NCBI GenBank assembly: GCA_964488255.1
Contig: CAZAUR010000001.1
Coordinates: forward strand, 259,244 to 323,243
Length of the DNA stretch: 64,000 nt
Direction: 5' to 3'
DNA from: an uncultured Spirochaetaceae bacterium
Lineage (GTDB): Bacteria; Myxococcota_A; UBA9160; UBA4427
Shown: positions 1 to 64,000 of the stretch, in pieces
Position numbering within the stretch: position 1 is the first letter of the stretch
Layout: each line of letters opens with the position of its first letter
The notes under the pieces: generated by a model
What the model saw: only the letters and a program-made list of their open reading frames with translations
What the model was told of the DNA's origin: nothing
Database searches by the model: none
Translations under genes and position numbers: made by a program

Positions 1-557
1 GTCGGCTGCGCGATCTCCGCGAGGGCCGCGATCTCGCCGCGATGGTTCATGCCCATCTCGATCACCGCGAAGCGATCGCTGGCCTCGCGTCGCATGAGCG
101 TGAGCGGGACGCCGAACTCGTTGTTCAGGTTGCCGCGGGTCGCGAGCGTCGGCTCTGCGACTTCGAGGATGCCAGCGCAGAGCTCTTTGGTGGTGGTCTT
201 GCCGTTGCTGCCGGTGATCCCGATGAGCGGACCGTCGAAGCCTTCGCGGTGGCCGCGAGCGAGGGCGGCGAGGGCGGCGGTCGTGTCGTCGACGTGGACC
301 ATGAAGCCGTCGGTTCGCGCGACGGTCTCCTCGATCCGGTCCATCTGCACGAGGGCGCCCGCGGCGCCGCCGACGAGGACGTCGCCCAGGAACCGATGGG
401 CATCGTGGTTCGGCCCGACGATCGCGACGAAGAGGTCGCCCGCGACGACTTCGCGGCTGTCGATCTTCGTCCCGGAGAAGGTCTGGTCGCCCCGACCACG
501 GACGAGCTGTCCGCCCGTCCAGGCGAGGAGCTGATCGAGGGAGGCCGTCGCACTCAT
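1..557 (-). CDS. murF: UDP-N-acetylmuramoyl-tripeptide--D-alanyl-D-alanine ligase MurF, N-terminal part (gene runs off the left edge)
   Basis: My own minus-strand translation from ATG at 557 gives MSATASLDQLLAWTGGQLV...LIGITGSNGKTTTKEL...NLNNEFGVPLTL (Mur ligase P-loop). It is open to the window edge, so it is absent from the ORF track. ATGA overlap with the murE stop; dcw order. Confidence 0.8.
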   Translation of the reverse strand, partial: MSATASLDQLLAWTGGQLVRGRGDQTFSGTKIDSREVVAGDLFVAIVGPNHDAHRFLGDVLVGGAAGALVQMDRIEETVARTDGFMVHVDDTTAALAALARGHREGFDGPLIGITGSNGKTTTKELCAGILEVAEPTLATRGNLNNEFGVPLTLMRREASDRFAVIEMGMNHRGEIAALAEIAQP

Positions 558-2113
558 GCGTCGCCTCCGGACCGCGCGAGGAGCGCACGCCGCGCCTCGA
601 CGCGATCGTCGAAGGGGAACTTCTCGCGACCGAGGATCTGATAGTCCTCGTGTCCCTTGCCCGCGAGGACGACGGTGTCCGTCGCCGCGGCGTCGCCGAT
701 CGCGCGGGTAATCGCCTCGCGCCGGTCGACCAGCACCGCATAACGCCCACGACCGCCCGCGTAGAGCGCTTCCGGCTCGACGCGCTCGAGGCTGCGCAGC
801 CCCTCTTCGACGTCCACGAGGATCGCGACCGGGTCTTCCGTCCGCGGGTTGTCGCTCGTGGCGATCGCGAGGTCCGCGTGGGCCGCGACCGCCTCGGCCA
901 TCAGGGGCCGCTTCGCGCGATCGCGATCTCCGCCGCAGCCGAACACCGCGACGAGTCGTCCTTCACCGAGCGGGCGTACCGCGCGCAACAGCTTCTCGAC
1001 CGCGTCCGGGGTGTGCGCGTAGTCGACCAACACGGTGGGTTCGTCGCGACCGAGGCCTTCGACGCGCTCCATCCGTCCGGGCACCTGCGGGCAGGCCGCG
1101 ACGCCGGCGGCGATCGCGTCGGCGTCCATGCCGAGGGCGCGGCCGATGCCGACGGCGACCAGCAGATTCTCGAGGTTGAAGTCGCCGAGCAGCGGGAGCG
1201 CGACGTCGAAGCGACCCCCCGCGTCCTCGAGGGTCGCGCGCGTGCCTTCGAGACTCGTCGACGCATCGACCAGCCGGAGATCCGCCGCTCCGTCGGCGCC
1301 GCGGCCGACCCGCAAGAGCTCGGCCCCCGCGTCTCTGGCGATGCCGAGCATCTTCTCGCCGGCGGGATCGTCGACGTTCACGACCGCGACCGCGCCGGGC
1401 GCCAGATGATCGCGGAAGAGCCGCGCCTTCGAGGCCAGGTAGGCGTCCATGCTGCCGTGGAAATCGAGGTGGTCCTGGGAGAGGTTCGTGAAGGCCGCGA
1501 CCTTGAACGCGCAGCCCTCGACCCGGCCGAGCTCGAGACCGTGCGAGGAGACCTCCATCACCGTCGCGTCGACCTGTTCGGTCCGCATCGCGCGCAGGGT
1601 GCGCTGCAGGTCGAGGCTCTCGGGGGTCGTGTTGACCGCGACTTCGCGGGTGCCCGCGTACCGGATCTCGACGGTGCCGACGAGACCGACGCGTTGGCCG
1701 GCGTTCGAGAGGATCGACTCCACGAGATAGGTCGTGCTCGTCTTGCCGTTCGTGCCGGTGACGCCCACGAGGTTCATCTCGCTCGCCGGGTGTCCGAAGA
1801 AACGCGCGGAGATCGGCGCGAGGGCGCGCCGGGCATCGGGCACGACGGCGGTCGGGAGTCCGCCGCGCAGGGCGTCCGACGGCATCTCCTCGACGAGCAG
1901 GGCCGCGGCGCCGGCGGCGACCGCGCGCTCGATGAAGTCGTGACCGTCGGAGTTCGCGCCGCGCAGGGCGACGAAGAGGTCGCCGGGCGAGACCTGGCGT
2001 GAGTCGTAACGGACGCCGCGGATCGTCGGGTCGTCGCTCGCCCGGGCCCGGGCGAGAGCGGTCGGCGCGAGGGCTTCCGGCAGGGCGTCGAGCAGCGAAG
2101 AGAGTCGCATCAT
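554..2113 (-). CDS. murE: UDP-N-acetylmuramoyl-L-alanyl-D-glutamate--2,6-diaminopimelate ligase
   Basis: 519-aa ORF with GVTGTNGKTSTTYL P-loop and DNPRTEDP motif. Lies between ftsI and murF. Confidence 0.95.
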   Translation of the reverse strand: MMRLSSLLDALPEALAPTALARARASDDPTIRGVRYDSRQVSPGDLFVALRGANSDGHDFIERAVAAGAAALLVEEMPSDALRGGLPTAVVPDARRALAPISARFFGHPASEMNLVGVTGTNGKTSTTYLVESILSNAGQRVGLVGTVEIRYAGTREVAVNTTPESLDLQRTLRAMRTEQVDATVMEVSSHGLELGRVEGCAFKVAAFTNLSQDHLDFHGSMDAYLASKARLFRDHLAPGAVAVVNVDDPAGEKMLGIARDAGAELLRVGRGADGAADLRLVDASTSLEGTRATLEDAGGRFDVALPLLGDFNLENLLVAVGIGRALGMDADAIAAGVAACPQVPGRMERVEGLGRDEPTVLVDYAHTPDAVEKLLRAVRPLGEGRLVAVFGCGGDRDRAKRPLMAEAVAAHADLAIATSDNPRTEDPVAILVDVEEGLRSLERVEPEALYAGGRGRYAVLVDRREAITRAIGDAAATDTVVLAGKGHEDYQILGREKFPFDDRVEARRALLARSGGDA

Positions 2114-4332
2114 CCCTCCTCCCGGCGGCCGGTTCGCGAGCGGGGCCTGCGTTGCTCGAAGCGGAGCCGCACCGTGCGGTCGCCGCCCTCGAGCACCGTT
2201 CCCGGGATGGGATGTTGGGACACCACCCGACCCTCGATGGCTCCCAGGGTCGTGATGTCGAGGGACTCACTGGCCGCGAGGCGTCGCGCCCGGGCCATCG
2301 TCGTCCCCTCGAAGTCCGGCACGAAGACGAGGTCGAACGATTCACCCGAGCGGGCTGTCCGCTCGCGTGACGCTTCCAGTCGCCGTGTCGCTGGCGCCGG
2401 GCGTCGCAAGTCGGAAGGTCCCGCCGCCACCTCGAGGGTGGCGGCGGGACGGGCCGGGGGGGCCGCGACAGCCGCGCGAGGCGGCTCTTTTCGTGTGGGC
2501 TTCTTCACCGCGCGAGGCCGGAGGCGCTCGGGCGGCGGCGTGGAGACCGCGGCCAGCTGCGGCGCCGTCTGATCCGTCGACTCGTCCGTCGATTCGCTGT
2601 CGGCGAGCAGGGTCGGGAAGGGCGCCGCCGGGATCGGGGCGGGTCGCGTCGTGATGCCGCGCCGGCCGAGCTGGGCGGCGGCGACGCGCGCGAAGAGCGG
2701 CGCGGCGATGCCGCCACCGCTGTGGAGCGGTCCCTTCGGCTCGTCGACCGCCACGACGATCGCGAGCTCGGGATCGTCGGCGGGCACGACGCCGATGAAC
2801 CACGCGATGTATCGACTCTTCGAATAGCGTCCGGCCTCGACGTCGAGCTTCTGCGCGGTGCCCGTCTTGCCGGCGACGCGGACGCCTTCGAGGGCGGCGA
2901 GTCGGCCGGTGCCCTCGGCGGACACCACGGTCTGCAGCATGTCGAGGGTGAGGCGCGCAGCGCGCGGGGAGACGGCGCGTCCGTGTGGGCGCACGTCGGT
3001 GGTTCGCCAACCCTCTTCGCCGCGGCGGCGCGCGAGGACGAGACGCGGCTCCATGCGCATGCCGTCGTTCGCGAGGGCACCGAGGGCCGAGGCGAGCTGG
3101 ATGCCGGTGATCGACAGGCCCTGACCGTAGGAGATCGCGGCCTGGTCGACCGGCTGCCAGCCTCGCCAGTCGCGGAGGATGCCCGAGGACTCGAAGGGGA
3201 AGCGCGACCGTGTTCGGGTGCCGAACCCGAATCGCTCGAGGCCCTGATACTGTGCCTCGCGTCCCATCGCCTGGGCGATCAGGACCGCACCGACGTTGCT
3301 CGACACGCGCAGCACGTCGGCGGGGGCCAACACGCCGAAGGGCTTGCGATCCTTGATCGTCTTGCCGCGCACGCGGAGCCGACCTTCGTCGCCGGTGTCG
3401 AAGAGTTGCGCGGGATCGACCGCGCGTGCATCGATCGCGGAGGCGACCAGGAAGGCCTTCATCGTCGAGCCCGCCTCGACCGCATCCGTGAAGGTCCGCG
3501 CGCGCGTCTCGCGATAGTCGAGGGTGCGGAACGCGTTCGGATCGAAGCCCGGCGCTTCGGCGAGGGCGAGCACGTCCCCGCTCTTCGGGTCGAGGGTCAG
3601 CACGAGCCCGCCTTCCGCCTCGCTCGCGTCGACCACGTCCGCGAGCGCGGCTTCGGCGGCGCCCTGCATCGCGGCATCGATCGTGAGGGCGACGTCGCCG
3701 CCTTCGACCTCGCGCAGGTCCGCCCCGTGCAGCGCCAGGGCGCGCCCCTTCGCGTCGCGTTCGATGCGCACCCGTCGCGGCTGTCCCGTCAGCCAGTCGT
3801 TCTCGAGCTGCTCGATCCCGCGGACGCCTTGACCATCGATGTTCGCGAAGCCCAGGAGCGGCGCGGCGAAGGTGCCGGCCGGGTAGGAGCGCCGCGGCTC
3901 GCGGTCGATCCCGACGCCCGGAAGCTCGAGGGCGCGGATGCGCTCCGCCTGCCTCGGTTCGACCCAGCGCGCGATGTAGGTGAAGCCCTGGCGGTTCGCG
4001 ATGCGGCGGGCGATCGCGGTCAGATCGACGTCGAGCACCTCCGCGAGGGCGTGCGCGGTCGCGGCGCGGTCGTCCATCTCGCGCGGCAGCGCGTAGATCG
4101 AAGCCGCTTCGGTCGTGATCGCCAGCTCGCGGCCATGGCGATCGAAGATGGTCCCGCGCGCGGCCGAGAGTCGCTGTTCGGTCTGGATCTGTTGATCGTA
4201 GAGCTCGCGCGCCCGGGTGTGGGCGACCGTGAGATGTGCCGCGCGACCGGCGAGAAGCAGGACGACGGCGAGACCGGTGAGGCGGATCCAGACGATCCGG
4301 CCCGATGCGCGGTCGAGCGCCTGCGACCTCAT
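2110..4332 (-). CDS. ftsI: Peptidoglycan D,D-transpeptidase FtsI (class B PBP) with a P/A/R-rich linker and a C-terminal PASTA-like domain
   Basis: 740-aa ORF with N-terminal TM segment, transpeptidase motifs (AGSTMK, GKTGTA) and dcw position. C-terminal segment VFVPDFEGTTMARARRLAASESLDITTLGAIEGRVVSQHPIPGTVLEGGDRTVRLRF fits the PASTA pattern. Confidence 0.9.
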   Translation of the reverse strand: MRSQALDRASGRIVWIRLTGLAVVLLLAGRAAHLTVAHTRARELYDQQIQTEQRLSAARGTIFDRHGRELAITTEAASIYALPREMDDRAATAHALAEVLDVDLTAIARRIANRQGFTYIARWVEPRQAERIRALELPGVGIDREPRRSYPAGTFAAPLLGFANIDGQGVRGIEQLENDWLTGQPRRVRIERDAKGRALALHGADLREVEGGDVALTIDAAMQGAAEAALADVVDASEAEGGLVLTLDPKSGDVLALAEAPGFDPNAFRTLDYRETRARTFTDAVEAGSTMKAFLVASAIDARAVDPAQLFDTGDEGRLRVRGKTIKDRKPFGVLAPADVLRVSSNVGAVLIAQAMGREAQYQGLERFGFGTRTRSRFPFESSGILRDWRGWQPVDQAAISYGQGLSITGIQLASALGALANDGMRMEPRLVLARRRGEEGWRTTDVRPHGRAVSPRAARLTLDMLQTVVSAEGTGRLAALEGVRVAGKTGTAQKLDVEAGRYSKSRYIAWFIGVVPADDPELAIVVAVDEPKGPLHSGGGIAAPLFARVAAAQLGRRGITTRPAPIPAAPFPTLLADSESTDESTDQTAPQLAAVSTPPPERLRPRAVKKPTRKEPPRAAVAAPPARPAATLEVAAGPSDLRRPAPATRRLEASRERTARSGESFDLVFVPDFEGTTMARARRLAASESLDITTLGAIEGRVVSQHPIPGTVLEGGDRTVRLRFEQRRPRSRTGRREEG

Positions 4333-4898
4333 CGCCCGCCCTCCGCGTTCGGCGCCGGGGTGCGCAAGCCCGGCGGCGGCGCGGCGACCGCGGGCAACGG
4401 GAGGGCGCCTTCTTCGCTGAGCGCCGCGCGTGCGAAGCCGCGCGTGAGGGGGACGTCGCCCGCCGGGTCGGTCGTCGCGCGCGGTCCCGGCATCGGGTCC
4501 ACGAGCGCGATCACACGCTCCGCCGGCCGGTAGCCGCGCTCCCGCGCGAGCGCGGCGAGCACCGAGGGATCGCGCAACGCGCGCAGACGCACGATCAACG
4601 CGCGCTGTTCTTCGATCAGGGCCTGTTCCTGGCCGAGGCTCGCCGCTACGGCATAACGCGTGCGGATCAGGTCGATGCGCAGGGACGCGACGCAGAGGGC
4701 GACCACGAGGGCGAGGGCGACCAGGGGCACGAGCGTGCGCGACCGGGGCGCGCCCCGGAAGCGCGCGAGGTCGACGCCGATCCAGGTGTGTCGCTCGATC
4801 GGTTCTTCCGGCTCCCTGCGGCGCGACGCCTTCTGCGCCGCGCGGCCGGCGCGATGGAGGCGCGCGCGTTCCCGGCGATCGTAGGTCGAGGCGCTCAT
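4329..4898 (-). CDS. ftsL: FtsL-like cell division protein (single-pass membrane protein)
   Basis: Internal ATG at 4898 (MSASTYDRRE...) forms an ATGA overlap with the rsmH stop. One TM segment (LVPLVALALVVALCVASL) followed by a helical region. Sits between rsmH and ftsI. The longer 233-aa ORF start would overlap rsmH. Confidence 0.55.
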   Translation of the reverse strand: MSASTYDRRERARLHRAGRAAQKASRRREPEEPIERHTWIGVDLARFRGAPRSRTLVPLVALALVVALCVASLRIDLIRTRYAVAASLGQEQALIEEQRALIVRLRALRDPSVLAALARERGYRPAERVIALVDPMPGPRATTDPAGDVPLTRGFARAALSEEGALPLPAVAAPPPGLRTPAPNAEGGR

Positions 4899-5857
4899 GC
4901 CGCCTCCCGCCTGCGCGCTGCGCGCAGACGCGCGGAGCGGGCGCGCGGGTTGCGCTCGGTCTCGTCGTCGTTCGGCACGACCGGGCGGCGTGTCAGGATC
5001 TCGAGGGTCGGCACGCGGCCGCAGCGGCATTCCGGAAACGACGGCGGGCAGGAGCAGCCCTTGGCCTCGCTCCGGAAGGTCTGCTTGACGAGGCGATCCT
5101 CGAGGCTGTGATAGGCGATGGCGGCGAGGCGTCCGCCCGGACGCAGCACGCGAATCGCGGCCTGCAGCCCGTCTTCGAGCGCGCCGAGCTCGTCGTTCAC
5201 GGCGATCCGGAGCGCCTGGAAGACCAGCGTCGCCGGGTTGTGCCGGCGGCCGCGGCCGATGCCGAGCTCTCCGATCAGGTCCACGAGATCCGCCGCGGTC
5301 TCGAAGGGCGCTGCCTCGCGCCGCGCGACGATCGCCTTCGCGAGCCTGCGAGAACCCGGGAGCTGGCCGTACTCCGAGAAGATCTTCTCGAGCGCCTGGG
5401 TGTCGAGGCTGGCGAGGAGTGCTGAAGCCGGGGCGCGATCGCCGTCGCTGTCCATCCGCATGTCGAGCGGGCTCTCGTCCGGCGCGTCACCGAACCGGAA
5501 GCCGCGGGTGGGCTCGTCGAGCTGATGCGAGGAGACGCCGAGGTCGAGGACGATGGCGTCGATCCCGTCCGGCGCGAAATCCGCGGCGACGTCGTCGAGG
5601 CGGCGGAACGAGGACTGGACAAGGCGAACGCGTTCGCCGAATCCGGCCTTCTCGAGGCGGTTTCCGGCCTCCCGGAGCGCTTCCGCGTCGAGGTCGAGTC
5701 CGAGCAGGATACCGTCCGGGCCCGTTCGCTCGAGGATGGCGTGCGCATGGCCGCCGCCGCCGAGGGTGCCGTCGAGGACGACGGCGCCAGGCTGTAGATC
5801 GAGCAGTCCGAGGGTTTCGGCGAGAAGGACGGGTTCGTGGTAGGCCGTGGTCACCAC
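4895..5857 (-). CDS. rsmH: 16S rRNA (cytosine1402-N4)-methyltransferase
   Basis: 320-aa ORF beginning YHEPVLLAETL, with DGTLGGGGHA and DLGVSSHQLD motifs. dcw position. Confidence 0.95.
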   Translation of the reverse strand: MVTTAYHEPVLLAETLGLLDLQPGAVVLDGTLGGGGHAHAILERTGPDGILLGLDLDAEALREAGNRLEKAGFGERVRLVQSSFRRLDDVAADFAPDGIDAIVLDLGVSSHQLDEPTRGFRFGDAPDESPLDMRMDSDGDRAPASALLASLDTQALEKIFSEYGQLPGSRRLAKAIVARREAAPFETAADLVDLIGELGIGRGRRHNPATLVFQALRIAVNDELGALEDGLQAAIRVLRPGGRLAAIAYHSLEDRLVKQTFRSEAKGCSCPPSFPECRCGRVPTLEILTRRPVVPNDDETERNPRARSARLRAARRREAA

Positions 5858-6146
5858 TCCGGGCGCCCCTCGTCGATGTGGACCGTCAGGTCTCCTCGGT
5901 TCGCCTCTCCCGCGTCGGGCTCAGGGGCAGGGGAGAGGAGAATGGCTCGCGCCGGAGGTGGGACCCGCACCGTTAGGTGCGGGGGCGAGAGCAGTGTGAG
6001 AGAAGATGTTGGGGCGTCCCGGGACACGTATCTTCGGCACGTACCCCCCAGTAACCGCGCCGGAGACCCTATGTGCCCCGGGAACACCCCAACCTCTCTC
6101 CTGGAGAGCGCTTCCCTGAAGAAGGCTCTCCAGTCCCCCCAAAAAG

Positions 6147-6593
6147 CTACGACCCTGAATTTCCCTGGTGCAGGGTTCGTTTGATGTCTTCCAGGCCCAT
6201 CACCGTCTCGGTCTGGCCTGCTTCATAACGCGAGGGGCTCCAGATCTCGATTCGCTCGAGCACCCCCGCGACGATGACGTTCTTCTCGAGCCCGGCGTGG
6301 TCGCGGAGAAAGGCCGGAACCAGGATTCGGCCCTGGGTATCCACCGGGCAGGGCGTGGAGCCGGTCGCGTAGAAGCGACGCAGGCGCTGGGCGTCGGGAT
6401 CGAGGCTGGACATCTCCATCAGTCGCTGCTCTTCGGCGGCCCAGGTCTCGGCCGGGAAGAGGGCCAGATGATCCTTCTCGTTAACCAACATCGGTGGACT
6501 TTCCCCCGCACCTACCAGCTCGCCTCGGAACACCCGCGGAATGCTGAGTCGCCCCTTGGCGTCGATCGTGTGGTCGTGACGTCCACGAAACAT
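6147..6593 (-). CDS. mraZ: Transcriptional regulator MraZ
   Basis: 148-aa ORF beginning MFRGRHDHTIDAKGRLSIP, with a second SpoVT/AbrB-like half. First gene of the dcw cluster. Confidence 0.95.
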   Translation of the reverse strand: MFRGRHDHTIDAKGRLSIPRVFRGELVGAGESPPMLVNEKDHLALFPAETWAAEEQRLMEMSSLDPDAQRLRRFYATGSTPCPVDTQGRILVPAFLRDHAGLEKNVIVAGVLERIEIWSPSRYEAGQTETVMGLEDIKRTLHQGNSGS

Positions 6594-6751
6594 CGTTCTA
6601 CAAATGCCTCGCTTTTCGTCTTGTCGGTCTCGACGGCCGTTGCGGCTATGCTCTGGCCAGGTTCGATGGATTCATCCGTTCGGGTCGATCCGGAAGGCGT
6701 TCTGCGAGAGGCCTTCCGGCTCCACTCTTTCCCAAGAGGACGTCGTTTGAT

Positions 6752-6800
6752 CCCACCGTGCCCCACTCGACTGACTTTCTATCCCACCTTGTCCCACCCA
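6752..6800 (-). promoter_or_regulatory. Candidate MraZ operator: phased GTGGG/TGGG repeats upstream of mraZ
   Basis: On the plus strand, CCCA(C) occurs at 6752, 6762, 6783, 6793 and 6797 (TGGG on the mraZ strand). Two pairs have exact 10-bp spacing. The repeats lie about 160-200 nt upstream of the mraZ ATG. Confidence 0.4.
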
Positions 6801-7079
6801 CGCAAGGCAAAATCCGCCCGATGCGTGTTTTTTTTCGCGCATCGCACAATTCACCCCAAGCCTTGTACCGCCGAGTCGAAGACGAGGCGAAAGCCGAGGG
6901 CTGGGTGTTGGGGCGTCATCCCACCCGGGTCGGAGGGCTCGCCGGAGCCGGTGGCGGCGCGAATCTGGGCGTAGGGCCGGCGATCGCGTCGGCCGCATAA
7001 CACGCGCGGCGTCTTCGAATCGCACGGGTCGTGCCGGGCGGCTGGGGAGGTGGGAGTCGGGCGCAGGGCTGGGGTCGGC

Positions 7080-7247
7080 CGGCGCGTCCCAGCGAGCCAG
7101 CGCGTCCTATCCGTCCGCCTCGACGAGCATGCGGATGTGATCCATCTGCACCGAGTCGTGCACGACCCGAAAGCTCCCGTGATCGCAGGCGCGCCGAAGT
7201 GGTTCCCCGAATGCCACCGGCCAGCGCTGGCTTCGCACGCCTAACAA
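7080..7247 (-). pseudogene. Decayed fragment of an IS200-like/RAYT-like Y1 transposase gene
   Basis: The tail of spurious ORF 7107-7901 reads RSQRWPVAFGEPLRRACDHGSFRVVHDSVQMDHIRMLVEADG*. This aligns with RNPRWLRAFRETLGRGCERGDFRVVHYSVQRDHIHMIVEAAGK of the intact gene at 26604-27293. Weak similarity continues past the TAG (DALAR vs QALAS). There is no N-terminus and no catalytic Tyr region. Confidence 0.6.
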
Positions 7248-7285
7248 GTAGCGGGCGTCGGTTCGAGGCTTCGAGACCGCGGCGC

Positions 7286-8374
7286 CTACCGCGCTCCGAG
7301 GTTCGGGATCCGTCGCCCGTGCACCTCGAAGACCCCGTCGACGATCGACTTGAGCACGGAGCCGGATTCCAGGTTTCCGCGACCGTCTTCGGTCCCGTAC
7401 GCCAGGCGCTTCTCGTCGGCGAGGAGGGATTCGAGCACGGCGGTGGTGCCCTCGCGGACGCCCGAGAGGGCGTAACCGCCTTCGAGGACGTGGACGATCC
7501 GGCCTTCGCAGAGGGTATCGGCGAGGGAACGGAGGATCGCGGACATCGTGCGATAGCCGTCGAGGCTGATCTCCATCGAGGCGAGGGGATCGTCGCGATG
7601 GGCGTCGAAGCCGCAGGAGACGACGATCAGGTCCGGTGCGAAGCCCATCGCGGCGGGGACGATCAAGCGCTCCACGACGCCGATGTACTCCACGTCGCCG
7701 CAGCCCGGCGGCATAGGGATGTTCAGCGTCGTGCCCAGTCCGCGACCTTCGCCTTCTTCGCCGAAGTCGCCGGTTCCCGGGTAGAACGGGAACTGGTGCG
7801 TGGACGCGTAGAGGACGCTCGGATCGTCCTGGAGAATGTGCTGGGTTCCGTTGCCATGATGCACGTCCCAATCGAAGACGAAGATGCGCGGCGCTCCGCA
7901 CTCTGCCTGGAGGGCACGCACGGCGACCGCCACGTTGTTGAAGAGACAGAAGCCCATGGAGCGCGCGGCTTCGGCGTGGTGGCCCGGGGGTCGGACCGCG
8001 GCGATGCCCCGTGCGACGTCGCCTTCGAGCACCCGTCGGGCGAGATCGATCGTCCCGCCCGCGGCGAGGCGAGCGACGTCGAAGCTCGAGGGCGTGTGAT
8101 AGGTGTCCGCGTCGATCCGGCCCGGCGGCAGCTCGCGCGTGGTCTCGAGCGCCTGGAGCATGCGCGCGTCGTGGGCGCGCAGGATCTCGTCGGGCTCGGC
8201 TTCGCGCGGCGACACGAGCGTGACGTCTTCGCGGAAGGGGTCGAGCGCTTCCGAGAAGGCGATCAACCGCTCGGGACGCTCGGGGTGACCGTCGGGGCCG
8301 CGGTGGCTCTGGTAGCGGGCGTCTTCGACGACCTCGACCGTGGGCGTGGGAGCTTCGGGGGTTGCCTCGGTCAT
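7286..8374 (-). CDS. Histone deacetylase-family (acetoin utilisation/acetylpolyamine amidohydrolase-like) deacetylase
   Basis: 362-aa ORF with RPPGHHAE, DWDVHHGNGTQ and GFDAH motifs. Confidence 0.85.
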   Translation of the reverse strand: MTEATPEAPTPTVEVVEDARYQSHRGPDGHPERPERLIAFSEALDPFREDVTLVSPREAEPDEILRAHDARMLQALETTRELPPGRIDADTYHTPSSFDVARLAAGGTIDLARRVLEGDVARGIAAVRPPGHHAEAARSMGFCLFNNVAVAVRALQAECGAPRIFVFDWDVHHGNGTQHILQDDPSVLYASTHQFPFYPGTGDFGEEGEGRGLGTTLNIPMPPGCGDVEYIGVVERLIVPAAMGFAPDLIVVSCGFDAHRDDPLASMEISLDGYRTMSAILRSLADTLCEGRIVHVLEGGYALSGVREGTTAVLESLLADEKRLAYGTEDGRGNLESGSVLKSIVDGVFEVHGRRIPNLGAR

Positions 8375-8455
8375 GGGAGTCTCGCCGGGCCGTCGTGCGG
8401 CGTCTGGGGTCGTCTGGGGATCGGAGCCAGGGTCGGGGGTGGCGCTCGCGACCGT

Positions 8456-9118
8456 TCAGGGCGCGTCCTTGTCGCGAAGCGCCTCTTCGAGTCGCTCCAT
8501 CGCCGTCGCTACGCGCTCGAGGTTCTCGTTCAAGGCATCGAGGTCGCGCTTGCGCGGAATGTCGGAGAGGTTGCGAAGGTCGCTGCGTTCGATCGCGTTC
8601 GAGATCGCGGACTGGATCGACTCGCGCAGGTCCGGGAGTCCCGAGAAGGGGCGTCGCCGGGCGTTTTCGCGCTCTTCGTCGGTCTCGGCGTCCTCATCGC
8701 GCTCGTCGTCACGACGCGCGAAGGGCGAGCGACGTTCGTGTCCCTCTGCTTCGTCCCAGCCGAATCCGCGACCGACCCCGGGCGGGTTGTCGACGAATTG
8801 CTTGAAGCGATCCTGGAACTCGCCGAGTCCATCCGTCGCCTCGTCGACGCTCTTCTTGATCGCACCGTAGAGCGCGTCGCCGCCGCGGGAGAGGATCTGC
8901 GTCAGGAGCGTGTCGGACGGATCTTCCTTGTCGCGCTGGTTGCCGACGAGGATCTGGGAGAGCGCCACGCGCGTGATGTCCTCGCCCGTCTCCTTGTCGA
9001 CGACGCGGACCTCCTCGCCTTCGTCGAGGAGCTTCGCAATCCCCTTCAGCGTGATGTAGCGGCTCGTCTCGGTGTTGTAGAGCTTACGGTTGGCATACCG
9101 CTTGATGAGGATCGCCAT
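8456..9118 (-). CDS. phaR: Polyhydroxyalkanoate synthesis repressor PhaR
   Basis: N-terminus MAILIKRYANRKLYNTETSRYITLKGIAKLLDEGEEVRVVDKETGEDIT is the characteristic PhaR DNA-binding domain. Confidence 0.85.
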   Translation of the reverse strand: MAILIKRYANRKLYNTETSRYITLKGIAKLLDEGEEVRVVDKETGEDITRVALSQILVGNQRDKEDPSDTLLTQILSRGGDALYGAIKKSVDEATDGLGEFQDRFKQFVDNPPGVGRGFGWDEAEGHERRSPFARRDDERDEDAETDEERENARRRPFSGLPDLRESIQSAISNAIERSDLRNLSDIPRKRDLDALNENLERVATAMERLEEALRDKDAP

Positions 9119-9212
9119 GATGGGGGCAGTCTAGCGCGCGATCCCCGACTTCCTTCCGGATGGAGCGCGCGAACCGCGGGCGCCGGGTGCCGAGCCGCCG
9201 CGTGTCGCGGCC

Positions 9213-9689
9213 TCAGTCTTCGACCTCGAATCGCTGCACGCGTTCGCGTCCGGCCGAGGCGGCAGGCTTCGGCGGCGTGCCGCGGGACGCGCGATCGTCC
9301 GCCCGATCCGGTCCGGCGTCTTCCGTCGTCTCGCCTCGCAGCCCGAGCTCCCAGAGCAGCTCCCGGAGCCCCAGAAAGGCTCGCAGAACGGCGCGCGCAT
9401 CCGGATCGTGCTTCGACCGCTCCTCCCAGCGCGTGATCTCCCGGGCCAGGGCTTCTTCGAGGGGGACGAGGATGGCGCCCGGCAGGAGCGCGCCGTCTTT
9501 GAGGCGTTCGAACTGTGCTTCGAAGCGGCGCGCGAAGGAGGCGGCGAGGCGCTCGGTCTGTTCGGGGTCGAGGCCGCTCGCGCGGCCCCCGGCCTCCAGC
9601 ACGGCGACGACCGCGGCGAGCGCCTCGCGCGTCGCGTTCCCGAAATGCACGCGGGCGCGTGCGATCGCGCGATCGAAGTCGTCGCTCAT
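9213..9689 (-). CDS. Hypothetical protein co-transcribed with the ArsA/Get3-like pair
   Basis: Internal ATG at 9689 (MSDDFDRAIARARVHFGNATREAL...) gives a non-low-complexity helical 158-aa product, 23 nt downstream of the preceding gene. The longer ORF start (10016) overlaps the ATPase gene and translates as S/R/P junk. Confidence 0.5.
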   Translation of the reverse strand: MSDDFDRAIARARVHFGNATREALAAVVAVLEAGGRASGLDPEQTERLAASFARRFEAQFERLKDGALLPGAILVPLEEALAREITRWEERSKHDPDARAVLRAFLGLRELLWELGLRGETTEDAGPDRADDRASRGTPPKPAASAGRERVQRFEVED

Positions 9690-9711
9690 CTCTTCGCGTC
9701 CCGATCGCCGC

Positions 9712-10938
9712 TCACGCCTGCGCTCCGTCGAAGAGCTCTTCGCCGATGCGCTGGAGCCCGGCGAGTCCATCGATGTCCCGATCCCGCTCGGCGACGAGAT
9801 GGAAGCCGACGTCGCGTCCGGCGACGCGCCGGGCGATCCGCCGCCGCGTCTCCTCGGCGTCGCGTCGCGCCGTCGCCGCTTCGCGCACGATCTCGTCGAG
9901 CATCGCCGCATCGCGCTCTGCGTCGTCGCCGCCGGTCCGGGCGAGGGCGTCCGCGAGTCGCGCGCGATCCCGAGCGATCGCTTGATCGTCCCCGGGCGAG
10001 AGCCACTCGGTCGCATCGACTTCGTCGGGCCACGGACGGATGCGATTGAGGACGACGGCCGACAGCGGCGCGCCGAGCTCGTCGAGGGCGTCGAGGAACT
10101 CGAGGGTGCCGGGCTCCTGTCCCGATCGCGCGCCGCCCACCAGGACGAAGCGCGTGTCGTCGCCGACGAGGATCTCCTCGACCCGGGACGTGCCCGCCTG
10201 GAACCCGTCGGTCAGGCTCGACACCGCGGAGAGGAACTCCGAGAGGTCGTCGAGGAAGCCGACGCCGGCGATCCGTTCGACCAGCCCCATCATGCGATGG
10301 AGCGACTGCCCGAAGACCTTGAAGCCGAAGCGGCTCGCGGACATCGCCGGGCGGACGAGCGCCTGCACGAAGCGACCCTCGAGGAATTCGCGCAATCGTC
10401 GCGGCGCGGACAGGAAGTCGAGAGCGTGGCTCGCGGGGGGCGTGTCGACGACGACGAGGTCGTAGCGGCCCGACTCGACGGCTTCGCGCACCTGCTCGAG
10501 GGCGGCGTATTCGGCGCTTCCGGCGAGCGCCTCGGAGAGGTGGCGATAGATGCGGTTCTCGAGCACCCGGGCGCGCGTGGCCGCGTCCGGCGCGAGCCGT
10601 TCGACGAGACCGTCGAAGGTCGGCTTGGGGTCGAGCATCATCGCGTCGAGGGGGATCGACCCGGTCTGGCCGTCGGTTCCCGCGATCACGACCGGTGCCG
10701 GATCGGAGCCGAGACCCTCGAGTCCGAGCGCGTCGGCGAGGCGGCGCGCCGGATCGATCGTGAGGACGAGGGTGCGCCGGCCCGCGCGCGCCGCGCGCAG
10801 CGCGAGGGCCGCCGCGACGGTCGTCTTGCCGACGCCACCGGTTCCGGCGCAGATCAGGACCCGCGCGGATTCGAGGGCTTCCTCGAGTCCGACGCCGTCC
10901 CGTCGATTCCCGCGCGCGCCCTTGTTCGCTCGGCTCAT
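9712..10938 (-). CDS. ArsA/Get3-family P-loop ATPase (second of a pair)
   Basis: 408-aa ORF with ICAGTGGVGKTTVAAALALRAA P-loop followed by TIDPARRLADALG. Confidence 0.8.
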   Translation of the reverse strand: MSRANKGARGNRRDGVGLEEALESARVLICAGTGGVGKTTVAAALALRAARAGRRTLVLTIDPARRLADALGLEGLGSDPAPVVIAGTDGQTGSIPLDAMMLDPKPTFDGLVERLAPDAATRARVLENRIYRHLSEALAGSAEYAALEQVREAVESGRYDLVVVDTPPASHALDFLSAPRRLREFLEGRFVQALVRPAMSASRFGFKVFGQSLHRMMGLVERIAGVGFLDDLSEFLSAVSSLTDGFQAGTSRVEEILVGDDTRFVLVGGARSGQEPGTLEFLDALDELGAPLSAVVLNRIRPWPDEVDATEWLSPGDDQAIARDRARLADALARTGGDDAERDAAMLDEIVREAATARRDAEETRRRIARRVAGRDVGFHLVAERDRDIDGLAGLQRIGEELFDGAQA

Positions 10939-11927
10939 GCGGCACTCGCTCCCGCGCGATCCGCTTCGGGCCAGACGGGTTCGTCGAGCACGCGGTGCGC
11001 CTCGGTCTCCCAGCCGCTGCCCGCTTCGGCGCCGAGCGCGAGGACGGGCAGGTCGACGACCGGGAGATCGCAGGCGGCCGACACCCGTTCGCGTTCCCGC
11101 GCGGCGAGGGTGGCGCGGGCGTGGGCATGTTCGACGAGGCCGGAGAGCGCGGTGCGCGACGGCCAGGCCTCGAAGTCGAGATCGGCGGACGGGTTCGCGA
11201 GGACGTCGCGAAGCGCGTCGGTCGGGGCGGGCGGGCAGCGGTTCACGACGATGCGATCGACGCCGATGTCGATGTCGCTGCGGGCGCGCGCGACGAGCTC
11301 GATCGTCTCCCGGACCGGCAGCTCTTCAGGCAGCGTGACCGGCAGCAGCACCGTCCGCTCGCGGTCGTGCACCAGCGCTTCGACCCAACCGGCGTGCCGC
11401 GCGAGCGGTCCTGCGCGGACGGTCTGCTGCGCGACCCGCGGCACGTCCAGGAAGGTGAGGCCGTGTCCGGTCGCGGGCGCATCGACGACGATCAGGTCGT
11501 AGGTCGGTCGCCCGCGCCGATCCGTGCTCTGCTCTACGTGCCAGAGCTTTCCGAGCAGGATCAGCTCGCGCCATCCCGGGGCGGCCTCGAGCAGCTGGCG
11601 GAAGGTCTCGCTGCCGAGGATGCGGTCGGTGACGAGGCCGAGGCGGGTCTGGAGACGCACGTAGTGGGCGAGGGCCTCGTGCGGGTCGATGCGAATCGCG
11701 TCGAGGTCCGGCCGCAGCGTTCGGCCCTCGTATCCGAGCAGATCCGGGTCGCGCTCGAAGCGCGCGGCGGCGGACTCGATCGGGTCGGTCTCGGCGAGCA
11801 GGACGCGCTGGCCCTCGCGTCGGGCGGCCTCCGCGAGCAGGCAGGCGACGGTGGTCTTCCCGACGCCGCCCTTGCCAGTCACGATGATCAGCCGGTGGTC
11901 GAGCAGGGGCCGGACAGGGGCCGTCAT
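10935..11927 (-). CDS. ArsA/Get3-family P-loop ATPase (first of a pair)
   Basis: 330-aa ORF with IIVTGKGGVGKTTVACLLAEAA P-loop, then ETDP and DAPATGH motifs. 4-nt overlap with the downstream paralogue. Confidence 0.8.
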   Translation of the reverse strand: MTAPVRPLLDHRLIIVTGKGGVGKTTVACLLAEAARREGQRVLLAETDPIESAAARFERDPDLLGYEGRTLRPDLDAIRIDPHEALAHYVRLQTRLGLVTDRILGSETFRQLLEAAPGWRELILLGKLWHVEQSTDRRGRPTYDLIVVDAPATGHGLTFLDVPRVAQQTVRAGPLARHAGWVEALVHDRERTVLLPVTLPEELPVRETIELVARARSDIDIGVDRIVVNRCPPAPTDALRDVLANPSADLDFEAWPSRTALSGLVEHAHARATLAARERERVSAACDLPVVDLPVLALGAEAGSGWETEAHRVLDEPVWPEADRAGASAA

Positions 11928-12128
11928 GGGGTCCTCGGCGCGTTCGGGGGTCGTCGGTAGGGAAAACCCGTCATCGGGCCCTCGAGTCTAGCTCTCCGGG
12001 CCCGGGGGCGTCCTCAAGTCGTGTGCGAAAGGAGCCGAAGAATCCGGAGGACAAAGTGTTTTTCGCGCCCGGTCCGGTCGAGGGAACGACCCGACCCGCC
12101 GGCGGCGCGGCCGACCCGGGGAATCGCC

Positions 12129-13808
12129 TTGATCGTCACCTGCGAGGAATGTACGACCAGCTTCCAGCTCGACGAGGCGCGCATTCCGCCCGGCGGTGCC
12201 CGCGTCCGTTGCTCGCGCTGCAAGCACGCCTTCTTCCTGCCCAATCCCAACGAGAGCCAGCCCGAGGCGGTGCACTCGATCGCCGAGGACGCCGCGGCGG
12301 ATCCCTCGGTCGGGACGCCGCAACCCGCGTCGGATCTGAACGGCGACACCTGGGACGGTCTGGGGGGCGCACCGGTCGACATCGGCGAAGGTGCTTCCCA
12401 GACGGCGGCGACCGAGCCCGTCCCGGAGTCGACACCCGAGCCCACGCCGGAGCCCGCACCCGAGCCCGAGCTCGACGACGAAGAGGATTGGCAGTTCAGT
12501 GAGGAGGTGCGCGTCGAAGGCGACGACCTCGACGACGATCTGGAGGCTGGGCTCGGCGACGACCTCGGCGAGGATTTCGGCGCGGATGCGGCGGAGACGA
12601 TGGGCGGGGGCGCGAGCGGCGCCGAGCTCGACTTCGGCGCCGGCCAGGATTTCTCCGAGGGCTTCGACGAGTCGACGCTGTCGGCCGAGCTCGGCGACCC
12701 CTCGGTCGACTTGCCGCCGACGGACGAGCCCGAGATCGCGACCCTCGCCGCGGAGGAGGCCGCGACCTCGTCCGGCATCGAAAGCGATGCACCGGCCGCG
12801 GCCGCGACGAGCGATGCGCCCGTGCGCGACGAGTCGAGCTTCGGCTCCGTCGACGACTTCTCTTCCCTGATGGAGGACGAGGACTCTGCTCCGTCCGATG
12901 CCGCCGCGAGCCTGGCGAGCGAGATCGCTTCCGAGCTCGCGGCCGAGGAAGCGGAGGCAGGGCTCTACGCGAGCGGCGGCCAGTCCGACGATCTCGGGGA
13001 CCCGGAGAGCTGGGACCTCGTCGGCCACGACGAATACGCCGTGCCCGCGAACGCGACGGCGCCGACGGCGGACGTCCTGGCTCTGCCGGTCGATGCCGGT
13101 GAGTTCTTCAATGACGACGCGTTCGAGGACGCGCCCGCGGAGATCGATCTCGCTTCGACGCCGCTGATGACCGGTCCGGTCGGGCAGGCGCTGCGCGCCG
13201 CGGGCTGGGCGGTCGCCGCAGCCGCGAGCGTCGCGGTGATCGTGCTGGCCGGGCAGGCCGAGTGGGCGCGCTTCTCGCCTTCGCCGCAGAGCGTCGCGGT
13301 CGGTCCGATCGCCGCCCAGACGACCACCGCGGGCTGGGTCGAGACCGCGCGCGCCGGCGCCGTACTGCGCTTCGAAGGCGAAGTGCAAAACACCGCGGGA
13401 CAGGCCGTCTATCCGTCGGCGGTCCAGATCACGCTGCTCGACGCCCAGGGCGCTCGCCTACCGGCGGCGCCCCTTCGCGCGGGCTTCCCGCTCGCCACCG
13501 AGACCCTGCGCGAGGCCGCGCCCGAGATTCTCGCCGAGCGCGCGGCCGCCGCCGCACGCCGCTTCGCGCGAACGCCGCTCGCGCCCGGGGAAGCGATCGG
13601 CTTCGAGGCCCTGCTGCCGGCGGGTGACCTGCCGGAAGGGGCGGCGCGTGCGCTGCTCGAGGTGGGAGAGGCGCGACCCGCGCCGGCGCCCGTCGCGGCA
13701 CCGATCCACGCATCCACGCCGGAGCCCGCTTCGGGACCCACCGGGTTCGGGGCGACGATCGAAGCCGACGCCGAGCCGGAAACTCAGGCCGAGCGATCCT
13801 CGCCCTGA
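12129..13808 (+). CDS. MJ0042-type zinc-ribbon membrane protein with acidic linker and DUF3426-like C-terminal domain
   Basis: In-frame TTG at 12129 gives (M)IVTCEECTTSFQLDEARIPPGGARVRCSRCKHAFF. This is followed by a D/E-rich low-complexity stretch, a TM segment (AAGWAVAAAASVAVIVLAG) and a C-terminal beta-rich domain. The start codon is uncertain; the ORF is open from 12021. Confidence 0.65.
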   Translation: MIVTCEECTTSFQLDEARIPPGGARVRCSRCKHAFFLPNPNESQPEAVHSIAEDAAADPSVGTPQPASDLNGDTWDGLGGAPVDIGEGASQTAATEPVPESTPEPTPEPAPEPELDDEEDWQFSEEVRVEGDDLDDDLEAGLGDDLGEDFGADAAETMGGGASGAELDFGAGQDFSEGFDESTLSAELGDPSVDLPPTDEPEIATLAAEEAATSSGIESDAPAAAATSDAPVRDESSFGSVDDFSSLMEDEDSAPSDAAASLASEIASELAAEEAEAGLYASGGQSDDLGDPESWDLVGHDEYAVPANATAPTADVLALPVDAGEFFNDDAFEDAPAEIDLASTPLMTGPVGQALRAAGWAVAAAASVAVIVLAGQAEWARFSPSPQSVAVGPIAAQTTTAGWVETARAGAVLRFEGEVQNTAGQAVYPSAVQITLLDAQGARLPAAPLRAGFPLATETLREAAPEILAERAAAAARRFARTPLAPGEAIGFEALLPAGDLPEGAARALLEVGEARPAPAPVAAPIHASTPEPASGPTGFGATIEADAEPETQAERSSP

Positions 13809-13984
13809 TCCACCTTCTCATTGTCGGGCGTGACGTCGATCTCGTCGTCGGCGGAGATGCCGGACTTGAAGTTCTTGATCGCCTGCCCGAACCCCGAGCC
13901 GATCTCCGGAAGTCGTCGCGCACCGAAGAGCACGACGACGATCACCAGGATGATCGTCAGCTCCATCGGACCCATTCCGAACAT
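13784..13984 (-). CDS. tatA: Sec-independent (twin-arginine) translocase subunit TatA/E
   Basis: Internal ATG at 13984 gives MFGMGPMELTIILVIVVVLFGARRLPEIGSGFGQAIKNFK. Confidence 0.9.
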   Translation of the reverse strand: MFGMGPMELTIILVIVVVLFGARRLPEIGSGFGQAIKNFKSGISADDEIDVTPDNEKVDQGEDRSA

Positions 13985-14163
13985 CGTGTCCTCCTCGTCG
14001 GGCTGCAGCCCGGCCGATTTCGCGGGATGGTGCCGCCGGGGCCAGCCGGGGTCAAGCGCAGCCGATTGCAGCGCCCGGGACCCGGCCCGCGCCGCCCGGT
14101 GACTCACGCCACGAATCGACGCGCCACGGACTCCTCCAATCTGCGAAGGCTAGACTGACCGCC

Positions 14164-15513
14164 ATGGCAATCTTCAAGGCCTACGACATCCGGGGCGTCG
14201 TCCCGGATGACCTGGATCACAACAAGGCTTACGCCATCGGCCGCGCCATCGGCGCGTGGCTGGGCGAGGGCCCGATCGCGGTCGGTCGCGACGCGCGGGT
14301 GCACTCGCCGGAGATCGCCGGCGCCCTCGTCGACGGGATCCGGGACGAGGGCATCGACGTCCAGGACCTCGGCCTCGTCGCGACGCCGATGCTCTACTTC
14401 GGTGTCGACCAGTTGGGCTCAGCGGCCGGTGTGATGGTGACCGCCTCGCATAATCCCGGCGAGTACAACGGGTTCAAGATCTGCCGTGCGCACGCGGTCC
14501 CGGTCGGCGAGGACAGCGGGCTCAAGGAGATCGAAGCGCTCGTCGAATCGCGCGCGAAGGCGCCGGCAGCGGCTTCACGCGGTTCCATTTCCGATCACGA
14601 CGTGATCGAGGGTTACCGCGATCACGCGCTCGCGGTCGGCGAGCATCGTCCGCCCCTCAAGGTCGCGATCGATTGCGGCAACGGCATGGCGAGCGTCGGG
14701 CTGCGCCCGGTACTCGATGGGCTGCCGATCGACGTCGTCGAGCTCTACTTCGAGCCGGACGGCACCTTCCCGAACCACGAGGCCGACCCGCTGAAGGTCG
14801 AGAACCTGAAGGACGTCGCCGAGGCCGTGCGCCGCGAAGGGGCCGATCTCGGCGTCGCATTCGACGGCGACGGTGATCGAGCGGTCTTCGTCGACGGAAC
14901 GGGCGAGCCCGTCTCCGCCGACCTCGCGACGGCCCTCATCGCCCGACGCATGCTCTCCCGGGAGCCGGGCGCGCGCGTGCTCTACGACCTGCGGTCGAGT
15001 CGCGTCGTCGCTGAAGAGGTCGAACGCGCCGGGGGCGTCGCCGGAATGTGCCGCGTCGGTCACTCGTTCGTGAAGGCGCAGATGCGGGAAGAGGGCGCGA
15101 TCTTCGCGGGCGAGCTCTCGGGGCATCTCTACTTCCGGTTCTCGAAGGACCTGATCGCCGACGACGGTACGGCGGCCCTGGTCGCGTTGCTCGACGTGCT
15201 CGGTGCCGAGGGTCGATCGCTCGCGGAACTCGTGGCGCCGCTTCGATGTTATTCGGCGAGCGGTGAGATCAATCGGCGCGTCGCAGACACCGATCACGTG
15301 ATCGAGACGATCGCGGGTGAATACGCCGAGGCGCCCGAGACCTCGCGTCTCGATGGCCTGCTCGTCCGCTACCCGACCTGGTGGTTCAACATCCGCGCCT
15401 CGAACACCGAGCCGGTCCTGCGTCTGAATCTCGAGGCGGACACCGCCGAGGAGATGGAGCGGCGTCGGGACGAGATCCTCGGTCGGATCGAGGCGCTTGG
15501 CGAAGGTCGATGA
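14164..15513 (+). CDS. Phosphomannomutase/phosphoglucomutase
   Basis: 449-aa ORF with FKAYDIRG, the active-site loop TASHNPGEYNGFK, and GDGDR. Confidence 0.9.
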   Translation: MAIFKAYDIRGVVPDDLDHNKAYAIGRAIGAWLGEGPIAVGRDARVHSPEIAGALVDGIRDEGIDVQDLGLVATPMLYFGVDQLGSAAGVMVTASHNPGEYNGFKICRAHAVPVGEDSGLKEIEALVESRAKAPAAASRGSISDHDVIEGYRDHALAVGEHRPPLKVAIDCGNGMASVGLRPVLDGLPIDVVELYFEPDGTFPNHEADPLKVENLKDVAEAVRREGADLGVAFDGDGDRAVFVDGTGEPVSADLATALIARRMLSREPGARVLYDLRSSRVVAEEVERAGGVAGMCRVGHSFVKAQMREEGAIFAGELSGHLYFRFSKDLIADDGTAALVALLDVLGAEGRSLAELVAPLRCYSASGEINRRVADTDHVIETIAGEYAEAPETSRLDGLLVRYPTWWFNIRASNTEPVLRLNLEADTAEEMERRRDEILGRIEALGEGR

Positions 15514-16319
15514 CCGAGGCACCGGCCGCCGGCTTCGTGGGTCGGCTCCGCGGTGGCGTCCTGCTCTTCGGGGAGGGCTTCGCCTTCCTGCGCGCCCATC
15601 CGAGGTTGTGGGGGCTCGCCTGGGTGCCGGTCCTGTTCGCCCTGCTCGCCGTCGGCGGCGCCGCGACCGCGTTCTGGCTCCACTTGACGGAAGTGCACGC
15701 ATTCTTCGTCGCGCTGCTGCCGAGCGTCGCGCCAGGCGCGTGGTGGACGTGGCTCTGGATCGGGCCCGCCAAGGCGGTGCTCTTCCTGGCGGGCTGGCTC
15801 GGCGTGCTCGGGAGCTTCGCGGTCACGCTCGTGGCTGCGCTGCTCACCGCGAACCTGGCGAGCGCGCCGTTCCTCGACTCGCTCTCGGAGCGGGTCGAGG
15901 GGATCGCGACCGGTCGGGATCCCTCCGGCGAGTCGGGCCAGCGGGTGCTCGCGGGCGCGCTCTCGAGCTTCGTCTCCGAGCTCGGACGCGTGGCCTTCCT
16001 CGGCGGGATCTGGCTCGGCCTCACCCTCGTCGGGTTCCTGGTGCCGGGTGCGCACCTTCTGACCGCGCCGCTGCTCGTCGCGATCACGGTCGCGTTCCTG
16101 CCGCTCGACTACGCCGGATTCGCCCTCGATCGTCGCGCGCTCTCGTTCGCGGACCGTCGTCGCTGGCTGGCGGCGCATCGCCCGACGATGCTTGGCTTCG
16201 GAGGGCTCGCATTCGCCGCCTGCCTCGTGCCCGGACTGAACCTGGTCTTGCTGCCGACGCTCGTGACGGCCGGGACCCTGCTCGTGGTTCGAACCGAACC
16301 CGGGCGAGCGATCGACTGA
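15510..16319 (+). CDS. EI24/CysZ-family integral membrane protein
   Basis: ATG at 15510 forms an ATGA overlap with the upstream stop. Multiple TM segments, and a tail (LPLDYAGFALDRRALSFADRRRWL...) typical of EI24-domain proteins. Confidence 0.55.
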   Translation: MTEAPAAGFVGRLRGGVLLFGEGFAFLRAHPRLWGLAWVPVLFALLAVGGAATAFWLHLTEVHAFFVALLPSVAPGAWWTWLWIGPAKAVLFLAGWLGVLGSFAVTLVAALLTANLASAPFLDSLSERVEGIATGRDPSGESGQRVLAGALSSFVSELGRVAFLGGIWLGLTLVGFLVPGAHLLTAPLLVAITVAFLPLDYAGFALDRRALSFADRRRWLAAHRPTMLGFGGLAFAACLVPGLNLVLLPTLVTAGTLLVVRTEPGRAID

Positions 16320-16344
16320 CGCACCGCTCGGCGGCAGCGCCCGA

Positions 16345-17151
16345 TCAGCGGGAGAGCGCGGAGGCGAGGAACGCGCGGACGTCGTCGGCGTCCGCCGGGG
16401 CGAGGCCCCCCTCGACGTCCGCCGCCCGCAGGTACGCGGCTTCGGCGCCACCGGGCAGCGCCTTCGCGAGGGCGGCGACCGCCGCAGGCGGGACGTCATC
16501 GTCGCGGGCATGGAGGCGATAGGCCGGGTCGCTGCCGTCCCCCGCTGCGATTCGACGCGCGGGATCGAGCGCGGCATCTTCGAACGCACCGACACCGCCG
16601 GCCAGGACGCAGGCGACCAGCGACGGCACGTGGGGCGCCGCCCAGGCACAAGCGCAGGCACCGATCCCGAGCCCGACGAGCGCGGTGCGCGTCGCGTCGA
16701 TCCCGTCCGTCGCGCCGAGGGCCTGGCAGGCGCGCACGATGTCGGAGACGGACTGGCGTGCGAACTCTTCCACCAGGGCTCGGGTGTCCGCGTCGAGGGG
16801 CTCGCCGCGGGCGAGGCCGCGGTAGCCGTTCACGAGGCGCTCCGAGAGCTTCGGGCTCTGTCGGCGTCCGTGGAGCGGCAGGTCGATCCGGGCGACCGCG
16901 AAGCCTTCGGCTCGCCAGTCGGAAGCGAAATCGAGGCCGGGCGCATCCGCACCGGAGGCGGTGTCGTGCAGCACGAGCACGAGCGGGGCCTCGGAATCGC
17001 CCGACGCGTCAGGCGCGTCGAGGCGTCCCGACACGAAGTCACCGCGGGAGACGAAGTCGAAGGCGAGCGGGCCAGGGCCGCGACCGCGCAGGGTCACGCG
17101 GGCGGGCGCTTCGTCGAAGGGACGGTGGAGCGAGGACGGCGCGGACGACAT
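16345..17151 (-). CDS. Alpha/beta-hydrolase-fold protein (dienelactone-hydrolase-like)
   Basis: 268-aa ORF with the pattern VLVLHD...EGFAVARIDLPLHG...LVGLGIGA. The family assignment is approximate. Confidence 0.45.
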   Translation of the reverse strand: MSSAPSSLHRPFDEAPARVTLRGRGPGPLAFDFVSRGDFVSGRLDAPDASGDSEAPLVLVLHDTASGADAPGLDFASDWRAEGFAVARIDLPLHGRRQSPKLSERLVNGYRGLARGEPLDADTRALVEEFARQSVSDIVRACQALGATDGIDATRTALVGLGIGACACAWAAPHVPSLVACVLAGGVGAFEDAALDPARRIAAGDGSDPAYRLHARDDDVPPAAVAALAKALPGGAEAAYLRAADVEGGLAPADADDVRAFLASALSR

Positions 17152-17214
17152 CGCGCGGAACCTTAGCAGGGCCCCGCCAGTCTCAAGACGGCGCCGAGCG
17201 GTCTCGAGGGCGCG

Positions 17215-17997
17215 CTACTTGAGCAGCAGCTTGCGCGTGCGGTAGAGCGTCGACTTGACCGCGTCTTCCGACTTCGAGAGCGTCCGAGCGATTTCCGCGA
17301 TCGGCATCGACTCGAGGTGGTGCATCTCGAAGAGCCGTCGCTGCTCGGGCGTGATCTCGCTTTCGAGCACGCGGTCCAGACGCGAGGCGCGCTCGACCAT
17401 CTCGTAGTTCTCGAGCGGGGTGGCTTCCGGGGCGCTGCCCGCGGTCAGGCTCGTGTACGCGACGTCCTCGTCCTCCTCGAAGAGCGGGACGGTGGGGTGG
17501 CGCTTCTTGCGGAACCGCGCTGCCAGGGTTCGGCGGGTGAGTCCGAAGATCCACGCGGCGAAGGGCGCGTCGCCGCGGAAACCGTCGATCGACGAGAAGA
17601 TGTTGATGAACACCTCCTGGGTCGTCTCTTCGGTGTCGGCGCGGTTGCGCAGGCGCTTGTCCAGGAACGCGTAGACGCGTTTGAAATAGCGCTGGTAGAT
17701 CTCGTCGAAGGCCGCGCGATCGCCGGCGCGGATCTGATCGACCAGCTCCTCGTCGGAGACCGGGTTCGGGTCGCGGGGGACGCGACGCGCACTGGTGACC
17801 GAAGACGGGGCTGCGTCGAGATCCGACGAATGTCGGATTCCCTCTCGCGCCTCTACCGCCTCGCTGGCTCCGCTTGTACTGCTGCTGGTGCTCAAAAGCC
17901 GATTCCTTCGGGCTCCGCCGATCCTCACCGCGTCTCCGACTCGCTCGCCGGAAACCTCTTTGGGGGGTGCGAAGCCGGGTCCCCATCCCCTACTCAT
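17215..17997 (-). CDS. RNA polymerase sigma-70 family (ECF-type) sigma factor
   Basis: Region 2 (DEELVDQIRAGDRAAFDEIYQRYFKRVYAFL...TQEVFINIF) and region 4 (ITPEQRRLFEMHHLESMPIAEIARTLSKSEDAVKSTLYRTRKLL). The N-terminal ~85 aa are low complexity, so the true start is uncertain. Confidence 0.8.
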   Translation of the reverse strand: MSRGWGPGFAPPKEVSGERVGDAVRIGGARRNRLLSTSSSTSGASEAVEAREGIRHSSDLDAAPSSVTSARRVPRDPNPVSDEELVDQIRAGDRAAFDEIYQRYFKRVYAFLDKRLRNRADTEETTQEVFINIFSSIDGFRGDAPFAAWIFGLTRRTLAARFRKKRHPTVPLFEEDEDVAYTSLTAGSAPEATPLENYEMVERASRLDRVLESEITPEQRRLFEMHHLESMPIAEIARTLSKSEDAVKSTLYRTRKLLLK

Positions 17998-18277
17998 GGG
18001 ACCCTTGGTGTCCGCGGCTCGCCGCCGCGGCTATTTCGAACGGTTCTCCTGTCCTCATTGCCCCGGATGGCCCAGTCCCGTCCGGAGTTTCCCCCCATTT
18101 AGCTTGTTGCCCGCAGACATGGCGGGGTGTCAGAATTTGTCACCCACACCGCGGATTTACCGGAAATCGTCACTCGTTCCCGCAGGGGTACCGGTGTCCG
18201 CGATTGTGACGGGGACTCAGCTGGACGGGCCGGCGGCGCACGTCGGGTGACCTCCAGCGGTTCGCGACGAGGTTCCG

Positions 18278-18943
18278 TCACGAGGCGACCGGGGCTCCGG
18301 GCGCGTCCCAGCCGTGGCTGAGCGGCGGCTCCGTCCGCAGGTCCACCTCCCGGAGCCCGGTCCGAAAGGCGGAAGGGCTGGGCGGGTCGGTGAGCGGCGA
18401 TGCGTCGAGGTCCGCGACCGCGGCGGAAGAGGTCGCGCCGGGCGCCCAGGGCGAGGGGCCCGACTTGCGCGGCTCGAGCAGGAGCGCGAGCTGCCCCTGC
18501 TGACGAGCGGGGCGGTACCGGGTCAGCGCGAGCCGGCCCTCACCGAGGACCGAACCGACCTGATCGGCGGCGGCGACCACCTCGGCATCGAAGGTCGGCG
18601 CCAGGAGCTGGCAGCGCGGCTGGGCGAGCTCGCTCATGCCGAGCTCCGGCGCGAGCTTTCGCAGGTCGGCGACCCGCGGTGCGATCCAGCCGAGGTCCGA
18701 GAGGCCCTGGGCGAGCAATCGCGCGCCGCCCTCGTCGCGTTGGCCGCCCTCGATCGGCGGCTGCGCTCGGATGCAGATCAGCTCGCCGGCCTCACCGATC
18801 GCGAGCAGGTCGATCGGCGTCGACTGGCCCAGGAAGCCCTCGGCGATCACCCGCCAGCCGGGCGCGAGTCGTCGCAGCGCGAGCCGGAGCGCGCGTCGTA
18901 GCGACGCCGGCTCGATCGGGCCCCGCCACTCGAGCTCAGCCAA
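18278..18943 (-). CDS. Hypothetical protein, last gene of the MerR/ParA operon (possible degenerate PD-(D/E)xK-like fold)
   Basis: 221-aa ORF with an 8-nt overlap with the upstream gene. The segment PIDLLAIGEAGELICIRAQ resembles the D...(E)xK core of NucS/DUF91-like proteins but lacks the acidic and Lys residues. Confidence 0.45.
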   Translation of the reverse strand: MAELEWRGPIEPASLRRALRLALRRLAPGWRVIAEGFLGQSTPIDLLAIGEAGELICIRAQPPIEGGQRDEGGARLLAQGLSDLGWIAPRVADLRKLAPELGMSELAQPRCQLLAPTFDAEVVAAADQVGSVLGEGRLALTRYRPARQQGQLALLLEPRKSGPSPWAPGATSSAAVADLDASPLTDPPSPSAFRTGLREVDLRTEPPLSHGWDAPGAPVAS

Positions 18944-19841
18944 GGACCCGGCTCCGGGCGTCCTCGTACAACAATCGCGCGACGTCCATCAGCGCCCGGG
19001 CGGCGGGCGATTGCGGGTGAGCGAGGCCGACCGGCCGCTGCGCTGCGATCGCGCGGTAGACGTGGAGGTCGTCCACGAGCAGGCCGTACGAGATCAACGT
19101 TCGTGCCGACTCGGCCTCCGTTCGGCGGGCGAGGGCGTCGTAGGCGTCCCGCGCCTCGCCGATCGACTCGACCCCGTGCAGCGTGACACCCAGCTCGAGG
19201 ACGGAGTGCCGCGCGTAGAGCGTGCGGGCGAGGGACGCGGTCTCCTCGAGATCCCGCGCCCGGGCGCCGGAGAGCAGCAGCAGCCAGCGGATGGGCTCGA
19301 CCGGGCCGTCGCCCTCGACGAGCCAATCGGGCGGGACGCGCACGAAGACGATGCCGCCACGGCGGGCGTCCGTCGCCATGCGCGTGGCCAGCTCCGAGGC
19401 GGTCTCGTAGAGGCTCGCCAGGTCCTTGGCCGGGCAGAAGAGCAGCTCGCATCCGAGGGGACCGACCCCGGGCTCTGGCCAGAGCGGCGAGCCGCGATCG
19501 GTTTCGGGCGCGAGCAGGATCGTCGACGCCCCGAGCCGCGCCGTCTCCACGGCGAGGTTCCAGGCGAGCGCGGCCCGGACCACGTCCCGATCGCCGATCG
19601 GCAGGCCGAGCACCGGCAACGGCGGGCCGGCGGCGGGTCCGGTTCTCGCGTCGTTCCGGGAAGCGCTTCGACCGCGGCCTGCGGTCGTCGTCGGATCGTC
19701 GACCGGCACCTCGACGGACGGCGCGGGCGAGGTCGTTGCGTCCTCGCGGTCCGCACGGGGCGTGTCGGTGGGATCCGCGTCCGGAGTCTCTTCGAGCTCC
19801 GGGAGGAAGTAGTGCAAGACGTCAGCGAGATCGCGCGGCAA
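18936..19841 (-). CDS. MinD/ParA/FlhG-like protein with a degenerate (non-canonical) Walker A
   Basis: 301-aa ORF. LPVLGLPIGDRDVVRAALAWNLAVETARLGASTILLAPE aligns with the KGGVGKT-containing strand-loop-helix of MinD-like ATPases but has GDRDVV. The C-terminal part (YGLLVDDLHVYRAIAAQRPVGLAHPQSPAARALMDVARLL) matches the family. Confidence 0.5.
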   Translation of the reverse strand: MPRDLADVLHYFLPELEETPDADPTDTPRADREDATTSPAPSVEVPVDDPTTTAGRGRSASRNDARTGPAAGPPLPVLGLPIGDRDVVRAALAWNLAVETARLGASTILLAPETDRGSPLWPEPGVGPLGCELLFCPAKDLASLYETASELATRMATDARRGGIVFVRVPPDWLVEGDGPVEPIRWLLLLSGARARDLEETASLARTLYARHSVLELGVTLHGVESIGEARDAYDALARRTEAESARTLISYGLLVDDLHVYRAIAAQRPVGLAHPQSPAARALMDVARLLYEDARSRVLG

Positions 19842-19933
19842 GGCGTCGTCCCTCGAGAGTGGAACCGGTCGGAGCGGCAGTCAGTCCGGCAGGCGCGCTG
19901 CGCCCGACCGGGAGGGGCGCAGCGTGAGGTCGG

Positions 19934-21040
19934 CTAGCGGACGTGCAGGATGGAATTCGGTTGGCCGGTCGGGCCGGGGGCCGTCTGTGGATTGGCCGGA
20001 TCTTCTCGCCACTCGCCGTCGACGACGTATCGGTACTGATAGGTGCCGGGCTCGAGGGTGAGGACCTTGGTCCAGACTCTCTCCTGACCCTCCGATGCGA
20101 TCAGCGATCGGACGCCCCGATCCGGGACCCAGCCGTTGAAGTCGCCCGCGATCCGCACGTCCCCCGCGATCGAGTCCTTGAAGCGCACGACGACTTCCCG
20201 GGGCGGTCCGCCGATCGCGAAGTCTTCGTCCTCCCCCTCCTCGAGGCCGGGCGGTCGTGACGAGAGCTGGTCCGGCGGCGACGCCGCGAGCTCGAGCGCG
20301 ACCGACGCGTAGTCGAGCGCGCCGTTCGCCGACGGGGCGTAGAGTGAGATCGGGACCCCCTGCCGGGCGGCTTCGCGCAGCTTCACGTTCAGTCGGATGA
20401 CCGAGTCGAAGCAGAGCTCCTTGAAGAGCTCGCGGATGTCGCCCAGGGTCTGCCGTGCATAACGCGTCCGGCCATCGTAGAGCGTGGGCAGCACGCGGAC
20501 GTGAAGCTCGTGGCCGATCCGATCCGAGAGCAGGCTGATCGTCTCGAGCAGCTTCTGAACGCCGTCGATCGCGAAGAAGCTCGTCTCGAGGGGGACGACC
20601 ACTTCGGTCGCAGCGCGCAGCGCGTTGAAGGTGAGCAGCCCGACGTTCGGCGGACAGTCGATCAGCACGTAGTCGTAGAGCGGCGGCAGCGTGTCGATCG
20701 CCGCGGCCAGACGCTCGGTGCGCGCATCGTGCCGCTCGGTGGCGAGCTTCTGCTCGAGGGCCGAGAGCACGATGCTCGACGGCGCGATGTCGATCTGGTC
20801 GGAGACGTCGATGATGACCGAGTCCATCCGACTCGCGCCCGAGGGTTCGACGAGCACCTCGTAGAGGTTCGCGTCGAGGTCGTCCGGCTCGAGGCCGACG
20901 GCGAGCGTCGCATGGGCCTGCGGGTCCATGTCGACGATCAGGACCCGGTTGCCGTCTGCAGCCAGGGCGCCTGCCAGGTTGACCGTGGTGGTGGTCTTCC
21001 CGCAGCCGCCCTTCTGATTCACGATGGCGATGATCCGCAT
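19934..21040 (-). CDS. ParA/Soj-family ATPase fused to a C-terminal CBM48/AMPK-beta-type glycogen-binding-like domain
   Basis: Internal ATG at 21040 gives MRIIAIVNQKGGCGKTTTTVNLAGALAADGNRVLIVDMDPQAHAT (deviant Walker A). The C-terminus VRIAGDFNGWVPD...WTKVLTLEPGTYQYRYVVDGEWREDPANP fits the CBM48/E-set pattern. Confidence 0.8.
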   Translation of the reverse strand: MRIIAIVNQKGGCGKTTTTVNLAGALAADGNRVLIVDMDPQAHATLAVGLEPDDLDANLYEVLVEPSGASRMDSVIIDVSDQIDIAPSSIVLSALEQKLATERHDARTERLAAAIDTLPPLYDYVLIDCPPNVGLLTFNALRAATEVVVPLETSFFAIDGVQKLLETISLLSDRIGHELHVRVLPTLYDGRTRYARQTLGDIRELFKELCFDSVIRLNVKLREAARQGVPISLYAPSANGALDYASVALELAASPPDQLSSRPPGLEEGEDEDFAIGGPPREVVVRFKDSIAGDVRIAGDFNGWVPDRGVRSLIASEGQERVWTKVLTLEPGTYQYRYVVDGEWREDPANPQTAPGPTGQPNSILHVR

Positions 21041-21172
21041 CACGTCCCCCCCGAAACGTTTCACCGACGCCCGGATGGGCTCGGCCTGCGATCTGTGGCG
21101 CCGGGCTCGAGACCCGGCTTCGCGCCGGATCCCCCCGACCCGACGCGACACGTCAGAGGGGCTGGCCTTCGG

Positions 21173-21772
21173 TCAGCCGGTCCGACTCCAATCCTTGATC
21201 CGGTCCTTCCGTTCCGGACGTGCTCCACGCGGTCCGGGCTTCTCGGGCAAGCCCGAAGCCCCGGCCGCGTTCTCGACATCATCCAGCGAATCTGCGCCGA
21301 TCGCCACCGGGCCAAAGCCGGACGCTGCATCGGCGCGACTCCCGGCACGGTAGGCCGAGACTTCGCGCTCGAAATCCGCGACCTCGAAGACCCATTCCTG
21401 GCCTGTGATCGCTTCGAAGACGGTGTCGTCCTGGAAGACGAGGACGACGTCACCGGTCGCGACGAGAACCAGCTCGGAGAGCGGTCGTCCGACCTGCGGA
21501 AGCAGCTCCTGGAGCGCGCGGACGCTCTTGCGGATCTTCTGGACGGACACGCCCGCGTCGATCAGTCGTTTGGTCGCCTTCAGGGCGACGAGGTCGTCGA
21601 AGCTGTAGCGGTGGTGACCGCCGGGCGTCCGCTCCGACGGCTCGATCAGGCCGGTCTTGGCCCAGTATTGGAGCTGCCGTCTCGACAGATCCAGCAGATC
21701 GACGACTTCTCGCGTCTTGAACTGCGCTCGCACCACTTCCGACGACTCCCCCGCTCGACTCGACTGCGACAC
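21173..21772 (-). CDS. MerR-family transcriptional regulator
   Basis: The HTH FKTREVVDLLDLSRRQLQYWAKTGLIEPSERTPGGHHRYSFDDLVALKATKRLIDAGVSVQKIR is typical of MerR. The C-terminal domain is not recognised. Confidence 0.8.
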   Translation of the reverse strand: MSQSSRAGESSEVVRAQFKTREVVDLLDLSRRQLQYWAKTGLIEPSERTPGGHHRYSFDDLVALKATKRLIDAGVSVQKIRKSVRALQELLPQVGRPLSELVLVATGDVVLVFQDDTVFEAITGQEWVFEVADFEREVSAYRAGSRADAASGFGPVAIGADSLDDVENAAGASGLPEKPGPRGARPERKDRIKDWSRTG

Positions 21773-22205
21773 CGGCCCCCCTCAGCTGTCCGACTGCCGT
21801 CGCGGGCACCCGGACCGTCCTGCTCTGTGATGGCGTCGCACCGCCTGGCGCGCCCGACGCTCGTTGCCCTGTCGAACGCTCGGACCGCGGTCGCGCCCCG
21901 AACCTTCGACCCGGCTTGCCCGGTCAGGCGGGGCCCACGACAACGGCGGCGCGTCGCGGTCGCATGGATCGTTTCGGGGGGTCACCGTCGCCACTGGCCC
22001 CCGGGGTTCACCCGGGTGTCAGCGAGAACATCCAGAGTAAATGAGGGGCTTCGTCTCAAGTCAAGCCAAAACCCGGGGGAATTGTCGCGATGAGGGTGAA
22101 AAACATTTCTGTCCTCCGGACTGTGCCCTAGACACTCGCGCCGCGAGTGTGACCGTTGTGGTCCAGCCTCGTGCCGACACCGACCCATGGCTGTAAGGTC
22201 GCGCC

Positions 22206-23513
22206 GTGGCTGGAGATCCCGATCAGAATGGAAGCGCCTCCGAAGACGCGACGACGGGCGGTGGTGAAGAGGCAGATGCCCCTGGGGGTACCTTGTCCCG
22301 CTTCGTGACGCACGTCGGCGATCCCCTCGGTGACGACGACGACGCCGAAGAGATCGCGGCCAGCCTCACGCGGTTGCGCGTCGCCGCCGGTGACGAACAG
22401 CGTCCTTTCATGCGCGGGATCATGGTCGCCTCGCTGACCGAACGGGGTCTCGCCTTCGAGGACGCCTACGAAGTCGCGCAGGCGGTCTGGCGCCGGCTGC
22501 GCGGTCGAAGCCTGGTCGAGAAGTCAGAGCTCGCGGCCCTCGTCGACGAGATCATCGACGCCAGCGCGCGCCCGGGATACCGGCGCCCGACCTCCGCCGC
22601 CGAGCCCGTCCTCGACGTGCTCGGGAAGGACGGTCGCTGGCCCTTCAATCAAGGGCGACTCCAGCAGAGCCTGCTCGCGGCGGGCCTCAAACCGAGCCAG
22701 GCCTTCGCCGCGGTGCTCGAGATCGAGCGGGAGCTGCGCGAGAGCGGCGACGCGAACGTCACCCGCGATGCGTTGCGCGATCAGGTGGCAGAAATCCTGC
22801 GCGAGCAGGTCTCGACGACGGCGGCCGATCGCTACCTGGCCTGGCGCTCCTTTCACGCGGAGGACGAACGGCCGCTGATCCTCCTGCTCGGCGGCACGAC
22901 CGGCGTCGGCAAGTCGACCCTCGCTCTCGAGGTCGCGCGCCGCCTCGCGATCGGTCGGCTGCTCTCGACCGACTCGATCCGCGACGTGATGCGCGTGATG
23001 CTCTCCGACGACCTGGTCCCGACCCTGCACGTGTCGTCCTTCGAGGCGCACAGCCGACTCGTGAACCCCGTCGAGCACGGTGAAGACCGGGTCATCGAGG
23101 GCTTCCTCGAACAGTCTCGGACGGTCTCGGTCGGCGTTCGGGCCGTGATCGAGCGCGCGATCGTCGAAGGCACGAGCACCGTCCTCGACGGCGTCAGTCT
23201 CGTCCCCGGCCTCTTCGATCCCGCCGAGTGGCGTGATCGCGCCCACGTGTTCTTCCTGCTGGCGGCGGACGAGGACCGCGAGTCCCTCCACAGCCACCTG
23301 ATCGCCCGGGCCCACGGCAAGGGCGCGCGGGCCTCGGAGCGCTACGTGCGCAACTTCCAGGGCATCTTCACGATCCAGTCGGACCTGCTGCAACGCGCCG
23401 CTGATTCGGGGATCCCGGTCGTCGACGTGCAGGATCTCGACGGCGCGGCGCGGCGGGTGGTGAAGCACATCGTGGACCGTCTCGGAGAGCGCCGCGCGGC
23501 CGAGCGCGGCTAG
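22206..23513 (+). CDS. 2-phosphoglycerate kinase-like P-loop kinase with N-terminal ATP-cone-like region
   Basis: 435-aa ORF with P-loop ILLLGGTTGVGKSTLALEVARRL followed by STDSIRDVMR. ATP-cone-like segment RPFMRGIMVASLTERGLAFEDAYEVA. The GTG start is uncertain. Confidence 0.6.
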   Translation: MAGDPDQNGSASEDATTGGGEEADAPGGTLSRFVTHVGDPLGDDDDAEEIAASLTRLRVAAGDEQRPFMRGIMVASLTERGLAFEDAYEVAQAVWRRLRGRSLVEKSELAALVDEIIDASARPGYRRPTSAAEPVLDVLGKDGRWPFNQGRLQQSLLAAGLKPSQAFAAVLEIERELRESGDANVTRDALRDQVAEILREQVSTTAADRYLAWRSFHAEDERPLILLLGGTTGVGKSTLALEVARRLAIGRLLSTDSIRDVMRVMLSDDLVPTLHVSSFEAHSRLVNPVEHGEDRVIEGFLEQSRTVSVGVRAVIERAIVEGTSTVLDGVSLVPGLFDPAEWRDRAHVFFLLAADEDRESLHSHLIARAHGKGARASERYVRNFQGIFTIQSDLLQRAADSGIPVVDVQDLDGAARRVVKHIVDRLGERRAAERG

Positions 23514-23517
23514 CCAC

Positions 23518-23615
23518 GGAGCGCGCGGTCGGCGCCTCGAGCGGAGCGCGCGATCGGCGCCTCGAGCGGAGCGCGCGGTCGGCGCCTCGAGCGGAGCGCG
23601 CGATCCGCGCCTCCA
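23518..23615. repeat. Tandem direct repeat, 25 bp x 4
   Basis: GGAGCGCGCG(G/A)TCGGCGCCTCGAGC occurs at 23518, 23543 and 23568, with a more diverged fourth copy at 23593. It starts 5 nt after the upstream stop codon. A degenerate copy overlaps the end of that CDS. Confidence 0.85.
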
Positions 23616-23691
23616 GTAGAGTCCGGCTCCTGCGGGCCCCGGCGCACCCCGCGTCGCGCGTCGTCCGCCCCCTCCCACGAGTACCGACGAG

Positions 23692-24411
23692 ATGGGTCGA
23701 TCCCTCAAATACGAGATCCCCGGTGTGGATCCGCGCGTCGCTCCCGACGATTGGGTCGAGAAGGGGTGGAGCGGTGTCTTCGGCGCCGCCGCCGACGGCG
23801 AGGCGCGCTCTCGCGTGCTCGAGATCGGCTTCGGACGCGGCGAGTTCCTGCTGGATCTCGCGACCAGCGCGCGGGACGTGCAGTTCCTCGGTGTGGAGGT
23901 CTCCTTCAAGCGCACGCTCAAGATGGCGCGCAAGGTCGCGCGCGCGGCCCTCGCGAACGTGCGGCTCGTGGAGGCACGTGCCGAGGACGCGATCCGGGCG
24001 CTGCCCGCGCCGGGCAGCCTCGACGCCATCTGGATCAACTTCTCCGATCCGTGGCCCAAGACCCGGCACGCACACCGCCGCGTGATTCAGCCCGCCTTCG
24101 TGGCGGATGCCGCGCGCGCCCTCGCGCCGGGGGGCCACCTCTACGTGGCGACCGATGACGTGCCCTACGCGCATCAGATGAACGAGGTGCTCTCGGCGGA
24201 GCCGGCGCTCCGGAATGCGTACGCGCCGTGGCCCTTCGTCGGCGACGTCGAGGGGCGGCGCCAGACCGGGTACGAGTCCCAGTGGCGGGAGGAGGGGCGA
24301 CCGATGCACTTCTTCGCCTATCAACGCCTGAACGTGCCCGCGGAAGGGAGCGCGCCAGGGAGCGTGCGGCCCGCGCCTGAACGCGAGCACTCGAGTCGGT
24401 GGCGCGGATGA
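23692..24411 (+). CDS. trmB: tRNA (guanine46-N7)-methyltransferase
   Basis: 239-aa ORF with LEIGFGRGEFLLDLA, FLGVEVS and INFSDPWPKTRHAHRRV. Confidence 0.9.
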   Translation: MGRSLKYEIPGVDPRVAPDDWVEKGWSGVFGAAADGEARSRVLEIGFGRGEFLLDLATSARDVQFLGVEVSFKRTLKMARKVARAALANVRLVEARAEDAIRALPAPGSLDAIWINFSDPWPKTRHAHRRVIQPAFVADAARALAPGGHLYVATDDVPYAHQMNEVLSAEPALRNAYAPWPFVGDVEGRRQTGYESQWREEGRPMHFFAYQRLNVPAEGSAPGSVRPAPEREHSSRWRG

Positions 24412-25514
24412 GCGACTCCTCAACGATCGAGAACGCGCCTCGTCACGCGACGCGTCGACCGAACCTGAAGGATCACGCCCGGGACCGCCTGCGCGCGCTC
24501 TTCGCGGAGCGCGGTTGGCCGAGCTACCGCGCCGACCAGGTCGCGACGTGGCTCTATCAGCAGGACGTGGACGACCTCGCATCGATGACGAACGTGCCGG
24601 CGGCGATCCGCGACGCGCTCGCGGACGAGTTCGACACCCGCTCGCTCGAGGTCGTCGAGACCCAGCGCTCGGTCGACGGCACGCAGAAGCTCCTGCTCGG
24701 CGCGTTCGACGGGGCGAAGATCGAGGCGGTGCTGATCCCGGAGGAGCGCCGCAACACGCTCTGCGTTTCGACCCAGGTCGGCTGCCCACTCACGTGTGAT
24801 TTCTGCGCGACCGGCGCGCTCGGCTTCACCCGCAATCTCACGACCGCGGAGATCGTCGACCAGGTCCTGCAGGCGCAGAGACACATGGAGCCGGGCTCGA
24901 GCCTCACGAACCTCGTGTTCATGGGCATGGGCGAGCCGCTCCTGAATCTGCCGGCGGTCTCCGAAGCGATCCGGATCCTGACCGACCCGAAGGCCTTCGC
25001 CCTGGCGCCCCGGCGCGTGACCGTCTCGACCGCCGGCGTCCTGCCGCAGATCGCGCCGCTCCTCGAAGTCGCGCCGATCCACCTCGCCGTGAGTCTGCAC
25101 GCGACGACCGATGAAGTGCGCGACGTGCTCGTCCCCCTCAACAAGCGCTTCCCGATCGCGGAGCTGCTGGAGACCTTGCGCGAAGAGCCGCGCATCCATC
25201 GCCGGCGGCCCGTGTTCTTCGAGTACACGCTGATGGAGGGCGTCAACGACTCGGTCGCAGATGCGAAGCGGCTGCCCGCGCTGCTGCGCGGCATCCCGTC
25301 CAAGGTGAACGTGATTCCGATGAATCCGCATGCGGACGCGCCGTACCAGCCGCCGAGCAGCGACACGGTCGATCGCTTCACCGCGGCGCTCCACGACGGG
25401 GGCGTCCGCGTCACGCTGCGCCGAGACCGCGGGCGGGACATCGATGCCGCCTGTGGCCAGCTCGCCAATCGGCGGCCCGGCGGCAGCGCGGGGGCATCAC
25501 CGGATCCCGGCTAG
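24399..25514 (+). CDS. rlmN: 23S rRNA/tRNA (adenine-C2)-methyltransferase RlmN (radical SAM)
   Basis: 371-aa ORF with CVSTQVGCPLTCDFCATG, MGMGEPL, and the C-terminal DIDAACGQL. Confidence 0.95.
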   Translation: MARMSDSSTIENAPRHATRRPNLKDHARDRLRALFAERGWPSYRADQVATWLYQQDVDDLASMTNVPAAIRDALADEFDTRSLEVVETQRSVDGTQKLLLGAFDGAKIEAVLIPEERRNTLCVSTQVGCPLTCDFCATGALGFTRNLTTAEIVDQVLQAQRHMEPGSSLTNLVFMGMGEPLLNLPAVSEAIRILTDPKAFALAPRRVTVSTAGVLPQIAPLLEVAPIHLAVSLHATTDEVRDVLVPLNKRFPIAELLETLREEPRIHRRRPVFFEYTLMEGVNDSVADAKRLPALLRGIPSKVNVIPMNPHADAPYQPPSSDTVDRFTAALHDGGVRVTLRRDRGRDIDAACGQLANRRPGGSAGASPDPG

Positions 25515-25720
25515 GGCGGTCCCTCCTCGCGTGGGGCGGGGACCCACTCTCCTAGGGGGTCGTGCCCGCCCTCCAGGGGTTCGTGCCCGCCTCGAGCCGT
25601 CGCGCCCGCCCGGGTGCGAATCGCATCAAGCGCACCCCCGGGTGCGCCGATGGGGCGAGGAGGGCGGCAGTGCACGCGCGACCGGACGGGTGCCCGCGCG
25701 CGCCGCCCGCGTGAGGGGAC

Positions 25721-26398
25721 ATGCTCTACGCATTCGGGGACATCCACGGCGAGCTCGAGAAGCTCGACGAGCTGCTCGACGTGACGCCGCTGCAGTCCGG
25801 GGACCACCTCGTCTTCCTCGGTGACTACATCGATCGCGGTCCCGATTCCCCGGGCGTGATCGATCGGCTGATCTCGCTCTCGAAGAACTACGAGTGCGTA
25901 TTCCTGCTCGGCAACCACGAGTCGATGTTCCTCGACTTCCTCGGTTGGACGGACGACGCCTACTTCGGAGGCGACGCCTTCCTGCTGAACGGCGGCGACC
26001 GCACCCTCGCCGGCTACGGCTACTTCGACCGCGAGGAGACGAGCCGCGAGAGCTTCCGTCTCCCCAAGGCACACGAGGACTTCCTGCTCGGACTGCGCCT
26101 CTCCCACGTCGACGGCGACTACCTCTTCGTGCACGCCGGCGTCTCCCAGGACCACCTGCGATCCGGCGATCTGTCCTACGCGCTCCGCAAGAGCCGCCCC
26201 GAAGACATCCTCTGGAACCGCACCTCCGGCGAGCTGCCCCACGACCTCGGCATCACCATGGTCTACGGCCACACCCCGAACGAAGACTTCGGCGTGCGCT
26301 GGAACTCGCCGTTCTCGATCGGCGTGGACACGGGCGCAGTCTACGGCGGCCCGCTGACCGCGATCCGGCTGCCGGACGAGTCGATCTTCCAGGCGTAG
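25721..26398 (+). CDS. Metallophosphoesterase (PPP-family Ser/Thr phosphatase / ApaH-like)
   Basis: 225-aa ORF with GDIHG, GDYIDRGPDS, GNHE and GHT motifs. Confidence 0.85.
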   Translation: MLYAFGDIHGELEKLDELLDVTPLQSGDHLVFLGDYIDRGPDSPGVIDRLISLSKNYECVFLLGNHESMFLDFLGWTDDAYFGGDAFLLNGGDRTLAGYGYFDREETSRESFRLPKAHEDFLLGLRLSHVDGDYLFVHAGVSQDHLRSGDLSYALRKSRPEDILWNRTSGELPHDLGITMVYGHTPNEDFGVRWNSPFSIGVDTGAVYGGPLTAIRLPDESIFQA

Positions 26399-26603
26399 CC
26401 GGAGTCGCTCGGGCGCTTTGCTCGTAGCGGCGCCTTGCCCTTGGTTTTGATGGGTGGTGGTGGGTGTCTTGTCGTGCTCGATTGGGCGTGAGGGTGTTCG
26501 GGCGCCGTGCCGTGGTCCGATATGTTAGGCGTCATTGATCAAATTCCGGTCAATCGACGTCTGCCACATTGAGTCGGCGAACCATCGCCTCTATACTTGT
26601 TAG

Positions 26604-27293
26604 GTGGACGAGATCCCCCGGCAGCTCTCGATCGATCAGTGTTTCGTGCATCGCCGCGCGCCTTCGCGCCGACGCAAGAAGCCCGGACGAAAGCCCGCGC
26701 CGCGAGCGCGCGTGTTGCACCGAAAGCGGGTGGCGGTTCGGAAGGAGCACCCGGTTCATGTGACCCTTCGGATGCGTCGGGACGTGCCGTCTCTTCGCAA
26801 CCCGCGCTGGCTGCGCGCGTTTCGCGAGACGCTCGGACGTGGCTGTGAGCGCGGGGACTTCCGCGTGGTCCACTACTCGGTCCAGCGCGATCACATCCAC
26901 ATGATCGTGGAGGCCGCCGGCAAGCAGGCGCTCGCCTCGGGGATGAAGAGCATCGGCTCGAGGGTCGCTTTGGCCGTGAATCGTGTGTTCCATAGGAAGG
27001 GGCGCGTCCTGGACGGGCGCTTCCACTCGGTCGTGCTCGGGACGCCCACGCAAGTGCACCGAGCGCTGCGGTACGTCCTGCTCAACGAACGCAAGCACCG
27101 CCGCCAGAGAGGCGAACGACTCAGCAAGAGTACGACCGCCGACCCGGCCTCGTCCGGCCGCTTCTTCGACGGCTGGAAGGAGAGGCTCAAAGCCGCCGTG
27201 CCAACCGAAGTCGCCCGCCCCCGCTCCTGGCTACTCACGAGAGGCTGGAGGAGGGGCGGCAATCCGATCTCCCTCTCGGAAGTCCCGGGCTGA
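26604..27293 (+). CDS. IS200/IS605-family Y1 (HUH) transposase-like protein, REP-associated tyrosine transposase (RAYT)-like
   Basis: 229-aa ORF with HUH motif DHIHMIVEA and Tyr motif ALRYVLLNERKH. Preceded by a locally AT-richer intergenic stretch (26480-26600). Confidence 0.8.
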   Translation: MDEIPRQLSIDQCFVHRRAPSRRRKKPGRKPAPRARVLHRKRVAVRKEHPVHVTLRMRRDVPSLRNPRWLRAFRETLGRGCERGDFRVVHYSVQRDHIHMIVEAAGKQALASGMKSIGSRVALAVNRVFHRKGRVLDGRFHSVVLGTPTQVHRALRYVLLNERKHRRQRGERLSKSTTADPASSGRFFDGWKERLKAAVPTEVARPRSWLLTRGWRRGGNPISLSEVPG

Positions 27294-27471
27294 CGAGGCC
27301 CCGCGGCACGGCCTACACGCCTCGAAAGCGCCGCTCACGCGCGCGAACGCCCGAAACACCATCCCCCATCCACAACCGACTGCACGACCGCCTGCGAGGC
27401 GAGCCCCTGCCGCCGGTGATGCGCGAGCCCATGGCACGTCCGTCGCAAGACACCCGCTTTCCCGCCGAGAA

Positions 27472-29964
27472 CTACCCCTTCGCCGCCGCCGCCGCCGCCA
27501 CCGCGCTCGCTTCCGCATTCCGCTGGCGGAGCTTCGGCACCGTCAGCTTCATGCCGGCGGAGAGCGCGTCGAGGTCGATGTCCGGGTTGTACTGCCGGAG
27601 CAGCCAGATCGGGACGTCGTAGCGGCGGGTGGACAGGACCCAGAGCGAGTCGCCCGGGCCGACGCGATGGGTCACCGTGCCTTCGATCTCCCACTCGGCG
27701 AAGAATGCTTCCTGGAGCGAGCGGTGGTGCTCGACGCGGATGCGTTCGAAGGCGTCCGGGGAGATGTCGGAGAAGTCGAGGCGGAGGCGCTGTTGCACGA
27801 CGACCGGCTCGCCGAAGCGCAGGCCGTTGATCTTGCGCAGGCGGCTCGCGCGGAGGCCCAGCCATTCGGCGTAATGGCCGAGGGTCTCGCCGGTCTGGAC
27901 GACGATCGTGCCGTTGCTGGCGACCGTGTAGTCGGTCGGATCGGCGAGGAGGCCCGGGGAGGGCTCGGTCGCGCTCTCGTCGTTCGGCGAGGCTTCCTCG
28001 GCGAGGACGGCGGTCTCGTCGACAGCCGGCTCCTCGGTCGGAATGGCGGCGTAATCGCTCTCGTCCGGAGCGAGCTCGGCGCTTCGAGCGGGAGACAGCG
28101 CCGCGGCCGCATCCGGGTGCGCCTTCGGGGTGTCCGCCTTCGCGATCACCGTGGTCTGGCTCGGCACGCGGAGCTTCTGGCCCGGATGGATCCGGTTTCG
28201 ACTGCGGAGGTCGTTCATGGCGACCAGGTCCGCGAGGTCCGTTCCGAAGCGCTTCGCGATTTCCGTCAGGTTGTCACCCCGTTGCACGGTGTAGATGTCG
28301 GTCTCGGCGGAGGACGCGGGCGCGCCGCGCGACACGCGGATCCGTTGACCGGCGTGGATGCGATGCACGCTGCGCAGCTCGTTCATCGCGACGAGCTCGG
28401 CGACGGTCATGCCGAAGTTCCCGGCGATCTTCGACAGGTTGTCGCCGCGACGGACCGTGTAGTACCCGGTGTCGGGGAGGGCGGCCGGTGCGTTCGCGCT
28501 CTTCTTCGAAGGTGTGAACGACGCGGTGCGCGTCGACGAGGACGAGCGGCCGTCGTCCGGCAGGCGGAGCTTCTGACCGACGCGAATGCGATGGCGACTC
28601 CGCAGACCGTTCAGCGCGACGAGCTCCGACATCCGCACGCCGCGTCGGCGCGCGATCGTGGAGAGCGTGTCGCCCCGGCGGACGGTGTAGGTCGTGTCGC
28701 GGGTCTGCCGCGCGTATCGCTGTTCCTTCGGCAGGCTCGTGATGCCCTGGGAGAGGGGCTTCGGGAGCGCGGCCCGCGGTACACGGAGCGAGAAGCCCTT
28801 CGGAACGCGCTTGGCGCCCTTCCAGACGGTGGGGCGCAGCCCGGGATTCGCCTGCTCGAGGGTCTTGCGATCGATGCCGATCGATCGCGCGAGGTCGTCG
28901 GCCTTGGCGTAGTAGGGCAGGTCGATCGTATCGAAATCGATCGACTGGTCGAGGACGAGCGGTCCGAAGTAGAACTCGGGGTTGCTCGCGATCGCGCTGG
29001 CCGCCAGGAACTCGACGTAGAAGTTGCGACTCGCGAAGCCAAAGGTCCGGGACTTGTACTTGCGGACGATCGTGGTGATGTCCTTGGTGCCGAGCTTGCG
29101 CGCGGCGCGGCGCATGCCCGCGGCGCCGTGGTTGTAGGCGGTGATCGCGAGGGGCCAGGCGCCGGTCACGCGACGGTTCTGTTCGAGGAGTCGCGCGGCG
29201 GCGATCGACGCGTGGTATGGGTCGAGGCGCTCGTCGACGACATGGTCGACGCGCATGAAGCGACGGCCGGTCGATCGGGTGAACTGCCAGAGACCGGCCG
29301 CGCCGACGCGCGAATAGACGTTCGGCGTGTAGGACGACTCGACGTGGGGCAGGTTGGCGATCTCGAGGGGCAGGTTCATGTCCCGCAACGTCGCGAGGAT
29401 GTGCGGCTTGTAGGCGCCCGAGCGGATCACGCCCGCGCGGAACTTGTTCGCCTGTCCGAGTTGGAAGCGCACGCGTGACGCGCTCTTCTTGAGCGTCGAG
29501 TTGGCCACGTCCTTCGGGAAGAGGGCGAGCACGCGCTTCTCTTCTCGCGACAGACCCGAGCGCTTGCCCTTGGCCAGCTTCAGCAGGATCTGCTTGTAGA
29601 TCTTCTTTCGCTTCTCGGTGCGTCGCTCGCGGGCGCGGTACGAGAGGCCGGTCGGGATCGGCGCGACCTCGTACACGACGCCGAGGTCCCGGCTGTCGTG
29701 GATCAGTCCGGCATCGGTCCCGACCTCGCTGTAGATCCGCTTCCAGAAGGCGACGTCCTTCTCGAGCGCAGCGGGTCTCGGGAAATCCTTCGGCGCCGAC
29801 AGAGCCGGGGGCGCGATGAAGATCAGCGCGACCAGCGCGAGGCCGGAGAGGGTGAGGACGGCGGCCGAGACGACGCGGTCGAGGTCGACGGCGAGGATCG
29901 GGCCGTGGTAGGTGGGGCGAAATTCCAGCAATCGCTTCATGGACTCCCTCTCTTCCTCATCCAT
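27472..29964 (-). CDS. Membrane-bound lytic murein transglycosylase (MltD-like SLT domain) with four C-terminal LysM repeats
   Basis: Only the C-terminal 830 aa of the 1463-aa ORF look real. Start at ATG 29964 (or 29940, MKRLLEF...). Signal/TM segment, SLT core (ESSYTPNVYSRVGAAGLWQF...ITAYNHGAAG), and LysM repeats (YTVRRGDTLSTIARR, YTVRRGDNLSKIAGNFG, YTVQRGDNLTEIAKRFG, VQTGETLGHYAEWLG). Confidence 0.85.
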   Translation of the reverse strand: MDEEERESMKRLLEFRPTYHGPILAVDLDRVVSAAVLTLSGLALVALIFIAPPALSAPKDFPRPAALEKDVAFWKRIYSEVGTDAGLIHDSRDLGVVYEVAPIPTGLSYRARERRTEKRKKIYKQILLKLAKGKRSGLSREEKRVLALFPKDVANSTLKKSASRVRFQLGQANKFRAGVIRSGAYKPHILATLRDMNLPLEIANLPHVESSYTPNVYSRVGAAGLWQFTRSTGRRFMRVDHVVDERLDPYHASIAAARLLEQNRRVTGAWPLAITAYNHGAAGMRRAARKLGTKDITTIVRKYKSRTFGFASRNFYVEFLAASAIASNPEFYFGPLVLDQSIDFDTIDLPYYAKADDLARSIGIDRKTLEQANPGLRPTVWKGAKRVPKGFSLRVPRAALPKPLSQGITSLPKEQRYARQTRDTTYTVRRGDTLSTIARRRGVRMSELVALNGLRSRHRIRVGQKLRLPDDGRSSSSTRTASFTPSKKSANAPAALPDTGYYTVRRGDNLSKIAGNFGMTVAELVAMNELRSVHRIHAGQRIRVSRGAPASSAETDIYTVQRGDNLTEIAKRFGTDLADLVAMNDLRSRNRIHPGQKLRVPSQTTVIAKADTPKAHPDAAAALSPARSAELAPDESDYAAIPTEEPAVDETAVLAEEASPNDESATEPSPGLLADPTDYTVASNGTIVVQTGETLGHYAEWLGLRASRLRKINGLRFGEPVVVQQRLRLDFSDISPDAFERIRVEHHRSLQEAFFAEWEIEGTVTHRVGPGDSLWVLSTRRYDVPIWLLRQYNPDIDLDALSAGMKLTVPKLRQRNAEASAVAAAAAAKG

Positions 29965-30224
29965 CGGCAACTCACCGGCAGAATCGGAGCAGAAAGAGTC
30001 GTATCCCCGCTGGGAGTCGTGGGGATCTGCGGACGCAATCGTCCTCAGAAGCCGCCGTCCAGCGTCCTTCGGTTGTGTGCGAGGGGGGTGGGATTCGATT
30101 GTCGACGCGGCGCAGGGGGACCGCCGCGAGGCAGCCGAAGCGGGCCCCTGGATTGGTTCAGGTGCCTCTCCGGCTCGCCCGGTTCCCGCTCCCAGCGAAC
30201 CGCTGCGAGTGGGCGAGGCAGAGA

Positions 30225-31757
30225 CTACTTCTTTCGCTTCTTCCTGCGCGAGGCCCGCTGCTGCTTTCGCTTGTTCTTTTTCGCCTTCGGGTCCTGACGC
30301 TTCTTGGTGGCGCCACGCCCCCCACCGCCGCCACCGCCCATCATGGCCATCGGGTCGAAGCCGCTCATGCCGCCGGGAGGCATCATGCCACCGGGCCCGC
30401 CCATCGCCGGCATTCCGCCGCCGAGGCCGCCGCCGCCGAGCAGGCCACCCTGCTTGCCGAGCATGCCCATCATCTGGCGCATCTGGCCGAAGCGTTCGAC
30501 GAGCCCTTCGATGTCGGCGACCGAGCGGCCACAGCCCTTCGCGATCCGAGCGGCGCGGCTCTTGTCGATGATCTTCGGCTCTGCCTTTTCGGCCTTCGTC
30601 ATCGATTGGATCATCGACTCGACCTTCGAGAGCTCGCCCTCGTCCACCTGGTCGGCGAGGCCGCCGACGCCTGGCATCTTCGAGAAGACTTCCTTGAGCG
30701 GGCCGAGCTTCTGGATCATCCGCATCTGCTTGAGCAGGTCGTCGAGGCCGAACGCGCCTTTGAGGATCCGTTCCGCGTCTTCCTCGGCTTCCTTCTCGTC
30801 GACGACCTCCTCGAAGTCCTTCACCAGGCCGACGATGTCGCCCATGCCCAGGATGCGGCTCGCGAGTCCTTCGGGCCGGAACTCCTCGAGACGGTCGACC
30901 GTCTCGCCGGTGCCGAGGAACTTGATCGGGACGCCGGTGACGGCCTTCACGGCGAGCGCCGCACCGCCGCGGGCATCGCCGTCGAGCTTCGTCAGGATCA
31001 CGCCGTCGAGGGCGATCTTCTCCGCGAAGGCCCCGGCGACGTTCACGGCGTCGCGCCCCATCAGCGCGTCGCACACGAGCAGCTTGTTCGCGGGCGAGAC
31101 GCGGCCGACGATCTCCTCGAGCTCCGCCATCAGGTCGTCGTCGACGGCCAGGCGGCCGGCGGTGTCGTAGATGATCGCGTTGTGGCCCTCGCGCTTCGCG
31201 CGTTCCCAGGCGGCGGCGCAGATCGCGGGCGGGAGGTCGCCTTCGACGCCGTGGTGGACCGGGACGTCGATCTGGGCGCCGAGGGTCTTCAGCTGGTCGA
31301 CCGCCGCGGGCCGGTAGATGTCCGCCGCGACGAGCAGCGGCTTCAGGCCGAGCTTGCGCAGGTGGACCGCGAGCTTCGCCGAGATCGTCGTCTTGCCGAC
31401 GCCCTGGAGCCCTGCGAGCATGATCGAAGTGACGCCGCGGTCCTTCTCGAGGGTCGTGTCGACCGGTCCCATCAGGTCGATCAGCTCTTCCTCGCAGATC
31501 TTCACGAAGTGCTGGCCGGGGGTGACCTTGATCTTCTTGCCGGAGCGATCCTTGACGCGGGTCTTGACCTTCTCGCCGAGGCCGCGCTCCTTCACGCGAT
31601 CGAGGAACGAGCGCGTCACCTTCAGGTCGACGTCGGCCTCGAGCAGCGACATGCGCACGTCGCGCAGCGCTTCGTCGATACTCTCTTCGTTGAGCTCGCG
31701 AACGCCCTTCAGTCGATCCGTGGCGTTCTTGAAGCCCTGTGTGACGGTCTCGAGCAC
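30225..31757 (-). CDS. ffh: Signal recognition particle protein Ffh
   Basis: 510-aa ORF with GLQGVGKTTISAKLA and DTAGR, a Met/Gly-rich M domain, and a basic tail. Confidence 0.95.
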   Translation of the reverse strand: MLETVTQGFKNATDRLKGVRELNEESIDEALRDVRMSLLEADVDLKVTRSFLDRVKERGLGEKVKTRVKDRSGKKIKVTPGQHFVKICEEELIDLMGPVDTTLEKDRGVTSIMLAGLQGVGKTTISAKLAVHLRKLGLKPLLVAADIYRPAAVDQLKTLGAQIDVPVHHGVEGDLPPAICAAAWERAKREGHNAIIYDTAGRLAVDDDLMAELEEIVGRVSPANKLLVCDALMGRDAVNVAGAFAEKIALDGVILTKLDGDARGGAALAVKAVTGVPIKFLGTGETVDRLEEFRPEGLASRILGMGDIVGLVKDFEEVVDEKEAEEDAERILKGAFGLDDLLKQMRMIQKLGPLKEVFSKMPGVGGLADQVDEGELSKVESMIQSMTKAEKAEPKIIDKSRAARIAKGCGRSVADIEGLVERFGQMRQMMGMLGKQGGLLGGGGLGGGMPAMGGPGGMMPPGGMSGFDPMAMMGGGGGGGRGATKKRQDPKAKKNKRKQQRASRRKKRKK

Positions 31758-31916
31758 GGGGTCCTCCGACGGGCGCCGAGGTTAGCAGCAGCGCGCGGGA
31801 GGGGGGCGATCCGGGGCCGATCGGGTCGGATATCCGCTTGCCCCGCTCGCGCGGGGTCGGCATGCTTGGTCCCCCGCGACGGCTTCTGACCGTCGCCCAT
31901 CGAGGAGAAGAGCGGC

Positions 31917-32135
31917 GTGAGCATCGAGGTCGAAGCCCAGATCACCGGCAACGTGTGGAAGATCGAGACCGCGGTGGGCGCCGAGGTCGAGGAGGACGAC
32001 GTGCTCCTCATCATCGAATCGATGAAGATGGAGATCCCGGTCGAGGCACCGGAAGACGGCAAGGTCCTCGAGATCAAGGTCGCCGAGGGGCAGGCCATCG
32101 AGGAAGGGGACGTCCTGGTCGTCCTCGAAGCCTAG
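31917..32135 (+). CDS. Stand-alone biotinyl/lipoyl carrier domain protein
   Basis: 72-aa ORF with GTG start. VLLIIESMKMEIPVEAPEDGKVLEIKV contains the (E)SMKM biotinylation motif. Confidence 0.75.
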   Translation: MSIEVEAQITGNVWKIETAVGAEVEEDDVLLIIESMKMEIPVEAPEDGKVLEIKVAEGQAIEEGDVLVVLEA

Positions 32136-32154
32136 GCCGGCCCGAACTCGCGCG

Positions 32155-33003
32155 ATGGACGGTGGACTACGCGCGCGAAGGCTCGCTCCGGAAGATCGCG
32201 AGACGACCCTCGCGTTCCTCGCCGCGACCGCAGACGAGAACCTCGTCCTGATCGATCTCGTCGACCGGCTCGGGCGTTCCCTCGGTCCGGGGGAGGTCCC
32301 GCCGCAGATCTACGGAGCGTGGGACGATGCGACGCTCGTCGCAGCGATCGCGCTCCGGCCGAGCGTCGTCGTGTCCGCCGGCGCTTCGGAGGCCGCGCTC
32401 GACGCGTTCCTGCCCCTGGTGTTGCGCGTGCCGAGCGGCCTCGTGAAATGCGACCAGCGACTGGTCGGTCCGATGTGGAAGGCGCTCGAGGAGGCCGGGC
32501 GCGTGTCGGTCATCGACCGGATCGAGGTCGGGTATCGCTTGCGGCCTGATGCGATGATCGCCGCCGACCCGACGCTCCCCGGCGTGGCGCGCCCCGCTCG
32601 GGAAGAGGACCTGGACGAGCTCGTCTTCGCGGCGCGCGCGAGCCTGTGGGAAGAGGACCGACCGGATCCCGCCGAGGGCGACCCGGTCGGGTTCGAGCGC
32701 TGGGTGCGAGGGCGGCTGCCGCGGGCGCGCATCGTCTCCGAGCGCGGCCGCACCGTCTTCGTCGCGTACGCGGACGTGCGGCGCGACGAAGGCTGGCTCG
32801 TCCAGGGCGTCTACACCTGGCCCGAATATCGCCGGCAGGGATTCGCCCAGCGCGGCATGGATTCGGTCGTCCGCGAAGCCTTCGCGTGCGGCGCGGCGCA
32901 CGTGCAGCTCGCCGTCGTCGCCGGGAACGAACGCGCCGCGAAGCTCTACGAGCATCTTGGCTTCGAGGCCTTCGCGGAGCTGCGGACGGTGCTCTTCCAC
33001 TAG
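32155..33003 (+). CDS. GNAT-family N-acetyltransferase
   Basis: 282-aa ORF. The C-terminal half, VYTWPEYRRQGFAQRGMDSVVREAF...AVVAGNERAAKLYEHLGFE, carries the acetyl-CoA-binding motif. Confidence 0.75.
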   Translation: MDGGLRARRLAPEDRETTLAFLAATADENLVLIDLVDRLGRSLGPGEVPPQIYGAWDDATLVAAIALRPSVVVSAGASEAALDAFLPLVLRVPSGLVKCDQRLVGPMWKALEEAGRVSVIDRIEVGYRLRPDAMIAADPTLPGVARPAREEDLDELVFAARASLWEEDRPDPAEGDPVGFERWVRGRLPRARIVSERGRTVFVAYADVRRDEGWLVQGVYTWPEYRRQGFAQRGMDSVVREAFACGAAHVQLAVVAGNERAAKLYEHLGFEAFAELRTVLFH

Positions 33004-33019
33004 GCCTTCGCGGAGCTTG

Positions 33020-34438
33020 CTAGGCGAGGTCCCCGAGCTCCGTCGCGCGCAGGCGATCGATCGTCGCGTCCCTGAGCAGTCGCCCGGTCTCGACTACCTC
33101 GACCGCGGCGAAGCCGTAGCTCTCGTGCCACGTGGCGACGCCGGCCGGCATCGCCGTGCGAATCGTTCTGGCGCCTCCCTGCGCCGTCCCGATGTCGGGC
33201 CAGGTGCGCTGCCAGTCCTCGAGCGCGCGCGGGGCGATGTCGTCCAAGGCGATCTCGACGACCGCGATCCGGTCCTCCCAGCTCTCCGCGGTCCAGACGT
33301 CCCCGGTCCGGATCGGGCCCGCGCGGAAGAAGCCAGCGACAGCTTCGCTCGGGTAGTAGGCGACGTCGGCGCCGGTCTCTCCGAGCATCACCGCCTCGAA
33401 GAGCCTGCGCATGGCGATCGTGTCGAGCGGCGCCTCCGCGACGCCGACGACCTCGCCGGTGGAGAGGGGCCAATCGCCGTCGCGGGCCACGTTGAAGAAC
33501 GCGTGGAGATGGGGAACGGCGCGGAAGTGGAAGGCGGCCGACGGGGATTCGAGCCGGTAGATCTGGCTCGGTTTGCCGTCGAAGCGCATGCCTTCCTGAT
33601 GGTCGACGTCGTAGTCGGCGAGGTGGAAGGCTTCGATACCGCCGTTGCGGTCGATGCATTTCCAGGCGTACGCGGCATCTTCCTCGGCGTAGTTGCCGAG
33701 GATGCGGCCGATCACGTCGCGCGCGGCGGCGCGCTGGGCCGTCGTGAGCTCCGCGACCGGGACGCCGTCGAATCGCCCGTCTCTGCCCTTGGCGGCGACC
33801 GCGGTCTGGACGGGCGCCTTCGGGCAGCGGGCTTGCTTCTGCGCGGCGGGCGAGAGGCTCGCGATCAACGCCTGTCCCGCGTGGAGCTGATCGAGGTACG
33901 CGTTGCCGGGCACGCCCGGCTCGCCGTTGCCCGTCTGGTCGCCGTAGACCTGGGGACCGCCGAAGGGATCGCCCTCGCGGTTCTTCCCGCCCATCCGCAG
34001 GAAGAGGTGCGCGTCGGAGAAGAGGACCTGGTACGGCCCGTCCCCGGGGTCGCCGGCGAAGAGCAGCGCGCCGTAGTTCAGCCCGGCGAGGCCGACGAAG
34101 AACTGATCGAAGAGATGCGTGCGTCCGGAAGGCGAGAGCGATGCGTGGATCAGATCGATCAGCAGCGACTGCTCGACGCGCCGGAGAAAGGCGGTGTGCG
34201 CGCCTCCGCTCGCGACGCCGCGATTGTGGTACTGCCGGCGCGGGTGGTCGTAATCGACGAAGGCGTCGTCCACGCCACGGGCGCGCAGGCGCGCGGCGAG
34301 GGCGCGGGCGAGCTCGTCCGCAGGAGCGAGCACCGCGCTCGGCTCGGGCGGAAGCAGGCCGCGGCTCACCACGCCGAAGAGGCCAGCGCCGGCGATCGCG
34401 GCGCCGCCGGCGAGGAGCTGTCGACGAGACGGAGACAT
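33020..34438 (-). CDS. Tat-signal secreted protein, DUF3500-like
   Basis: Internal ATG at 34438 gives MSPSRRQLLAGGAAIAGAGLFG (twin-arginine signal). The family call rests only on overall resemblance (QIYRLESPSAAFHFRAVPHLHAFF). Confidence 0.45.
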   Translation of the reverse strand: MSPSRRQLLAGGAAIAGAGLFGVVSRGLLPPEPSAVLAPADELARALAARLRARGVDDAFVDYDHPRRQYHNRGVASGGAHTAFLRRVEQSLLIDLIHASLSPSGRTHLFDQFFVGLAGLNYGALLFAGDPGDGPYQVLFSDAHLFLRMGGKNREGDPFGGPQVYGDQTGNGEPGVPGNAYLDQLHAGQALIASLSPAAQKQARCPKAPVQTAVAAKGRDGRFDGVPVAELTTAQRAAARDVIGRILGNYAEEDAAYAWKCIDRNGGIEAFHLADYDVDHQEGMRFDGKPSQIYRLESPSAAFHFRAVPHLHAFFNVARDGDWPLSTGEVVGVAEAPLDTIAMRRLFEAVMLGETGADVAYYPSEAVAGFFRAGPIRTGDVWTAESWEDRIAVVEIALDDIAPRALEDWQRTWPDIGTAQGGARTIRTAMPAGVATWHESYGFAAVEVVETGRLLRDATIDRLRATELGDLA

Positions 34439-34563
34439 CGAATCTTCCTTACGGGCGCGGACCCACGGTAGCGCGACCCTTCGTCGGATGCGTTGAATCG
34501 CGGCCCGTCGGCGGGCTACCGTGCGCCCCCTCGAATTCACACGAGGAAAGAGGAGGACTCCCG

Positions 34564-35427
34564 ATGGGCCTGTTGGACGGAAAGGTCGCGATCGTGACCG
34601 GCGCGGGTGGCGGATTGGGTCGCGAGCACGCGCTCGCGCTGGCGGCGGAAGGCGCCGCGGTGGTAGTGAACGATCTCGGCGGTGCGCGAGACGGCTCGGG
34701 CTCCGGCTCCGCGATGGCGGACCAGGTCGTCGCGGACATCAAGGCCGCGCGCGGCGAGGCGGCGCCGAACTACGACAACGTGGCGACCGTCGAGGGCGGC
34801 GAGTCGATCCTGAAGTCGGCGATCGACGCGTTCGGACGGGTCGACATCCTGATCAACAACGCGGGCATTCTCCGGGACAAGAGCCTCGCGAAGACCACCG
34901 AGGATCTCTGGGATCCGGTGATCGCGGTCCACCTGAAGGGCACCTATTGCGTGACCCGTCCGGTCTTCAATCACATGAAGGAGCAGGGCGAGGGCGGCAC
35001 GATCATCAATACGAGCTCGACCTCCGGCCTGAACGGCAACTTCGGTCAGTGCAACTACGGTGCGGCGAAGGCAGGGATCGCGGGCTTCACGCGCTGCCTC
35101 GCGCTCGAGGGCAAGAAGGCCGGCATCCGTTGTCACATCCTGGCGCCGGTCGCGCACACGCGCCTGACCGAGGATCTGCCCGGCTTCGACAACGACGCCG
35201 CCGCGAACCAGTACGACCCGAAGCTCGTCTCGCCGCTGATGGTCTACCTCGCGTCCGACGACGCGAAGGACCTGACCGGCAAGACCTTCCTCGCCGGAGG
35301 CGGCCGGATCGCGGAGATGCGTGTCGTGACCGCCGATGGCATCACGAAGGACGCGGACGGCGGACTCTGGAACGCCAAGGAGATCGGCGCGAAGATGGCC
35401 GCCGGTGAGATCCTCCTGCCGGAGTGA
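34564..35427 (+). CDS. SDR-family oxidoreductase (3-hydroxyacyl-CoA dehydrogenase / MFE-2-like)
   Basis: ATG at 34564 gives MGLLDGKVAIVTGAGGGLGREHAL. Also NNAGI and the catalytic YGAAK. Confidence 0.85.
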   Translation: MGLLDGKVAIVTGAGGGLGREHALALAAEGAAVVVNDLGGARDGSGSGSAMADQVVADIKAARGEAAPNYDNVATVEGGESILKSAIDAFGRVDILINNAGILRDKSLAKTTEDLWDPVIAVHLKGTYCVTRPVFNHMKEQGEGGTIINTSSTSGLNGNFGQCNYGAAKAGIAGFTRCLALEGKKAGIRCHILAPVAHTRLTEDLPGFDNDAAANQYDPKLVSPLMVYLASDDAKDLTGKTFLAGGGRIAEMRVVTADGITKDADGGLWNAKEIGAKMAAGEILLPE

Positions 35428-35549
35428 TCTGATCCCGTCCTTTCGGACACGAAACGCCCGGAGCGAACCCGATTCGCTCCGGGCATTTTCGTCGGGCCAC
35501 GCGCGCCCGAATTTGGCGGCCCGAGGGGGCGCCGGTACCCTGCCGCACG

Positions 35550-38300
35550 ATGTCGGACCATCCAGAGACGAGCGGGCGAACGCCCGACGGTGACGTCGTA
35601 GACGTTGCAGAAGACGTGGACGTCGCAGAGGTCGCGGACGCTACGAAGGACCGTGAGCCCGCGCAGCTTCCGGCGGGCATCACGAAGCATGCTGCACGCT
35701 CGTCGATGACGGCGCGCTTCAACCTGTTCTTCCGTACGTTCGCGAACCGCTTCTTCAAGCACTTCGAGCTCGAAGAGTCGGTGGTCGAGCGCCTCAAGGC
35801 CCTCGAGTCCCGGGGCAGCGTCGTCTACGTGATGCGCTACTCGAGCCGGCTCGACTACTTCCTGTTCAACACGCTCTTCCTGCGACACGGCCTGCGGCTC
35901 TCGGGCTTCGCCAACGCGATCCACTTCTACTACTACCGACCGCTCCACCAGCTGCTGCCGATCATGCTCCGTCTGAAGCGCGCGCGGCCGCGGGAGGTCG
36001 AGCACGCCGAGGACTGCGAGATCGTCCGCGAGCACGTCGCCGCGGGGCACAGCCTCTTCCTCTTCTTGCGCACCCAGCGTCTGAAGACCTTCTTGCGCGG
36101 TCGAAAGCACGAGCGTCGGCGCGACGAGCTCGAGCTGCTCGGCGAGGTCGTGCGGCAGGTCCGCGAGGTCGACGCGGAGCGCGAGGTCTTCGTCGTCCCG
36201 CTGGCGCTCTTCTGGCGGAAGGGGCCGCGGACCGAGAACCGCTTCCTGAACGTCGACTACGGCGCGCTGACCCGACCCTCGGACTTCGCGAAGGTCGCGC
36301 GCTTCCTCTCCACGTATCGCAGCCTCACGATCAAGGTCGGGGACGAGATCCCCGTTCGGCTCTACGGTCTGGCGAACGCGGACGACGACTCGAATCGGCT
36401 CGCGCGCAAGATCCGGCGCGCGGTGCTGATCCATCTCTATCGCGAGGAGAAGGTCGTCGAGGGGCCGTCGCTGCGGCCGCGTTGGCGCGTGCTGAAGGAA
36501 GTGCTCGGGGACGCAGGCGTGCGCGCGGCGATGGCCGTGCGGGCGAGCGCCGACGGCGGCTCCGCGGAGAAGGCGGAGCGCGAGGTCGAGAAGATCTTCA
36601 AGGAGATCTCCGCGAACATGAACTCGACGTGGCTCGCCATCGGCGCCGCCACCGTTGGCGGCATCTTCAAGCGCCTCTTCGCATCGATCGAGGTCCACCG
36701 CCTGAAGGACATCGCCGAGGACGCGAAGCGGCACCCGATCGTGCTCGTCCCGAGCCACCGCTCGTACTTCGACTTTCTGATCCTGTCCTGGCTCTTCTAC
36801 CAGAACTACCTCGTGCCGCCCCACATCGCGGCCCGCGAGAACATGGCCTTCGGCCCCTTCGGATACCTGTTCCGGAACATGGGCGCGTTCTTCCTGCGCA
36901 AATCCTTCGACGATCCCCTCTACAAGGAGGTCTTCCGGGCCTACGTCGGATATCTCGTGCGCGAGGGCTTCACCCAGGAGTTCTTCATCGAGGGCGGTCG
37001 CTCCCGCACCGGCAAGACCCTCGCCCCGCGTCTGGGCATGCTCTCGTGGGACGTCGACGCGTTCCTCGAAACCAGCCGAAAAGACCTCTTTTTCGTCCCG
37101 ATCGCGGTCAGCTACGAGCGGCTGGTCGAGGAGTCGGGGATGGTCGACGAGCTCGACGGCGGCAAGAAGACCGAGGAGAGCGTGCTCGGACTCCTGCGCG
37201 CGCGGAAGTATCTCCAGCGGCGCTTCGGTTCGGTGCACGTCTCCTTCGGCGAGCCGATCTCCCTCGCCGGAGCGCTCGGCGGACAGCGCGAGCGCTTCGA
37301 GGCGCTGCAGCGCGGTCAGGTCTCGTCGCCCGAGGTTCGCGAGGTGCTCGAGGAGCACAAGCGCGAGTTCGTGAACCAGCTCGGACATTCCCTCGTCGAG
37401 CGGATCGGCTGGGCCATGGTGGCGAACGCGACCTCGGTCGCGGCGGTCGTCCTGATGGGCAGCCCGTATCGTGGCGTGCTGCGCGAGGACCTCGTGAGCG
37501 GGATGCAGGACGTGGCGGGGCTGCTCCGGCTACAGGGTGTCCGGCTCACGCCGGCCCTGGAACACGACCTGCCCGATCTGCGCGAGTCGATCACGTTCCT
37601 CGAACGTGCCGACCTGATCTCCTCCCGGCTCGACCACCGCGGCGAGATCCTGCACTTCGAGGAGAGCCACCGCCGCGCGCTCGACATCTATCGCAACTCG
37701 ATCGCGCACTTCCTCGTGATCCCGAGCGTGCTCGCGCGCGGGGCACTCGCGGGCCTCGAGCGCGGTCGGGTGCACCAGGAGCTCGAGACCTGGGTCGAGC
37801 TTCTCTATCGCGAGTACTACGCGTCGCGTGAGCTCTACCTGACCCGCGGCGAAGCCGTGCTCGAGCACTTCGAGAGCGAGGGCTGGGTCGAGCGCGAGGA
37901 CGGCGAGGTCTGGCGCGCGACGGCCGCGGGTCGACGTCCGCTCTCGATGCTCGCGGAGCAGACGCGGGGCGTCGTCGAGTGTTACGACTCGATCGTCCGG
38001 GTCCTGGTGGGATGGATGGACTCCGCGGACGAAGGCGTGCTCCGAAGCGGGCTCATCAAGGAGGCGCAGCTCGACTTCGAGGGCGCGCAGCTGCTCGGCG
38101 CCGCACGGCGGACGGAGGCCCTCAGCGACACGACCTTCGACAACACCCTCGCGTTCCTCACGAATCGCGACATCCTCGAGAGCGAGTCGATCGCGACCGG
38201 CAAACGCGGCGCCCGGGACACCCGCTTTGCCCGTGGGGAGAAGTGGCCCGAGATCGAGGGGATCGCCGCGGTTCTGGCGTCCGCTCTCCGGGACGGGTAG
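35550..38300 (+). CDS. plsB: Glycerol-3-phosphate acyltransferase PlsB-like
   Basis: 916-aa ORF with the HxxxxD motif [12 protein letters not shown] and [12 protein letters not shown]. Confidence 0.8.
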
Positions 38301-38379
38301 CCTCGGCGCCCTTTCAGGCGGCCCGCTCGGGACCCGCCATTTCCCAGCGCCCGCGCGCAGTTGCGCCTCCGAGGACCCC

Positions 38380-38781
38380 ATGGCCGCCGAGCAGATCGAC
38401 CCTGCCTCCATCATCGACTTCGAGAAGGGCGGCGGACTCGTCGCCGCGATCGCGCAGGACGACGCCACCGGCGAGGTCCTGATGGTCGCGTACATGAACG
38501 AGGAATCGCTGCGGCGGACCCTCGAGCTCGGCGAGGTCGTGTACTGGAGCCGCAGCCGCAAGAAGTACTGGCACAAGGGCGAGGAGAGCGGGAACGTGCA
38601 GAAGCTGAAGGGCCTGTACGTGGACTGCGATGGGGACGCGCTCGTCGTGCGAGTCGAACAGGTCGGCGGCGCCGCCTGCCACACCGGCAAGCGCAACTGT
38701 TTCTTCCGTCGGATCGACGGCGGGCAGATCGAGGACGTGGGCGTGCAGGTCTTCGATCCGGACGAGGTCTACAAGAAGTGA
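38380..38781 (+). CDS. hisI: Phosphoribosyl-AMP cyclohydrolase
   Basis: ATG at 38380. Product contains [25 protein letters not shown]...[18 protein letters not shown]...[22 protein letters not shown]. Confidence 0.9.
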
Positions 38782-39680
38782 GTGTATTGACGCCGGACGC
38801 CGACGAGGGGCCCAAGATCCGACTCGGCCTGCCCAAGGGCAGCCTCCAGGAGACGACCGTCTCGCTCTTCGCGAAGGCGGGCTACGACGTCCGGATTTCG
38901 GGTCGCTCCTACTATCCATCCATCGATGATGCCGAGATCGAATGCATCTTGATCCGGCCGCAGGAGATGGCGCGCTACGTCGGGCAGGGCGTGCTCGACT
39001 GCGCGATCACGGGCCTCGACTGGGTCATCGAGTCCGGTGCCGACGTCGAAGAGCTCGCGGACCTGCGTGCGCCCTGGCCGAACTATGGGCCCGTGCGCTG
39101 GATCCTCGCGGTCAAGAACGACTCGCCCTTCCAGACGCCCAAGGATCTCGAAGGCAAGCGGATCGCGACCGAAGTGATGGGCATGACGGAGCGTTACTTC
39201 GCGGAGCAGGGCATCCAGGCCAAGCTCGAGTTCTCGTGGGGCGCGACCGAGGTCAAGCCTCCGGTCCTCGCCGATGCGATCGTCGACGTCACCGAGACCG
39301 GCTCGAGCCTGCGCGCGAACAACCTGCGCGTGATCGATCTGCTGCACGAGAGCACCCCGCGCCTGATTGCCCACCGGGCGTCGCTCCAGGACCCGTGGAA
39401 GCGCGGCAAGCTCGAGCGCGTGAAGATGCTGCTGATGGGTGCCATCGCCGCAGCGACGCGGGTCGGTCTCTCGATGAACGTGCCGAAGGACAAGATGGAA
39501 GGCGTACTCGCTCTCCTGCCGGACGCGGGCAAGCCGACGATCTCGCCGCTCGCCGACCCCGCCTGGGTCGACATCTTCGTGATCGTCGAGGAGTCCTTCG
39601 TGCGCGACCTGCTGCCCAAGCTGCACGAAGCGGGCGCGCGCGGAATCGTCGAGAACCCGCTCAACAAGATCATCGACTGA
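38778..39680 (+). CDS. hisG: ATP phosphoribosyltransferase (long form)
   Basis: GTG at 38778 (GTGA overlap with the hisI stop). Product contains [19 protein letters not shown]...[14 protein letters not shown] plus a C-terminal regulatory domain. The upstream part of ORF 38361-39680 is out-of-context junk. Confidence 0.85.
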
Positions 39681-39681
39681 C

Positions 39682-40317
39682 GTGCCCAGGCCGCGTCGGG
39701 ATCGCGCCGTCCATGCACGGGGGCGACTCGGCCGCTTCGTCGGTGGACTGAGCGACTACGTGCGAACTGCCTGGTGGGGGCTCGTCTCGCCGCGGGTTAC
39801 CGAGCGACGACCGCTCGCGATCTCCCAGGCGGTCGTGTTGCGCGGGGAGGGCGACGCGCGCGAGCTGTTGCTCACCCTGCGCGCGGATCTCTTCGGGTGG
39901 GAGCTGCCGGGCGGGACGATCGAACGCGGCGAGACGCCGCCCGAAGCGCTCGTCCGGGAAGTGCGGGAAGAGACGGGCCTCGAGATCGAATTGATTCGAC
40001 CCGTCGGCGACTGGATCCGTAAGGGGTTCCGTCCGCACACGGCGCACGTCTTCCTCGCGCGGGCCGTCGGCGGACATCTGCGCCCGTCGCACGAGACGCC
40101 GCGAGCAGGATGGTTCCCCGTCACGTCGCTTCCGGACGAACTCTTCCCCTGGTACGACGGACCGATCGATCGGGTGTTGAACGGTGGGCGAGATTTCATT
40201 TCGGTGAGTGAATTTCAAGGCATCGGATCGATCCTCGCGGCGATGCGGATCGATCTCGCGATGCGTTGGCGTGGCCTCCCGGACCCGCCTGCCGATACCC
40301 GACGCGACACTACGTAG
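39682..40317 (+). CDS. NUDIX hydrolase
   Basis: Nudix box [24 protein letters not shown]. Confidence 0.8.
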
Positions 40318-40440
40318 AGTCGGACCCGGCGGCATCGGCGCTGCCGCGCCCCGCGCGTCAGGTGTAACCTGAGATACAGTTTCTCGACAGCGATTCCCCC
40401 CATCGCTCCCCCCGGAACCTGTCTGGCCGGAAGTCCATCG

Positions 40441-42293
40441 ATGGAATCGTGCGCCACACTCGCCTGGGACGCCGTGCTTCAGGGCGTGGTCTCGCTCGCG
40501 ATGCTGCTCGTCGCACTGTCGTTCGTGCTGTCTCGCATCCGGGATCTCGCGGCCTTCTACTGGATCCTCGCATGGGCAGCGTTACTCGTCGGTGGAGCGC
40601 TCCTGATCGTCGCGGCCGGGCTCTTCCCGCCGGCGCGTTATGCGGCCTACGTCGGCGAGGCCTGGATGGCCCCGCTGCTCTTCACGGGCGCGCTCGCGCT
40701 CGCGAATCGTCAGCCGCGGCATCAATGGCCGATCCTGGTCGGGTTGCTCGCGGGTTCGTCGCGCGCAGCGATCGACTACTTCGGGCAGTCGGCGATGCCC
40801 GGTCTGCAAATGCTCGATCCGATCCACAGCGCCACGATCGCGCCGGCGTTCCTGCTCGCAACCGCGATCGTCGTGTATCGCGCGCCCGAACCGGTGGCGT
40901 TCCGCGTGCCGATCGTGGTCCTCGTCGTCGGCTATCTCTGCGTCGAGCTCGCCGACGCGTATTTCGACTGGCAGGCGGGCCACAACGTCGCGCCCTGGCG
41001 GCTGCAGCTCACCTTCGCGCTTCCGCTCTTCGCGGTACAGATGGCCTCGCGTCTGCTGCAGCTCGGGGAGGGCGCTGCCGAGGCCCAGCGTGCGCACGAC
41101 GAGGCAGTTCGCGCGCGACGCCACGAGCGCGACCGCGTCGAGCTGGTCTTCTCGCAGGTGCAGGAGCTGATCGCCGAGGTCGACGAGGACACGCGGATCC
41201 TCTTCGTGAACGGCCGCGCGACCGAAGTCCTCGGCATCGATCCAGAGATCCTGATCGGTCGCTTCGGCCTCGACTTCGTTCCCGAGGACCGGCGCGACGA
41301 CACCATCGCCGAGTTCCGGCGCCTGCTCGCGCGCGGCGAGCTCGGGGAGCCCCATCTCGTGCCCGTGCCGCGGGCGGACGGCGAGACGGTCTTTCTCGAG
41401 GTCACGATCTCGCGCTACGGGGACGCGGGCGGGCGTCGGCTGCTCGTGGTCGCGCGGGACGTGACGGCGCGGGTCGAGACCGAGCGGGCGATGGCGCTCG
41501 ACGCGACGTCCTCGTACAGCGCGTCGAAGAGCAGACCCACGTGCTGCGCGCGTCCCTCGATCGGTTGCGCGAGCAGGAGAGACTCGCCGCGGTCGGGACG
41601 CTGGCCTCGGGCATCGCGCATCAGATCAACAACCCGGTCGGCGCGATCTCCGCGGCGGCGGAGTTCGCGCTCCTCTCTGCCTCCGAACCGGACGCAGAGA
41701 AGATCCGCGAGGCGTCTCTCAACCGGATCGTCGAGGAGTCGGCGCGTGCCGGGCGGATCGTGAAGAGCATCCTCCGGTTCGCGCGGCACGGGACGACGAA
41801 CAAATGGGTCGACGATCTCGGCGCGGTCGTGCGCCGGTCGGTCGAGCTCATGCGTCCCTACGTCGACGAGCGGGGCGGACACCTCGACTTCGAGGGAAGC
41901 GAGACAGCGATGCCCGTCGTGATGAGTCCGATCGAGATCGAGCAGATGATGGTGAACCTCGTCCGCAACGCGGCGGAGTCGCTGCGCGAGGGCGGCCGGG
42001 TGATGGTCCGCACCGAGGCGGCGGGCGGCTCGGCGCTCGTCGAGGTGATCGACCAGGGGCGCGGTATGGACGCGGACACCCGCGCGCAGGTCTTCGATCC
42101 CTTCTTCACGACCCGCTTGCGCGATGGCGGATCGGGGCTCGGCCTATCGGTCGTGCACGGGATCGTGTCCGAGCACGCGGGCGAGATCGAGATCGAGAGC
42201 GAACCGGACCGGGGCACCCGCGTGGGCATCCGATTTCCCATGAGCCCGCTCGATCCGACCAGACCGTCCGACGCCCCCGCCGATCGCGTCTGA
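40441..42293 (+). pseudogene. Membrane-bound PAS sensor histidine kinase (paralogue A), reading frame broken once
   Basis: The multi-TM sensor and PAS region are in the frame of ORF 40441. The H-box (SGIAHQINNPVGAI) and HATPase boxes (NLVRNAAES, DQGRGMD, DPFFTTR, GGSGLGLS) are in the frame of ORF 40449. The frames switch around 41490-41510. This is either a real frameshift or a sequence error. Confidence 0.7.
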
Positions 42294-42317
42294 TCCCGCG
42301 CCGGACGGCGCGTCGCC

Positions 42318-44624
42318 ATGGCTACGCTCGCGCCGCGCCCGGCCCTTGCCGGTGCCCCACGTCCCACCCCGAGGAGCCCACGCGTGTCCACCGTCGAGAC
42401 CCGCCACACCTTCTGCCGCATCTGCGAATCGCTCTGCGGGCTCGAGGTCGACGTCGACGAGGCGGGCCGCGTCCAGGCGATCCGGCCCGACGAGGCGCAC
42501 GTCGAGACCGCTGGCTTCGCTTGTGTGAAGGGCCTGAAGCAGCACAGGCTCTACGACACCCCCGACCGGCTCCGCCATCCGATGAAGCGGGTCGGCGACC
42601 GCTTCGAGCGGATCTCCTGGGAGCAGGCCCTCGCGGAAATCGGCGCGAAGGTGCAGGCGCTGCGGGCCGAGCAGGGCGCCGACTCGATCGGCATGTACGT
42701 GGGCACCGCCGCCGGCTTCAGCCTCTTGCATCCGATCTTCGCGCAGGGGTTCATGAACGGTGTGGGCTCGAAGAGCATGTACGCGTCTTCGACCCAGGAC
42801 TGCAGCAACAAGTTCGCGGTCGCCCGGGAGGTCTACGGCTTCCCCTTCACGCAGCCCTTCCCGGACCTCGACCACGTGCGCTGCCTGATCATCGTCGGCG
42901 CGAATCCCCTCGTCTCGAAGTGGAGCTTCCTGCAGGTCCCCAATCCCGGGAAGCGGTTGCGGGAGATCGAAGCCCGGGGCGGCGACGTCTGGATCGTCGA
43001 TCCGCGGCGCACCGAGACCGCGAAGGTCGCTGGCGAACACGTGCCGATCCGTCCCGGCACGGACGTCTTTTTCTACCTGAGCTTCCTGCACGAGCTGATC
43101 GAGACCCGTGGCATCGACGAAGCCCTGCTGCGCGAACACACGAGCGGGTTCGACACGATCCGCGCCCTCGCGGCCGAGTGGCCGGCGGAGCGGACCGCAG
43201 AGGTGACGCGTATTCCGGCGGAGATCCTGCGTGCGATGGTGCGGAGCTATCGCGAGGCGGACGGGGCCGCGCTCTACTGCTCGACCGGCGTCAACATGGG
43301 CGGGCAGGGCGCGCTCGCCTTCTGGATCCAGGAGGTCATCAACGCCGTCTCCGGCAACCTGGACCGGCCGGGTGGCCTCCTGCTGGGACGCGGGATCGTC
43401 GACTTCGCGCGCTTCGGCGCGAAGTCGGGCTTCGGTCTGCGAGAGGACCGCTCGCGGGTCGGCGGCTTCGCGTCGGTGAACGATGCCTATCCCGGTGGCA
43501 TCCTCGCCGACGAGATCCTGACGCCGGGCGAGGGGCAGCTCCGCGCGCTCTTCGTGACCGGCGGGAACCCGCTGATCACGATGGCCGGCGCCAATCGCCT
43601 GCGCGACGCCTTCGAGGAGCTCGAGCTGCTCGTCACGATCGACATCCTGCCGAACGAGACCGGGCAGATCGCGGACTACATGCTGCCGGCGACGACCCCC
43701 TTCGAGCGGCCGGATCTGCCCTTCGCGTTTCCGCTCCTGATGGGCATGCAGTCGCATCCCTACCTGCAGGCCACGGAGGCGGTGATCCCCGCCGACGCGG
43801 AGCAGCGCGACGAGGCGAGCATCTACCTGGACCTCGCGCGCGCGTGCGACAGCCCGCTCTTCGGGTCACGAATCGCGCAGCGCGTGCTCGAGTGGGTCGC
43901 TCGGCGCTTCGGCCCCTCGAGGTCGGGTCTGCCGGCGTCCCTGCCGCAGGCCGGCTTGATGAGCCTGCTCCTGCGTGTCACCGGCCACGGCAGCTTCCGT
44001 CGACTCCTCGGCGATCGCCACGGCAGGCGTCTCGCGCCGCAACAGGCGAACAGTTATCTCGGCAAGCAGGTCGCGCACGAGGACGGCCGGATCGCGCTCG
44101 CGCCCGAGGCGCTGATGGCGCGCGCCACCGGCCTCGAAGACGCGTTCGAGTCGGAGCGGCGCGAGCCCGGGAGGCTCAAGCTGATCACGAAGCGGCACGT
44201 GAAGACCCACAACTCGTGGACGCACAACGAGCCGAGCTTCATGACCGGCACCTTCACGACGAATCACGTCTACATGCACCCCGAGGACGCGAAGGCGGCG
44301 GGGCTGACAGGAGGCGATCTCGCGGACGTCCGGTCCGAGACGGGTCGCATCCGGTTGCCGGTCCAGCTCCTGGCCGACCTGCAGCCCGGGACGGTCGCGA
44401 TTCCGCACGGCTGGGGACATCAGCACGCGGAAGGGCTGTCGACGGCGCGAAAGACGACCGGGGTGAACGTGAACGTGTTGGCGAGATCGGGGCCGGGGGC
44501 GGTGGAGCCGTTGTCGGGCATGTCGCGCCTGACCGCGATTCCCGTCGACGTCGGGCCCGCGGACGGGCCGCTCGATCCGCGCAGCTGGGCGGGGATCCCC
44601 GCTTCCGAAGCCCAGAAGCATTAG
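42318..44624 (+). CDS. Molybdopterin (bis-MGD) oxidoreductase-family protein
   Basis: 768-aa ORF with the N-terminal 4Fe-4S motif CRICESLCG...FACVKG and length and architecture typical of the family. Substrate unknown. Confidence 0.8.
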   Translation: MATLAPRPALAGAPRPTPRSPRVSTVETRHTFCRICESLCGLEVDVDEAGRVQAIRPDEAHVETAGFACVKGLKQHRLYDTPDRLRHPMKRVGDRFERISWEQALAEIGAKVQALRAEQGADSIGMYVGTAAGFSLLHPIFAQGFMNGVGSKSMYASSTQDCSNKFAVAREVYGFPFTQPFPDLDHVRCLIIVGANPLVSKWSFLQVPNPGKRLREIEARGGDVWIVDPRRTETAKVAGEHVPIRPGTDVFFYLSFLHELIETRGIDEALLREHTSGFDTIRALAAEWPAERTAEVTRIPAEILRAMVRSYREADGAALYCSTGVNMGGQGALAFWIQEVINAVSGNLDRPGGLLLGRGIVDFARFGAKSGFGLREDRSRVGGFASVNDAYPGGILADEILTPGEGQLRALFVTGGNPLITMAGANRLRDAFEELELLVTIDILPNETGQIADYMLPATTPFERPDLPFAFPLLMGMQSHPYLQATEAVIPADAEQRDEASIYLDLARACDSPLFGSRIAQRVLEWVARRFGPSRSGLPASLPQAGLMSLLLRVTGHGSFRRLLGDRHGRRLAPQQANSYLGKQVAHEDGRIALAPEALMARATGLEDAFESERREPGRLKLITKRHVKTHNSWTHNEPSFMTGTFTTNHVYMHPEDAKAAGLTGGDLADVRSETGRIRLPVQLLADLQPGTVAIPHGWGHQHAEGLSTARKTTGVNVNVLARSGPGAVEPLSGMSRLTAIPVDVGPADGPLDPRSWAGIPASEAQKH

Positions 44625-44740
44625 GCGACGAAGGGCGGGCGTTTGTCGCTCGCGGGACCCTTTCGACGTCTTCCGCGATACCTTGGTGACGTCTTCTCCC
44701 GCCGCCGATCGGCTGGCTTCGGGAGATCAGGGGAGCGCGC

Positions 44741-45330
44741 GTGTTCGGTCCCAGCGATCCCGTCGCCATCGAGATGCTCGCGAGCGTGCTCTTCGCCGTG
44801 GGCATGGCTGCCGTTCTCGCTGGTGTGCTGTGCCTGTCGAGCGACGAGCGGCCCGGCGGATTCTGGCTGTTCGGCTGGGCCGCGCTGCTCCTGACGGGCG
44901 GGTTCTACGGGAGCGAAGCGAACGGTTGGCAGGGCGCCTCGGTGCTCGGATGTTGATCGACGGGCTCTTCGCGCCCCTCATGTGGCTCGGCAGCGTCTCG
45001 ATCCTGCGCGGCGGCGCCCCCGCCTGGTGGCCGCTCGTGGTCGGCTTCGCGGCCGGTCTGCTGCGCGTCTTTGCGACGTCGCAGTCCCTCGACGCGCTGG
45101 TCGTCCTGATTTCCCTGGTGGCGCCCGCTTTCCTCGCCGCGTCCGCTTGGATGATGTGGCAAGCGCCCGGTCAGGTTCGCTTCGGTCGCACGATCGCGGC
45201 TTTCTTCGGGGTCCTCGTCGCGGTCGAGCTCGCGGATGCGATCATCGACGCGACGCGATCGGAGAACTGCGTCCAGTACGAGCTCTTCGCCGCGCTCGGA
45301 CTGCCTCTCGCGGCGATCCAGATCGCGTAG
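44741..45330 (+). pseudogene. Fragmented membrane-sensor module of histidine kinase paralogue B
   Basis: Piece 44741-44956 and piece 44950-45330 lie in different frames. Together they align with the TM region of paralogue A (for example VELADAIIDA vs VELADAYFDW). An in-frame TAG at 45328-45330 separates them from the kinase core. Confidence 0.6.
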
Positions 45331-45354
45331 CGTGTCGACGCGCTCCGCCAGGGA

Positions 45355-46545
45355 ATGGTGACGGCGCAAGCCGCGCCCGACGCCGCCGAGCGAAGACGCG
45401 ACCTCGAGCGCACGCATTTCCACGGGCTCTTCGACGCGATGAAGGAGCTCGTCGCCGAGCTCGAAGTCGATACCCGAATCATCTTCGTCAACCGTCGGGT
45501 CCGGGACCTGCTCGGCCTCGACGTCGATGCGCTGATCGGCACCCGCGCGCTCGACTACGTCGACCCTGCGACTCGCTTCGAGGCGGAAGAGCTCTGGCGC
45601 AAACAGGCCAAGTCCGGAGGACTCGAGCGTCCGATCACCTTCGGTGTGCCGCGCGCCGACGGCTCGGGCCAGGTCTTCCTCGAGATCACCGTGTCGGAGC
45701 AGATGTTGGACGGGCAGCGCCGCTACCTCGTGCTCGCGCGCGACGTGACGGGGCGGCACGAGACCGCCGAGCGGCTCGAAGCGCGGCAGCAGGAGCTCGA
45801 GGCGAGCATCGCGCGGAGCCGAGACGAGCTCCGCGCGTCCCGACTTCGGCTCGAAGACCAGGAGCGACTCGCGGTCGTGGGCACCCTCGCTTCGGGCATC
45901 GCGCACCAGATCAACAATCCCCTCGGAGCGATCCTCGCGGCGGCCGACTTCGCGCTGCTCGAGCCGGACGTCGCCAGGCGCGAAGACGTGATGAGAGACG
46001 CGCTCGCGCGGATCGCCTCGGAGACCAAGCGCGCGGGTCGGATCGTGAAGAGCATCCTGCGATTCGCGCGGCACGGCGCGACCCCGAAATGGCTCGACGA
46101 TCTCGGCCCGGTCGTTCGTCGCTCGGCGGAGCTGTGCCGCGACTACGTCCGAGATCGCGGCGGGGTCCTGGAGCTCGCGGTGACGCTCGAGGAACTCCGG
46201 GTTCTGATGAGTCCGATCGAGATCGAGCAGTTGGTCGTCAATCTCGTCCACAACGCGGCGGAGTCGAGGTCGACCGGCGCGCGCGTGCAGGTCGAGGTCG
46301 ACCAGTCCGATTCGCGGCACGCGAGGATTCGCGTCCGCGACGACGGGGACGGGGTCCCATCGACCGCGATCGCCGAGGTCTTCGACCCGTTCTACACGAC
46401 ACGGATCCAGGAGGGCGGCTCGGGCCTCGGCCTGTCGGTCGCGCACGGGATCGTCGAAGACCACGGAGGCACGATCGCGATCGACAGCGCGCCGCGCCGC
46501 GGCACGACCGTCACCATCGAGATCCCGGTCCGCAGGCGCGCGTAG
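45355..46545 (+). CDS. PAS sensor histidine kinase core (paralogue B), intact PAS-DHp-HATPase
   Basis: 396-aa ORF with H-box SGIAHQINNPLGAI, then NLVHNAAES, DDGDGVP, DPFYTTR and GGSGLGLS. Same frame as the upstream membrane piece, interrupted by TAG. Confidence 0.8.
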   Translation: MVTAQAAPDAAERRRDLERTHFHGLFDAMKELVAELEVDTRIIFVNRRVRDLLGLDVDALIGTRALDYVDPATRFEAEELWRKQAKSGGLERPITFGVPRADGSGQVFLEITVSEQMLDGQRRYLVLARDVTGRHETAERLEARQQELEASIARSRDELRASRLRLEDQERLAVVGTLASGIAHQINNPLGAILAAADFALLEPDVARREDVMRDALARIASETKRAGRIVKSILRFARHGATPKWLDDLGPVVRRSAELCRDYVRDRGGVLELAVTLEELRVLMSPIEIEQLVVNLVHNAAESRSTGARVQVEVDQSDSRHARIRVRDDGDGVPSTAIAEVFDPFYTTRIQEGGSGLGLSVAHGIVEDHGGTIAIDSAPRRGTTVTIEIPVRRRA

Positions 46546-46730
46546 CGGGCGTACCGCGCCGTTCTCGCCCTCGCGGGTCGGTGTCGGGCTTACCCATGCC
46601 GCGGAACGGGGGTAGATCCCCAGCGACGGGGGAGGGGAGATCGGCCACCTTGCCACGACGTCGCGCGCACGTCCGGGCCGGGCGGCTCCGAGGTGTCGAG
46701 GCGCGCGCATGATCCGGAGCTCCCCCCGCC

Positions 46731-47966
46731 ATGGATCAAGTCTTCACCCTCGCGTGGGAGTCCCTGCTCCAGGGACTCGGTGTCTTCGTCCGGGGCGTCC
46801 TCCTCCTGGGCGCACTCACGTCCGTCGGCCGCGAACTCGCAGGCGGCTTGTGGATGCTCGGCTGGACGGCGCTACTGCTCACGGCGGGATTCTTCCTGGC
46901 CGCGGATGCGGGTTACCCGTTCACTCGACACGTTGCCTTCGTGGCGGTCGGGCTCTTTCCGCCCCTCATGTTGATGGGGGCGATCGAGCTGCATCCGCGC
47001 CGTTCGGCGCCTCACTGGCCGCTCGGGGTCGGGGTCGCCGCTGGGCTCGCGCGGGTCGCCCTGATGGAGACCGGTTTCCCGCTCGCCTGCGCGATCATGT
47101 GCGCGGTCCTCGGACCCGCGTTCCTGTTCGGTGCCGCACGCTATGTCTGGACGGCGCCAGCCGCGGTGCAGTACCGCCGCGTGATCGGCGGACTCTTCAT
47201 CGCGCTCGCGGCGGAACGAAGGAACCCGTCGTCGTTCCCATGGAGACGGCGTACGGAACGCGCATCTATCTCGAGTGCACCGTTTCGGACTACGCGTTCC
47301 CCTGCGAAGCCCGCTTGCTCGTGATCTGCCCGGACGTGACGGAGCGTCGGCGCGACGCGGACCGTCGCGACGAGCGCGAGCGCGAACTCGAGCAGCGCAT
47401 CGACGAGACGGCGTCGGAGCTCCGGGGGTTCGTCGACCGGGTGCGCGAGCAGGAACGCCTCGCGACGATGGGCACCCTCGCGTCCGGGCTCGCCCACCAG
47501 CTCAACAATCCGATCGGGGCCATCTCGACGGCAGCCGAGTTCGCGCTGCGCGCGCGGAGAACGGGACGCGCGGGCGGTGGCGGACGAAGCGCTCGAGCGG
47601 ATCGTAGACGAGGCGAAGCGCGCGGGGCGCATCGTCCGCAGCAGCATCGGCTTCGCGAAGGCCTCCGATACCCCCATGTGGTCCGAAGATCTCGGCGGGC
47701 TCGTGCGCCGCATGGCGGAGATCGTGCGCCCCTACGTCGCCGCGCGCGGGGGCTCCCTCGCGCTCCCGGTCACCGGCGAGTCGACGCCGATGGCAATGCG
47801 TCCGATCGAGCTCGAGCAGATGCTCGTGAACCTCGTCCGGAACGCGGCGGAGTCGAGCGCCGACGGCGCGCACATCGAGCTCCGGACCCGGGTGTCCGGC
47901 GATCAAGCGGTGGTCGAGGTGATCGACGACGGTCTCGGCATCCCCGCCGAAGCGCGCGCTTCCTGA
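46731..47966 (+). pseudogene. Histidine kinase paralogue C, heavily degraded (deletions, at least 2 frame changes, 3' truncation)
   Basis: The TM region (46731 to about 47215) joins directly to the PAS tail VVVPMETAYGTRIYLECTVSDY in another frame. H-box SGLAHQLNNPIGAI. A third frame (47577-47966) carries NLVRNAAES and DDGLGIP. It ends before the DPFFTTR and G2 boxes. Confidence 0.7.
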
Positions 47967-48066
47967 TCCCGCCCCCGGCCGCGTGAGGCGCGAACGCCCT
48001 CGAAATGAGAAACGCCCCCGGTTCCGGTCGGATCCGAGGGCATCTGATTTCGCTCGCGCGCGGTGC

Positions 48067-48564
48067 CTAGCGTCGCTGCTCGCGGAGGCCGCTGGCTTCC
48101 CACTCCTTCGAGAGCTGCTTCAGCTTTCGCGAGAACTCTTCGAAGGGATCGTCGAAGGAGAGGATGATCTCCGTCGTGCGCGGGATGTCGTCGCCGTTGA
48201 GCAGACCGCGGTAGCGATTCAGGTTCGCGAGGATCGCCTCGGCGACCTTCAGGGCGCGCTTCTCCGTCTTGATCAGGGGCGACTGGAGCGTGTAGACGTT
48301 GTTGCGTCCCCAGAGACTCTCGTCGCGGACGATCGCGATCTCGCGGTAGACGCCGTTGATCGGATCGAAGTTGTACTCGACGCGGACCTCCTTGAAGATG
48401 TCCGAGTTGCCGGTGTAGAACCCGCGCTCCTTCTCGACCTTACCGAGTTGGCGGCAGCGGGGGCAATAGAAGGTGTCGCCGTGATTGAGGAGGAAGACGC
48501 CCTTGGCGTAGTCCTCGCAATCCGTGTTCTCGCAATATCCAACGCCGCGCTTCATGCTGGCCAT
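48067..48564 (-). CDS. Hypothetical zinc-ribbon protein (orphan, family not recognised)
   Basis: 165-aa ORF with a non-low-complexity, K/N/Y/F/E-rich sequence (MASMKRGVGYCENTDCEDYAKGVFLLNHGDTFYCPRCRQLG...). It contains Cx5C...CxxC. Locally lower GC than its neighbours, and flanked by non-coding DNA on both sides. Confidence 0.6.
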   Translation of the reverse strand: MASMKRGVGYCENTDCEDYAKGVFLLNHGDTFYCPRCRQLGKVEKERGFYTGNSDIFKEVRVEYNFDPINGVYREIAIVRDESLWGRNNVYTLQSPLIKTEKRALKVAEAILANLNRYRGLLNGDDIPRTTEIILSFDDPFEEFSRKLKQLSKEWEASGLREQRR

Positions 48565-49249
48565 CCTGGTGGATGCCTCCTTCGGTTCGTGCGTCTCTCC
48601 CGGTTCCCCACCAGTGATCCAGGGCGCCGCACGTTCCGTCTGATTCGCTTTCGTAGAAGAGCAAGCCGTGTGCCATGGACGGGATTGGCTGGGGGGCGTT
48701 CCGTCCCGGAGCGAGCTTGCCGATGTTACCCGAATTCCCTGCCGGTCGATTGCCTTCGATCCGCTTCGAATCCGCCTCCGAAGGTGAGGGCTCGTCTCCG
48801 GATCGTGATCAGGACGCTCTCACGCCCGCTTTCGTTCCCCCGAGCGCCGTGCTCGTGAAACCGAACACCGCGCCGCGGGGCTGCTTGCGGGGTCGCCGTG
48901 GGACGCGTTCGGGCCCAAAAGTGGAAGAAGACTTCCGCTGCTCACGCAGTGCGCAATTCCTGTCGCAGTCGCGTCCCGGTCGGAGGGCACCGACGGGGCG
49001 AAGGCGCGGCTTCCGGAGGAGTCCGGGCACGCCGCACGTCGCCAGGGGGTGGCGGGGGCTTCTGCGGTCGCTTGCGTGGCGCTGCAAGCGACGCGAGAGG
49101 GGCGTGGGGAGCGCAGTCTCCTTCGAGTCTAGGGGGCTTCAAACGCGTGCCGGGTGAACCCGATCGCCACAATGTTTCCGGAGACCCGGTCGTTGTCAAC
49201 CGCGATTTGATTTTGGACCGTGTTCTCTTCGTCGCCCTGCCGCGACGCG

Positions 49250-49996
49250 TCAGGTGTCGTCGACCGTGGACGGCCGAGAGCCTCGGACGGGATGCGCGGC
49301 GTCGCTCTCCACGCGGTCCGTTTCGGCGCGCAGGACACCGATTCGCCAGCGCAGGACGAGCAGGAAGACGAACACGAAGAAGAGCGTCAAATTTCCGACG
49401 AGGAAGGGGAGGCCCATCCCCTCACCCAGACCCGAGCTCTCATTGGCGAGATTGTCGGGGTGCATCGCGCCGCCCACGAGATCGATGATCCAGTAGTTGA
49501 GCGGGATCAGCACGACGCCGAGGATTCCGTAGATCGACGCGAAGCGCGCCGCGCGTTCGTCGCCCTCGGTGAAGCTGCGCAGTAGCAGGTAGGCGAGGTA
49601 CACGAACCAGAGCAGGAGCGTGAGCGTCAGCCGCGCATCCCATACCCACCAGTTGCCGGGACCCCAGGCGCCGCGGGCCCAGATCGGTCCGGTGATCAGC
49701 ATCAACGAGCAAAAGAGGGTGCCCACCTCGGCGCCCGCGATCGCGAGCTGGTCGTGCACCTCGCGGCCGCGCCACAGGAAGAGGCCGCCCGCGATCGCCG
49801 TCGCGACGAAGCCGAGATAGGCGCCGTAGGCGAGCGGCGGATGCACGTAGAGGATCTTCTGCATGACGCCCTGGACCGAGTCGAGGGGCGCCTGGATCAC
49901 GGTCCACGCATAGACGGGCAGCAGCACGGCGACGCACCAACCGAGCACGCGGAGCGATACGGCGAGGCGGTCGTCGTCGGCGGCGGGTCGGGTCAT
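49250..49996 (-). CDS. ccmC: Heme exporter protein CcmC
   Basis: 248-aa ORF with the Trp-rich motif WGPGNWWVWDARLT and multiple TM segments. Confidence 0.9.
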   Translation of the reverse strand: MTRPAADDDRLAVSLRVLGWCVAVLLPVYAWTVIQAPLDSVQGVMQKILYVHPPLAYGAYLGFVATAIAGGLFLWRGREVHDQLAIAGAEVGTLFCSLMLITGPIWARGAWGPGNWWVWDARLTLTLLLWFVYLAYLLLRSFTEGDERAARFASIYGILGVVLIPLNYWIIDLVGGAMHPDNLANESSGLGEGMGLPFLVGNLTLFFVFVFLLVLRWRIGVLRAETDRVESDAAHPVRGSRPSTVDDT

Positions 49997-50095
49997 GTCG
50001 CTGATCCTTTGGATTCGATCCGTGAGGGGAGGGTGCCTGGGGCGCGGCTGCGCGTCGAGTCGCAGATCGCTGCAGACGGCGCGCGTGGCAGAGGG

Positions 50096-50761
50096 CTACT
50101 CGTCGAGCACGTAGTCGAAGAGCAGGAACGAGAGGACGAGGTAGATCCCGCCGATCACGATCAGCGGCTGCACGAGGGAGAGGCCGAGGGGATCGCCGCC
50201 GAGGGTCGCGGTCGTCGCCCGAACCGCTGCGGCGAGGACCGGGACCAGCGTCGGGATCAGCAGCACCGGGAGCAGCACCTCACGGAAGCGACTACGCACG
50301 CTCATCGCGGAGAGCAGGGTGCCGACGCTGCAGATCGCGACGTTCGCGAGGGCGGCGATGGCGGCGCTGCCGGCGAGGCCGACGGACACGTCGACCCGCA
50401 TGAAGAGGGCGAAGACGAGTGCGGTCAGGACCTGCACGAGGGTGATCAGCACCCAGGTGGCCGCCGCCTTGCCGAGGAAGATCCAGCCGCGGGTGCCCGG
50501 GGCGAGGGCCAGGGCGGTCATCGCCTCGTTCTCGAGCTCGGTCGCGAAGGTTCGCCCGAGGCCGATCACGGCGGCGAACACGTAGGTCACCCACAGGACA
50601 CCGGGCGCGAGGCGCGCGATCTCTTCGCGATCCATGCCCGGCCACGCGAACTGGAACACGACGACGACCAGGAACGCGAAGATCGTCATCGCGACGACAC
50701 GGTCGCGCGAACGCCACTCGGTCACCAGGTCCTTCCAGAGCAGCGTGAGCGCGACGTTCAT
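50096..50761 (-). CDS. ccmB: Heme exporter protein CcmB
   Basis: Internal ATG at 50761 (ATGA overlap with the ccmA stop) gives MNVALTLLWKDLVTEWRSRD..., with six TM segments. Confidence 0.85.
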   Translation of the reverse strand: MNVALTLLWKDLVTEWRSRDRVVAMTIFAFLVVVVFQFAWPGMDREEIARLAPGVLWVTYVFAAVIGLGRTFATELENEAMTALALAPGTRGWIFLGKAAATWVLITLVQVLTALVFALFMRVDVSVGLAGSAAIAALANVAICSVGTLLSAMSVRSRFREVLLPVLLIPTLVPVLAAAVRATTATLGGDPLGLSLVQPLIVIGGIYLVLSFLLFDYVLDE

Positions 50762-51507
50762 GCGGCGACCTCGCCACGTGCGAGCCCGACCAGGAGCTGG
50801 CGCAGCGCGTCGACCTCGAAGGTCTCGTCGCCGCGCCTCGGCGCGGCCCGAAGCGCGCCCTGGTGCAGCACCCACGCGCGGTCCGCCAGGGCGACCGCGC
50901 GCCTGGGGTCGTGGGTCACCAGCACGAGCGACCGCGTCGCGGCGGAGTCCCCCGCGCGAAGCGCATCGAGCCGCGCGGCCAGGCGCTCCCCGGACGCTTC
51001 GTCGAGTCCGGTGAAGGGCTCGTCGAGCAGCACGAGCGAGGGCTGGTGCACGATCGCGCGGGTGATCGCGAGGCGCTGCGCCATGCCGCGGGAGAAGGTG
51101 TCCGCGCGCCGGTCGGCGACGTCGAGTAGCGCGAAGTCGTCGAGCAGGGCGTCGAGCGCGTCGCGGCCCGGGTTCTGCCCGTGCAGTCGCGCGGCGAAGG
51201 AGAGGTTCTCGCGTGCGCTCAACTCGCCGTAGAGAAGCGTGGCGTGGCCGACGTATCCGACCCGCGCGCGTAGCGCCTCACGCGCCAGCGGCGCCTCGGC
51301 CCCCTCGCCGAGGGTCGCTTCGAGGCTGCCGCCGCTCGGCCGGGAGAGGCCGGCAAGGATCTTGAGCAGACTGCTCTTGCCCGCGCCATTCGCGCCCAGG
51401 ATCGCGATCGCCTCACCCGGGGCGAGGGCGAAGTCGATTCCGCGGAGCGCGGCGACGCGGCCGTAGCGCTTCTCGACCGCGGCTCCGCGGAGCCGGAGCG
51501 AGCTCAC
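50758..51507 (-). CDS. ccmA: Cytochrome c biogenesis ABC ATPase CcmA
   Basis: GTG at 51507 (GTGA overlap with the upstream stop). Walker A GANGAGKSSLLK, signature FSRGMAQR, Walker B LVLLDEP. Confidence 0.85.
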   Translation of the reverse strand: MSSLRLRGAAVEKRYGRVAALRGIDFALAPGEAIAILGANGAGKSSLLKILAGLSRPSGGSLEATLGEGAEAPLAREALRARVGYVGHATLLYGELSARENLSFAARLHGQNPGRDALDALLDDFALLDVADRRADTFSRGMAQRLAITRAIVHQPSLVLLDEPFTGLDEASGERLAARLDALRAGDSAATRSLVLVTHDPRRAVALADRAWVLHQGALRAAPRRGDETFEVDALRQLLVGLARGEVAA

Positions 51508-53422
51508 CCCTGCGCTCCGCTGGCTTCGCCCGGTTCGAGAGTGCCGCCGCAGTGGGAACAGAAGCGCCACTTCGCGTCGACCCGATCACCGCAGGACGGA
51601 CAGAAGCGACCGGTCGCGACTGCCGCGGGCGTAACGGGCGCGGGATCTCGCGGTGTCGGAACTTCGGGCGCGCTGGTCGACGCGGATCCGGTCGACACGC
51701 CCGCGTGGGTTCGCTCCTCCCGCAGGAGCGAGATCGCCTGTCCGCGCAGCTCGCGCCGCATCGCCTCGTAGTCCGCTTCGTCGAGCTTGCCGGTCTCGAA
51801 GTCGTGCTCCAGGTCCGCGATGTCCGAGTAGACGCCCTCGCGTTCTTCGCGGAGCCGCTCGAGCTCGGTGTCGACTGCCGGTGCGCGATTCCGTCTGCGC
51901 AGCAGCGGGGCGACGAGGAACCACGCGCCGCCGGCGGCAGCGAGCAGCGTGAGCGCGAGGCTCGCCTCCTGGGGCAGGCCGGCGCCGCTGAGGGGCTCGA
52001 GGTGCAGGTCGACGACCTCGTGCATGCCCACGTTGTAGGCCTCGCGGTGGAGGTAGTTCCGGGTGCGGTTGCGGAAGGGGCGTCGGCGGTGGAGCCGCTT
52101 GCTGTCGAGGGCGAGCCCGGTGTCCGCGACCAGGACGTTCAGGGTCTGTACCTCGCGCGGGAAGCGCAGGTCGAGGGTGACGCCGTCGGGTCGGCTCGGC
52201 ATGCGAAGGGCGTAGCCGATCGAATGTTCGCCCGGGCCGATCGGTCCGATCACGTCGAAGCCGCCGTCGTCGGTGGGCGTCAACCCGAACGCTTCGGCGT
52301 CCTGGGACACGCCCTGGAGCGCGGCGCCCGTCGGGACCGACACGTGCATCAGCGGCGCTTCGGGGGTCCCGGTGACCGGCGCGCCCGGCGACACGACGAC
52401 CTGCAGGTCGACGTTCGCTTCGAGTCGCGTGTCGTCGAGGTCGACCCAGACGTCCGTGCGCGGAATCGTGACCGCGGCGGGATCCATGCGGCTCTCGGGC
52501 AGCGTGATCGCGAGCGCGATCCGTTCCCCGGCCCGCAGCCCCGCGCGGGCCCAGCTCGCGAGCGGGCTCGTGTCATCGTCGACGAGGCCGCGCGAGGCGA
52601 CGAGCCCGGTGCCCTCGATCTCCATCCCGCTGGTGCCGGCGACGGCAACGACCCGAGAGGCGTCCGCGCGCAGCTCGACGGGCACGTCGACGGTCCGGAT
52701 CGACCGACCGAGGGGGAGGCTCCACTGATACTCGACCGCCTGCTCGCCCGAGTAGAGCGGGCCGAAGAAGCGGACCACGCCCTCGCTGAGCACCAGCTCG
52801 TCACCGATCGAGCTCGGCCCGGCGTTGAAGTCCTGGGCCGCTGCCGGCAACGGGCGTTCGAAGATCGCAGGGCCCTCGGCGTTCGCGGGGAGCTGGATCA
52901 CGCGCGTGCCTGCACTCGTCAGGCGGAGGATCTCGGCGACCACGATGCGGTCGCCCATCCAATCGACGCGCACGCGTAGCTCGTCGACCGCGACGCCCGC
53001 GACCTCCGTCGTCGGCGTCGAGACGCGAATCGAGACGCCGGCTTCCGTCTCTCCAGCGACGAACGTGACGCGCTCGCCGAAGGGGATCTCCGCGAAGCGC
53101 GCGCCGACCAGGTAGACGATTCCCGGGTCGTTCGAGATGCCGGCGAAGACGTGTCGCCCGGTGGCGTCGGTCACGCCGTTCGCGAGACCGGGCATGCCGT
53201 CGGGGCCGAGCGCGTAGAGCGCGAGCTCGCGACCGCCGAGGTCGGCGTTCGGCTCGGCCGAGACGAGGGTCACGGTCAGCTGTCCCGGTCCGGGCGGAGG
53301 CGGCGGGGCCTGGCCGATGTCCTCGCCGTGTTGCGCGAGCGCGACGACGGGAATGACGAGCAGCGCGGCGATCGCGACGAACGCGCGCGAGGCCGTGCGG
53401 GACCGCCTTCGGGCGGGGAGGT

Positions 53423-53426
<4 letters not shown>
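51504..53426 (-). CDS. Unknown ccm-operon protein: signal peptide, large periplasmic beta-rich region, one TM segment, cytoplasmic CcmI-like helix and zinc ribbon
   Basis: GTG at 53426 (GTGA overlap with the ccmF stop). Signal peptide RAFVAIAALLVIPVVALAQ; TM segment ASLALTLLAAAGGAWFLVAPLL; then GVYSDIADLEHDFETGKLDEADYEAMRRELRGQAISLL and RFCPSCGDRVDAKWRFCSHCG. The upstream 577 aa of the 1217-aa ORF are antisense-frame junk over ccmF. Confidence 0.65.
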
Positions 53427-55417
<1,991 letters not shown>

Positions 55418-55879
55418 CTACAGCTCGATGCTCGACTTCTCGGCGGGCCCGGCCTGCGCCTCGAACTTCGACGGACACTTCGCGAGGACGTTGTCGGCGA
55501 CGAAGACCCGGGCGCCGCGGTTCAGCACGAGCTGGCCTTCGACGACGACCTCGGCGCCGTCCTGGAAGAGGTCCGGCGTCTCGAGGCTCTCGTACACGAC
55601 GGCCAGGGTCTGACCGACGGGTCCGCCGCCATGGGGTGGGTCGTTCTGGACGGAGAAGAGCACGCGCTTGCCCTCGACGTCACGCTCGATCGAGGAGTTC
55701 GCGACATAGCCGTGGACGCGCGCGCTGCGGCCGACCATGTCGCCTGCGTTGGCCTGGAACTGGTCGAGCTCCTGGAAGTACTGGAACGAGAGTCCCGCCT
55801 CCATCTGCGTCGAGCCCCACCAGCCGAGCAGCGCGGCGATGGCCGCGGCGCCGATGGCGATCTGTACACCCTTGGACAT
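55418..55879 (-). CDS. ccmE: Heme chaperone CcmE, variant type (Cys replaces the heme-binding His)
   Basis: Internal ATG at 55879 gives MSKGVQIAIGAAAIAALLGWW, then an OB-fold region. The C-terminal motif is VLAKCPSKFE where canonical CcmE has LAKHDENY. Confidence 0.85.
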   Translation of the reverse strand: MSKGVQIAIGAAAIAALLGWWGSTQMEAGLSFQYFQELDQFQANAGDMVGRSARVHGYVANSSIERDVEGKRVLFSVQNDPPHGGGPVGQTLAVVYESLETPDLFQDGAEVVVEGQLVLNRGARVFVADNVLAKCPSKFEAQAGPAEKSSIEL

Positions 55880-56129
55880 GTCGATGGGTCCCGTTTCCCG
55901 AGGCTCGCCGAGACCGTGGAGCCGCACCGGTGCGTGTGCGCGCGGTTCGCGAGCGGTCGGGAAGAGTTGGAGGGTTGGGTGGGTGCGCGTCCGTTTACTC
56001 GAACGGCGCCGAGATTAGCGGTCGCCCGGAGGCGTGTCAAAGTGCGCATGGCTGAAAATTGCTTTGATTTCGGATACTTGGACGATTGGATGCCTTGACG
56101 CCCCGAACCCGCCGGGCTAACCGGGGAGC

Positions 56130-57335
56130 ATGTCCGCGCCGAGTCTGCAGAAGCCCCGGGATCGTACCTGGAGCGCCCGCGCCGAGTCCCTCGCGCCCTT
56201 CCTGGCCATGGAGGTGCTCGAGCGCGCCGCGGAGCTCGAGCGGGACGGAATCTCCGTGGCCCACCTCGAGCTCGGGGAGCCGGAATTCGCCCCTCCGCCC
56301 GCGGCCAACCGCGCCGTGAGCCAGGCCCTGGCTCGGGACGACACGAACTACACCGACAGCCGCGGGCGGCTCGAGCTGCGTGAGGCAATCGCTACGGACC
56401 TCGGCCGACGCTTCGCAGGAGTATCGGTCGATCCGGGTCGAGTGCTGGTGACCCAGGGCACGTCGAGCGCGATGACCCTGGTCTTCGCGTGCCTCGTCGA
56501 GCCAGGCGACGAGGTGATCCTGCCGACGCCCCACTACCCCTGCTACCCGAATTTCGTTCGCTTCTGCGGGGGCGAGCCGGTCTTCGTCGAGACCGAGGCG
56601 GCCGACGGTTGGCACATCGACCCCGATCGCGTGCGCGCAGCGATCACGCCGCGCACGAAGGCGATCGTCGTGGGTTCCCCAGCGAACCCGACGGGCGCGG
56701 TTCAGCCCCGCGCCGTGATGGAGGCCGTCGCTGAGCTCGGGCCGACCCTCGTCTCGGACGAGATCTACGACGGGCTGGTCTACGACGGGGCCGCGACGAC
56801 GTCGGCCCTCACCCTGGGCGACGACGCCTTCGTGTTGGACGGCTTCTCGAAGCGTTATGCGATGACCGGGTTCCGGCTGGGCTGGGTCGTGGCGCCGGAG
56901 AGCGCCGCGCGCCGGCTCCAGATCCTGCAGCAGAACCTCTTCATCTCCGCGAGCAGCTTCGTCCAGGCCGCGGGCGTCGCGGCCCTCGCCGAGGGCGCAG
57001 AGATGAGTGCATCACTCCTCGACGCATGTGCTTCGCGGCGCCGATTACTCGTCGATGGTCTGCGCGCCCTCGGATTCGGCATCGAGAGGGATCCCGAAGG
57101 CGCATTCTACGTCCTCGCGGACGCGCGTGCGTTCGGGGAGGACTCGCGCGCCTTGGCCTTCGCGCTGCTCGAGGAGGCCCACGTCGGCTGCACCCCGGGC
57201 ATCGATTTCGGCGAGGCCGCCGAGGGGCGGCTGCGCTTCTGTTATGCGTTGGCGCAGGAGACGATCGAGACCGCGCTCGAGCGGATGGCGCCTTTTCTCG
57301 AGGCTCGACGCGGGCGCGGAGGAGCGGCGCCGTGA
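56130..57335 (+). CDS. Class I/II pyridoxal-phosphate-dependent aminotransferase
   Basis: 401-aa ORF with SPANPTG, and SFSKRYAMTGFRLGW carrying the PLP lysine. Confidence 0.85.
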   Translation: MSAPSLQKPRDRTWSARAESLAPFLAMEVLERAAELERDGISVAHLELGEPEFAPPPAANRAVSQALARDDTNYTDSRGRLELREAIATDLGRRFAGVSVDPGRVLVTQGTSSAMTLVFACLVEPGDEVILPTPHYPCYPNFVRFCGGEPVFVETEAADGWHIDPDRVRAAITPRTKAIVVGSPANPTGAVQPRAVMEAVAELGPTLVSDEIYDGLVYDGAATTSALTLGDDAFVLDGFSKRYAMTGFRLGWVVAPESAARRLQILQQNLFISASSFVQAAGVAALAEGAEMSASLLDACASRRRLLVDGLRALGFGIERDPEGAFYVLADARAFGEDSRALAFALLEEAHVGCTPGIDFGEAAEGRLRFCYALAQETIETALERMAPFLEARRGRGGAAP

Positions 57336-57964
57336 AGATCCTCGAGGCAGAGTTGATCGCGTCGGCGCCCCGCGTCGAGAAGCTGCCCGAATCGGGGCTG
57401 CCCGAGGTCGCGTTCCTCGGCCGCTCGAACGTCGGCAAGTCGAGCCTGTTGAACGGCCTCGCGCGCCGCAAGAAGCTCGCGCGCACGAGCAGCACGCCGG
57501 GCAAGACGCGCGAGCTCGTGCTCTTTCGCATCCGGACCGATCGCGGCGAGATCGGCCTCGTCGACCTGCCGGGCTACGGCTGGGCCAAGGTCTCCCGCCA
57601 GGAGCGCAAGAGCTGGCAACGTCTCGCGGAGGGCTACCTCGCGCAGCGGGAGTCGCTGTGTCTCGCGATGCTGCTGCAGGACGTGCGGCGGACCTGGAGC
57701 GAGGACGAGGATCTGCTGCTCCAGTGGCTCGCGGAACGTGACGTCCCCGGGCGCGTCATCCTCACGAAGACCGACAAGCTGAAGCAGATGAAGCGCAAGG
57801 AAGCGGTCAAGAAGCTCCGCGCGCAGATCGGCGAAGGCTGGGGCAAGCCGATCGCGACGTCTTCGCAAAAGGGCGACGGGCTCGACGTCGTCTGGCGAAC
57901 TTGTTTCGAGTTCGCGTATCCCGAACGTTTCGCCGTCCCGGACGGCGAGTCGCCGCCCGCCTAA
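57332..57964 (+). CDS. engB: Ribosome biogenesis GTPase YihA/EngB
   Basis: GTG at 57332 (GTGA overlap). Contains EVAFLGRSNVGKSSLLN, DLPGYG and TKTDK. Confidence 0.85.
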   Translation: MKILEAELIASAPRVEKLPESGLPEVAFLGRSNVGKSSLLNGLARRKKLARTSSTPGKTRELVLFRIRTDRGEIGLVDLPGYGWAKVSRQERKSWQRLAEGYLAQRESLCLAMLLQDVRRTWSEDEDLLLQWLAERDVPGRVILTKTDKLKQMKRKEAVKKLRAQIGEGWGKPIATSSQKGDGLDVVWRTCFEFAYPERFAVPDGESPPA

Positions 57965-58716
57965 CGAAAGAGATCCATCGACGGATCCCGCAGGATGTCG
58001 CCCACCCCGCCATCCCCCTCGATCGGGAACCCCTCGACCAGCACGACCGGGATCCCCGCGCTCTTGAGCATCAGCAGCCCGGCCGCTGCCGCGAGCTGAT
58101 CCGACGTCGCCGGTTGCGTCACGAGCAGCTCGCGCCCGATCCGGTCCCGCGATCCTCGATCGTCCTTGATCGGGGCGAGACCGGCGGATCCGAGGGCCAC
58201 GTCGACGAGCCCGTCGCGCCAGGGGCGGCCGAAGGTGTCGGTGATGACGACCGGCGTGTGCGTGCCGTCCTCGGAGAGCGCTTCGTGCAGGCGCCGCGCG
58301 GACGCGTCCGGGTCGAGGGGGAGCAGGACGGCGATGTCCTCGTCGGGCGCGTTCGACAGGTCGACGCCGGCGTTGGCGCACACGAAGCCGTGCTTGGTCT
58401 CGCAGATGAGGACGTTGTTGCCGCGTCGGACGATGCGCGTGCTCTCGTCGAGCACGATCTGGACCTGGCGCGGATCGCGCTCGTGGTCGGCCGCGATCTC
58501 CTTCGCTTCGTCGCTCGGGGTGACGTCTTCGAGTCGGACGAGGCGCCCCTCGGCCTTGGACACGATTTTCTGGGCGATCACCACGACGTTGCCGTCGAGG
58601 GCGACGCCCGCGGCGTCCGCGGCTTCGCGGATCATTGCGGCGAGGTTGGTGCCGGGTTCGACCTCCGGGAGGCCGGGGAGCGGGACGAGGCGCAGGGGCC
58701 CCGGAACGTCAGACAT
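57961..58716 (-). CDS. cofE: Coenzyme F420-0:L-glutamate ligase (stand-alone CofE type)
   Basis: Internal ATG at 58716. Contains VVIAQKIVSKAEGR, CANAGVDLSN and VVITDTFGRPWRDG. Confidence 0.8.
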   Translation of the reverse strand: MSDVPGPLRLVPLPGLPEVEPGTNLAAMIREAADAAGVALDGNVVVIAQKIVSKAEGRLVRLEDVTPSDEAKEIAADHERDPRQVQIVLDESTRIVRRGNNVLICETKHGFVCANAGVDLSNAPDEDIAVLLPLDPDASARRLHEALSEDGTHTPVVITDTFGRPWRDGLVDVALGSAGLAPIKDDRGSRDRIGRELLVTQPATSDQLAAAAGLLMLKSAGIPVVLVEGFPIEGDGGVGDILRDPSMDLFR

Positions 58717-59356
58717 CTTCCTCTCCATCGGCCGCTTCGAGGAGCAGGGCGCGTGTGCGCTTGCCGCCGCCTTCGGTCTCGAGGAACGCGTCGAGATCCT
58801 CGGGCTGGTCGAGGTCGATCGCGAGGGAGGGCAGGGCGAGCTCGAAGATCGGCACGCCCGCCGCCGCCGCCGCCTCGCCATGCCGCTTGGCGCTGTCGGG
58901 TCCGAAGCAGCAGGGGATGAGCCCGGCCGGATGATGCAGGAGCGCGGACGTGCCGCCGTCCGCTGACGGCGCGAGCCAGACGCCGGGCGCTTCGCCGCTC
59001 GCGGTCTCGAGCAGCTGGGCGAAGTCGCTCGCGAGGGCGCCCGCCACGTCGCCCAACACGAAGAGGAGATCCCCTCCGTCGGCACAGAGTCGCTCGCGCC
59101 CGTCTTCGAGCGCCGCATTCAAGCCGGGCTCCGGTCGCAGCAGCACTTCCGCACCGCCGGCGCGTGCGTGCGCGGCGACGGTCTCGTCCGGTGTCGTGAC
59201 GGCGATGCGTTCGATTCCAGGCGTCGCGGTCAACGCTTCGATCAGGTCTTCCAGCATTGCGAGGGTCAGCCGTCGCCGCAGCCCGTCGGGCAGGCGCGAC
59301 AGCAGCCGGGTCTTGCTGTCCTCGAGGTTCTTGACCGGGATCAGCGCGATCGTCAT
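58709..59356 (-). CDS. cofC: 2-phospho-L-lactate (or analogue) guanylyltransferase CofC/FbiD
   Basis: Internal ATG at 59356 (ATGA overlap with the cofD stop). Contains MTIALIPVKNLEDSKTRL and APSADGGTSALL. Confidence 0.75.
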   Translation of the reverse strand: MTIALIPVKNLEDSKTRLLSRLPDGLRRRLTLAMLEDLIEALTATPGIERIAVTTPDETVAAHARAGGAEVLLRPEPGLNAALEDGRERLCADGGDLLFVLGDVAGALASDFAQLLETASGEAPGVWLAPSADGGTSALLHHPAGLIPCCFGPDSAKRHGEAAAAAGVPIFELALPSLAIDLDQPEDLDAFLETEGGGKRTRALLLEAADGEEDV

Positions 59357-60309
59357 CGGAGACGATCCGCCACGCCGAGGGCCGCGCGCGCGACCGCTTC
59401 GGACACGCTCGCATCGACCATGATCGTGTCGACGGCGCTCGCTGCGAGCCCGAGCGCCTCGACCGAAGGGAGCAGCTCCGCGTCCCGCTCGTCGAATACG
59501 AAGCCGTCGATCCAGTCGGCATAGAAGCGCGCCACGCCGACCGCGGACACGTCGATTCCGAGCGCTCGCAAGAGCGTGTGGGCGGGACCCTTGATCGGGG
59601 CGCCGCTCACGATCGGCGAGACCGCCACGATCGGCGCGGTCGAGGCCTCGAGGGCTTCGCGAACGCCCCGCACCGCGAGGATCGGCCCGATCGACACCAT
59701 CGGGTTGCTCGGGCAGACGAGGATCGTGTTCGCCGAAGCGATCGCTTCGAGGACGCCCGGCGCCGGTGTTGCGCCTTGCGCAGCAGAGAGATCGACGGCT
59801 TCCACGTCGGTCGGTGCACCATCGCGCACGAGGTACTCCTCGAAGTGGATCGAGGTGCCACCCATGAGCTCGACGCGGGTCGGGCAAGGGTCGTTCGACA
59901 TCGGCAGCAGACGCAGCGCGAGGCCGAGGTCGCGGCGCAGCTCGTCCACGACTTCGTGCAATCCCGCGCCCTCCGCCAGACGGAGCGTGCGGTGGAGACA
60001 ATTGGCGTAGTCCGCGTCCCCGAGCCGGAACCAGGCTTCATGGCCGAGCTCCGCGAGGCGGTCGACGAGGCGATACGTGTCGCCGGCGAGTCCGAAGCCG
60101 CGCTCGGGATCGATCCGGTCGGCGAGGGTGTAGGTCACGATGTCGAGATCGGGGGAGACGTGCACGCCGTAGAAGGCGCGGTCGTCGCCAGTGTTCACGA
60201 CGACGGTCACTTCCTCCGGCGGGAGCGCGCGCACGACCCCGCGGAGGTACCGCGCGGCGCCGACACCGCCCGCGAGGACGACGACGGGATTCGTGGGCGC
60301 GTCGCTCAT
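59353..60309 (-). CDS. cofD: 2-phospho-L-lactate transferase CofD/FbiA
   Basis: Internal ATG at 60309. Contains VVVLAGGVGAARYLRG, NTGDD, CPSNPMVSIGPIL and SPIVSGAPIKGPA. Confidence 0.85.
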   Translation of the reverse strand: MSDAPTNPVVVLAGGVGAARYLRGVVRALPPEEVTVVVNTGDDRAFYGVHVSPDLDIVTYTLADRIDPERGFGLAGDTYRLVDRLAELGHEAWFRLGDADYANCLHRTLRLAEGAGLHEVVDELRRDLGLALRLLPMSNDPCPTRVELMGGTSIHFEEYLVRDGAPTDVEAVDLSAAQGATPAPGVLEAIASANTILVCPSNPMVSIGPILAVRGVREALEASTAPIVAVSPIVSGAPIKGPAHTLLRALGIDVSAVGVARFYADWIDGFVFDERDAELLPSVEALGLAASAVDTIMVDASVSEAVARAALGVADRLR

Positions 60310-60668
60310 CCGGCCTCGGCTCCGGTCGCGGGCATCGCGCGCAGGCGTTCGAGTCGCTCGGTATCCGCGGTCAGCCGCTCGGCGATCGCGCGCAACTCGA
60401 AGTTCTCGTGGAAAGGCTCTCGTTCGAGGTCGCGCTCGGACGTGACCATGCGGGCGAGCGACGCACGGTCGCGCTCGACCCGTGCTTCGAGCCGCGCGAT
60501 CTCTTCGGCGCGCGCCACGGCATGGGTCGGCAACGCGCCTCCGTCCGCGCCGCCCGACGCGCAGCCCAGGGCGCCGAGCAGCGCTGCCGCGATCACGCGG
60601 GCGACGGTCGCGCGCGCGGCGCCGGGCCGCCTGCGGGGCGGCCGATCTCGTTGTCCACGGAAGGTCAT
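60306..60668 (-). CDS. Small probable lipoprotein with coiled-coil region, first gene of the cof operon
   Basis: 120-aa ORF. Signal with a lipobox-like sequence, VIAAALLGALGCASGG. ATGA overlap with the cofD start. Confidence 0.45.
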   Translation of the reverse strand: MTFRGQRDRPPRRRPGAARATVARVIAAALLGALGCASGGADGGALPTHAVARAEEIARLEARVERDRASLARMVTSERDLEREPFHENFELRAIAERLTADTERLERLRAMPATGAEAG

Positions 60669-60815
60669 GTCCGGCGATTCTCCGGGTCCCCCGGGCTCGC
60701 GTCAAGTGCGCGTCGTCAAACGTGAAATTCTGTCCACGGCGGCGTCGGGAACGATCCTTCACGAACGGCGTCGAGGTCGCGCTCACGGCCACGGCACGCG
60801 GGCACGCGGCTTGCG

Positions 60816-62537
60816 TTGGACCGGGGCATGTCGACGTCGATTCGTCCTCCGCGATGTCGCCGCGGCGCGCGGCGACCCCAGCGGACCGCCCTGCGCGTCG
60901 GGTCGGTCGCGCTCAGATCGGTCGGGCTCGTCCTTTTTGCATGCGTGTCCCTCGCGGCCGACTCGACCTGGCAGCGCATCGACGCCGGCGGTCGTCCTGC
61001 GGATCCCCTCGTCGCAGTCGCGCGGACCGGGCAGGGCGACGTCGCGATCGCAGCAGGTGGGGTCGTGCGCTGGTGGCGGGACGGCCTGTTCGTCGCGCCG
61101 GAGCGGGCGGCGCTCGAGGGCGTGCGCGATCTCGCCTTCGGCCCGGACGATGCGCTCTGGATCGGCGGGGCGAGCGGACTCTGGCGCTGGACGCGCGACG
61201 GGCGGCCGGAGCGAAGGCCGTTGCGCGGGGATGCGGGGGCCTCGGACGTCGCGCGCCTGGTCGGAGACCACGCGGGCTTGCTCGTCGCGACGCGCGCCGG
61301 CGCCTACTGGTCGACGAATGGGCGCCTCTTCCAGCCGCTCGCGGCGGGTCGGGTCGGTGCTTCGGTGACGCAGGTCGCTTCTCGCATGATCGACCCGAGC
61401 GCAGATCGACGCGACACCCGCGAGCTCTGGCTCTTCGGCGATGACGGTCTCGAACGTCTCGTAGGATTGGCGACGCCCTCCGGGCTGAGATTGCTCCGGC
61501 GGGACCGGGTCCCCCTGCCGCGTCCGCGAAGCGACGCCTGGCCCGTGGATCTCGCGGCCGCGGCGGACGGCGGCCCGCTCCTCGTGCTGTATCGGGATGC
61601 GATCGCCGTTGGGGTTGGCTCCCCGGAAGCGCCCGAGTGGCGACGTGTCCGGCCCGTCCTCGCGCCGGGCGCGCAGGCGCGACGATTGCGATGGACGCAC
61701 TCGGGGCTGCTGCTCGCGACCGACCGCGGGCTCTTCGAAGCGGCGGAAGCGACCGCCGACTGGCGACGCATCGGACCGGATCCCGGCGCGCAGCCCTGCT
61801 TCGATCTCGACGCGGGCGTGTCACGCAGCGACGGCGTCGCGCTCTGCCAGTCGGGCCTTCACGTGCTCGGCGGAGCGGCCGTCGCGCGTGTACCTCGACC
61901 GTCGATCGGGATCTCGCCAGACCGCCTACGCCCGGCGCCGATCCCACCCGATCCGCCGGTCGCAGCGATCCGCTCCCGTGCCCTGGCTCGCGCCGGTCTC
62001 GGGGTCGATCGTGACCGCGCGCTGCGAGAGGGGCTCGCGCGCCGGGGCTGGTGGCCGGAGGTCGGCCTCCAACTCGGCGCGGACTACGACCGCGGGGATC
62101 GCCGCTTCGCGGACCAGGCCTTCGTGTCCGGCGACTACCGCGCGCTCTTCGATCGCACCCGCGAGCGCGGCACGCGTTTCGAAGCGATGCTCGAGTTCGA
62201 CTGGACCCTCGGCGAGATCGCCTACCCGGACGACAGCGTCGACCTCTCCCGTGAGCTGCGACAGGTGCTCTCCCTGCGAGACGACGTGAGTGACGAGATC
62301 CATCAGCTCTACTTCGAGCGCGCGCGGATCCGCGAGCGCTTGGCGGCGGGTGGCCCCTTCGAGCCCGGCGAAGCGGCGAAGCTCCGCGTGCGCGCGGACG
62401 AGCTCGCCGCGGGCCTGGACGCGTGGACCGGCGGCTGGCTCAGCGAATGGCGCGAGTCTTCGTTCGCACCTCGTGCCGCTCTTTCGATTTCATCCCCGTC
62501 CCCCGGTCCCGACCCTCGAGGTCAACCGATCGAATGA
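60816..62537 (+). CDS. Secreted hypothetical protein (repeat/propeller-like N-terminal part, helical C-terminal part)
   Basis: 573-aa ORF with signal-like LRSVGLVLFACVSLAAD and repeated W/G-rich blades (GGVVRWWRDG, GASGLWRWTRDG, RAGAYWSTNG). Family not recognised. Confidence 0.5.
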   Translation: MDRGMSTSIRPPRCRRGARRPQRTALRVGSVALRSVGLVLFACVSLAADSTWQRIDAGGRPADPLVAVARTGQGDVAIAAGGVVRWWRDGLFVAPERAALEGVRDLAFGPDDALWIGGASGLWRWTRDGRPERRPLRGDAGASDVARLVGDHAGLLVATRAGAYWSTNGRLFQPLAAGRVGASVTQVASRMIDPSADRRDTRELWLFGDDGLERLVGLATPSGLRLLRRDRVPLPRPRSDAWPVDLAAAADGGPLLVLYRDAIAVGVGSPEAPEWRRVRPVLAPGAQARRLRWTHSGLLLATDRGLFEAAEATADWRRIGPDPGAQPCFDLDAGVSRSDGVALCQSGLHVLGGAAVARVPRPSIGISPDRLRPAPIPPDPPVAAIRSRALARAGLGVDRDRALREGLARRGWWPEVGLQLGADYDRGDRRFADQAFVSGDYRALFDRTRERGTRFEAMLEFDWTLGEIAYPDDSVDLSRELRQVLSLRDDVSDEIHQLYFERARIRERLAAGGPFEPGEAAKLRVRADELAAGLDAWTGGWLSEWRESSFAPRAALSISSPSPGPDPRGQPIE

Positions 62538-63205
62538 TGTTTCGAATCCGACGGTCCGCTGGTGCGCGGGCCTGCTTCTTGTGTGTGTGGTCGTTCGTGG
62601 CCGCGTTGCTGGCGGCGAACGCCGCGGAGGCGATGCCGATCCTTTCCGAGGTCTACTACGACGCGCCGGGAAGCGACGATGGTCAGGTCTTCATCGAGCT
62701 CGCCGGCCCGGCGGGCTTCGCCCTCGACGGCTTCCGCGTCGAAGGCGTGAACGGGAGCGGCGGTGGGATCGGCCCATCGATCGATCTCAGCGGCACGATC
62801 GGCGCCGACGGGCTCTTCGTGCTCGCAGATCGCCGCTCGGACGGCACGACCTCGGTCGCCAACGCGGACCAGCTGGCGAACTTCGACTTCCAGAACGGCC
62901 CGGACAGCGTGGTGCTCCGCGACGACGTCGCGATCGCCGATGCCCTCGGCTACGGCGTCTTCGGCGCCGGCGACGTGTTCGCGGGGGAGGGCGTCGCCGC
63001 CCCGGATGGCGCAGCGGGCGAGAGCCTCGCGCGTCACTTCGCCGACGTGGACACCGACGACAACGCGGCGGACTGGGCGCTCCGGTCGACGCCGACACCG
63101 GGCGAGGCGCCCTTCGCCGTCGTGCCCGAGCCGGGCTCGGCGCTCCTGACCGGGCTCGGCCTCGTCGGCCTCGCGGTCGCCGGGCGGAAACGCGACGCCT
63201 GCTAG
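62534..63205 (+). CDS. Lamin-tail-domain (LTD) protein with C-terminal PEP-CTERM sorting signal
   Basis: ATG at 62534 (ATGA overlap). Signal peptide; LTD-like ILSEVYYDAPGSDDGQVFIELAGP...DSVVL; C-terminus VPEPGSALLTGLGLVGLAVAGRKR. Confidence 0.75.
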   Translation: MMFRIRRSAGARACFLCVWSFVAALLAANAAEAMPILSEVYYDAPGSDDGQVFIELAGPAGFALDGFRVEGVNGSGGGIGPSIDLSGTIGADGLFVLADRRSDGTTSVANADQLANFDFQNGPDSVVLRDDVAIADALGYGVFGAGDVFAGEGVAAPDGAAGESLARHFADVDTDDNAADWALRSTPTPGEAPFAVVPEPGSALLTGLGLVGLAVAGRKRDAC

Positions 63206-63212
63206 TCTCTGC

Positions 63213-63246
63213 GCGCGCGACCGGAGGACGGCCCCCGGTCGCGCGC
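63213..63246 (+). terminator. GC-rich hairpin downstream of the PEP-CTERM gene (terminator-like, no U-tract)
   Basis: Perfect 12-bp inverted repeat GCGCGCGACCGG / CCGGTCGCGCGC with a 10-nt loop, starting 8 nt after the stop codon. Confidence 0.4.
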
Positions 63247-63306
63247 CGATGCACGAGGGCGAGCGCGCTGTCCGATTCGGCGCAGCGCCGCCCATTGGGG
63301 GACGAG

Positions 63307-63648
63307 ATGGCCAAGAAGGTCGACTGGTACTACTTCCGCAAGGGTTGAACGAGCTGCACGCGAGCGTCCAAGTTTCTGGACGCCAAGAAGATCACGGTGA
63401 AGGAAGAGATCCCGGCGAGCCGCAAGCTCGGCGCGAGCGACGCCAAGGCGATCGCCAAGGAATCTTCCAGGGTCTACGTCGCGAAGGGCAAGAAGCTCGA
63501 TCTCTTCGAGATGAAGAGCGCCAGGATCGGCGAGGTCGTCGAGAAGATGCTCGGTCCGACCGGGAATCTCAGAGCGCCCACGATGCGCGTCGGAAAGACG
63601 ACGGTGGTCGGGTTCAACGAGGACACGTTCTCGGACGTTCTTCTTTGA
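63307..63648 (+). CDS. ArsC/Spx/YffB-family glutaredoxin-fold protein, candidate selenoprotein (UxxC; in-frame TGA at 63346-63348)
   Basis: ATG 63307 gives MAKKVDWYYFRKG-TGA-TSCTRASKFLDAKKITVKEEIP..., in the same frame as the 83-aa ORF 63397-63648 (ending ...NLRAPTMRVGKTTVVGFNEDTF). The TGA sits at the first Cys of the family CxxC. A hairpin follows 15 nt downstream. Confidence 0.6.
63364..63383 (+). promoter_or_regulatory. Bacterial SECIS-like stem-loop
   Basis: GCGTCCA-AGTTTC-TGGACGC: a perfect 7-bp stem and a 6-nt loop with G at loop position 2. The loop begins 22 nt after the TGA. Confidence 0.5.
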
Positions 63649-63777
63649 TGCGGCTTTGGGCGTCTCTGCTCGAGGTCGACCGGTGTGCTCGTTGGGCGAC
63701 GCCGGGCCTTTTGATGCGGCTTTGGGCGTCTCTGCTCGAGGTCGACGGGTGTGCTCGTTTGGCGACGCCGATGGGGA
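63646..63777. repeat. Tandem duplication, about 66 bp x 2
   Basis: TGATGCGGCTTTGGGCGTCTCTGCTCGAGGTCGAC(C/G)GGTGTGCTCGTT(T)GGCGACGCCG... occurs at 63646 and again at 63712. The first copy starts at the stop codon of the preceding gene. Each copy contains GGCGTC...GACGCC and a GGTCGACC palindrome. Confidence 0.85.
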
Positions 63778-64000
63778 TGCTGCGCGGATGCGTCGCGATC
63801 GCCGGGCGATTCGGCTGATTCGAGGGTAAAACCACCCGAACAGTGAGGGCTGCGGGCTGGACCGGTCCGGGCCTTTCAGATTCGGGCGCGATGACCCGAT
63901 AGTGAAGGGACCTGCGTCCGCGGTGCCGGTTGCGGGCGCGATCGCTAATGGGGGCTTCGGTTTCGCGATGTTGTCGGGCTTCAACACGAATTTTCGATAC

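Follow-up and report, generated by a model that had tools for sequence, protein, structure and literature searches.

The locus considered here, from an uncultured marine myxobacterium, raises the question of what cellular task a ParA-type ATPase might perform when it is physically fused to a glycogen-binding module. The window analyzed is a stretch of 64,000 nucleotides, and all of the features below lie on its minus strand. Four genes encode a MerR-type protein (21173-21772; 199 amino acids from the longest start), the fusion, called ParA-CBM (19934-21040; 368 amino acids, beginning MRIIAIVNQKGGCGKTT), and the proteins prot3 (18936-19841; 301 amino acids) and prot4 (18278-18943; 221 amino acids). 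All four are present in the open reading frame list and in the JGI calls, as described in an earlier note on this DNA, which had read them as a close, co-directional group. Gene starts were compared with the JGI calls on the identical contig, where MerR begins at 21736. The 405-amino-acid ParA-CBM frame of the first reading is an upstream GTG extension and was rejected, because the homologues all begin at the Met of the 368-amino-acid form. The overlap between prot4 and prot3 is exactly 8 nucleotides. Housekeeping genes with conserved synteny flank the group.

The four-gene cluster is a conserved operon, and the chance neighborhood that the earlier note had allowed for is excluded. Of 80 metagenome loci anchored on prot3, only those whose flanks were long enough were counted: ParA-CBM is upstream in 65 of 65 and prot4 downstream in 65 of 65, with MerR further upstream in all 34 that have room for it. 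Gammaproteobacteria also have this order (Thiogranum, Thiohalobacter and an unclassified MAG), with ParA proteins about 40% identical. Not every ParA-CBM locus has these partners: 45 of 82 show neither prot3 nor prot4. Transcription of the operon probably starts from a promoter-like box read from the sequence (TTGACT-18 nt-TTACTC; 22035..22064), about 290 nucleotides upstream of the MerR start. This box, TTGACTTGA...CCCCTCATTTACTTA, is found again 5' of MerR in many related loci and takes the form TTGACT-18-TACGCT in more distant ones; a generic sigma-70 scan did not flag the TTACTC form. Directly 5' of the ParA-CBM ATG is a leader with a G-run Shine-Dalgarno sequence (AACGYYTC-GGGGGGG-ACGTN; 21041..21063), identical across 19 loci whose ParA identity is 82-94%. 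RNAalifold proposed a 7-bp hairpin around the G-run, for which no compensatory pairs were found in these 19 leaders, the changes being C-to-U wobbles only.

The first gene of the operon (21173..21772) encodes a MerR-superfamily helix-turn-helix (HTH) protein (Pfam MerR_1, E 3.9e-15). Its conserved, beta-rich C-terminal domain of about 70 amino acids (LSELVLVATGDVVLVF...GQEWVFEV) is unclassified, in agreement with the original description, and NCBIfam gave only sub-threshold matches for the protein (CarH, HspR, RacA). The MerR gene stands immediately 5' of ParA-CBM in 12 genome loci, four of them gammaproteobacterial, with both MerR domains kept. Outside the Myxococcota and Gammaproteobacteria, most ParA-CBM loci do not contain it. 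The protein may be the operon regulator or an additional DNA-bound component.

The ParA/Soj-type domain of the fusion (20276..21040) matches Pfam AAA_31 (4e-51) and CbiA (1.4e-21) and, generically, CBP_BcsQ (1e-9). Its closest PDB relatives are the ParA 8RAY (1e-46) and H. pylori Soj 6IUB. The deviant Walker A motif, KGGCGKTT, is intact and is accompanied by Walker A' (VDMDPQ) and Walker B (LIDCPP); the catalytic residues of all three are invariant in 48 diverse ParA-CBM fusions. The equivalent of the DNA-binding Arg R189 of Soj is present in the window protein and kept in 44 of the 48. Judged by these motifs, ParA-CBM is a catalytically intact Soj-like ATPase. The cleft that receives the ParB peptide (DCPPNVGLL) is also retained, its residues being the counterparts of L150, G151 and L152 of Myxococcus xanthus ParA, which contact ParB1-20 (PMC12462528). 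The earlier note had left room for this protein being the chromosomal Soj. That identification was rejected because no parB or parS lies nearby in 82 loci, the gene is located in the dcw/ffh/ccm core region, where a skew switch is absent, and the CBM is always carried.

An acidic, flexible linker (~20168-20275) connects the ATPase to a C-terminal CBM48/AMPK-beta-type module (19940..20167), which scores 43.3 bits against Pfam AMPK1_CBM (E 4.3e-11; gathering cut-off 26.8 bits). In a PDB sequence search the module aligned end-to-end with the CBM of AMPK beta2 (4Y0G, 1e-7), as well as with beta1 (1Z0M/1Z0N), SEX4 and LSF1. Across 48 fusions with a mutual identity of only 36-54%, the equivalents of the sugar-contact residues are W100 in 48, K126 in 48 (as K or R), W133 in 47, G147 in 47 and N150 in 45 (as N or D). 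By sequence this is a genuine AMPK-beta/CBM48-type module, as the earlier note had proposed from a pattern, and it would be expected to bind glycan. ParA-CBM fusions occur in at least 596 genome loci in about ten phyla and are annotated generically throughout. The literature searched contained no description of them, and the earlier note likewise had not recognized a characterized system.

The partner prot3 begins with a peptide, MPRDLADVLHYFLPE (19797..19841), which is the local form of (K/R)LGRGLEDxSHLFLS. Across 34 homologues, the positions R3, D4, L5, D7, V8, H10 and F12 never vary, and the linker that comes next is disordered and variable; in the AF2 model the peptide has a pLDDT below 50. 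The peptide resembles the N-terminal ParA-binding motif of ParB, in which hydrophobic residues surround a central R or K (PMC12462528), and is a candidate for a ParA-binding, ATPase-activating peptide. In many phyla partner proteins begin with this motif, which heads four kinds of protein: pseudo-MinD, NucS_C-like proteins (directly so in loci L045, L047, L055 and L056), an HTH protein (L053) and a RodZ-like membrane protein (L058). A ParB-like N-terminal peptide common to the partners, and mounted on different scaffolds according to lineage, is new. It also qualifies the statement that the operon has no parB or parS partner. No ParB homologue was found in the window or in the 82 ParA-CBM loci, and allowing up to 3 mismatches revealed no canonical parS in the window either, but a ParB-type LG(R/K)GL-like peptide sits on prot3.

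The remainder of prot3 is a pseudo-MinD/FlhG-like domain (18939..19625). The protein has no Pfam match, and its AF2 monomer model (pLDDT 83) retrieved FlhG 4RZ2, FleN 5J1J, MinD 1HYQ and Soj 2BEK in Foldseek (E 7e-11 to 1e-8, probability 1.0). At the P-loop position the sequence reads IGDRDVVRAA, and no GK[ST] was found there in the family alignment, in line with the loss of Walker A that had been claimed for it. Distant family members (L076, L064, L024) pass Pfam CbiA/ParA and keep GKT or GKS. Given its ParB-like peptide, this pseudo-MinD is better read as a scaffold bearing an activator peptide than as simply a dead paralogue.

The second partner, prot4, has no Pfam match either. Foldseek with its AF2 monomer model (pLDDT 85) placed a NucS_C-like PD-(D/E)xK fold at 18464..18943 (EndoMS 5GKE, NucS 2VLD, XisH 2INB; E ~4e-4, probability 1.0), and a distant homologue in L017 has a weak Pfam NucS_C match (2e-3). 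D45 is invariant; in place of E-x-K this protein has R-A-Q, and family members differ at these positions, so that the domain is catalytically degenerate, as first suspected. After a variable linker, prot4 ends in a conserved acidic tail, LTDPPSPSAFRTGLREVDL (18338..18394), in which F193, R194, L197 and L202 are invariant. The tail is present in 21 of 21 loci with a separate prot3 gene and is absent (0-9 amino acids) in 7 of 7 in which a fusion joins the NucS_C-like domain to prot3 or directly to the SHLFLS peptide. Moreover, prot3 and prot4 form one open reading frame in L046 and L073, and marginally in L066. The tail is therefore a candidate docking peptide for prot3. Of the two partners, the PD-(D/E)xK protein seems to provide the more general domain, and it is probably DNA-binding or oligomeric, DNA binding being suggested by the modeled fold.

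Taken together, the ParA-CBM system would most likely act as an ATP-switched tether or positioner of glycogen granules. The fuller proposal, an orphan ParA-type ATPase system centered on alpha-glucan that cyclically tethers or positions granules at the nucleoid or at a landmark, is put forward tentatively, at somewhat below an even chance. The acidic linker would hold the ATPase permanently on its CBM48, and the ATP-bound dimer should bind DNA non-specifically. From a nucleotide-dead body of MinD/FlhG fold, prot3 would present its peptide on a long disordered linker, and the acidic tail would recruit the inactive prot4 to it. Granules could then be attached to the nucleoid or to a partner-defined landmark and released again in cycles, and would be distributed and inherited instead of aggregating. 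If so, this operon may be the first bacterial machinery dedicated to organizing glycogen granules.

An unlikely alternative is that the system senses glycogen status, by analogy with the AMPK beta CBM. Glycogen would sequester or free ParA-CBM and thereby control MerR, prot4 or, for example, replication initiation, in the way that FleN controls FleQ and Soj controls DnaA. Gene expression or the cell cycle would then follow the level of the carbon store while the granules stay unmoved. The MerR-type gene co-transcribed in two phyla, the transcription-factor regulators FlhG and FleN as closest structural relatives of prot3, the partner peptide fused to an HTH domain in L053 and L058 and the tight operon control suggested by the conserved box and leader are all consistent with such a switch. 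However, MerR is missing from most loci beyond the Myxococcota and Gammaproteobacteria, target genes are not evident, and a scaffold that varies between pseudo-MinD, NucS_C-like and RodZ-like forms fits a localization landmark better than a fixed regulatory target.

More doubtful again is a cargo other than glycogen, with the CBM48-like domain serving as a docking module for proteins or another ligand and the system positioning an unrelated cargo or a divisome-type landmark in the manner of PomXYZ. CBM48-type domains can double as protein-docking modules, as in AMPK, whose beta CBM also contacts proteins, and this weighs against the glycogen reading. The window contains no glg gene apart from PGM/PMM, the two partners per ParA recall PomX and PomY, and one partner is RodZ-like (L058). 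The sugar-contact residues, however, are conserved across phyla beyond what a pure protein interface would lead one to expect, and the best sequence relatives of the CBM include the starch-binding SEX4 and LSF1. As to the co-occurrence with glycogen genes that the earlier note had asked about, GH57 adjoins ParA-CBM in 12-13 Omnitrophota-type loci, GlgB is adjacent in L058, and PGM/PMM is no more than 5 kb away in the Myxococcota clade and in L067. The GH57 and GlgB neighbors in other phyla support the glycogen link independently; some of the linkage to GH57 and PGM may reflect clade synteny, the independent lineages numbering only about five.

The Omnitrophota-type loci, in which the fusion and GH57 are joined by a small membrane protein with a weak CBM_11 match and an Alginate_exp porin, fit a BcsQ-like organizer that localizes or scaffolds enzymes of alpha-glucan synthesis or export while the CBM holds the nascent polymer. 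This is improbable: the CBP_BcsQ match is far weaker than those to Soj and ParA, neither the window nor the Myxococcota and gammaproteobacterial loci contain a synthase or exporter, and the porin is limited to one clade. Finally, an ordinary partition or defense module (chromosomal Soj, a plasmid or prophage ATPase, or an ATPase-plus-nuclease anti-phage system), which the Soj-like ATPase and the nuclease fold of prot4 might suggest, is largely refuted and very improbable given the missing ParB and parS, the absence of plasmid matches to the CBM, the purely generic PADLOC matches (HTH and P-loop), the lost catalytic residues of prot4 and the syntenic housekeeping flanks.

Granule tethering or positioning by ParA-CBM would draw on parts known from several systems. 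The module shares its fold family, by sequence, and its Trp/Lys/Trp/Asn glycan-contact constellation with the CBMs of AMPK beta and SEX4/LSF1, but is fused to a ParA ATPase instead of a kinase scaffold or phosphatase. Similarly, prot3 has the fold of FlhG, FleN and MinD without Walker A, and prot4 that of the NucS/EndoMS C-terminal domain without the E-x-K pair or the NucS N-terminal domain. NucS also ends in a short C-terminal tail, which docks its partner, the sliding clamp. The proteins PhaM and PhaF tether PHB granules to the nucleoid, and each daughter cell thereby receives a share of them; as passive bifunctional binders without an ATPase cycle, and without homology to the ParA-CBM system, they offer a functional analogy only. 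PomXYZ of M. xanthus, likewise from the Myxococcota, combines one ParA-like ATPase with two co-encoded partners, one of them activating the ATPase by way of an N-terminal peptide, for which the prot3 peptide is a candidate counterpart. In contrast, the division site is marked by PomX and PomY, scaffolds of coiled-coil or HEAT-repeat type, and PomXYZ has no CBM, pseudo-ATPase or PD-(D/E)xK domain. With ParABS the system shares the Soj-type ATPase, its Arg for non-specific DNA binding, the conserved peptide cleft and a partner with a disordered N-terminal peptide that resembles LG(R/K)GLxALL, a central Arg/Lys being flanked by hydrophobic residues. Unlike ParABS, it has neither a ParB/Srx CTPase domain nor parS, the peptide is borne by a pseudo-MinD, a dead PD-(D/E)xK domain, an HTH or a RodZ-like protein, and a polysaccharide-binding module is part of the ATPase. 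McdAB, which positions carboxysomes, and the further ParA/MinD cargo systems ParC-ParP and PpfA-TlpT also have an orphan ParA-family ATPase for a non-DNA cytoplasmic cargo and a small dedicated adaptor encoded alongside, although McdA lacks the signature lysine that ParA-CBM keeps. In the characterized cargo systems it is the adaptor that attaches to the cargo, and the ATPase contacts the nucleoid alone, whereas here the cargo-binding domain sits on the ATPase. This counts against the positioning role: an ATPase fixed to its cargo, paired with an activator that may sit on DNA, would be a hypothetical arrangement and could give simple tethering instead of positioning.

The second gene of the operon encodes ParA-CBM, which, judged from its sequence, is an intact Soj-type switch permanently joined to a glycogen-type carbohydrate-binding module (CBM). 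Its ATPase domain matches AAA_31 (4e-51) and CbiA (1.4e-21) in Pfam, and its best solved relatives are the ParA 8RAY (1e-46) and H. pylori Soj. The deviant Walker A motif (xKGGxGK[ST], with its signature lysine) reads KGGCGKTT. The K, G, G, G, K, and T of this motif are invariant in 48 diverse fusions, whose mutual identity is only 36-54%, as are the Walker A' (DxD) and Walker B aspartates D38, D40, and D129. Together, the Pfam matches and this invariance bear out the intact ParA/Soj ATPase described in the earlier note, and the ATPase part can be assigned, by the same motifs, to the Soj/ParA branch of the SIMIBI proteins. The arginine of the DGRTR motif, equivalent to R189 of B. subtilis Soj and a predicted non-specific DNA contact, is present in 44 of the 48 fusions.

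The C-terminal module had been proposed to be a CBM48/AMPK-beta domain, and the domain search supports this identification. Specifically, the module scores 43.3 bits against AMPK1_CBM (PF16561; gathering cut-off 26.8) and a sub-threshold 16.6 bits against CBM_48 (PF02922). It aligns end-to-end with the CBMs of AMPK beta1 and beta2 and with the starch-binding modules of SEX4 and LSF1. When the sugar-contact positions of AMPK beta (beta1 W100, K126, W133, and N150) are taken as the reference, the W100 equivalent is found in 48/48 fusions and that of K126, as K or R, likewise in all 48. The equivalents of W133 and G147 are each kept in 47, and N150 is represented by N or D in 45. Sugar-contact residues this constrained across the fusions argue for a module that truly binds glycan.

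With ParA-CBM as the anchor, a scan of one genome per species brought up at least 596 relatives. The CBM is present in every one of the top 80, which come from the Myxococcota, Omnitrophota, Planctomycetota, Zixibacteria, Eisenbacteria, Rokubacteria, Gemmatimonadales, Vicinamibacterales, Desulfobacterota, and Gammaproteobacteria. This agrees with what was seen when 1.8 billion cluster representatives were searched exhaustively: nearly all of the top 150 proteins (35-56% identity) possess KGGCGKT and the C-terminal GDFNxW...VDGxW module, with linkers of varying length and total sizes of up to ~700 aa. The cluster members inspected all came from MAGs or metagenomes and bore no label more specific than "AAA family ATPase" or "chromosome partitioning protein". 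The literature searched on ParA or orphan ParA proteins and glycogen or carbohydrate binding yielded no account of such a fusion. The ParA-CBM family is large and uncharacterised.

The window has a G+C content of ~70%, and the names given to near-identical proteins point to an uncultured marine member of the Myxococcota as its source. The four minus-strand ORFs lie where the earlier note had placed them, in agreement with the gene calls of the identical JGI contig. These are MerR (21173-21772, 199 aa), ParA-CBM (19934-21040, 368 aa), the pseudo-MinD/FlhG-like prot3 (18936-19841, 301 aa), and the NucS_C-like prot4 (18278-18943, 221 aa). MerR and ParA-CBM are separated by 132 nt and ParA-CBM and prot3 by 92 nt, while the 8-nt overlap reported for prot3 and prot4 is real. 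The 405-aa ParA ORF first proposed must be shortened, its additional residues being an upstream extension. The start common to all homologues is the ATG at 21040 (MRIIAIVNQKGG...), behind an invariant G-run ribosome-binding site. The leader AACGYYTC-GGGGGGG-ACGTN (21041-21063, minus strand) is invariant directly before this ATG in 19 related loci. A candidate 7-bp hairpin surrounds the Shine-Dalgarno G-run. Its changes are wobble only, and because the 19 loci contain no compensatory pairs and show no covariation, it is kept as a bare observation. Upstream of MerR, a promoter-like box (TTGACT-18 nt-TTACTC, 22035-22064, minus strand) is conserved between loci. It was detected solely through comparison of loci; the promoter and terminator scan of 17800-22300 detected nothing. 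Related loci carry TTGACTTGA...CCCCTCATTTACTTA and farther loci TTGACT-18-TACGCT, the box-bearing relatives being L099, L100, L101, L106, L115, L007, L139, L143, L148, and L150. In some of these loci the spacer contains a palindrome (L148: CCCGCGATCGCGGG). Since the box lies ~290 nt upstream of the MerR start in the window, a long leader is implied. Scans for repeats, centromere-like arrays, Rfam families, and tRNA gave nothing of note.

The winged HTH at the N-terminus of MerR is supported by Pfam (MerR_1 3.9e-15, MerR 7.9e-10). Its C-terminal segment of ~70 aa is conserved from Myxococcota to Gammaproteobacteria and matched no family in Pfam or NCBIfam, so that the initial description, a MerR-type regulator with an unrecognised C-terminal domain, stands. 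Every NCBIfam equivalog fell far under its cut-off, and no characterised subfamily or effector domain was assigned.

The four genes travel together. Around prot3, 80 metagenome loci (43-69% identity) were compared, counting only those with enough flank. A ParA complete through the CBM end lay upstream of prot3 in 65/65 loci with room and prot4 downstream in 65/65, and MerR preceded ParA in 34/34. Because the expected neighbours are present in every locus with room, the genes form an obligate set, and the chance grouping that the earlier note allowed for is ruled out. Synteny is also conserved in a relative at 85% ParA identity. Among 82 ParA-CBM loci, distant phyla included, a prot3-like gene directly follows ParA-CBM in an estimated 36 and a prot4-like gene occurs in an estimated 29, both counts coming from iterated HMMs that may drift. 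MerR lies directly upstream of ParA-CBM in 12 loci, from Myxococcota and four gammaproteobacterial loci. The gammaproteobacterial loci (Thiogranum, Thiohalobacter, and an unclassified MAG) preserve the whole MerR/ParA-CBM/prot3/prot4 order at ~40% ParA identity. Divergent from the operon is a gene (22206-23513, plus strand) for a 435-aa ATP-cone protein whose C-terminal half is P-loop kinase-like; it is conserved beside the operon throughout the Myxococcota clade (41-69% identity, L002-L013) and not beyond. A complete ParA-CBM/prot3-like/prot4-like set also occurs on a contig of 3 kb whose bin is labelled "Methanobacteriota archaeon" (L081, JAKPSJ010000023.1). This set is 39% identical to bacterial proteins, and a binning error is more likely than an archaeal instance.

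prot3 has no Pfam match. Its AF2 model (pLDDT 83) adopts a SIMIBI fold similar to FlhG, FleN, MinD, and Soj (4RZ2, 5J1J, 1HYQ, and 2BEK; Foldseek E 7e-11 to 1e-8, probability 1.0). A functional Walker A (GK[ST]) is absent in the window and its clade, where the site reads IGDRDVVRAA, and is kept only in distant members (L076, L064, and L023). Fold and motif thus agree with the MinD/FlhG-like paralogue with a lost Walker A (GDRDVV) recognised earlier. The protein begins with an invariant peptide, MPRDLADVLHYFLPE, followed by a variable, low-confidence linker. In other phyla, the same N-terminal position is occupied by (K/R)LGRGLEDxSHLFLS. With hydrophobic residues flanking a central R/K, the peptide appears to resemble the N-terminal ParA-binding motif of ParB. 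The N-terminal 20-residue peptide of ParB alone suffices to bind ParA and stimulate its ATPase, and the M. xanthus ParA residues that touch it, L150, G151, and L152, lie within DCPPSLGLL (PMC12462528). This segment is matched by the conserved cleft DCPPNVGLL of ParA-CBM.

The candidate ParA-activating partner peptides are MPRDLADVLHYFLPE and KLGRGLEDVSHLFLS. The peptide heads the pseudo-MinD proteins, a few of which keep GKT/GKS and pass Pfam CbiA/ParA, and it is attached directly to NucS_C-like domains in four loci that lack prot3 (L045, L047, L055, and L056). It also heads an HTH protein in L053 and a RodZ-like membrane protein in L058. In these Desulfobacterota-type loci the SHLFLS peptide precedes an HTH_17/MerR-like protein (L053 9080-9526 and L058 1614-2969, both plus strand), which in L058 is extended by a coiled coil, a transmembrane segment, and a RodZ_C domain. 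ParA-CBM is strictly linked to a partner set displaying a ParB-like peptide, and the SHLFLS-type peptide probably serves as its activator.

The earlier note had found no parB or parS-type partner. Indeed, tblastn with B. subtilis Spo0J gave no ParB in the window or the 82 ParA-CBM loci, and no parS occurs in the window within 3 mismatches. What is missing, however, is the ParB protein and its site, since a ParB-like N-terminal peptide is present on prot3. The possibility that ParA-CBM is the chromosomal Soj, raised as a refuting case, is rejected for the lack of a nearby ParB and parS and of a skew switch and origin genes in the window. Plasmid or phage partition is also rejected, as tblastn of 72,556 plasmids gave no match to the CBM and the operon is flanked by housekeeping genes (dcw genes, ffh, rlmN, trmB, and ccm). 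So is a defence system: PADLOC gives generic HTH and P-loop matches only and nothing for prot3 and prot4, and the nuclease residues are lost. Elsewhere in the window, an ORF at 26604-27293 (plus strand) weakly matches Y1 (IS200-like/REP-associated) tyrosine transposases. It lies between metallophosphatase and SLT-LysM genes in the window and the locus L001, and is missing there in the syntenic relative L002.

The prot4 model (AF2, pLDDT 85) resembles the C-terminal domain of NucS/EndoMS and XisH (5GKE, 2VLD, and 2INB; Foldseek E ~4e-4, probability 1.0), with a TM of only 0.36 because of a disordered tail, and a distant homologue matches Pfam NucS_C at 2e-3. The first Asp (D45) is the sole conserved member of the catalytic D...(D/E)xK set; E-x-K is R-A-Q here and variable family-wide. 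prot4 is therefore a dead PD-(D/E)xK fold, consistent with the degenerate core suspected at first.

In Planctomycetota, one ORF encodes both a prot3-like and a prot4-like part (L046 2744-4240, L073 9154-10707, and L066 9277-10683). Against Myxococcota-only profiles, the L066 ORF aligned weakly (hhalign E 0.03 and 6e-4), and the profiles were therefore remade solely from loci with prot3 and prot4 as separate genes. With these prot3 and prot4 profiles, the fusions scored 5e-13 and 8e-7 in L046 and 2e-11 and 4e-4 in L073, and L066 was marginal. Two further ORFs (L067 4415-6097 and L075 3018-4451) combine a prot3-like N-terminal half with a long C-terminal extension unmatched by any profile. Proteins of the prot4 type carry a conserved acidic C-terminal tail, FRTGLxDADL in the window and L[ST]xEE..F elsewhere. 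The tail is present in 21/21 loci with a separate prot3 gene and absent in 7/7 where prot3 or the peptide is part of the same protein as the domain. We infer that prot3 and prot4 act jointly, with the NucS_C-like domain as the core partner. The pseudo-MinD would then be a scaffold that joins peptide and NucS_C-like domain non-covalently via the prot4 tail.

A second type of neighbourhood, without prot3 and prot4, occurs in ~21 loci assigned to Omnitrophota or "Planctomycetales" (including L018, L020, L022, L025, L026, L028, L031, L033, L037, L052, and L062). The gene just before ParA-CBM encodes a 191-aa membrane protein whose N-terminus is conserved (MTRDEIYDHLAxVYLGKR) and which matches CBM_11 weakly. 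A GH57 enzyme (Pfam 5e-63) is also upstream of ParA-CBM in 12-13 loci. An Alginate_exp porin lies further upstream along with GH57, and the downstream side holds genes for a DUF4870-like membrane protein and a ~140-aa lysine-rich protein with an EF-Tu-domain-2-like barrel. In L058, a bona fide GlgB gene (3050-5269, minus strand) is convergent to the RodZ-like partner gene. PGM/PMM lies <5 kb away in the Myxococcota clade (window copy at 14164-15513) and also near ParA-CBM in a Sedimentisphaerales locus. For the window itself, searches by tblastn (GlgB, GH57) and by Pfam (20 further proteins) revealed no glycogen genes beyond PGM/PMM. Because of clade synteny, these neighbours amount to ~5 independent lineages, a suggestive link between ParA-CBM and glycogen. 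The window also encodes a PhaR-type PHB accumulation regulator (8456-9118, minus strand; PHB_acc_N 4e-25) adjoining two tandem ArsA/Get3-like ATPase genes (9712-11927, minus strand). In this trio, kept in the relative L002, two SIMIBI ATPases again accompany a regulator of storage granules.

ParA/MinD ATPases are the general means by which bacteria position chromosomes, plasmids, carboxysomes, chemoreceptor arrays, flagella, and the divisome, and glycogen is the most widespread bacterial carbon store. We know of no ParA/MinD positioning system for glycogen, and to our knowledge the spacing and inheritance of glycogen granules are essentially unstudied. The glycogen positioning or tethering suggested in the earlier note is supported in part by the domains, the conserved cluster, and the GH57/GlgB neighbours, while its granule role remains conjectural. 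ParA-CBM as a glycogen-granule tether or positioner is the leading reading, held at slightly short of even confidence. ATP-dimerised ParA-CBM would bridge granules to DNA or another landmark, the partner peptide would trigger ATP hydrolysis and release, and through repeated rounds of this cycle the granules would be distributed or anchored. ParA-CBM could alternatively be a glycogen-sensing regulatory switch, which seems unlikely. A system for some other cargo, set against the suggestive glycogen-gene neighbours, is less likely still, and a BcsQ-like organiser of a glucan machine is improbable.

The granule-positioning reading has a bolder form, which is rather doubtful: ParA-CBM48 may represent the first ATP-driven machinery dedicated to partitioning or positioning polysaccharide storage granules, ancient, multi-phylum, and inverted in polarity relative to all known ParA systems. 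The ATPase would ride the cargo through its CBM, and the activator peptide would be displayed from a DNA-bound or fixed landmark. Candidate landmarks are the pseudo-MinD with the dead PD-(D/E)xK domain, the HTH protein, and the RodZ-like protein. This solution is proposed for Myxococcota, Planctomycetota, Omnitrophota, Gammaproteobacteria, Acidobacteriota, Gemmatimonadota, and others.

The locus defines a large multi-phylum ParA subfamily with the ATPase covalently joined to a glycogen-binding module, as well as a pseudo-ATPase scaffold and a dedicated partner set recognisable by its ParB-like peptide. To the earlier note, the analysis adds this peptide, its interchangeable scaffolds, the coupling between prot3 and prot4, and the spread across many phyla, and how granules are organised becomes directly testable. 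If the mechanism is true, carbon storage would be linked to nucleoid organisation, and the ParA paradigm would gain a new geometry in which the cargo carries the ATPase and the landmark the activator. Even if granule positioning is wrong, the peptide on interchangeable scaffolds represents a clear modular evolution of ParA activators. Overall, ParA-CBM appears to be a kin form of the ParA/MinD positioning systems, with an unusual geometry in that the ATPase itself carries the cargo-binding domain.

Follow-up and report, generated by a model that had tools for sequence, protein, structure and literature searches.

In System I, CcmI/CycH is part of the haem-ligation complex CcmFHI, in which its membrane module joins CcmFH; NrfG is a paralogue, and in E. 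coli its counterpart is the C-terminal half of the CcmH protein. In canonical CcmE a tyrosine residue ligates the haem. A variant Ccm with a cysteine-type CcmE, System I*, was reportedly set out by Allen et al. 2006 and Goddard et al. 2010. Ost1/ribophorin I is a non-catalytic subunit of the eukaryotic oligosaccharyltransferase that is thought to hold nascent chains beside STT3, and the cytosolic domain of ribophorin I binds the ribosome. The TPR domain of CcmI binds apocytochrome (PMC3884852). In the published view CcmI merely 'helps', and a streamlined set of factors is enough for archaea and sulfate reducers (PMC3601427, PMC9084895). The recognition and holding of apocytochromes, long multihaem ones in particular, is the question posed by System I* and by other Ccm systems that lack CcmI or its TPR domain.

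The ccm cluster and the gene between ccmF and ccmA

The DNA stretch of 64,000 nucleotides analysed here, referred to as the window, belongs to an uncultured member of the Myxococcota and carries a ccm cluster on its reverse strand. The cluster begins with ccmE (55418..55879), a Cys-type gene with the motif LAKCPSKF that is recognised by Pfam CcmE and a motif scan. It abuts the haem lyase gene ccmF (53423..55417) with the junction TAG-ATG. ccmF is followed by the gene termed X, by ccmA (50758..51507), by ccmB (50096..50761), which has an ATGA overlap with ccmA, and after a spacing of about 100 nt by ccmC (49250..49996). The identities of CcmE, CcmF, CcmA, CcmB and CcmC are confirmed by Pfam and NCBIfam. 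As the original prediction stated, no ccmH, ccmI, ccmG or ccmD is found within the cluster. There is no ccmD mini-ORF after ccmC in this genome, and an Rfam scan of the gap that follows ccmC returned no match. CcmE, CcmF and CcmC are each encoded once in the genome, ResB and System II are absent from it, and the cluster is its sole cytochrome c maturation system. The cytochromes encoded in the genome contain 8 to 23 CxxCH motifs, and this one system must therefore serve substrates with up to 23 haem motifs.

X (51504..53426, reverse strand) is a stop-free reading frame of 640 amino acids. From the ORF, its homologues, synteny and an AlphaFold model it is regarded as a type I bitopic membrane protein and a candidate CcmI-like accessory subunit. 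Its GTG start codon (53426-53424) overlaps the ccmF stop codon TGA (53425-53423) and is preceded by a GGAG Shine-Dalgarno sequence (53438-53435), while its own stop codon TGA (51506-51504) overlaps the GTG start of ccmA (51507-51505). X is translationally coupled within the ccm operon; overlaps of the GTGA or ATGA kind had been noted on its flanks, and both junctions prove to be GTGA. More than 150 homologues share 40-87% identity with X, which excludes a chance ORF, and the GTG start agrees with them, in keeping with the earlier expectation of a genuine gene translated from this codon. About 248 clusters at 50% identity match X at E<1e-30, and there are no paralogues elsewhere in the same genome. 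Of all genes in the cluster X evolves fastest, with a median identity of 36% versus 64% for CcmF. Thus X is a real and conserved gene for an unannotated membrane protein. Its products are currently annotated only as 'zinc ribbon domain-containing' or 'hypothetical', so that Ccm inventories of the Myxococcota miss them, and no published description was found.

The gene order ccmE-F-X-A-B-C recurs in all 29 loci from the same order and, wherever the flank exists, in all 80 GTDB loci, which are all from uncultured Myxococcota. None of the 48 genomes sampled from the order lacks X, and in each of them it sits between ccmF and ccmA. The question raised with the original prediction, whether orthologues always occupy this position, can be answered in the affirmative for every orthologue examined, none of which lies outside a ccm locus. 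No outcome named beforehand as refuting the prediction came about in full. All carriers of X are uncultured. Weak X-like matches elsewhere in the Myxococcota lie directly after ccmF in 14 of 14 cases, and in these distant loci the gene is either shorter, in fused form, or split in two. In the split pairs the A protein consists of a TM helix and a hairpin, mostly with a zinc ribbon (it is missing in the two lineages L044 and L047), and the B protein of a signal peptide, a beta domain, a TM helix and a hairpin. Examples are found at L035 (7837-8379 and 8376-9677) and L040 (7768-8484 and 8471-9694). Upstream of the pair lies ccmF or, alternatively, a fusion of ccmF with ccmH, and in L040, L043, L044 and L047 no ccmA was detected after the pair. 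The position of X after ccmF is invariable across the phylum, through fusion and fission, and the occurrence of fused and split versions in one phylum speaks for a modular accessory layer of the haem lyase.

Domain plan, likeness to CcmI and the other Ccm factors

The signal peptide, beta-rich periplasmic part, single TM helix, cytoplasmic tail and CxxC...CxxC ribbon of the original prediction are all recovered in X by sequence or model. Residues 1-31 (53334..53426) read as a Sec-type signal peptide with a basic n-region, a hydrophobic core and an ALA|QH cleavage site, of which the A-x-A|Q pattern is conserved in the family alignments. The all-beta periplasmic region spans residues 46-480, about 435 aa. 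Its first domain, D1 (residues 46-136, 53019..53291), is modelled as a seven-strand beta-sandwich resembling transthyretin and CarboxypepD_reg and has a weak profile match to 5-hydroxyisourate hydrolase. Relatives of X give weak CarboxypepD_reg (short relatives) and transthyretin-like matches, which together with the modelled sandwich fit the carboxypeptidase-regulatory/Ig-like first segment that had been suggested. D2 (143-300) and D3 (302-480), at 51987..53000, are modelled as two similar tandem beta-sandwiches. The last beta-hairpin ahead of the membrane carries the motif RLHRRRP (residues 444-450, 52077..52097), whose His446 is invariant throughout the full-length family in two alignments; the sister family has LHPARP as its counterpart, and the split B-type proteins lack the motif. 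Low model confidence at this motif in the first model was not reproduced with a more diverse alignment. A single TM helix (residues 486-510, 51897..51971), seen in sequence and model and followed on the cytoplasmic side by RRRNR, leads to cytoplasmic helices at 520-578. The chain ends in a predicted cytoplasmic Cys4 zinc ribbon (residues 608-627, 51546..51605) with the pattern CxxC-x10-CxxC at 609-626, which matches Pfam PF13240 Zn_Ribbon_1 at 26.0 bits against a cut-off of 25. The four cysteines, C609, C612, C623 and C626, are invariant in 56 sequences.

The TM helix and the cytoplasmic hairpin, which contains the motif DLEHDFETGKLDEADYEAMRRELR, match the CcmI N-domain (51696..51953, reverse strand; NCBIfam TIGR03142 positions 5-86 of 118). 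In the protein search the match covers X residues 492-577 with an E-value of 3.3e-6 and 27.4 bits, against a trusted cut-off of 29.3 bits, and in a six-frame search of the genome X is the sole match and exceeds the cut-off at 30.6 bits. The scores are borderline, and the presence of a TM helix in the aligned stretch inflates them. TIGR03142 matches 25 of 56 members of the X family at E<=0.01, relatives within the order score 24-30 bits, and X is the genome-best match in 18 of the 24 sampled genomes of the order, including that of the window; one of the 18 (G108) has a second, weaker match elsewhere. The resemblance of the TM helix and hairpin to the CcmI N-domain is borderline but recurrent, and the CcmI/CycH-like cytoplasmic helix that had been noted is reproduced by TIGR03142 at a borderline score. 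The window genome holds no other CcmI candidate, and a survey of 151 Myxococcota genomes turned up no canonical CcmI. An hhalign comparison of the X family profile with E. coli CcmH gave no match, with low power because the target was a single sequence.

X had also been tentatively put forward as the missing apocytochrome-handling or adaptor component of this variant system. The part of this proposal that stands is its CcmI-like anchor and its place as the only CcmI candidate in the genome, but CcmH is not missing. A variant gene of the CcmH family (Pfam PF03918, 61 bits) is located on another contig (G000:C28), and of 41 genomes examined from the order 40 have a variant CcmH gene away from the ccm cluster. 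This makes X a candidate equivalent of CcmI that does not replace CcmH, CcmG or CcmD, and a role as CcmH substitute is ruled out by the retained CcmH-like genes. ccmD goes undetected in the subclade of the window; more distant X-bearing relatives have a bona fide ccmD beside ccmC (Pfam PF04995, 26.5 bits), so that X is not a substitute for this mini-ORF product either. Contig 5 encodes a TM segment reminiscent of CcmD (L130 5888-6415), which was dropped for want of Pfam CcmD support.

By motif scan, CcmE reads CPSKF in every one of the 56 loci that have a long X, and the tyrosine is thus replaced by phenylalanine throughout, whereas CcmE of the split A/B lineages retains it (CPS[KR]Y or CPTKY). 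The co-occurrence of CPSKF with a long X may reflect a single phylogenetic event. Two candidates for a compensation of the lost tyrosine were considered. The N-terminal AQH-PPPPP arm of X as a tethered haem ligand is ruled out, as the histidine and polyproline are confined to relatives with more than about 50% identity and most of the CPSKF clade is without them. A specific compensatory role for His446 is unsupported, as the sister family with LHPARP bears CPSKY. The loss of the haem-ligating tyrosine, the overlap of the X stop codon with the start of ccmA and the lack of a detectable ccmD in the window's subclade would all suit a protein acting in haem delivery. Its TM helix, hairpin and ribbon would then contact CcmA, CcmB and CcmC, and its periplasmic domains would act on CcmE in loading, release or hand-over to CcmF, with apocytochrome not being a substrate. 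Such a role is rather unlikely, however, as distant relatives carry X and ccmD together, the sole family-level similarity of X is to CcmI, a member of the CcmFH module, and the split pairs keep to ccmF or a ccmF-ccmH fusion, with no ccmA detected after them in four of these loci.

Fold of the periplasmic part

Two AlphaFold models of X have mean pLDDT values of 85.8 and 91.9. In both Foldseek searches the top eight matches are all Ost1/RPN1 (represented by PDB 6s7o_E, 6s7t_E, 8b6l_O, 6ezn_A and 7oci_A) with E-values from 1.6e-13 to 9e-10 and a probability of 1.00, and the arrangement of D2 and D3 is accordingly described as Ost1/ribophorin I-like. The next fold, that of M1-aminopeptidase N-domains, follows at about 1e-4, five to seven orders of magnitude behind. 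On these models Ost1/ribophorin I is by far the best fold match of the periplasmic part. The alignments cover the entire Ost1 chain, with 558 columns in the whole-chain alignment to human RPN1; global TM-scores are low at 0.19-0.32, and the domain orientation therefore differs between X and Ost1. Pfam PF04597 (Ribophorin_I) matches neither X at E<=0.1 nor anything in the genome at E<=10, and searches of PDB sequences with the X protein and with its profile gave no significant match.

The likeness to an oligosaccharyltransferase subunit could be taken to mean that X has no part in cytochrome c maturation and is either an Ost1-like partner of an STT3/PglB-family protein encoded elsewhere or a passenger gene. 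An STT3-family gene is indeed present on contig 19 (56.6 bits). This explanation is disfavoured and very improbable: of 41 genomes examined from the order just 22 have an STT3-family gene, in no case an adjacent one, X is in 48 of 48 sampled genomes and always in the order ccmF-X-ccmA, and the linkage to ccmF persists across the phylum through fusion and fission.

The cytoplasmic end of the protein invites a further interpretation, namely that X is a coupling or sensing device. Its periplasmic domains would report apocytochrome or haem status, or its hairpin and ribbon would attach to the ribosome, to the Sec machinery or to a regulator, thereby coordinating export with haem attachment. The invariant ribbon cysteines, the ribbon kept by most split A proteins and the whole-chain alignment to human RPN1 are consistent with this. 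Against it, X contains no DNA-binding or signalling domain, the ribbon is absent in L044 and L047, and matches to ribosomal zinc ribbons are insignificant (E 0.09 to 6), which leaves it a distinctly improbable explanation.

Proposed role and comparison with known systems

The reading preferred here, with a probability of roughly 0.6, makes X an accessory subunit dedicated to the Cys-CcmE (System I*) machinery in this uncultured Myxococcota order. The function that we infer for it is the handling of apocytochrome on behalf of CcmF, by a CcmI-type subunit that is rearranged and has no TPR domain. X probably stands in for CcmI while being built of quite different parts. In favour of this reading are the coupling and synteny, the persistence of the ccmF linkage through fusion and fission, the matches to CcmI and Ost1 and the dependence of the multihaem cytochromes on a single system. 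Weighing against it are the borderline and TM-inflated CcmI score, the hhalign comparison without a match, the reversed topology without a second TM helix or a TPR domain, the low TM-scores and missing Ribophorin_I match, and the fast evolution of X. It is proposed that the Sec signal peptide directs the export of X, which would yield a type I membrane protein with three periplasmic beta-sandwiches, a TM helix, a cytoplasmic hairpin and a Cys4 ribbon. The TM helix and hairpin, as a putative remote relative of the CcmI membrane module, would dock X onto CcmF, with or without a separate CcmH-like protein. The beta-sandwiches would take the place of the CcmI TPR domain and hold unfolded apocytochrome c, and perhaps holo-CcmE, beside the CcmF active site. 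We thus infer that X contacts CcmF and CcmH, that it binds apocytochrome and that its zinc ribbon may have a role. Since it keeps only the membrane module of CcmI and has an Ost1-like beta-sandwich array instead of the TPR domain, X offers a concrete and testable candidate for substrate handling.

The split A/B pairs share with X their operon position, a beta-rich periplasmic module, the ribbon in most A proteins and the TM helix and hairpin motif L-x-D-L-x-x-D-x-x-x-G-x-[LIV]-x-x-x-D/Y. In contrast to X they are made as two chains that both have a TM helix and hairpin, and their periplasmic part is shorter.

Like Ost1/RPN1, X has type I topology with two tandem similar beta-sandwiches followed by one TM helix, and like RPN1 it has a cytosolic helical domain after that helix. 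The enzyme that each accompanies is a polytopic membrane protein modifying unfolded polypeptides exported by Sec, STT3 in the case of Ost1 and CcmF in that of X, whereas the N-terminal transthyretin-like domain and the zinc ribbon are extra to X. A bolder and rather doubtful extension is that Ost1/ribophorin I has bacterial counterparts, possibly true homologues, in X and in the split proteins related to it. All of these would then form one general class of type I subunits with a double beta-sandwich, which present unfolded Sec-exported chains to polytopic enzymes (CcmF here, STT3 in eukaryotes), and the hairpin and ribbon would couple the haem lyase to the translocating ribosome or Sec machinery, so that long multihaem cytochromes receive their haem while being translocated. 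Should the likeness reflect common descent or a common mechanism, two unrelated machines for protein modification, both acting where chains leave the Sec channel, would be connected.

As regards CcmI/CycH, both proteins are encoded with ccmF, continue from a TM helix into a helical loop in the cytoplasm and possess a large periplasmic domain with a presumed role in substrate handling. CcmI, however, has two TM helices joined by the cytoplasmic loop, whereas X matches only TM1 and the loop, and its chain beyond residue 510 remains cytoplasmic as helices, linker and zinc ribbon. The periplasmic domain of CcmI is made of TPRs, whereas that of X is all-beta in both models and a Pfam scan of X found no TPR families. 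The topology is also reversed, with the periplasmic domain of X being N-terminal, and unlike CcmI it has a cleavable signal peptide and an extra C-terminal Cys4 zinc ribbon.

With System I* the present system shares a CcmE cysteine in place of the haem-binding histidine, a cluster without ccmH and ccmG, and a CcmI-type accessory gene beside the core. It differs in the CcmE motif, which is usually CPSKY in System I* and is CPSKF here, and in the CcmH-family gene kept elsewhere in the genome, whereas a lack of CcmH is one mark of System I*. The Phe form of the CPSKF type is rare, with four known cases in a 2011 review that treats the absence of CcmH as a non-strict criterion (PMC3601427). The System I* of Desulfovibrio itself includes a CcmI, which enhances maturation and is non-essential (Stevens et al. 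2011, PMC3601427).

The gene between ccmF and ccmA

The minus-strand frame at 51504-53426, which translates to the 640 residues of protein X, is a genuine gene despite a G+C content of about 70% in the window, which gives rise to many long spurious frames. Pfam and NCBIfam models place CcmE, CcmF, CcmA, CcmB and CcmC all on its strand. The GTG start of X (53426-53424) has a GGAG 8 nt upstream and overlaps the ccmF stop as GTGA, and the X stop (51506-51504) overlaps the ccmA GTG, also as GTGA. The 4-nt overlaps first noted around X thus hold on both sides of it; ccmA and ccmB overlap too (ATGA), ccmE and ccmF abut, and ccmB and ccmC are about 100 nt apart. A collection of 5.8 billion proteins contains over 150 homologues sharing 40-87% identity with X, the few named ones being annotated as 'zinc ribbon domain-containing' or 'hypothetical', and an X profile retrieved 248 clusters at E<1e-30 from 1.8 billion representatives.

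X starts with a Sec-type signal peptide recognised from the sequence (residues 1-31, ALA/QH), followed by a long beta-rich region, a hydrophobic helix (486-510), the residues RRRNR, an acidic helical stretch, a low-complexity linker and CxxC-x10-CxxC. An AlphaFold2 model built on a 56-sequence alignment (mean pLDDT 85.8, above 90 across most of residues 41-430) comprises a 7-strand sandwich, D1 (46-136), a beta-sandwich, D2 (143-300), a further sandwich resembling it, D3 (302-480), one transmembrane (TM) helix (486-510), a hairpin of two cytoplasmic helices (520-578), a disordered linker (579-600) and a Cys4 zinc ribbon (608-627). A second model, of residues 140-515 and based on 57 more diverse sequences, reaches a pLDDT of 91.9. 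Family alignments show conservation of the hairpin motif D-L-[DE]-H-D-[FY]-E-T-G-K-L, of His446 within RLHRRRP in the final beta-hairpin ahead of the membrane, and of the four ribbon cysteines.

Distribution, fusion and fission

Of 301 genomes sampled across the phylum, 89 contain an X-like match. All those sampled from the genus, family and order of the source genome have X at full length; in the sister family the match covers the C-terminal half, and elsewhere in the phylum it is confined to TM/hairpin/ribbon stretches of about 110-150 residues. Every X orthologue examined lies between ccmF and ccmA: all 29 loci from the order have ccmF-X-ccmA-ccmB, and ccmE-F-X-A-B-C is kept, wherever the flank is present, in 80 loci from GTDB species genomes. 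X carriers are all uncultured, the 80 loci coming exclusively from metagenome-assembled genomes (MAGs), mostly labelled Myxococcota, Myxococcales or Deltaproteobacteria (e.g. UBA4427). Many GenBank MAG records with the locus (L053, L061, L062, L065, L066, L076 and others) bear the labels Spirochaetaceae, Spirochaetales, Phycisphaerales or Desulfobacterales; these non-Myxococcota labels are probably taxonomic mislabels, the locus being otherwise typical of Myxococcota.

All 14 distant matches that were fetched lie directly 3' of ccmF. They take two forms, either a fused but shorter protein (420-556 aa; loci L036, L038, L042 and L048) or a split pair, in which gene A (124-291 aa) encodes the TM segment, the hairpin and usually the zinc ribbon, and gene B (396-501 aa) a signal peptide, a beta domain, a TM segment and a hairpin. 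The TM-hairpin motif is common to X, A and B in alignment. That the modules have been joined and separated while keeping a single place in the operon argues strongly that both are part of the ccm machinery. That X couples or senses through its zinc ribbon is improbable; the conserved cysteines and the ribbon's presence in most A proteins speak for this idea, its absence from others against it.

About 700 nt downstream of ccmC a 165-aa minus-strand ORF (48067-48564) follows on the same strand in every sufficiently flanked locus, sister family included. Across loci in which CcmF is 64% and X 36% identical, the ORF has a median amino-acid identity of 97%, and 2689 synonymous codon differences stand against 329 non-synonymous ones, a pattern indicative of vertical inheritance with extreme purifying selection and not of recent transfer. 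No family in Pfam or NCBIfam matches the ORF. It has an N-terminal zinc ribbon similar to eS31/S27a (E 4e-4) and is annotated by JGI as 'ribosomal protein S27AE'; it could be a ribosome-associated or another core protein specific to the lineage. The 685-nt gap towards ccmC (48565-49249) has no Rfam match at E<=0.1.

Other Ccm components of the genome

The source genome (6.6 Mb, 72 contigs, 95% complete) encodes a single CcmE, a single CcmF and a single CcmC. No X paralogue was found in it and no ResB, hence no System II. It contains open frames with 8, 9, 10, 10, 21 and 23 CxxCH motifs; the two largest sets are in adjoining frames on contig C13 (11562-15300), contigs C16 and C32 also carry such frames, and those other than the two largest have 8 to 10 motifs. 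With one Ccm set and no System II, the X cluster must mature these demanding multihaem substrates, and very large multihaem cytochromes thus depend on a single Ccm system.

CcmH, not visible in the ccm cluster, is not missing from the genome: a stand-alone gene for a 164-aa CcmH-family protein (PF03918, 61 bits) lies on contig C28 at 17934-18428 (8935-9429, minus strand, in fetched locus L003), far from the cluster, with a cobalamin adenosyltransferase gene as its neighbour. All but one of 41 genomes of the order retain it, among them all 30 of high quality. MSP[FY]CPGR[TS]LxDC stands in place of the canonical LRCxxC, with the first Cys lost and a new one 8 residues further on. About one third of System I* bacteria keep CcmH (PMC3601427). 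In another Myxococcota family, locus L040 encodes a 971-aa CcmF with a C-terminal CcmH domain (4902-7817; PF03918, 45.9 bits), directly followed by a split A/B pair. For CcmG, nothing in the source genome reaches the TIGR00385 cut-off, and five generic thioredoxin-like candidates are present. No ccmD is detectable after ccmC (49100-49330) in the source genome or near relatives (CcmC at least 64% identical); in 24 of 70 more distant loci of the same clade (L075, L079, L084, L114 and others) a CcmD mini-ORF of 31-53 aa overlaps the ccmC stop, representatives matching PF04995 with up to 26.5 bits.

The haem-binding motif of CcmE (ccmE at 55418-55879) is LAKCPSKF, the Cys type with Phe, not Tyr, a rare variant with just four proteins in a 2011 review (PMC3601427). 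All 56 loci with long fused X have CPSKF, and the 11 loci whose X-like gene is short or split have CPS[KR]Y or CPTKY; the co-occurrence of CPSKF and long X may be a single evolutionary event. That X acts on the CcmABC/CcmE side is unlikely, if less so than a role centred on the ribbon; the pairing with CPSKF speaks for it, the position of the split pairs after ccmF against it.

The anchor, the periplasmic part and a proposed role

The tail helix had been compared with CcmI/CycH. Residues 492-577 do match the CcmI N-domain model TIGR03142 (E 3.3e-6), over positions 5-86 of 118, corresponding to TM1 and the cytoplasmic loop without TM2, but at 27.4 bits, under the cut-off of 29.3. In a six-frame search X is the sole match in the whole genome (30.6 bits). 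Of 56 X family members, 25 match the model at E<=0.01, and no second family turns up repeatedly; X is the best match in 18 of 24 sampled genomes of the order, the source genome included, one of which (G108) has a second, weaker match elsewhere. No score clearly exceeds the cut-off across 151 Myxococcota genomes, so that the phylum appears, judging by profile scores, to be without canonical TPR-type CcmI. E. coli CcmH gave no match to the X family profile with hhalign (profile against single sequence). The likeness is remote and borderline, though it recurs; it suits the context as a lead and does not prove homology.

The preferred reading, with a probability of about 0.6, takes X for a CcmI-type subunit of new architecture that serves as the accessory protein in this System I*. 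The TM helix and hairpin would dock onto CcmF, and perhaps also the CcmH-like protein, while the beta-sandwiches would keep the apocytochrome, or holo-CcmE, at the lyase. CcmI of System I* enhances maturation and is not required (PMC3601427). Full-text literature searches turned up no paper that links CcmI with a zinc ribbon and cytochrome c maturation, and of the ten papers ranked highest for Ccm in Myxococcota none concerns that phylum.

Sequence searches of the PDB with X gave no match. The periplasmic part, expected to be beta-rich, was modelled as beta-sandwiches, and Ost1/ribophorin I (RPN1) occupies Foldseek ranks 1-8 for the full model at probability 1.00, including human RPN1 8b6l_O (1.6e-13) and 6s7o_E and yeast Ost1 7oci_A and 6ezn_A, with the next fold at 1.8e-6. 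A D2-D3-TM sub-model returned the same eight chains (1.1e-12 to 9e-10), with the whole Ost1 chain aligned, ahead of M1 aminopeptidase N-terminal domains (about 1e-4). Global TM-scores of only 0.19-0.32 mean that the domains are arranged differently or that their arrangement is mis-modelled. Pfam Ribophorin_I matches neither X nor anything in the genome. Of 41 genomes of the order, only 22 have an STT3-family gene, which never adjoins X; the source genome encodes an STT3/PglB-family protein at 47832-48410 of contig C19 (56.6 bits, 795-aa frame). That X is OST-related or a passenger gene is thus very improbable, the Foldseek ranking notwithstanding. Given the low TM-scores, the missing Pfam match and the unlinked STT3, the likeness is a shared plan and not family membership: in X as in Ost1/ribophorin I, a tandem pair of sandwiches is combined with a single TM helix and a helical tail in the cytosol, and each protein accompanies a polytopic enzyme that acts on unfolded exported chains.

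What the first reader, a model, noticed from the sequence alone, without database searches (positions are those of the whole stretch)
63307..63648. Probable UxxC selenoprotein of the ArsC/Spx family with a SECIS-like hairpin
The ORF track breaks this locus at TGA 63346-63348. The short upstream piece (ATG 63307, MAKKVDWYYFRKG) and the 83-aa downstream ORF are in the same frame.

Read-through gives a 113-codon product with the layout of ArsC/Spx/YffB glutaredoxin-fold proteins: a beta-strand, then CxxC followed by a basic helix (here U-TSC-TRASKFLDAKKI), and a C-terminal LRAPT...VVGF region. The TGA lies exactly where the first redox Cys sits. That placement is the hallmark of genuine Sec/Cys pairs.

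Fifteen nt downstream is a perfect 7-bp hairpin, GCGTCCA(AGTTTC)TGGACGC, with a G in the loop. This is within the distance range expected for bacterial SECIS elements. A gene starting at Met 63397 would lack the whole redox motif.
Basis: partly seen in the sequence, partly recalled or inferred. Interest (0 to 1): 0.75.

Follow-up and report, generated by a model that had tools for sequence, protein, structure and literature searches.

The report
Misannotated ArsC-like selenoprotein gene (UxxC)
This is a real small redox-protein gene whose in-frame TGA almost certainly encodes selenocysteine, but it belongs to a selenoprotein family that has been catalogued since 2008, so it is a correct call and not a discovery.

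Summary
ATG 63307, in-frame TGA 63346-48 and the 83-aa ORF share one frame, and a perfect 7-bp hairpin (63364-83) starts 15 nt after the TGA.

The 113-aa read-through product (U replaced by C) scores 112.7 bits against NCBIfam NF041106 "ArsC family (seleno)protein" (cutoff 85). The annotated 83-aa ORF alone scores 66.7.

All 32 family loci found in other genomes, from several phyla, have TGA at this codon; 29/29 analysed also have ATG 13 codons upstream and 28/29 a Shine-Dalgarno site, with a third-position wobble pattern in between. Cys-form homologues (CxxC) align at the same column.

The hairpin meets all published bacterial SECIS criteria. It recurs with a loop G in 27/29 Sec-form loci but only 2/6 Cys-form loci, and shows compensatory changes.

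A confident model of a Cys homologue has a thioredoxin-like fold closest to Spx, ArsC and YffB. The protein fails the Spx, ArsC and Grx family thresholds.

The family is listed as "Arsenate reductase 2 / arsenate reductase-like, UxxC" (Zhang & Gladyshev 2008; 2026 review), predicted but never verified experimentally.

No sel genes or tRNA-Sec lie in the 64-kb window, so the machinery could not be tested. The substrate is unknown.

Verdict: supported, a new member of a known kind, low novelty.

The parts
63297..63302 (+). Shine-Dalgarno-like GGGGGA, 4 nt upstream of the ATG
   Evidence: Read directly from the sequence. 28 of 29 orthologous loci have an SD-like tetramer at -16..-5 of the same ATG, while nucleotide identity in -25..-1 is otherwise only 0.31.
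63307..63648 (+). Full coding sequence of the ArsC-like selenoprotein: 113 aa plus stop, with TGA at codon 14 read as Sec
   Evidence: Translation. NF041106 score 112.7 bits against cutoff 85, covering model positions 1-107 of 107. The 83-aa ORF alone (63397-63648) scores 66.7 bits and covers model positions 36-107 only. 29/29 loci have ATG and 29/29 have TGA in register. Identity by codon position upstream of the TGA is 0.94/0.93/0.56.
63346..63348 (+). In-frame TGA, predicted selenocysteine codon (U14), first residue of the U-T-S-C redox motif
   Evidence: TGA at this column in 32/32 genome loci and in 3/3 loci recovered only through their C-terminal truncated proteins. TGT or TGC in Cys-form family members. 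Among the best 150 representatives: 45 CxxC, 11 W (the one checked at DNA level, P0074, has TGA), 91 N-terminally truncated.
63355..63357 (+). TGC, Cys17, the presumed resolving cysteine of UxxC
   Evidence: Conserved in 31 of 32 loci; L030 has Ser. Cys or Ser in the representatives.
63364..63383 (+). SECIS-like hairpin inside the coding region: 7-bp stem (63364-70 / 63377-83), apical loop AGUUUC (63371-76)
   Evidence: Meets all published bacterial SECIS criteria: 7-bp stem, 6-nt loop, G at loop position 2 followed by U, 22 nt from UGA to loop, dG -10.9 kcal/mol (criteria from PMC13188914). Across 29 loci, 81.9% of cells are paired against 69.4% in shuffles (0/500) and 27-51% in slid controls, and 5 of 8 pairs have double changes. 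27/29 Sec forms against 2/6 Cys forms have a hairpin with the loop G.
63547..63582 (+). Family signature M81-LGPTGNLRAPT-92, including the Pro expected to lie next to the redox centre just before a core beta-strand
   Evidence: M81, L82, G83, P84, T85, G86, N87, R89, A90 and P91 are invariant and L88 and T92 at least 90% conserved in 41 aligned family members. In the model of the Cys homologue the equivalent Pro (P90) immediately precedes strand 91-94.

Best explanation
63307-63648 (+) is one gene encoding a 113-residue cytoplasmic redox protein. It belongs to the 'ArsC family (seleno)protein' / 'arsenate reductase-like, UxxC' family (NCBIfam NF041106).

How it is made:
- Translation starts at ATG 63307.
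- At UGA codon 14 the stop signal is overridden. The 20-nt hairpin that begins 15 nt downstream, with a GU in its apical loop, acts as a bacterial SECIS element. It recruits SelB-GTP-Sec-tRNA(Sec), and selenocysteine is inserted.
- The ribosome then unwinds the hairpin and reads it as A20-S-K-F-L-D-A26.

How the protein probably works:
- It has a thioredoxin/glutaredoxin-like fold of the ArsC/Spx/YffB type.
- Sec14 sits at the N-terminal cap of helix 1 and Cys17 one turn later.
- Together they most likely cycle between selenol/thiol and selenenylsulfide to reduce a substrate that is not yet known.

Shown here: the frame, conservation of the TGA, Cys homologues at the column, conservation and covariation of the hairpin, family membership, and fold class.

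Inferred: actual Sec insertion, SelB dependence, oxidoreductase chemistry and the substrate.

The 83-aa ORF and the 83-91-aa 'hypothetical proteins' in databases are truncations made by gene callers.
For: - Family membership: NF041106 112.7 bits against cutoff 85, with full model coverage. The truncated ORF scores 66.7 bits.
- 32/32 genome loci from Myxococcota, Gammaproteobacteria, Gemmatimonadota, Eisenbacteria, Krumholzibacteriia and Phycisphaerae/Planctomycetota have TGA at the same codon.
- 3/3 loci found without N-terminal bias show ...DW(Y/F)YFRKG-TGA-TSC.
- 29/29 have ATG, 28/29 have an SD site, identity jumps from 0.31 to 0.83 at the ATG, and codon-position identity is 0.94/0.93/0.56.
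- Cys-form members pass the same model: P0055 106.1 bits, P0093 104.7 bits. They have TGT or TGC at the column. 45 CxxC representatives share the N-terminal strand.
- SECIS: all four published criteria are met, covariation exceeds both controls, and the hairpin is enriched in Sec forms over Cys forms, 27/29 against 2/6, Fisher p = 0.004.
- TGA is an ordinary stop elsewhere in the window. For example, murE and many other genes end in TGA, so the codon is not reassigned.
- Fold: the AF2 model of Cys homologue P0055 has pLDDT 90.8, with strand 4-10, Cys14 at the cap of helix 15-26, and Pro90 before strand 91-94. Top Foldseek hits are Spx, ArsC-related proteins, YffB and then Grx.
- Literature: the family is listed as a predicted selenoprotein family.
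Against: - No selA, selB, selD or tRNA-Sec in the 64-kb window or in any held flank, so the organism's ability to decode Sec is not shown here.
- The hairpin alone is not statistically unusual (z = +0.43; 2.9% of TGAs have one by chance).
- RNAalifold returned no consensus structure. Part of the stem is imposed by the conserved ASKFL(D/E)A peptide.
- Two of six Cys forms (L051, L057) retain a SECIS-like hairpin.
- 10 of 29 Sec-form loci miss at least one SECIS criterion: 8 only the energy threshold, and 2 lack the loop G.
- According to the 2026 review, no member of the family has been shown experimentally to contain selenium.
- The redox function is inferred only from the motif and the fold.
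Confidence: 0.9

Rival explanations
1. TGA 63346 is a true stop. The real gene is the 83-aa ORF from GTG 63397, or another downstream start, and the upstream 13 codons are a chance or leader ORF.
For: This is how gene callers annotate it. Most database homologues are 83-91 aa. The 83-aa ORF still matches NF041106 positions 36-107 at 66.7 bits.
Against: - The region between the ATG and GTG 63397 is conserved as protein, with third-position wobble and an SD site before the ATG.
- Called downstream starts are inconsistent among orthologues, giving products of 79-99 aa.
- The truncated product falls below the family cutoff and lacks strand 1 and the redox motif.
- Cys forms are full length.
Confidence: 0.03
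2. The UGA is read through, but with an amino acid other than Sec. This could be Trp or Cys inserted by near-cognate or suppressor decoding, or a local TGA reassignment, with no SelB or SECIS involved.
For: The Sec machinery was not found in the sequence available. Some database entries translate the codon as W.
Against: - The one W entry checked at DNA level (P0074) has TGA at the column and does not translate to its database sequence under table 11, consistent with a code-4 gene call.
- TGA terminates many genes in this window, so the codon is not reassigned.
- The conserved hairpin with a loop GU at a fixed 22-23 nt spacing is what SelB-dependent decoding requires, and it is depleted in Cys forms.
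- The Sec/Cys pair lies at a CxxC redox site.
Confidence: 0.04
3. The locus is a pseudogene, or the TGA is a sequencing or assembly error for TGC or TGT.
For: A single-base change separates TGA from TGC/TGT, and Cys forms exist.
Against: TGA is present in 32/32 independent assemblies from different phyla and samples, in 3 further loci, and in near-identical contigs L047 and L052. There is strong purifying selection on both sides of the codon.
Confidence: 0.01
4. The hairpin is only a by-product of the conserved peptide A-S-K-F-L-D-A in GC-rich DNA and has no RNA-level function. Sec insertion, if it happens, uses another signal.
For: - The fold is not more stable than shuffles.
- 2.9% of TGAs have such a hairpin by chance.
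- Cys forms L051 and L057 keep a SECIS-like hairpin, and L048 keeps a strong stem without the loop G.
- RNAalifold gave no consensus.
Against: - Pairing is kept when the peptide changes: KSSKFMEG, RAARFLVD, AAKVLGA and RSQGFLA each have their own complementary arms, and one clade shifts register by 1 nt.
- Covariation score is 0.299 against 0.133 in shuffles (0/500) and at most 0.19 in slid controls.
- The loop G is at least 90% conserved.
- Four of six Cys forms lack a hairpin with the loop G.
Confidence: 0.07

Closest known systems
NCBIfam NF041106 'ArsC family (seleno)protein' = 'Arsenate reductase 2 (cd03032, UxxC)' of Zhang & Gladyshev 2008 (PMC2398784) = 'Arsenate reductase-like protein, UxxC' in the 2026 review (PMC13188914)
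   Same: Scores above the curated cutoff over the whole model. It has the same UxxC motif with one Sec, the same mix of Sec and Cys forms, and the same marine/metagenomic distribution.
   Different: Nothing essential; this is a member. This copy comes from a 70% GC genome whose closest relatives are Myxococcota MAGs, and it is annotated in databases only as a truncated 83-aa hypothetical protein.
'ArsC-like' selenoproteins of Desulfotalea psychrophila and Desulfuromonas acetoxidans (Zhang et al. [quoted passage not shown]
   Same: Sec replaces the N-terminal catalytic Cys of an ArsC-fold protein.
   Different: The GOS ArsC-1 group is UxxS and matches Pfam ArsC and TIGR00014. The window protein is UxxC and fails both. 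I did not compare it directly with the Desulfotalea or Desulfuromonas sequences.
Spx/MgsR redox-sensing RNA-polymerase-binding regulators (TIGR01617; PDB 1z3e, 3gfk, 6gho)
   Same: These are the best structural matches (Foldseek probability 0.97-1.0). They have the same N-terminal CxxC at the helix-1 cap and a C-terminal Pro...GF region.
   Different: TIGR01617 score is 24.6 against cutoff 75. TM is only 0.49-0.56 with rmsd 6-7 A. The central region is predicted to contain a beta-hairpin at residues 55-68. From my own knowledge, not tested here, Spx is helical there and uses that subdomain to contact RNA polymerase.
Glutaredoxin-coupled arsenate reductase ArsC (R773 type; PF03960, TIGR00014) and YffB (PDB 1rw1)
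   Same: Same fold class, with a nucleophilic Cys/Sec after strand 1.
   Different: Pfam ArsC 15.3 bits against a gathering score of 24, and no TIGR00014 hit at E <= 1. The arsenate-binding Arg triad was not tested. There are no ars genes next to it.
Bacterial SECIS consensus (bSECISearch model, as summarised in PMC13188914 Fig. 2A)
   Same: Loop 3-9 nt, stem 4-16 bp, G followed by U within the first two loop positions, 16-37 nt from the UGA, and MFE <= -7.5 are all met.
   Different: It is a minimal single hairpin with no extended lower stem. In AT-richer orthologues the stem is weaker than the -7.5 kcal/mol criterion (8 of 29).

Membership tests
NF041106 ArsC family (seleno)protein (arsenate reductase-like, UxxC) | Whole-protein HMM score at or above the curated cutoff (85 bits), with full-length model coverage | tested here: met
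   112.7 bits, E = 1.1e-32, residues 5-108 matching model 1-107 of 107. The 83-aa ORF alone scores 66.7 bits on model 36-107.
NF041106 ArsC family (seleno)protein (arsenate reductase-like, UxxC) | A U/C-x-x-C motif directly after the first beta-strand, at the N-terminal cap of helix 1 | tested here: met
   U14-T-S-C17. In the model of Cys homologue P0055, the strand is 4-10 and the helix 15-26, with C14 and C17 at the cap. The motif is conserved in 31/32 loci.
Bacterial selenoprotein gene (general criteria) | Cys-containing homologues that align Cys with the in-frame UGA | tested here: met
   P0055, P0084 and P0093 have TGT or TGC at the column. L057-L059 likewise. 45 CxxC representatives.
Bacterial selenoprotein gene (general criteria) | Protein-level conservation on both sides of the UGA in many independent sequences | tested here: met
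   32/32 loci. Unbiased 3/3. Wobble pattern 0.94/0.93/0.56 and SD site in 28/29.
Bacterial selenoprotein gene (general criteria) | A bacterial SECIS element: 4-16 bp stem, 3-9 nt loop, G in the first two loop positions, 16-37 nt after the UGA, MFE <= -7.5 kcal/mol | tested here: met
   7 bp, loop AGUUUC, 22 nt, -10.9 kcal/mol. Criteria quoted from PMC13188914. bSECISearch itself was not available.
Bacterial selenoprotein gene (general criteria) | SECIS conserved in TGA-bearing orthologues, with compensatory changes | tested here: met
   81.9% paired against 69.4% in shuffles (0/500), and 5/8 pairs with double changes. 27/29 have the loop G at 22-23 nt. Cys forms 2/6. Caveats: RNAalifold gave no consensus, and the sequences are phylogenetically related.
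Bacterial selenoprotein gene (general criteria) | selA, selB, selC (tRNA-Sec) and selD present in the same genome | not testable with these tools
   Only 64 kb of the genome is available. No tRNA, no Rfam hit and no sel genes among all coding segments. None in the held flanks.
Bacterial selenoprotein gene (general criteria) | Selenium incorporation shown experimentally | not testable with these tools
   The 2026 review lists the family under 'predicted with high confidence', not 'experimentally verified'.
ArsC, glutaredoxin-dependent arsenate reductase (PF03960 / TIGR00014) | Score at or above the Pfam gathering score (24) or the TIGR00014 cutoff (106) | tested here: not met
   PF03960 15.3 bits. 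TIGR00014 is not among the hits at E <= 1.
ArsC, glutaredoxin-dependent arsenate reductase (PF03960 / TIGR00014) | Arsenate-binding Arg triad (R60/R94/R107 in R773 ArsC, from my own knowledge) and ars operon context | tested here: inconclusive
   The Arg triad was not aligned rigorously. Context shows no ars genes: the neighbours are a PEP-CTERM protein, a RomY-like protein and ftsEX, and no neighbour is conserved across phyla.
Spx/MgsR RNA-polymerase-binding regulators (TIGR01617) | Score at or above the cutoff of 75.05 bits | tested here: not met
   24.6 bits. True Spx/MgsR-type Bacillus relatives score 113-116 bits on TIGR01617 and only 32-35 bits on NF041106.
Spx/MgsR RNA-polymerase-binding regulators (TIGR01617) | Close structural superposition, including the central subdomain | tested here: inconclusive
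   Spx structures are the top Foldseek hits (probability about 1.0), but TM is 0.49-0.56, rmsd 6-7 A and best E = 1.6e-3. The central region is predicted to contain a beta-hairpin.
Glutaredoxin (PF00462) | Score at or above the gathering score of 22.9 | tested here: not met
   14.0 bits, residues 8-33 only.

The most novel reading that the evidence does not exclude
Spx proteins are the nearest solved structures. The family could therefore be a selenocysteine-containing Spx-like redox sensor that binds RNA polymerase, which would be the first selenoprotein transcription regulator, and not an enzyme. A milder version is that the invariant K60-G-K62 and MLGPTGNLRAPT motifs, together with the predicted central beta-hairpin, define a new substrate site. 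In that case the family is neither an arsenate reductase nor an Spx, and carries out an undescribed Sec-dependent reduction in mostly aerobic marine lineages.
Probability: 0.05. Interest if true: 0.6.

Novelty: new member of a known kind. Interest (0 to 1): 0.2.

Why it matters
The main value is in annotation. In most public MAG and metagenome records this gene is cut to an 83-91-aa "hypothetical protein", or its TGA is mistranslated as Trp. In both cases the redox centre is lost.

Reading it correctly adds one selenoprotein to a Myxococcota-like genome and implies that the organism has the Sec-decoding trait.

Two open points remain. No member of this family has been verified experimentally as a selenoprotein, and its substrate is unknown. 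Because TGA-bearing forms appear to be common among close homologues across several phyla, the family is a reasonable target for biochemical work. The finding does not change any concept.

Tried and rejected
- **Single-sequence folding** of 63340-63400 was not significant. It is kept as a caveat.
- **Rfam** gave no hit, so no Rfam family reached its gathering score here.
- **ARAGORN** found no tRNA or tRNA-Sec in the window or in 39 loci.
- **RNAalifold** on the 29-sequence alignment returned an empty consensus. The likely cause is a 1-nt register shift in the Krumholzibacteria/Phycisphaerae clade. I used explicit pair counting instead.
- **My first hairpin script mis-defined the loop**. Its loop, spacing and criteria columns should be ignored; one search replaces it.
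- **A second selenoprotein candidate**, the in-frame TGA at 8456-58 (-), is only the phaR-like stop followed by a histone-deacetylase-like gene.
- **Conserved gene neighbourhood** was searched across 28 loci. There is no neighbour conserved across phyla. The two largest clusters were antisense shadow ORFs of the focal gene.
I modelled the natural Cys homologue P0055 instead, which is 59% identical.
- **The 218 mismatches between the window and L047** were an alignment offset caused by the 66-bp duplication.

Full report
**1. The observation**

The coordinates are exact.
- ATG 63307 is followed by 13 sense codons (MAKKVDWYYFRKG) and then TGA at 63346-48.
- The same frame runs on to the stop at 63646-48. 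The listed 83-aa ORF begins at GTG 63397, which is codon 31 of that frame.
- Read-through gives 113 residues carrying U14-T-S-C17.
- The hairpin GCGTCCA / AGTTTC / TGGACGC occupies 63364-63383 and begins 15 nt after the TGA.
- An SD-like GGGGGA lies 4 nt before the ATG.

Taken alone, the hairpin is weak evidence. The 61-nt segment folds no better than dinucleotide shuffles (z = +0.43). In this 70% GC window, 28 of 969 TGA triplets (2.9%) are followed by a perfect hairpin of at least 7 bp with SECIS-compatible geometry.

The combined pattern is unique. Of 970 TGA triplets, 271 have at least 10 open codons before and at least 80 after. Only this one also sits in a UxxC or CxxU motif with a coding-like downstream frame.

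**2. What it is**

With U replaced by C, the 113-aa product matches NCBIfam NF041106, "ArsC family (seleno)protein". The score is 112.7 bits against a cutoff of 85 (E = 1e-32), covering the whole model, positions 1-107. The 83-aa ORF alone reaches 66.7 bits and covers only model positions 36-107. The 30 N-terminal residues, including the 13 upstream of the TGA, therefore contribute about 46 bits.

The protein falls below threshold for four related families:

| Family | Score (bits) | Threshold (bits) |
|---|---|---|
| Pfam ArsC (PF03960) | 15.3 | 24 |
| Pfam Glutaredoxin (PF00462) | 14.0 | 22.9 |
| TIGR01617 Spx/MgsR | 24.6 | 75 |
| TIGR00014 ArsC | no hit at E <= 1 | 106 |

**3. Comparative evidence for translation through the TGA**

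A scan of one genome per species returned 46 loci. Fourteen are distant Spx/MgsR-type genes of Bacillus and relatives; the two I scanned, L033 and L043, pass TIGR01617 and fall below the NF041106 cutoff.

The other 32 loci come from Myxococcota, Gammaproteobacteria/Pseudomonadales, Gemmatimonadota, Eisenbacteria, Krumholzibacteriia and Phycisphaerae/Planctomycetota. All 32 have TGA at the same codon, inside MAKKVDWY(Y/F)·R··G-TGA-T··C.

MAKKVDWY was one of the scan patterns, so I made two checks that are free of that bias:
- Three loci recovered only through truncated C-terminal database proteins all show an upstream in-frame ...DW(Y/F)YFRKG-TGA-TSC. Their N-termini differ (MAPARKSRKVDWYY..., or a GTG start with AKKIDWFY).
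- A library-wide phmmer search with a Cys form returned 45 CxxC representatives at 31-50% identity. They share the same N-terminal strand, (V/I)DW·Y·R··C··C.

In the 29 non-redundant Sec-form loci:
- The start is ATG in 29/29 and codon 14 is TGA in 29/29.
- 28/29 have an SD-like site.
- Pairwise nucleotide identity rises from 0.31 in the 25 nt before the ATG to 0.83 in codons 1-13.
- Identity by codon position is 0.94/0.93/0.56, the signature of purifying selection on a protein.

TGA is an ordinary stop elsewhere in the window, so the codon is not reassigned.

Database proteins of 112-115 aa are of two kinds. Some are genuine Cys forms: P0055 with TGT, and P0084 and P0093 with TGC. Others carry W at the column; the one I checked at the DNA level (P0074) has TGA there, which fits a code-4 gene call. 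The remaining top hits are 79-99-aa truncations with inconsistent start points.

**4. The hairpin as a SECIS element**

The 2026 review states the bacterial consensus as follows:
- a 3-9 nt apical loop and a 4-16 bp upper stem;
- a G, usually followed by G or U, in the first two loop positions;
- 16-37 nt between the UGA and the loop;
- MFE of -7.5 kcal/mol or lower.

The window element has 7 bp, loop AGUUUC, 22 nt spacing and -10.9 kcal/mol, so all criteria are met.

Among the 29 loci, 27 have a hairpin with the G in the first two loop positions at 22-23 nt. Nineteen meet every criterion, 8 fail only the energy threshold (AT-richer genomes), and 2 lack the G.

Explicit pair counting gave the following:
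- 81.9% of cells are paired, against 69.4% in column shuffles (0 of 500 reach the observed value) and 27-51% when the 3' partners are slid.
- The covariation score is 0.299, against 0.133 in shuffles.
- 5 of 8 pairs show changes on both sides.

The stem is rebuilt with different sequences where the encoded peptide differs: UCCUCCA/UGGAGGG, CCGCCAG/CUGGUGG, and CGCAGGG/CCUUGCG with a 1-nt register shift.

As a negative control I obtained DNA for six Cys forms. Only two, L051 and L057, keep a hairpin with the loop G. One keeps a strong stem without the G, one has a weak irregular hairpin without the G, and two have no hairpin. Comparing 27/29 with 2/6 gives Fisher p = 0.004, although the sequences are not phylogenetically independent.

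Three caveats apply. RNAalifold gave no consensus. Part of the stem is dictated by the conserved ASKFL(D/E)A peptide. bSECISearch itself was not available.

**5. Fold and likely mechanism**

The model is confident, with pLDDT 90.8 and pTM 0.83. Its elements in order are strand 4-10, helix 15-26, strand 30-36, helix 43-52, beta-hairpin 55-68, helix 74-80, strands 91-94 and 97-100, and helix 104-111.

Cys14, which corresponds to Sec14, caps helix 1. The invariant Pro of LRAPT precedes strand 91-94. This is the arrangement expected of a thioredoxin-fold redox centre.

Foldseek against the PDB ranks Spx first (6gho, 3l78, 3gfk, 1z3e), then ArsC-related proteins (3gkx, 2m46, 2kok) and YffB (1rw1), and then glutaredoxins. 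Probabilities are high, but TM is 0.5-0.56, rmsd 6-7 A and the best E-value 1.6e-3. The sequence search of the PDB is equally weak, with 2m46 best at E = 0.003. The fold class is therefore right, and this is a separate branch.

The mechanism I commit to has two parts:
- SelB-mediated Sec insertion at codon 14, directed by the intragenic hairpin.
- A Sec14/Cys17 selenenylsulfide redox cycle in a small cytoplasmic reductase.

My confidence that the gene encodes Sec is about 0.9. My confidence in the oxidoreductase role is about 0.6. The substrate is unknown.

Gene context gives no hint. In Myxococcota the gene lies between a PEP-CTERM protein and a RomY-like protein followed by ftsEX, envC-like, ctpB and xseAB, with cofCDE and ccmEF upstream. 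No neighbour is conserved across phyla.

**6. Comparison with what is known**

- "ArsC-like" selenoproteins are in the 2006 bacterial selenoproteome survey.
- The GOS study lists "Arsenate reductase 2, cd03032, UxxC" with 42 Sec sequences in 21 samples and 238 Cys homologues. It also lists a separate "ArsC 1, pfam03960, UxxS" group.
[quoted passage not shown] It cites the GOS paper and places the family under "predicted with high confidence", not "experimentally verified".

The window gene is a member of that family. It is not a member of ArsC proper, Spx/MgsR or glutaredoxin by their curated thresholds.

**7. What could not be tested**

No selA, selB, selD or tRNA-Sec lies in the window. Every coding-like segment was scanned, as were the held flanks. 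With only 64 kb available, this says nothing about the rest of the genome.

**8. Verdict**

The feature is real and is usually mis-annotated, but it belongs to a selenoprotein family that is already catalogued. It is a new member of a known kind, with interest of about 0.2.

Noticed in passing
window 63644-63770: A 66-bp unit that begins at the stop codon of the selenoprotein gene is tandemly duplicated (1.9 copies, 96% identical). The window and contig L052 have two copies, and the otherwise near-identical contig L047 has one, so it varies between strains. Each unit folds into two GC-rich hairpins, and the first unit ends in GGGCCUUUU. It could be a terminator-like 3' element. No other copy exists in the window.
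   Followed up: partly
window 8456-8458 (-), between 8456-9130 and 7286-8455: This is the only other place where two coding segments with high GC3 join in frame across a TGA. It is simply the stop of a PhaR-like gene followed by a histone-deacetylase-family gene that starts a few codons later. It is not a second selenoprotein.
   Followed up: yes
public protein databases (P0001-P0270): Most homologues are annotated as truncated 79-99-aa hypothetical proteins with inconsistent starts. A minority carry W at the Sec column, and the one checked at DNA level (P0074) has TGA there. Among the best 150 representatives at 50% identity there are 45 CxxC, 2 CxxS, 1 SxxC, 11 W and 91 without the N-terminus.
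   Followed up: yes
L030:3040-3051 (Krumholzibacteriia MAG); P0156: One Sec-form orthologue has U-T-S-S instead of UxxC, and one representative has W-T-T-S. Two Cys forms are CxxS. The resolving Cys is therefore not universal in the family, which hints that a mono-selenol mechanism is possible.
   Followed up: no
model of P0055, residues 43-80 (window codons about 43-81, 63433-63549): The region between the second and third core strands is predicted to be a helix, a beta-hairpin (55-68, carrying the invariant K60-G-K62) and a helix. From my own knowledge, Spx and ArsC structures are all-helical here. This may explain the modest TM scores of about 0.55.
   Followed up: partly
window 42294-44624 (+): A molybdopterin oxidoreductase related to formate dehydrogenase alpha and thiosulfate reductase (best 204 bits, below all equivalog cutoffs) has an uninterrupted frame. 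This enzyme class is often a selenoprotein, but here there is no in-frame TGA.
   Followed up: no
window 9712-11987 (-): Two adjacent ArsA/Get3-fold ATPases resemble the mycobacterial BagB/BagA pair (254 and 149 bits, both below cutoff).
   Followed up: no
window 26604-27293 (+): A weak match to REP-associated tyrosine transposase (40.8 bits, cutoff 80). The repeat at 63644-63770 has no further copies in the window, so I found no link between the two.
   Followed up: partly
window about 57961-59118 and upstream; L052:4565-6913: An F420-biosynthesis cluster (cofE, cofC, cofD) and cytochrome c maturation genes (ccmA, ccmC, ccmE, ccmF) lie just upstream of the locus. A RomY-N-terminal-domain protein lies just downstream, which fits a Myxococcota origin. 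This order is conserved in the related Myxococcota contigs L054-L056.
   Followed up: partly
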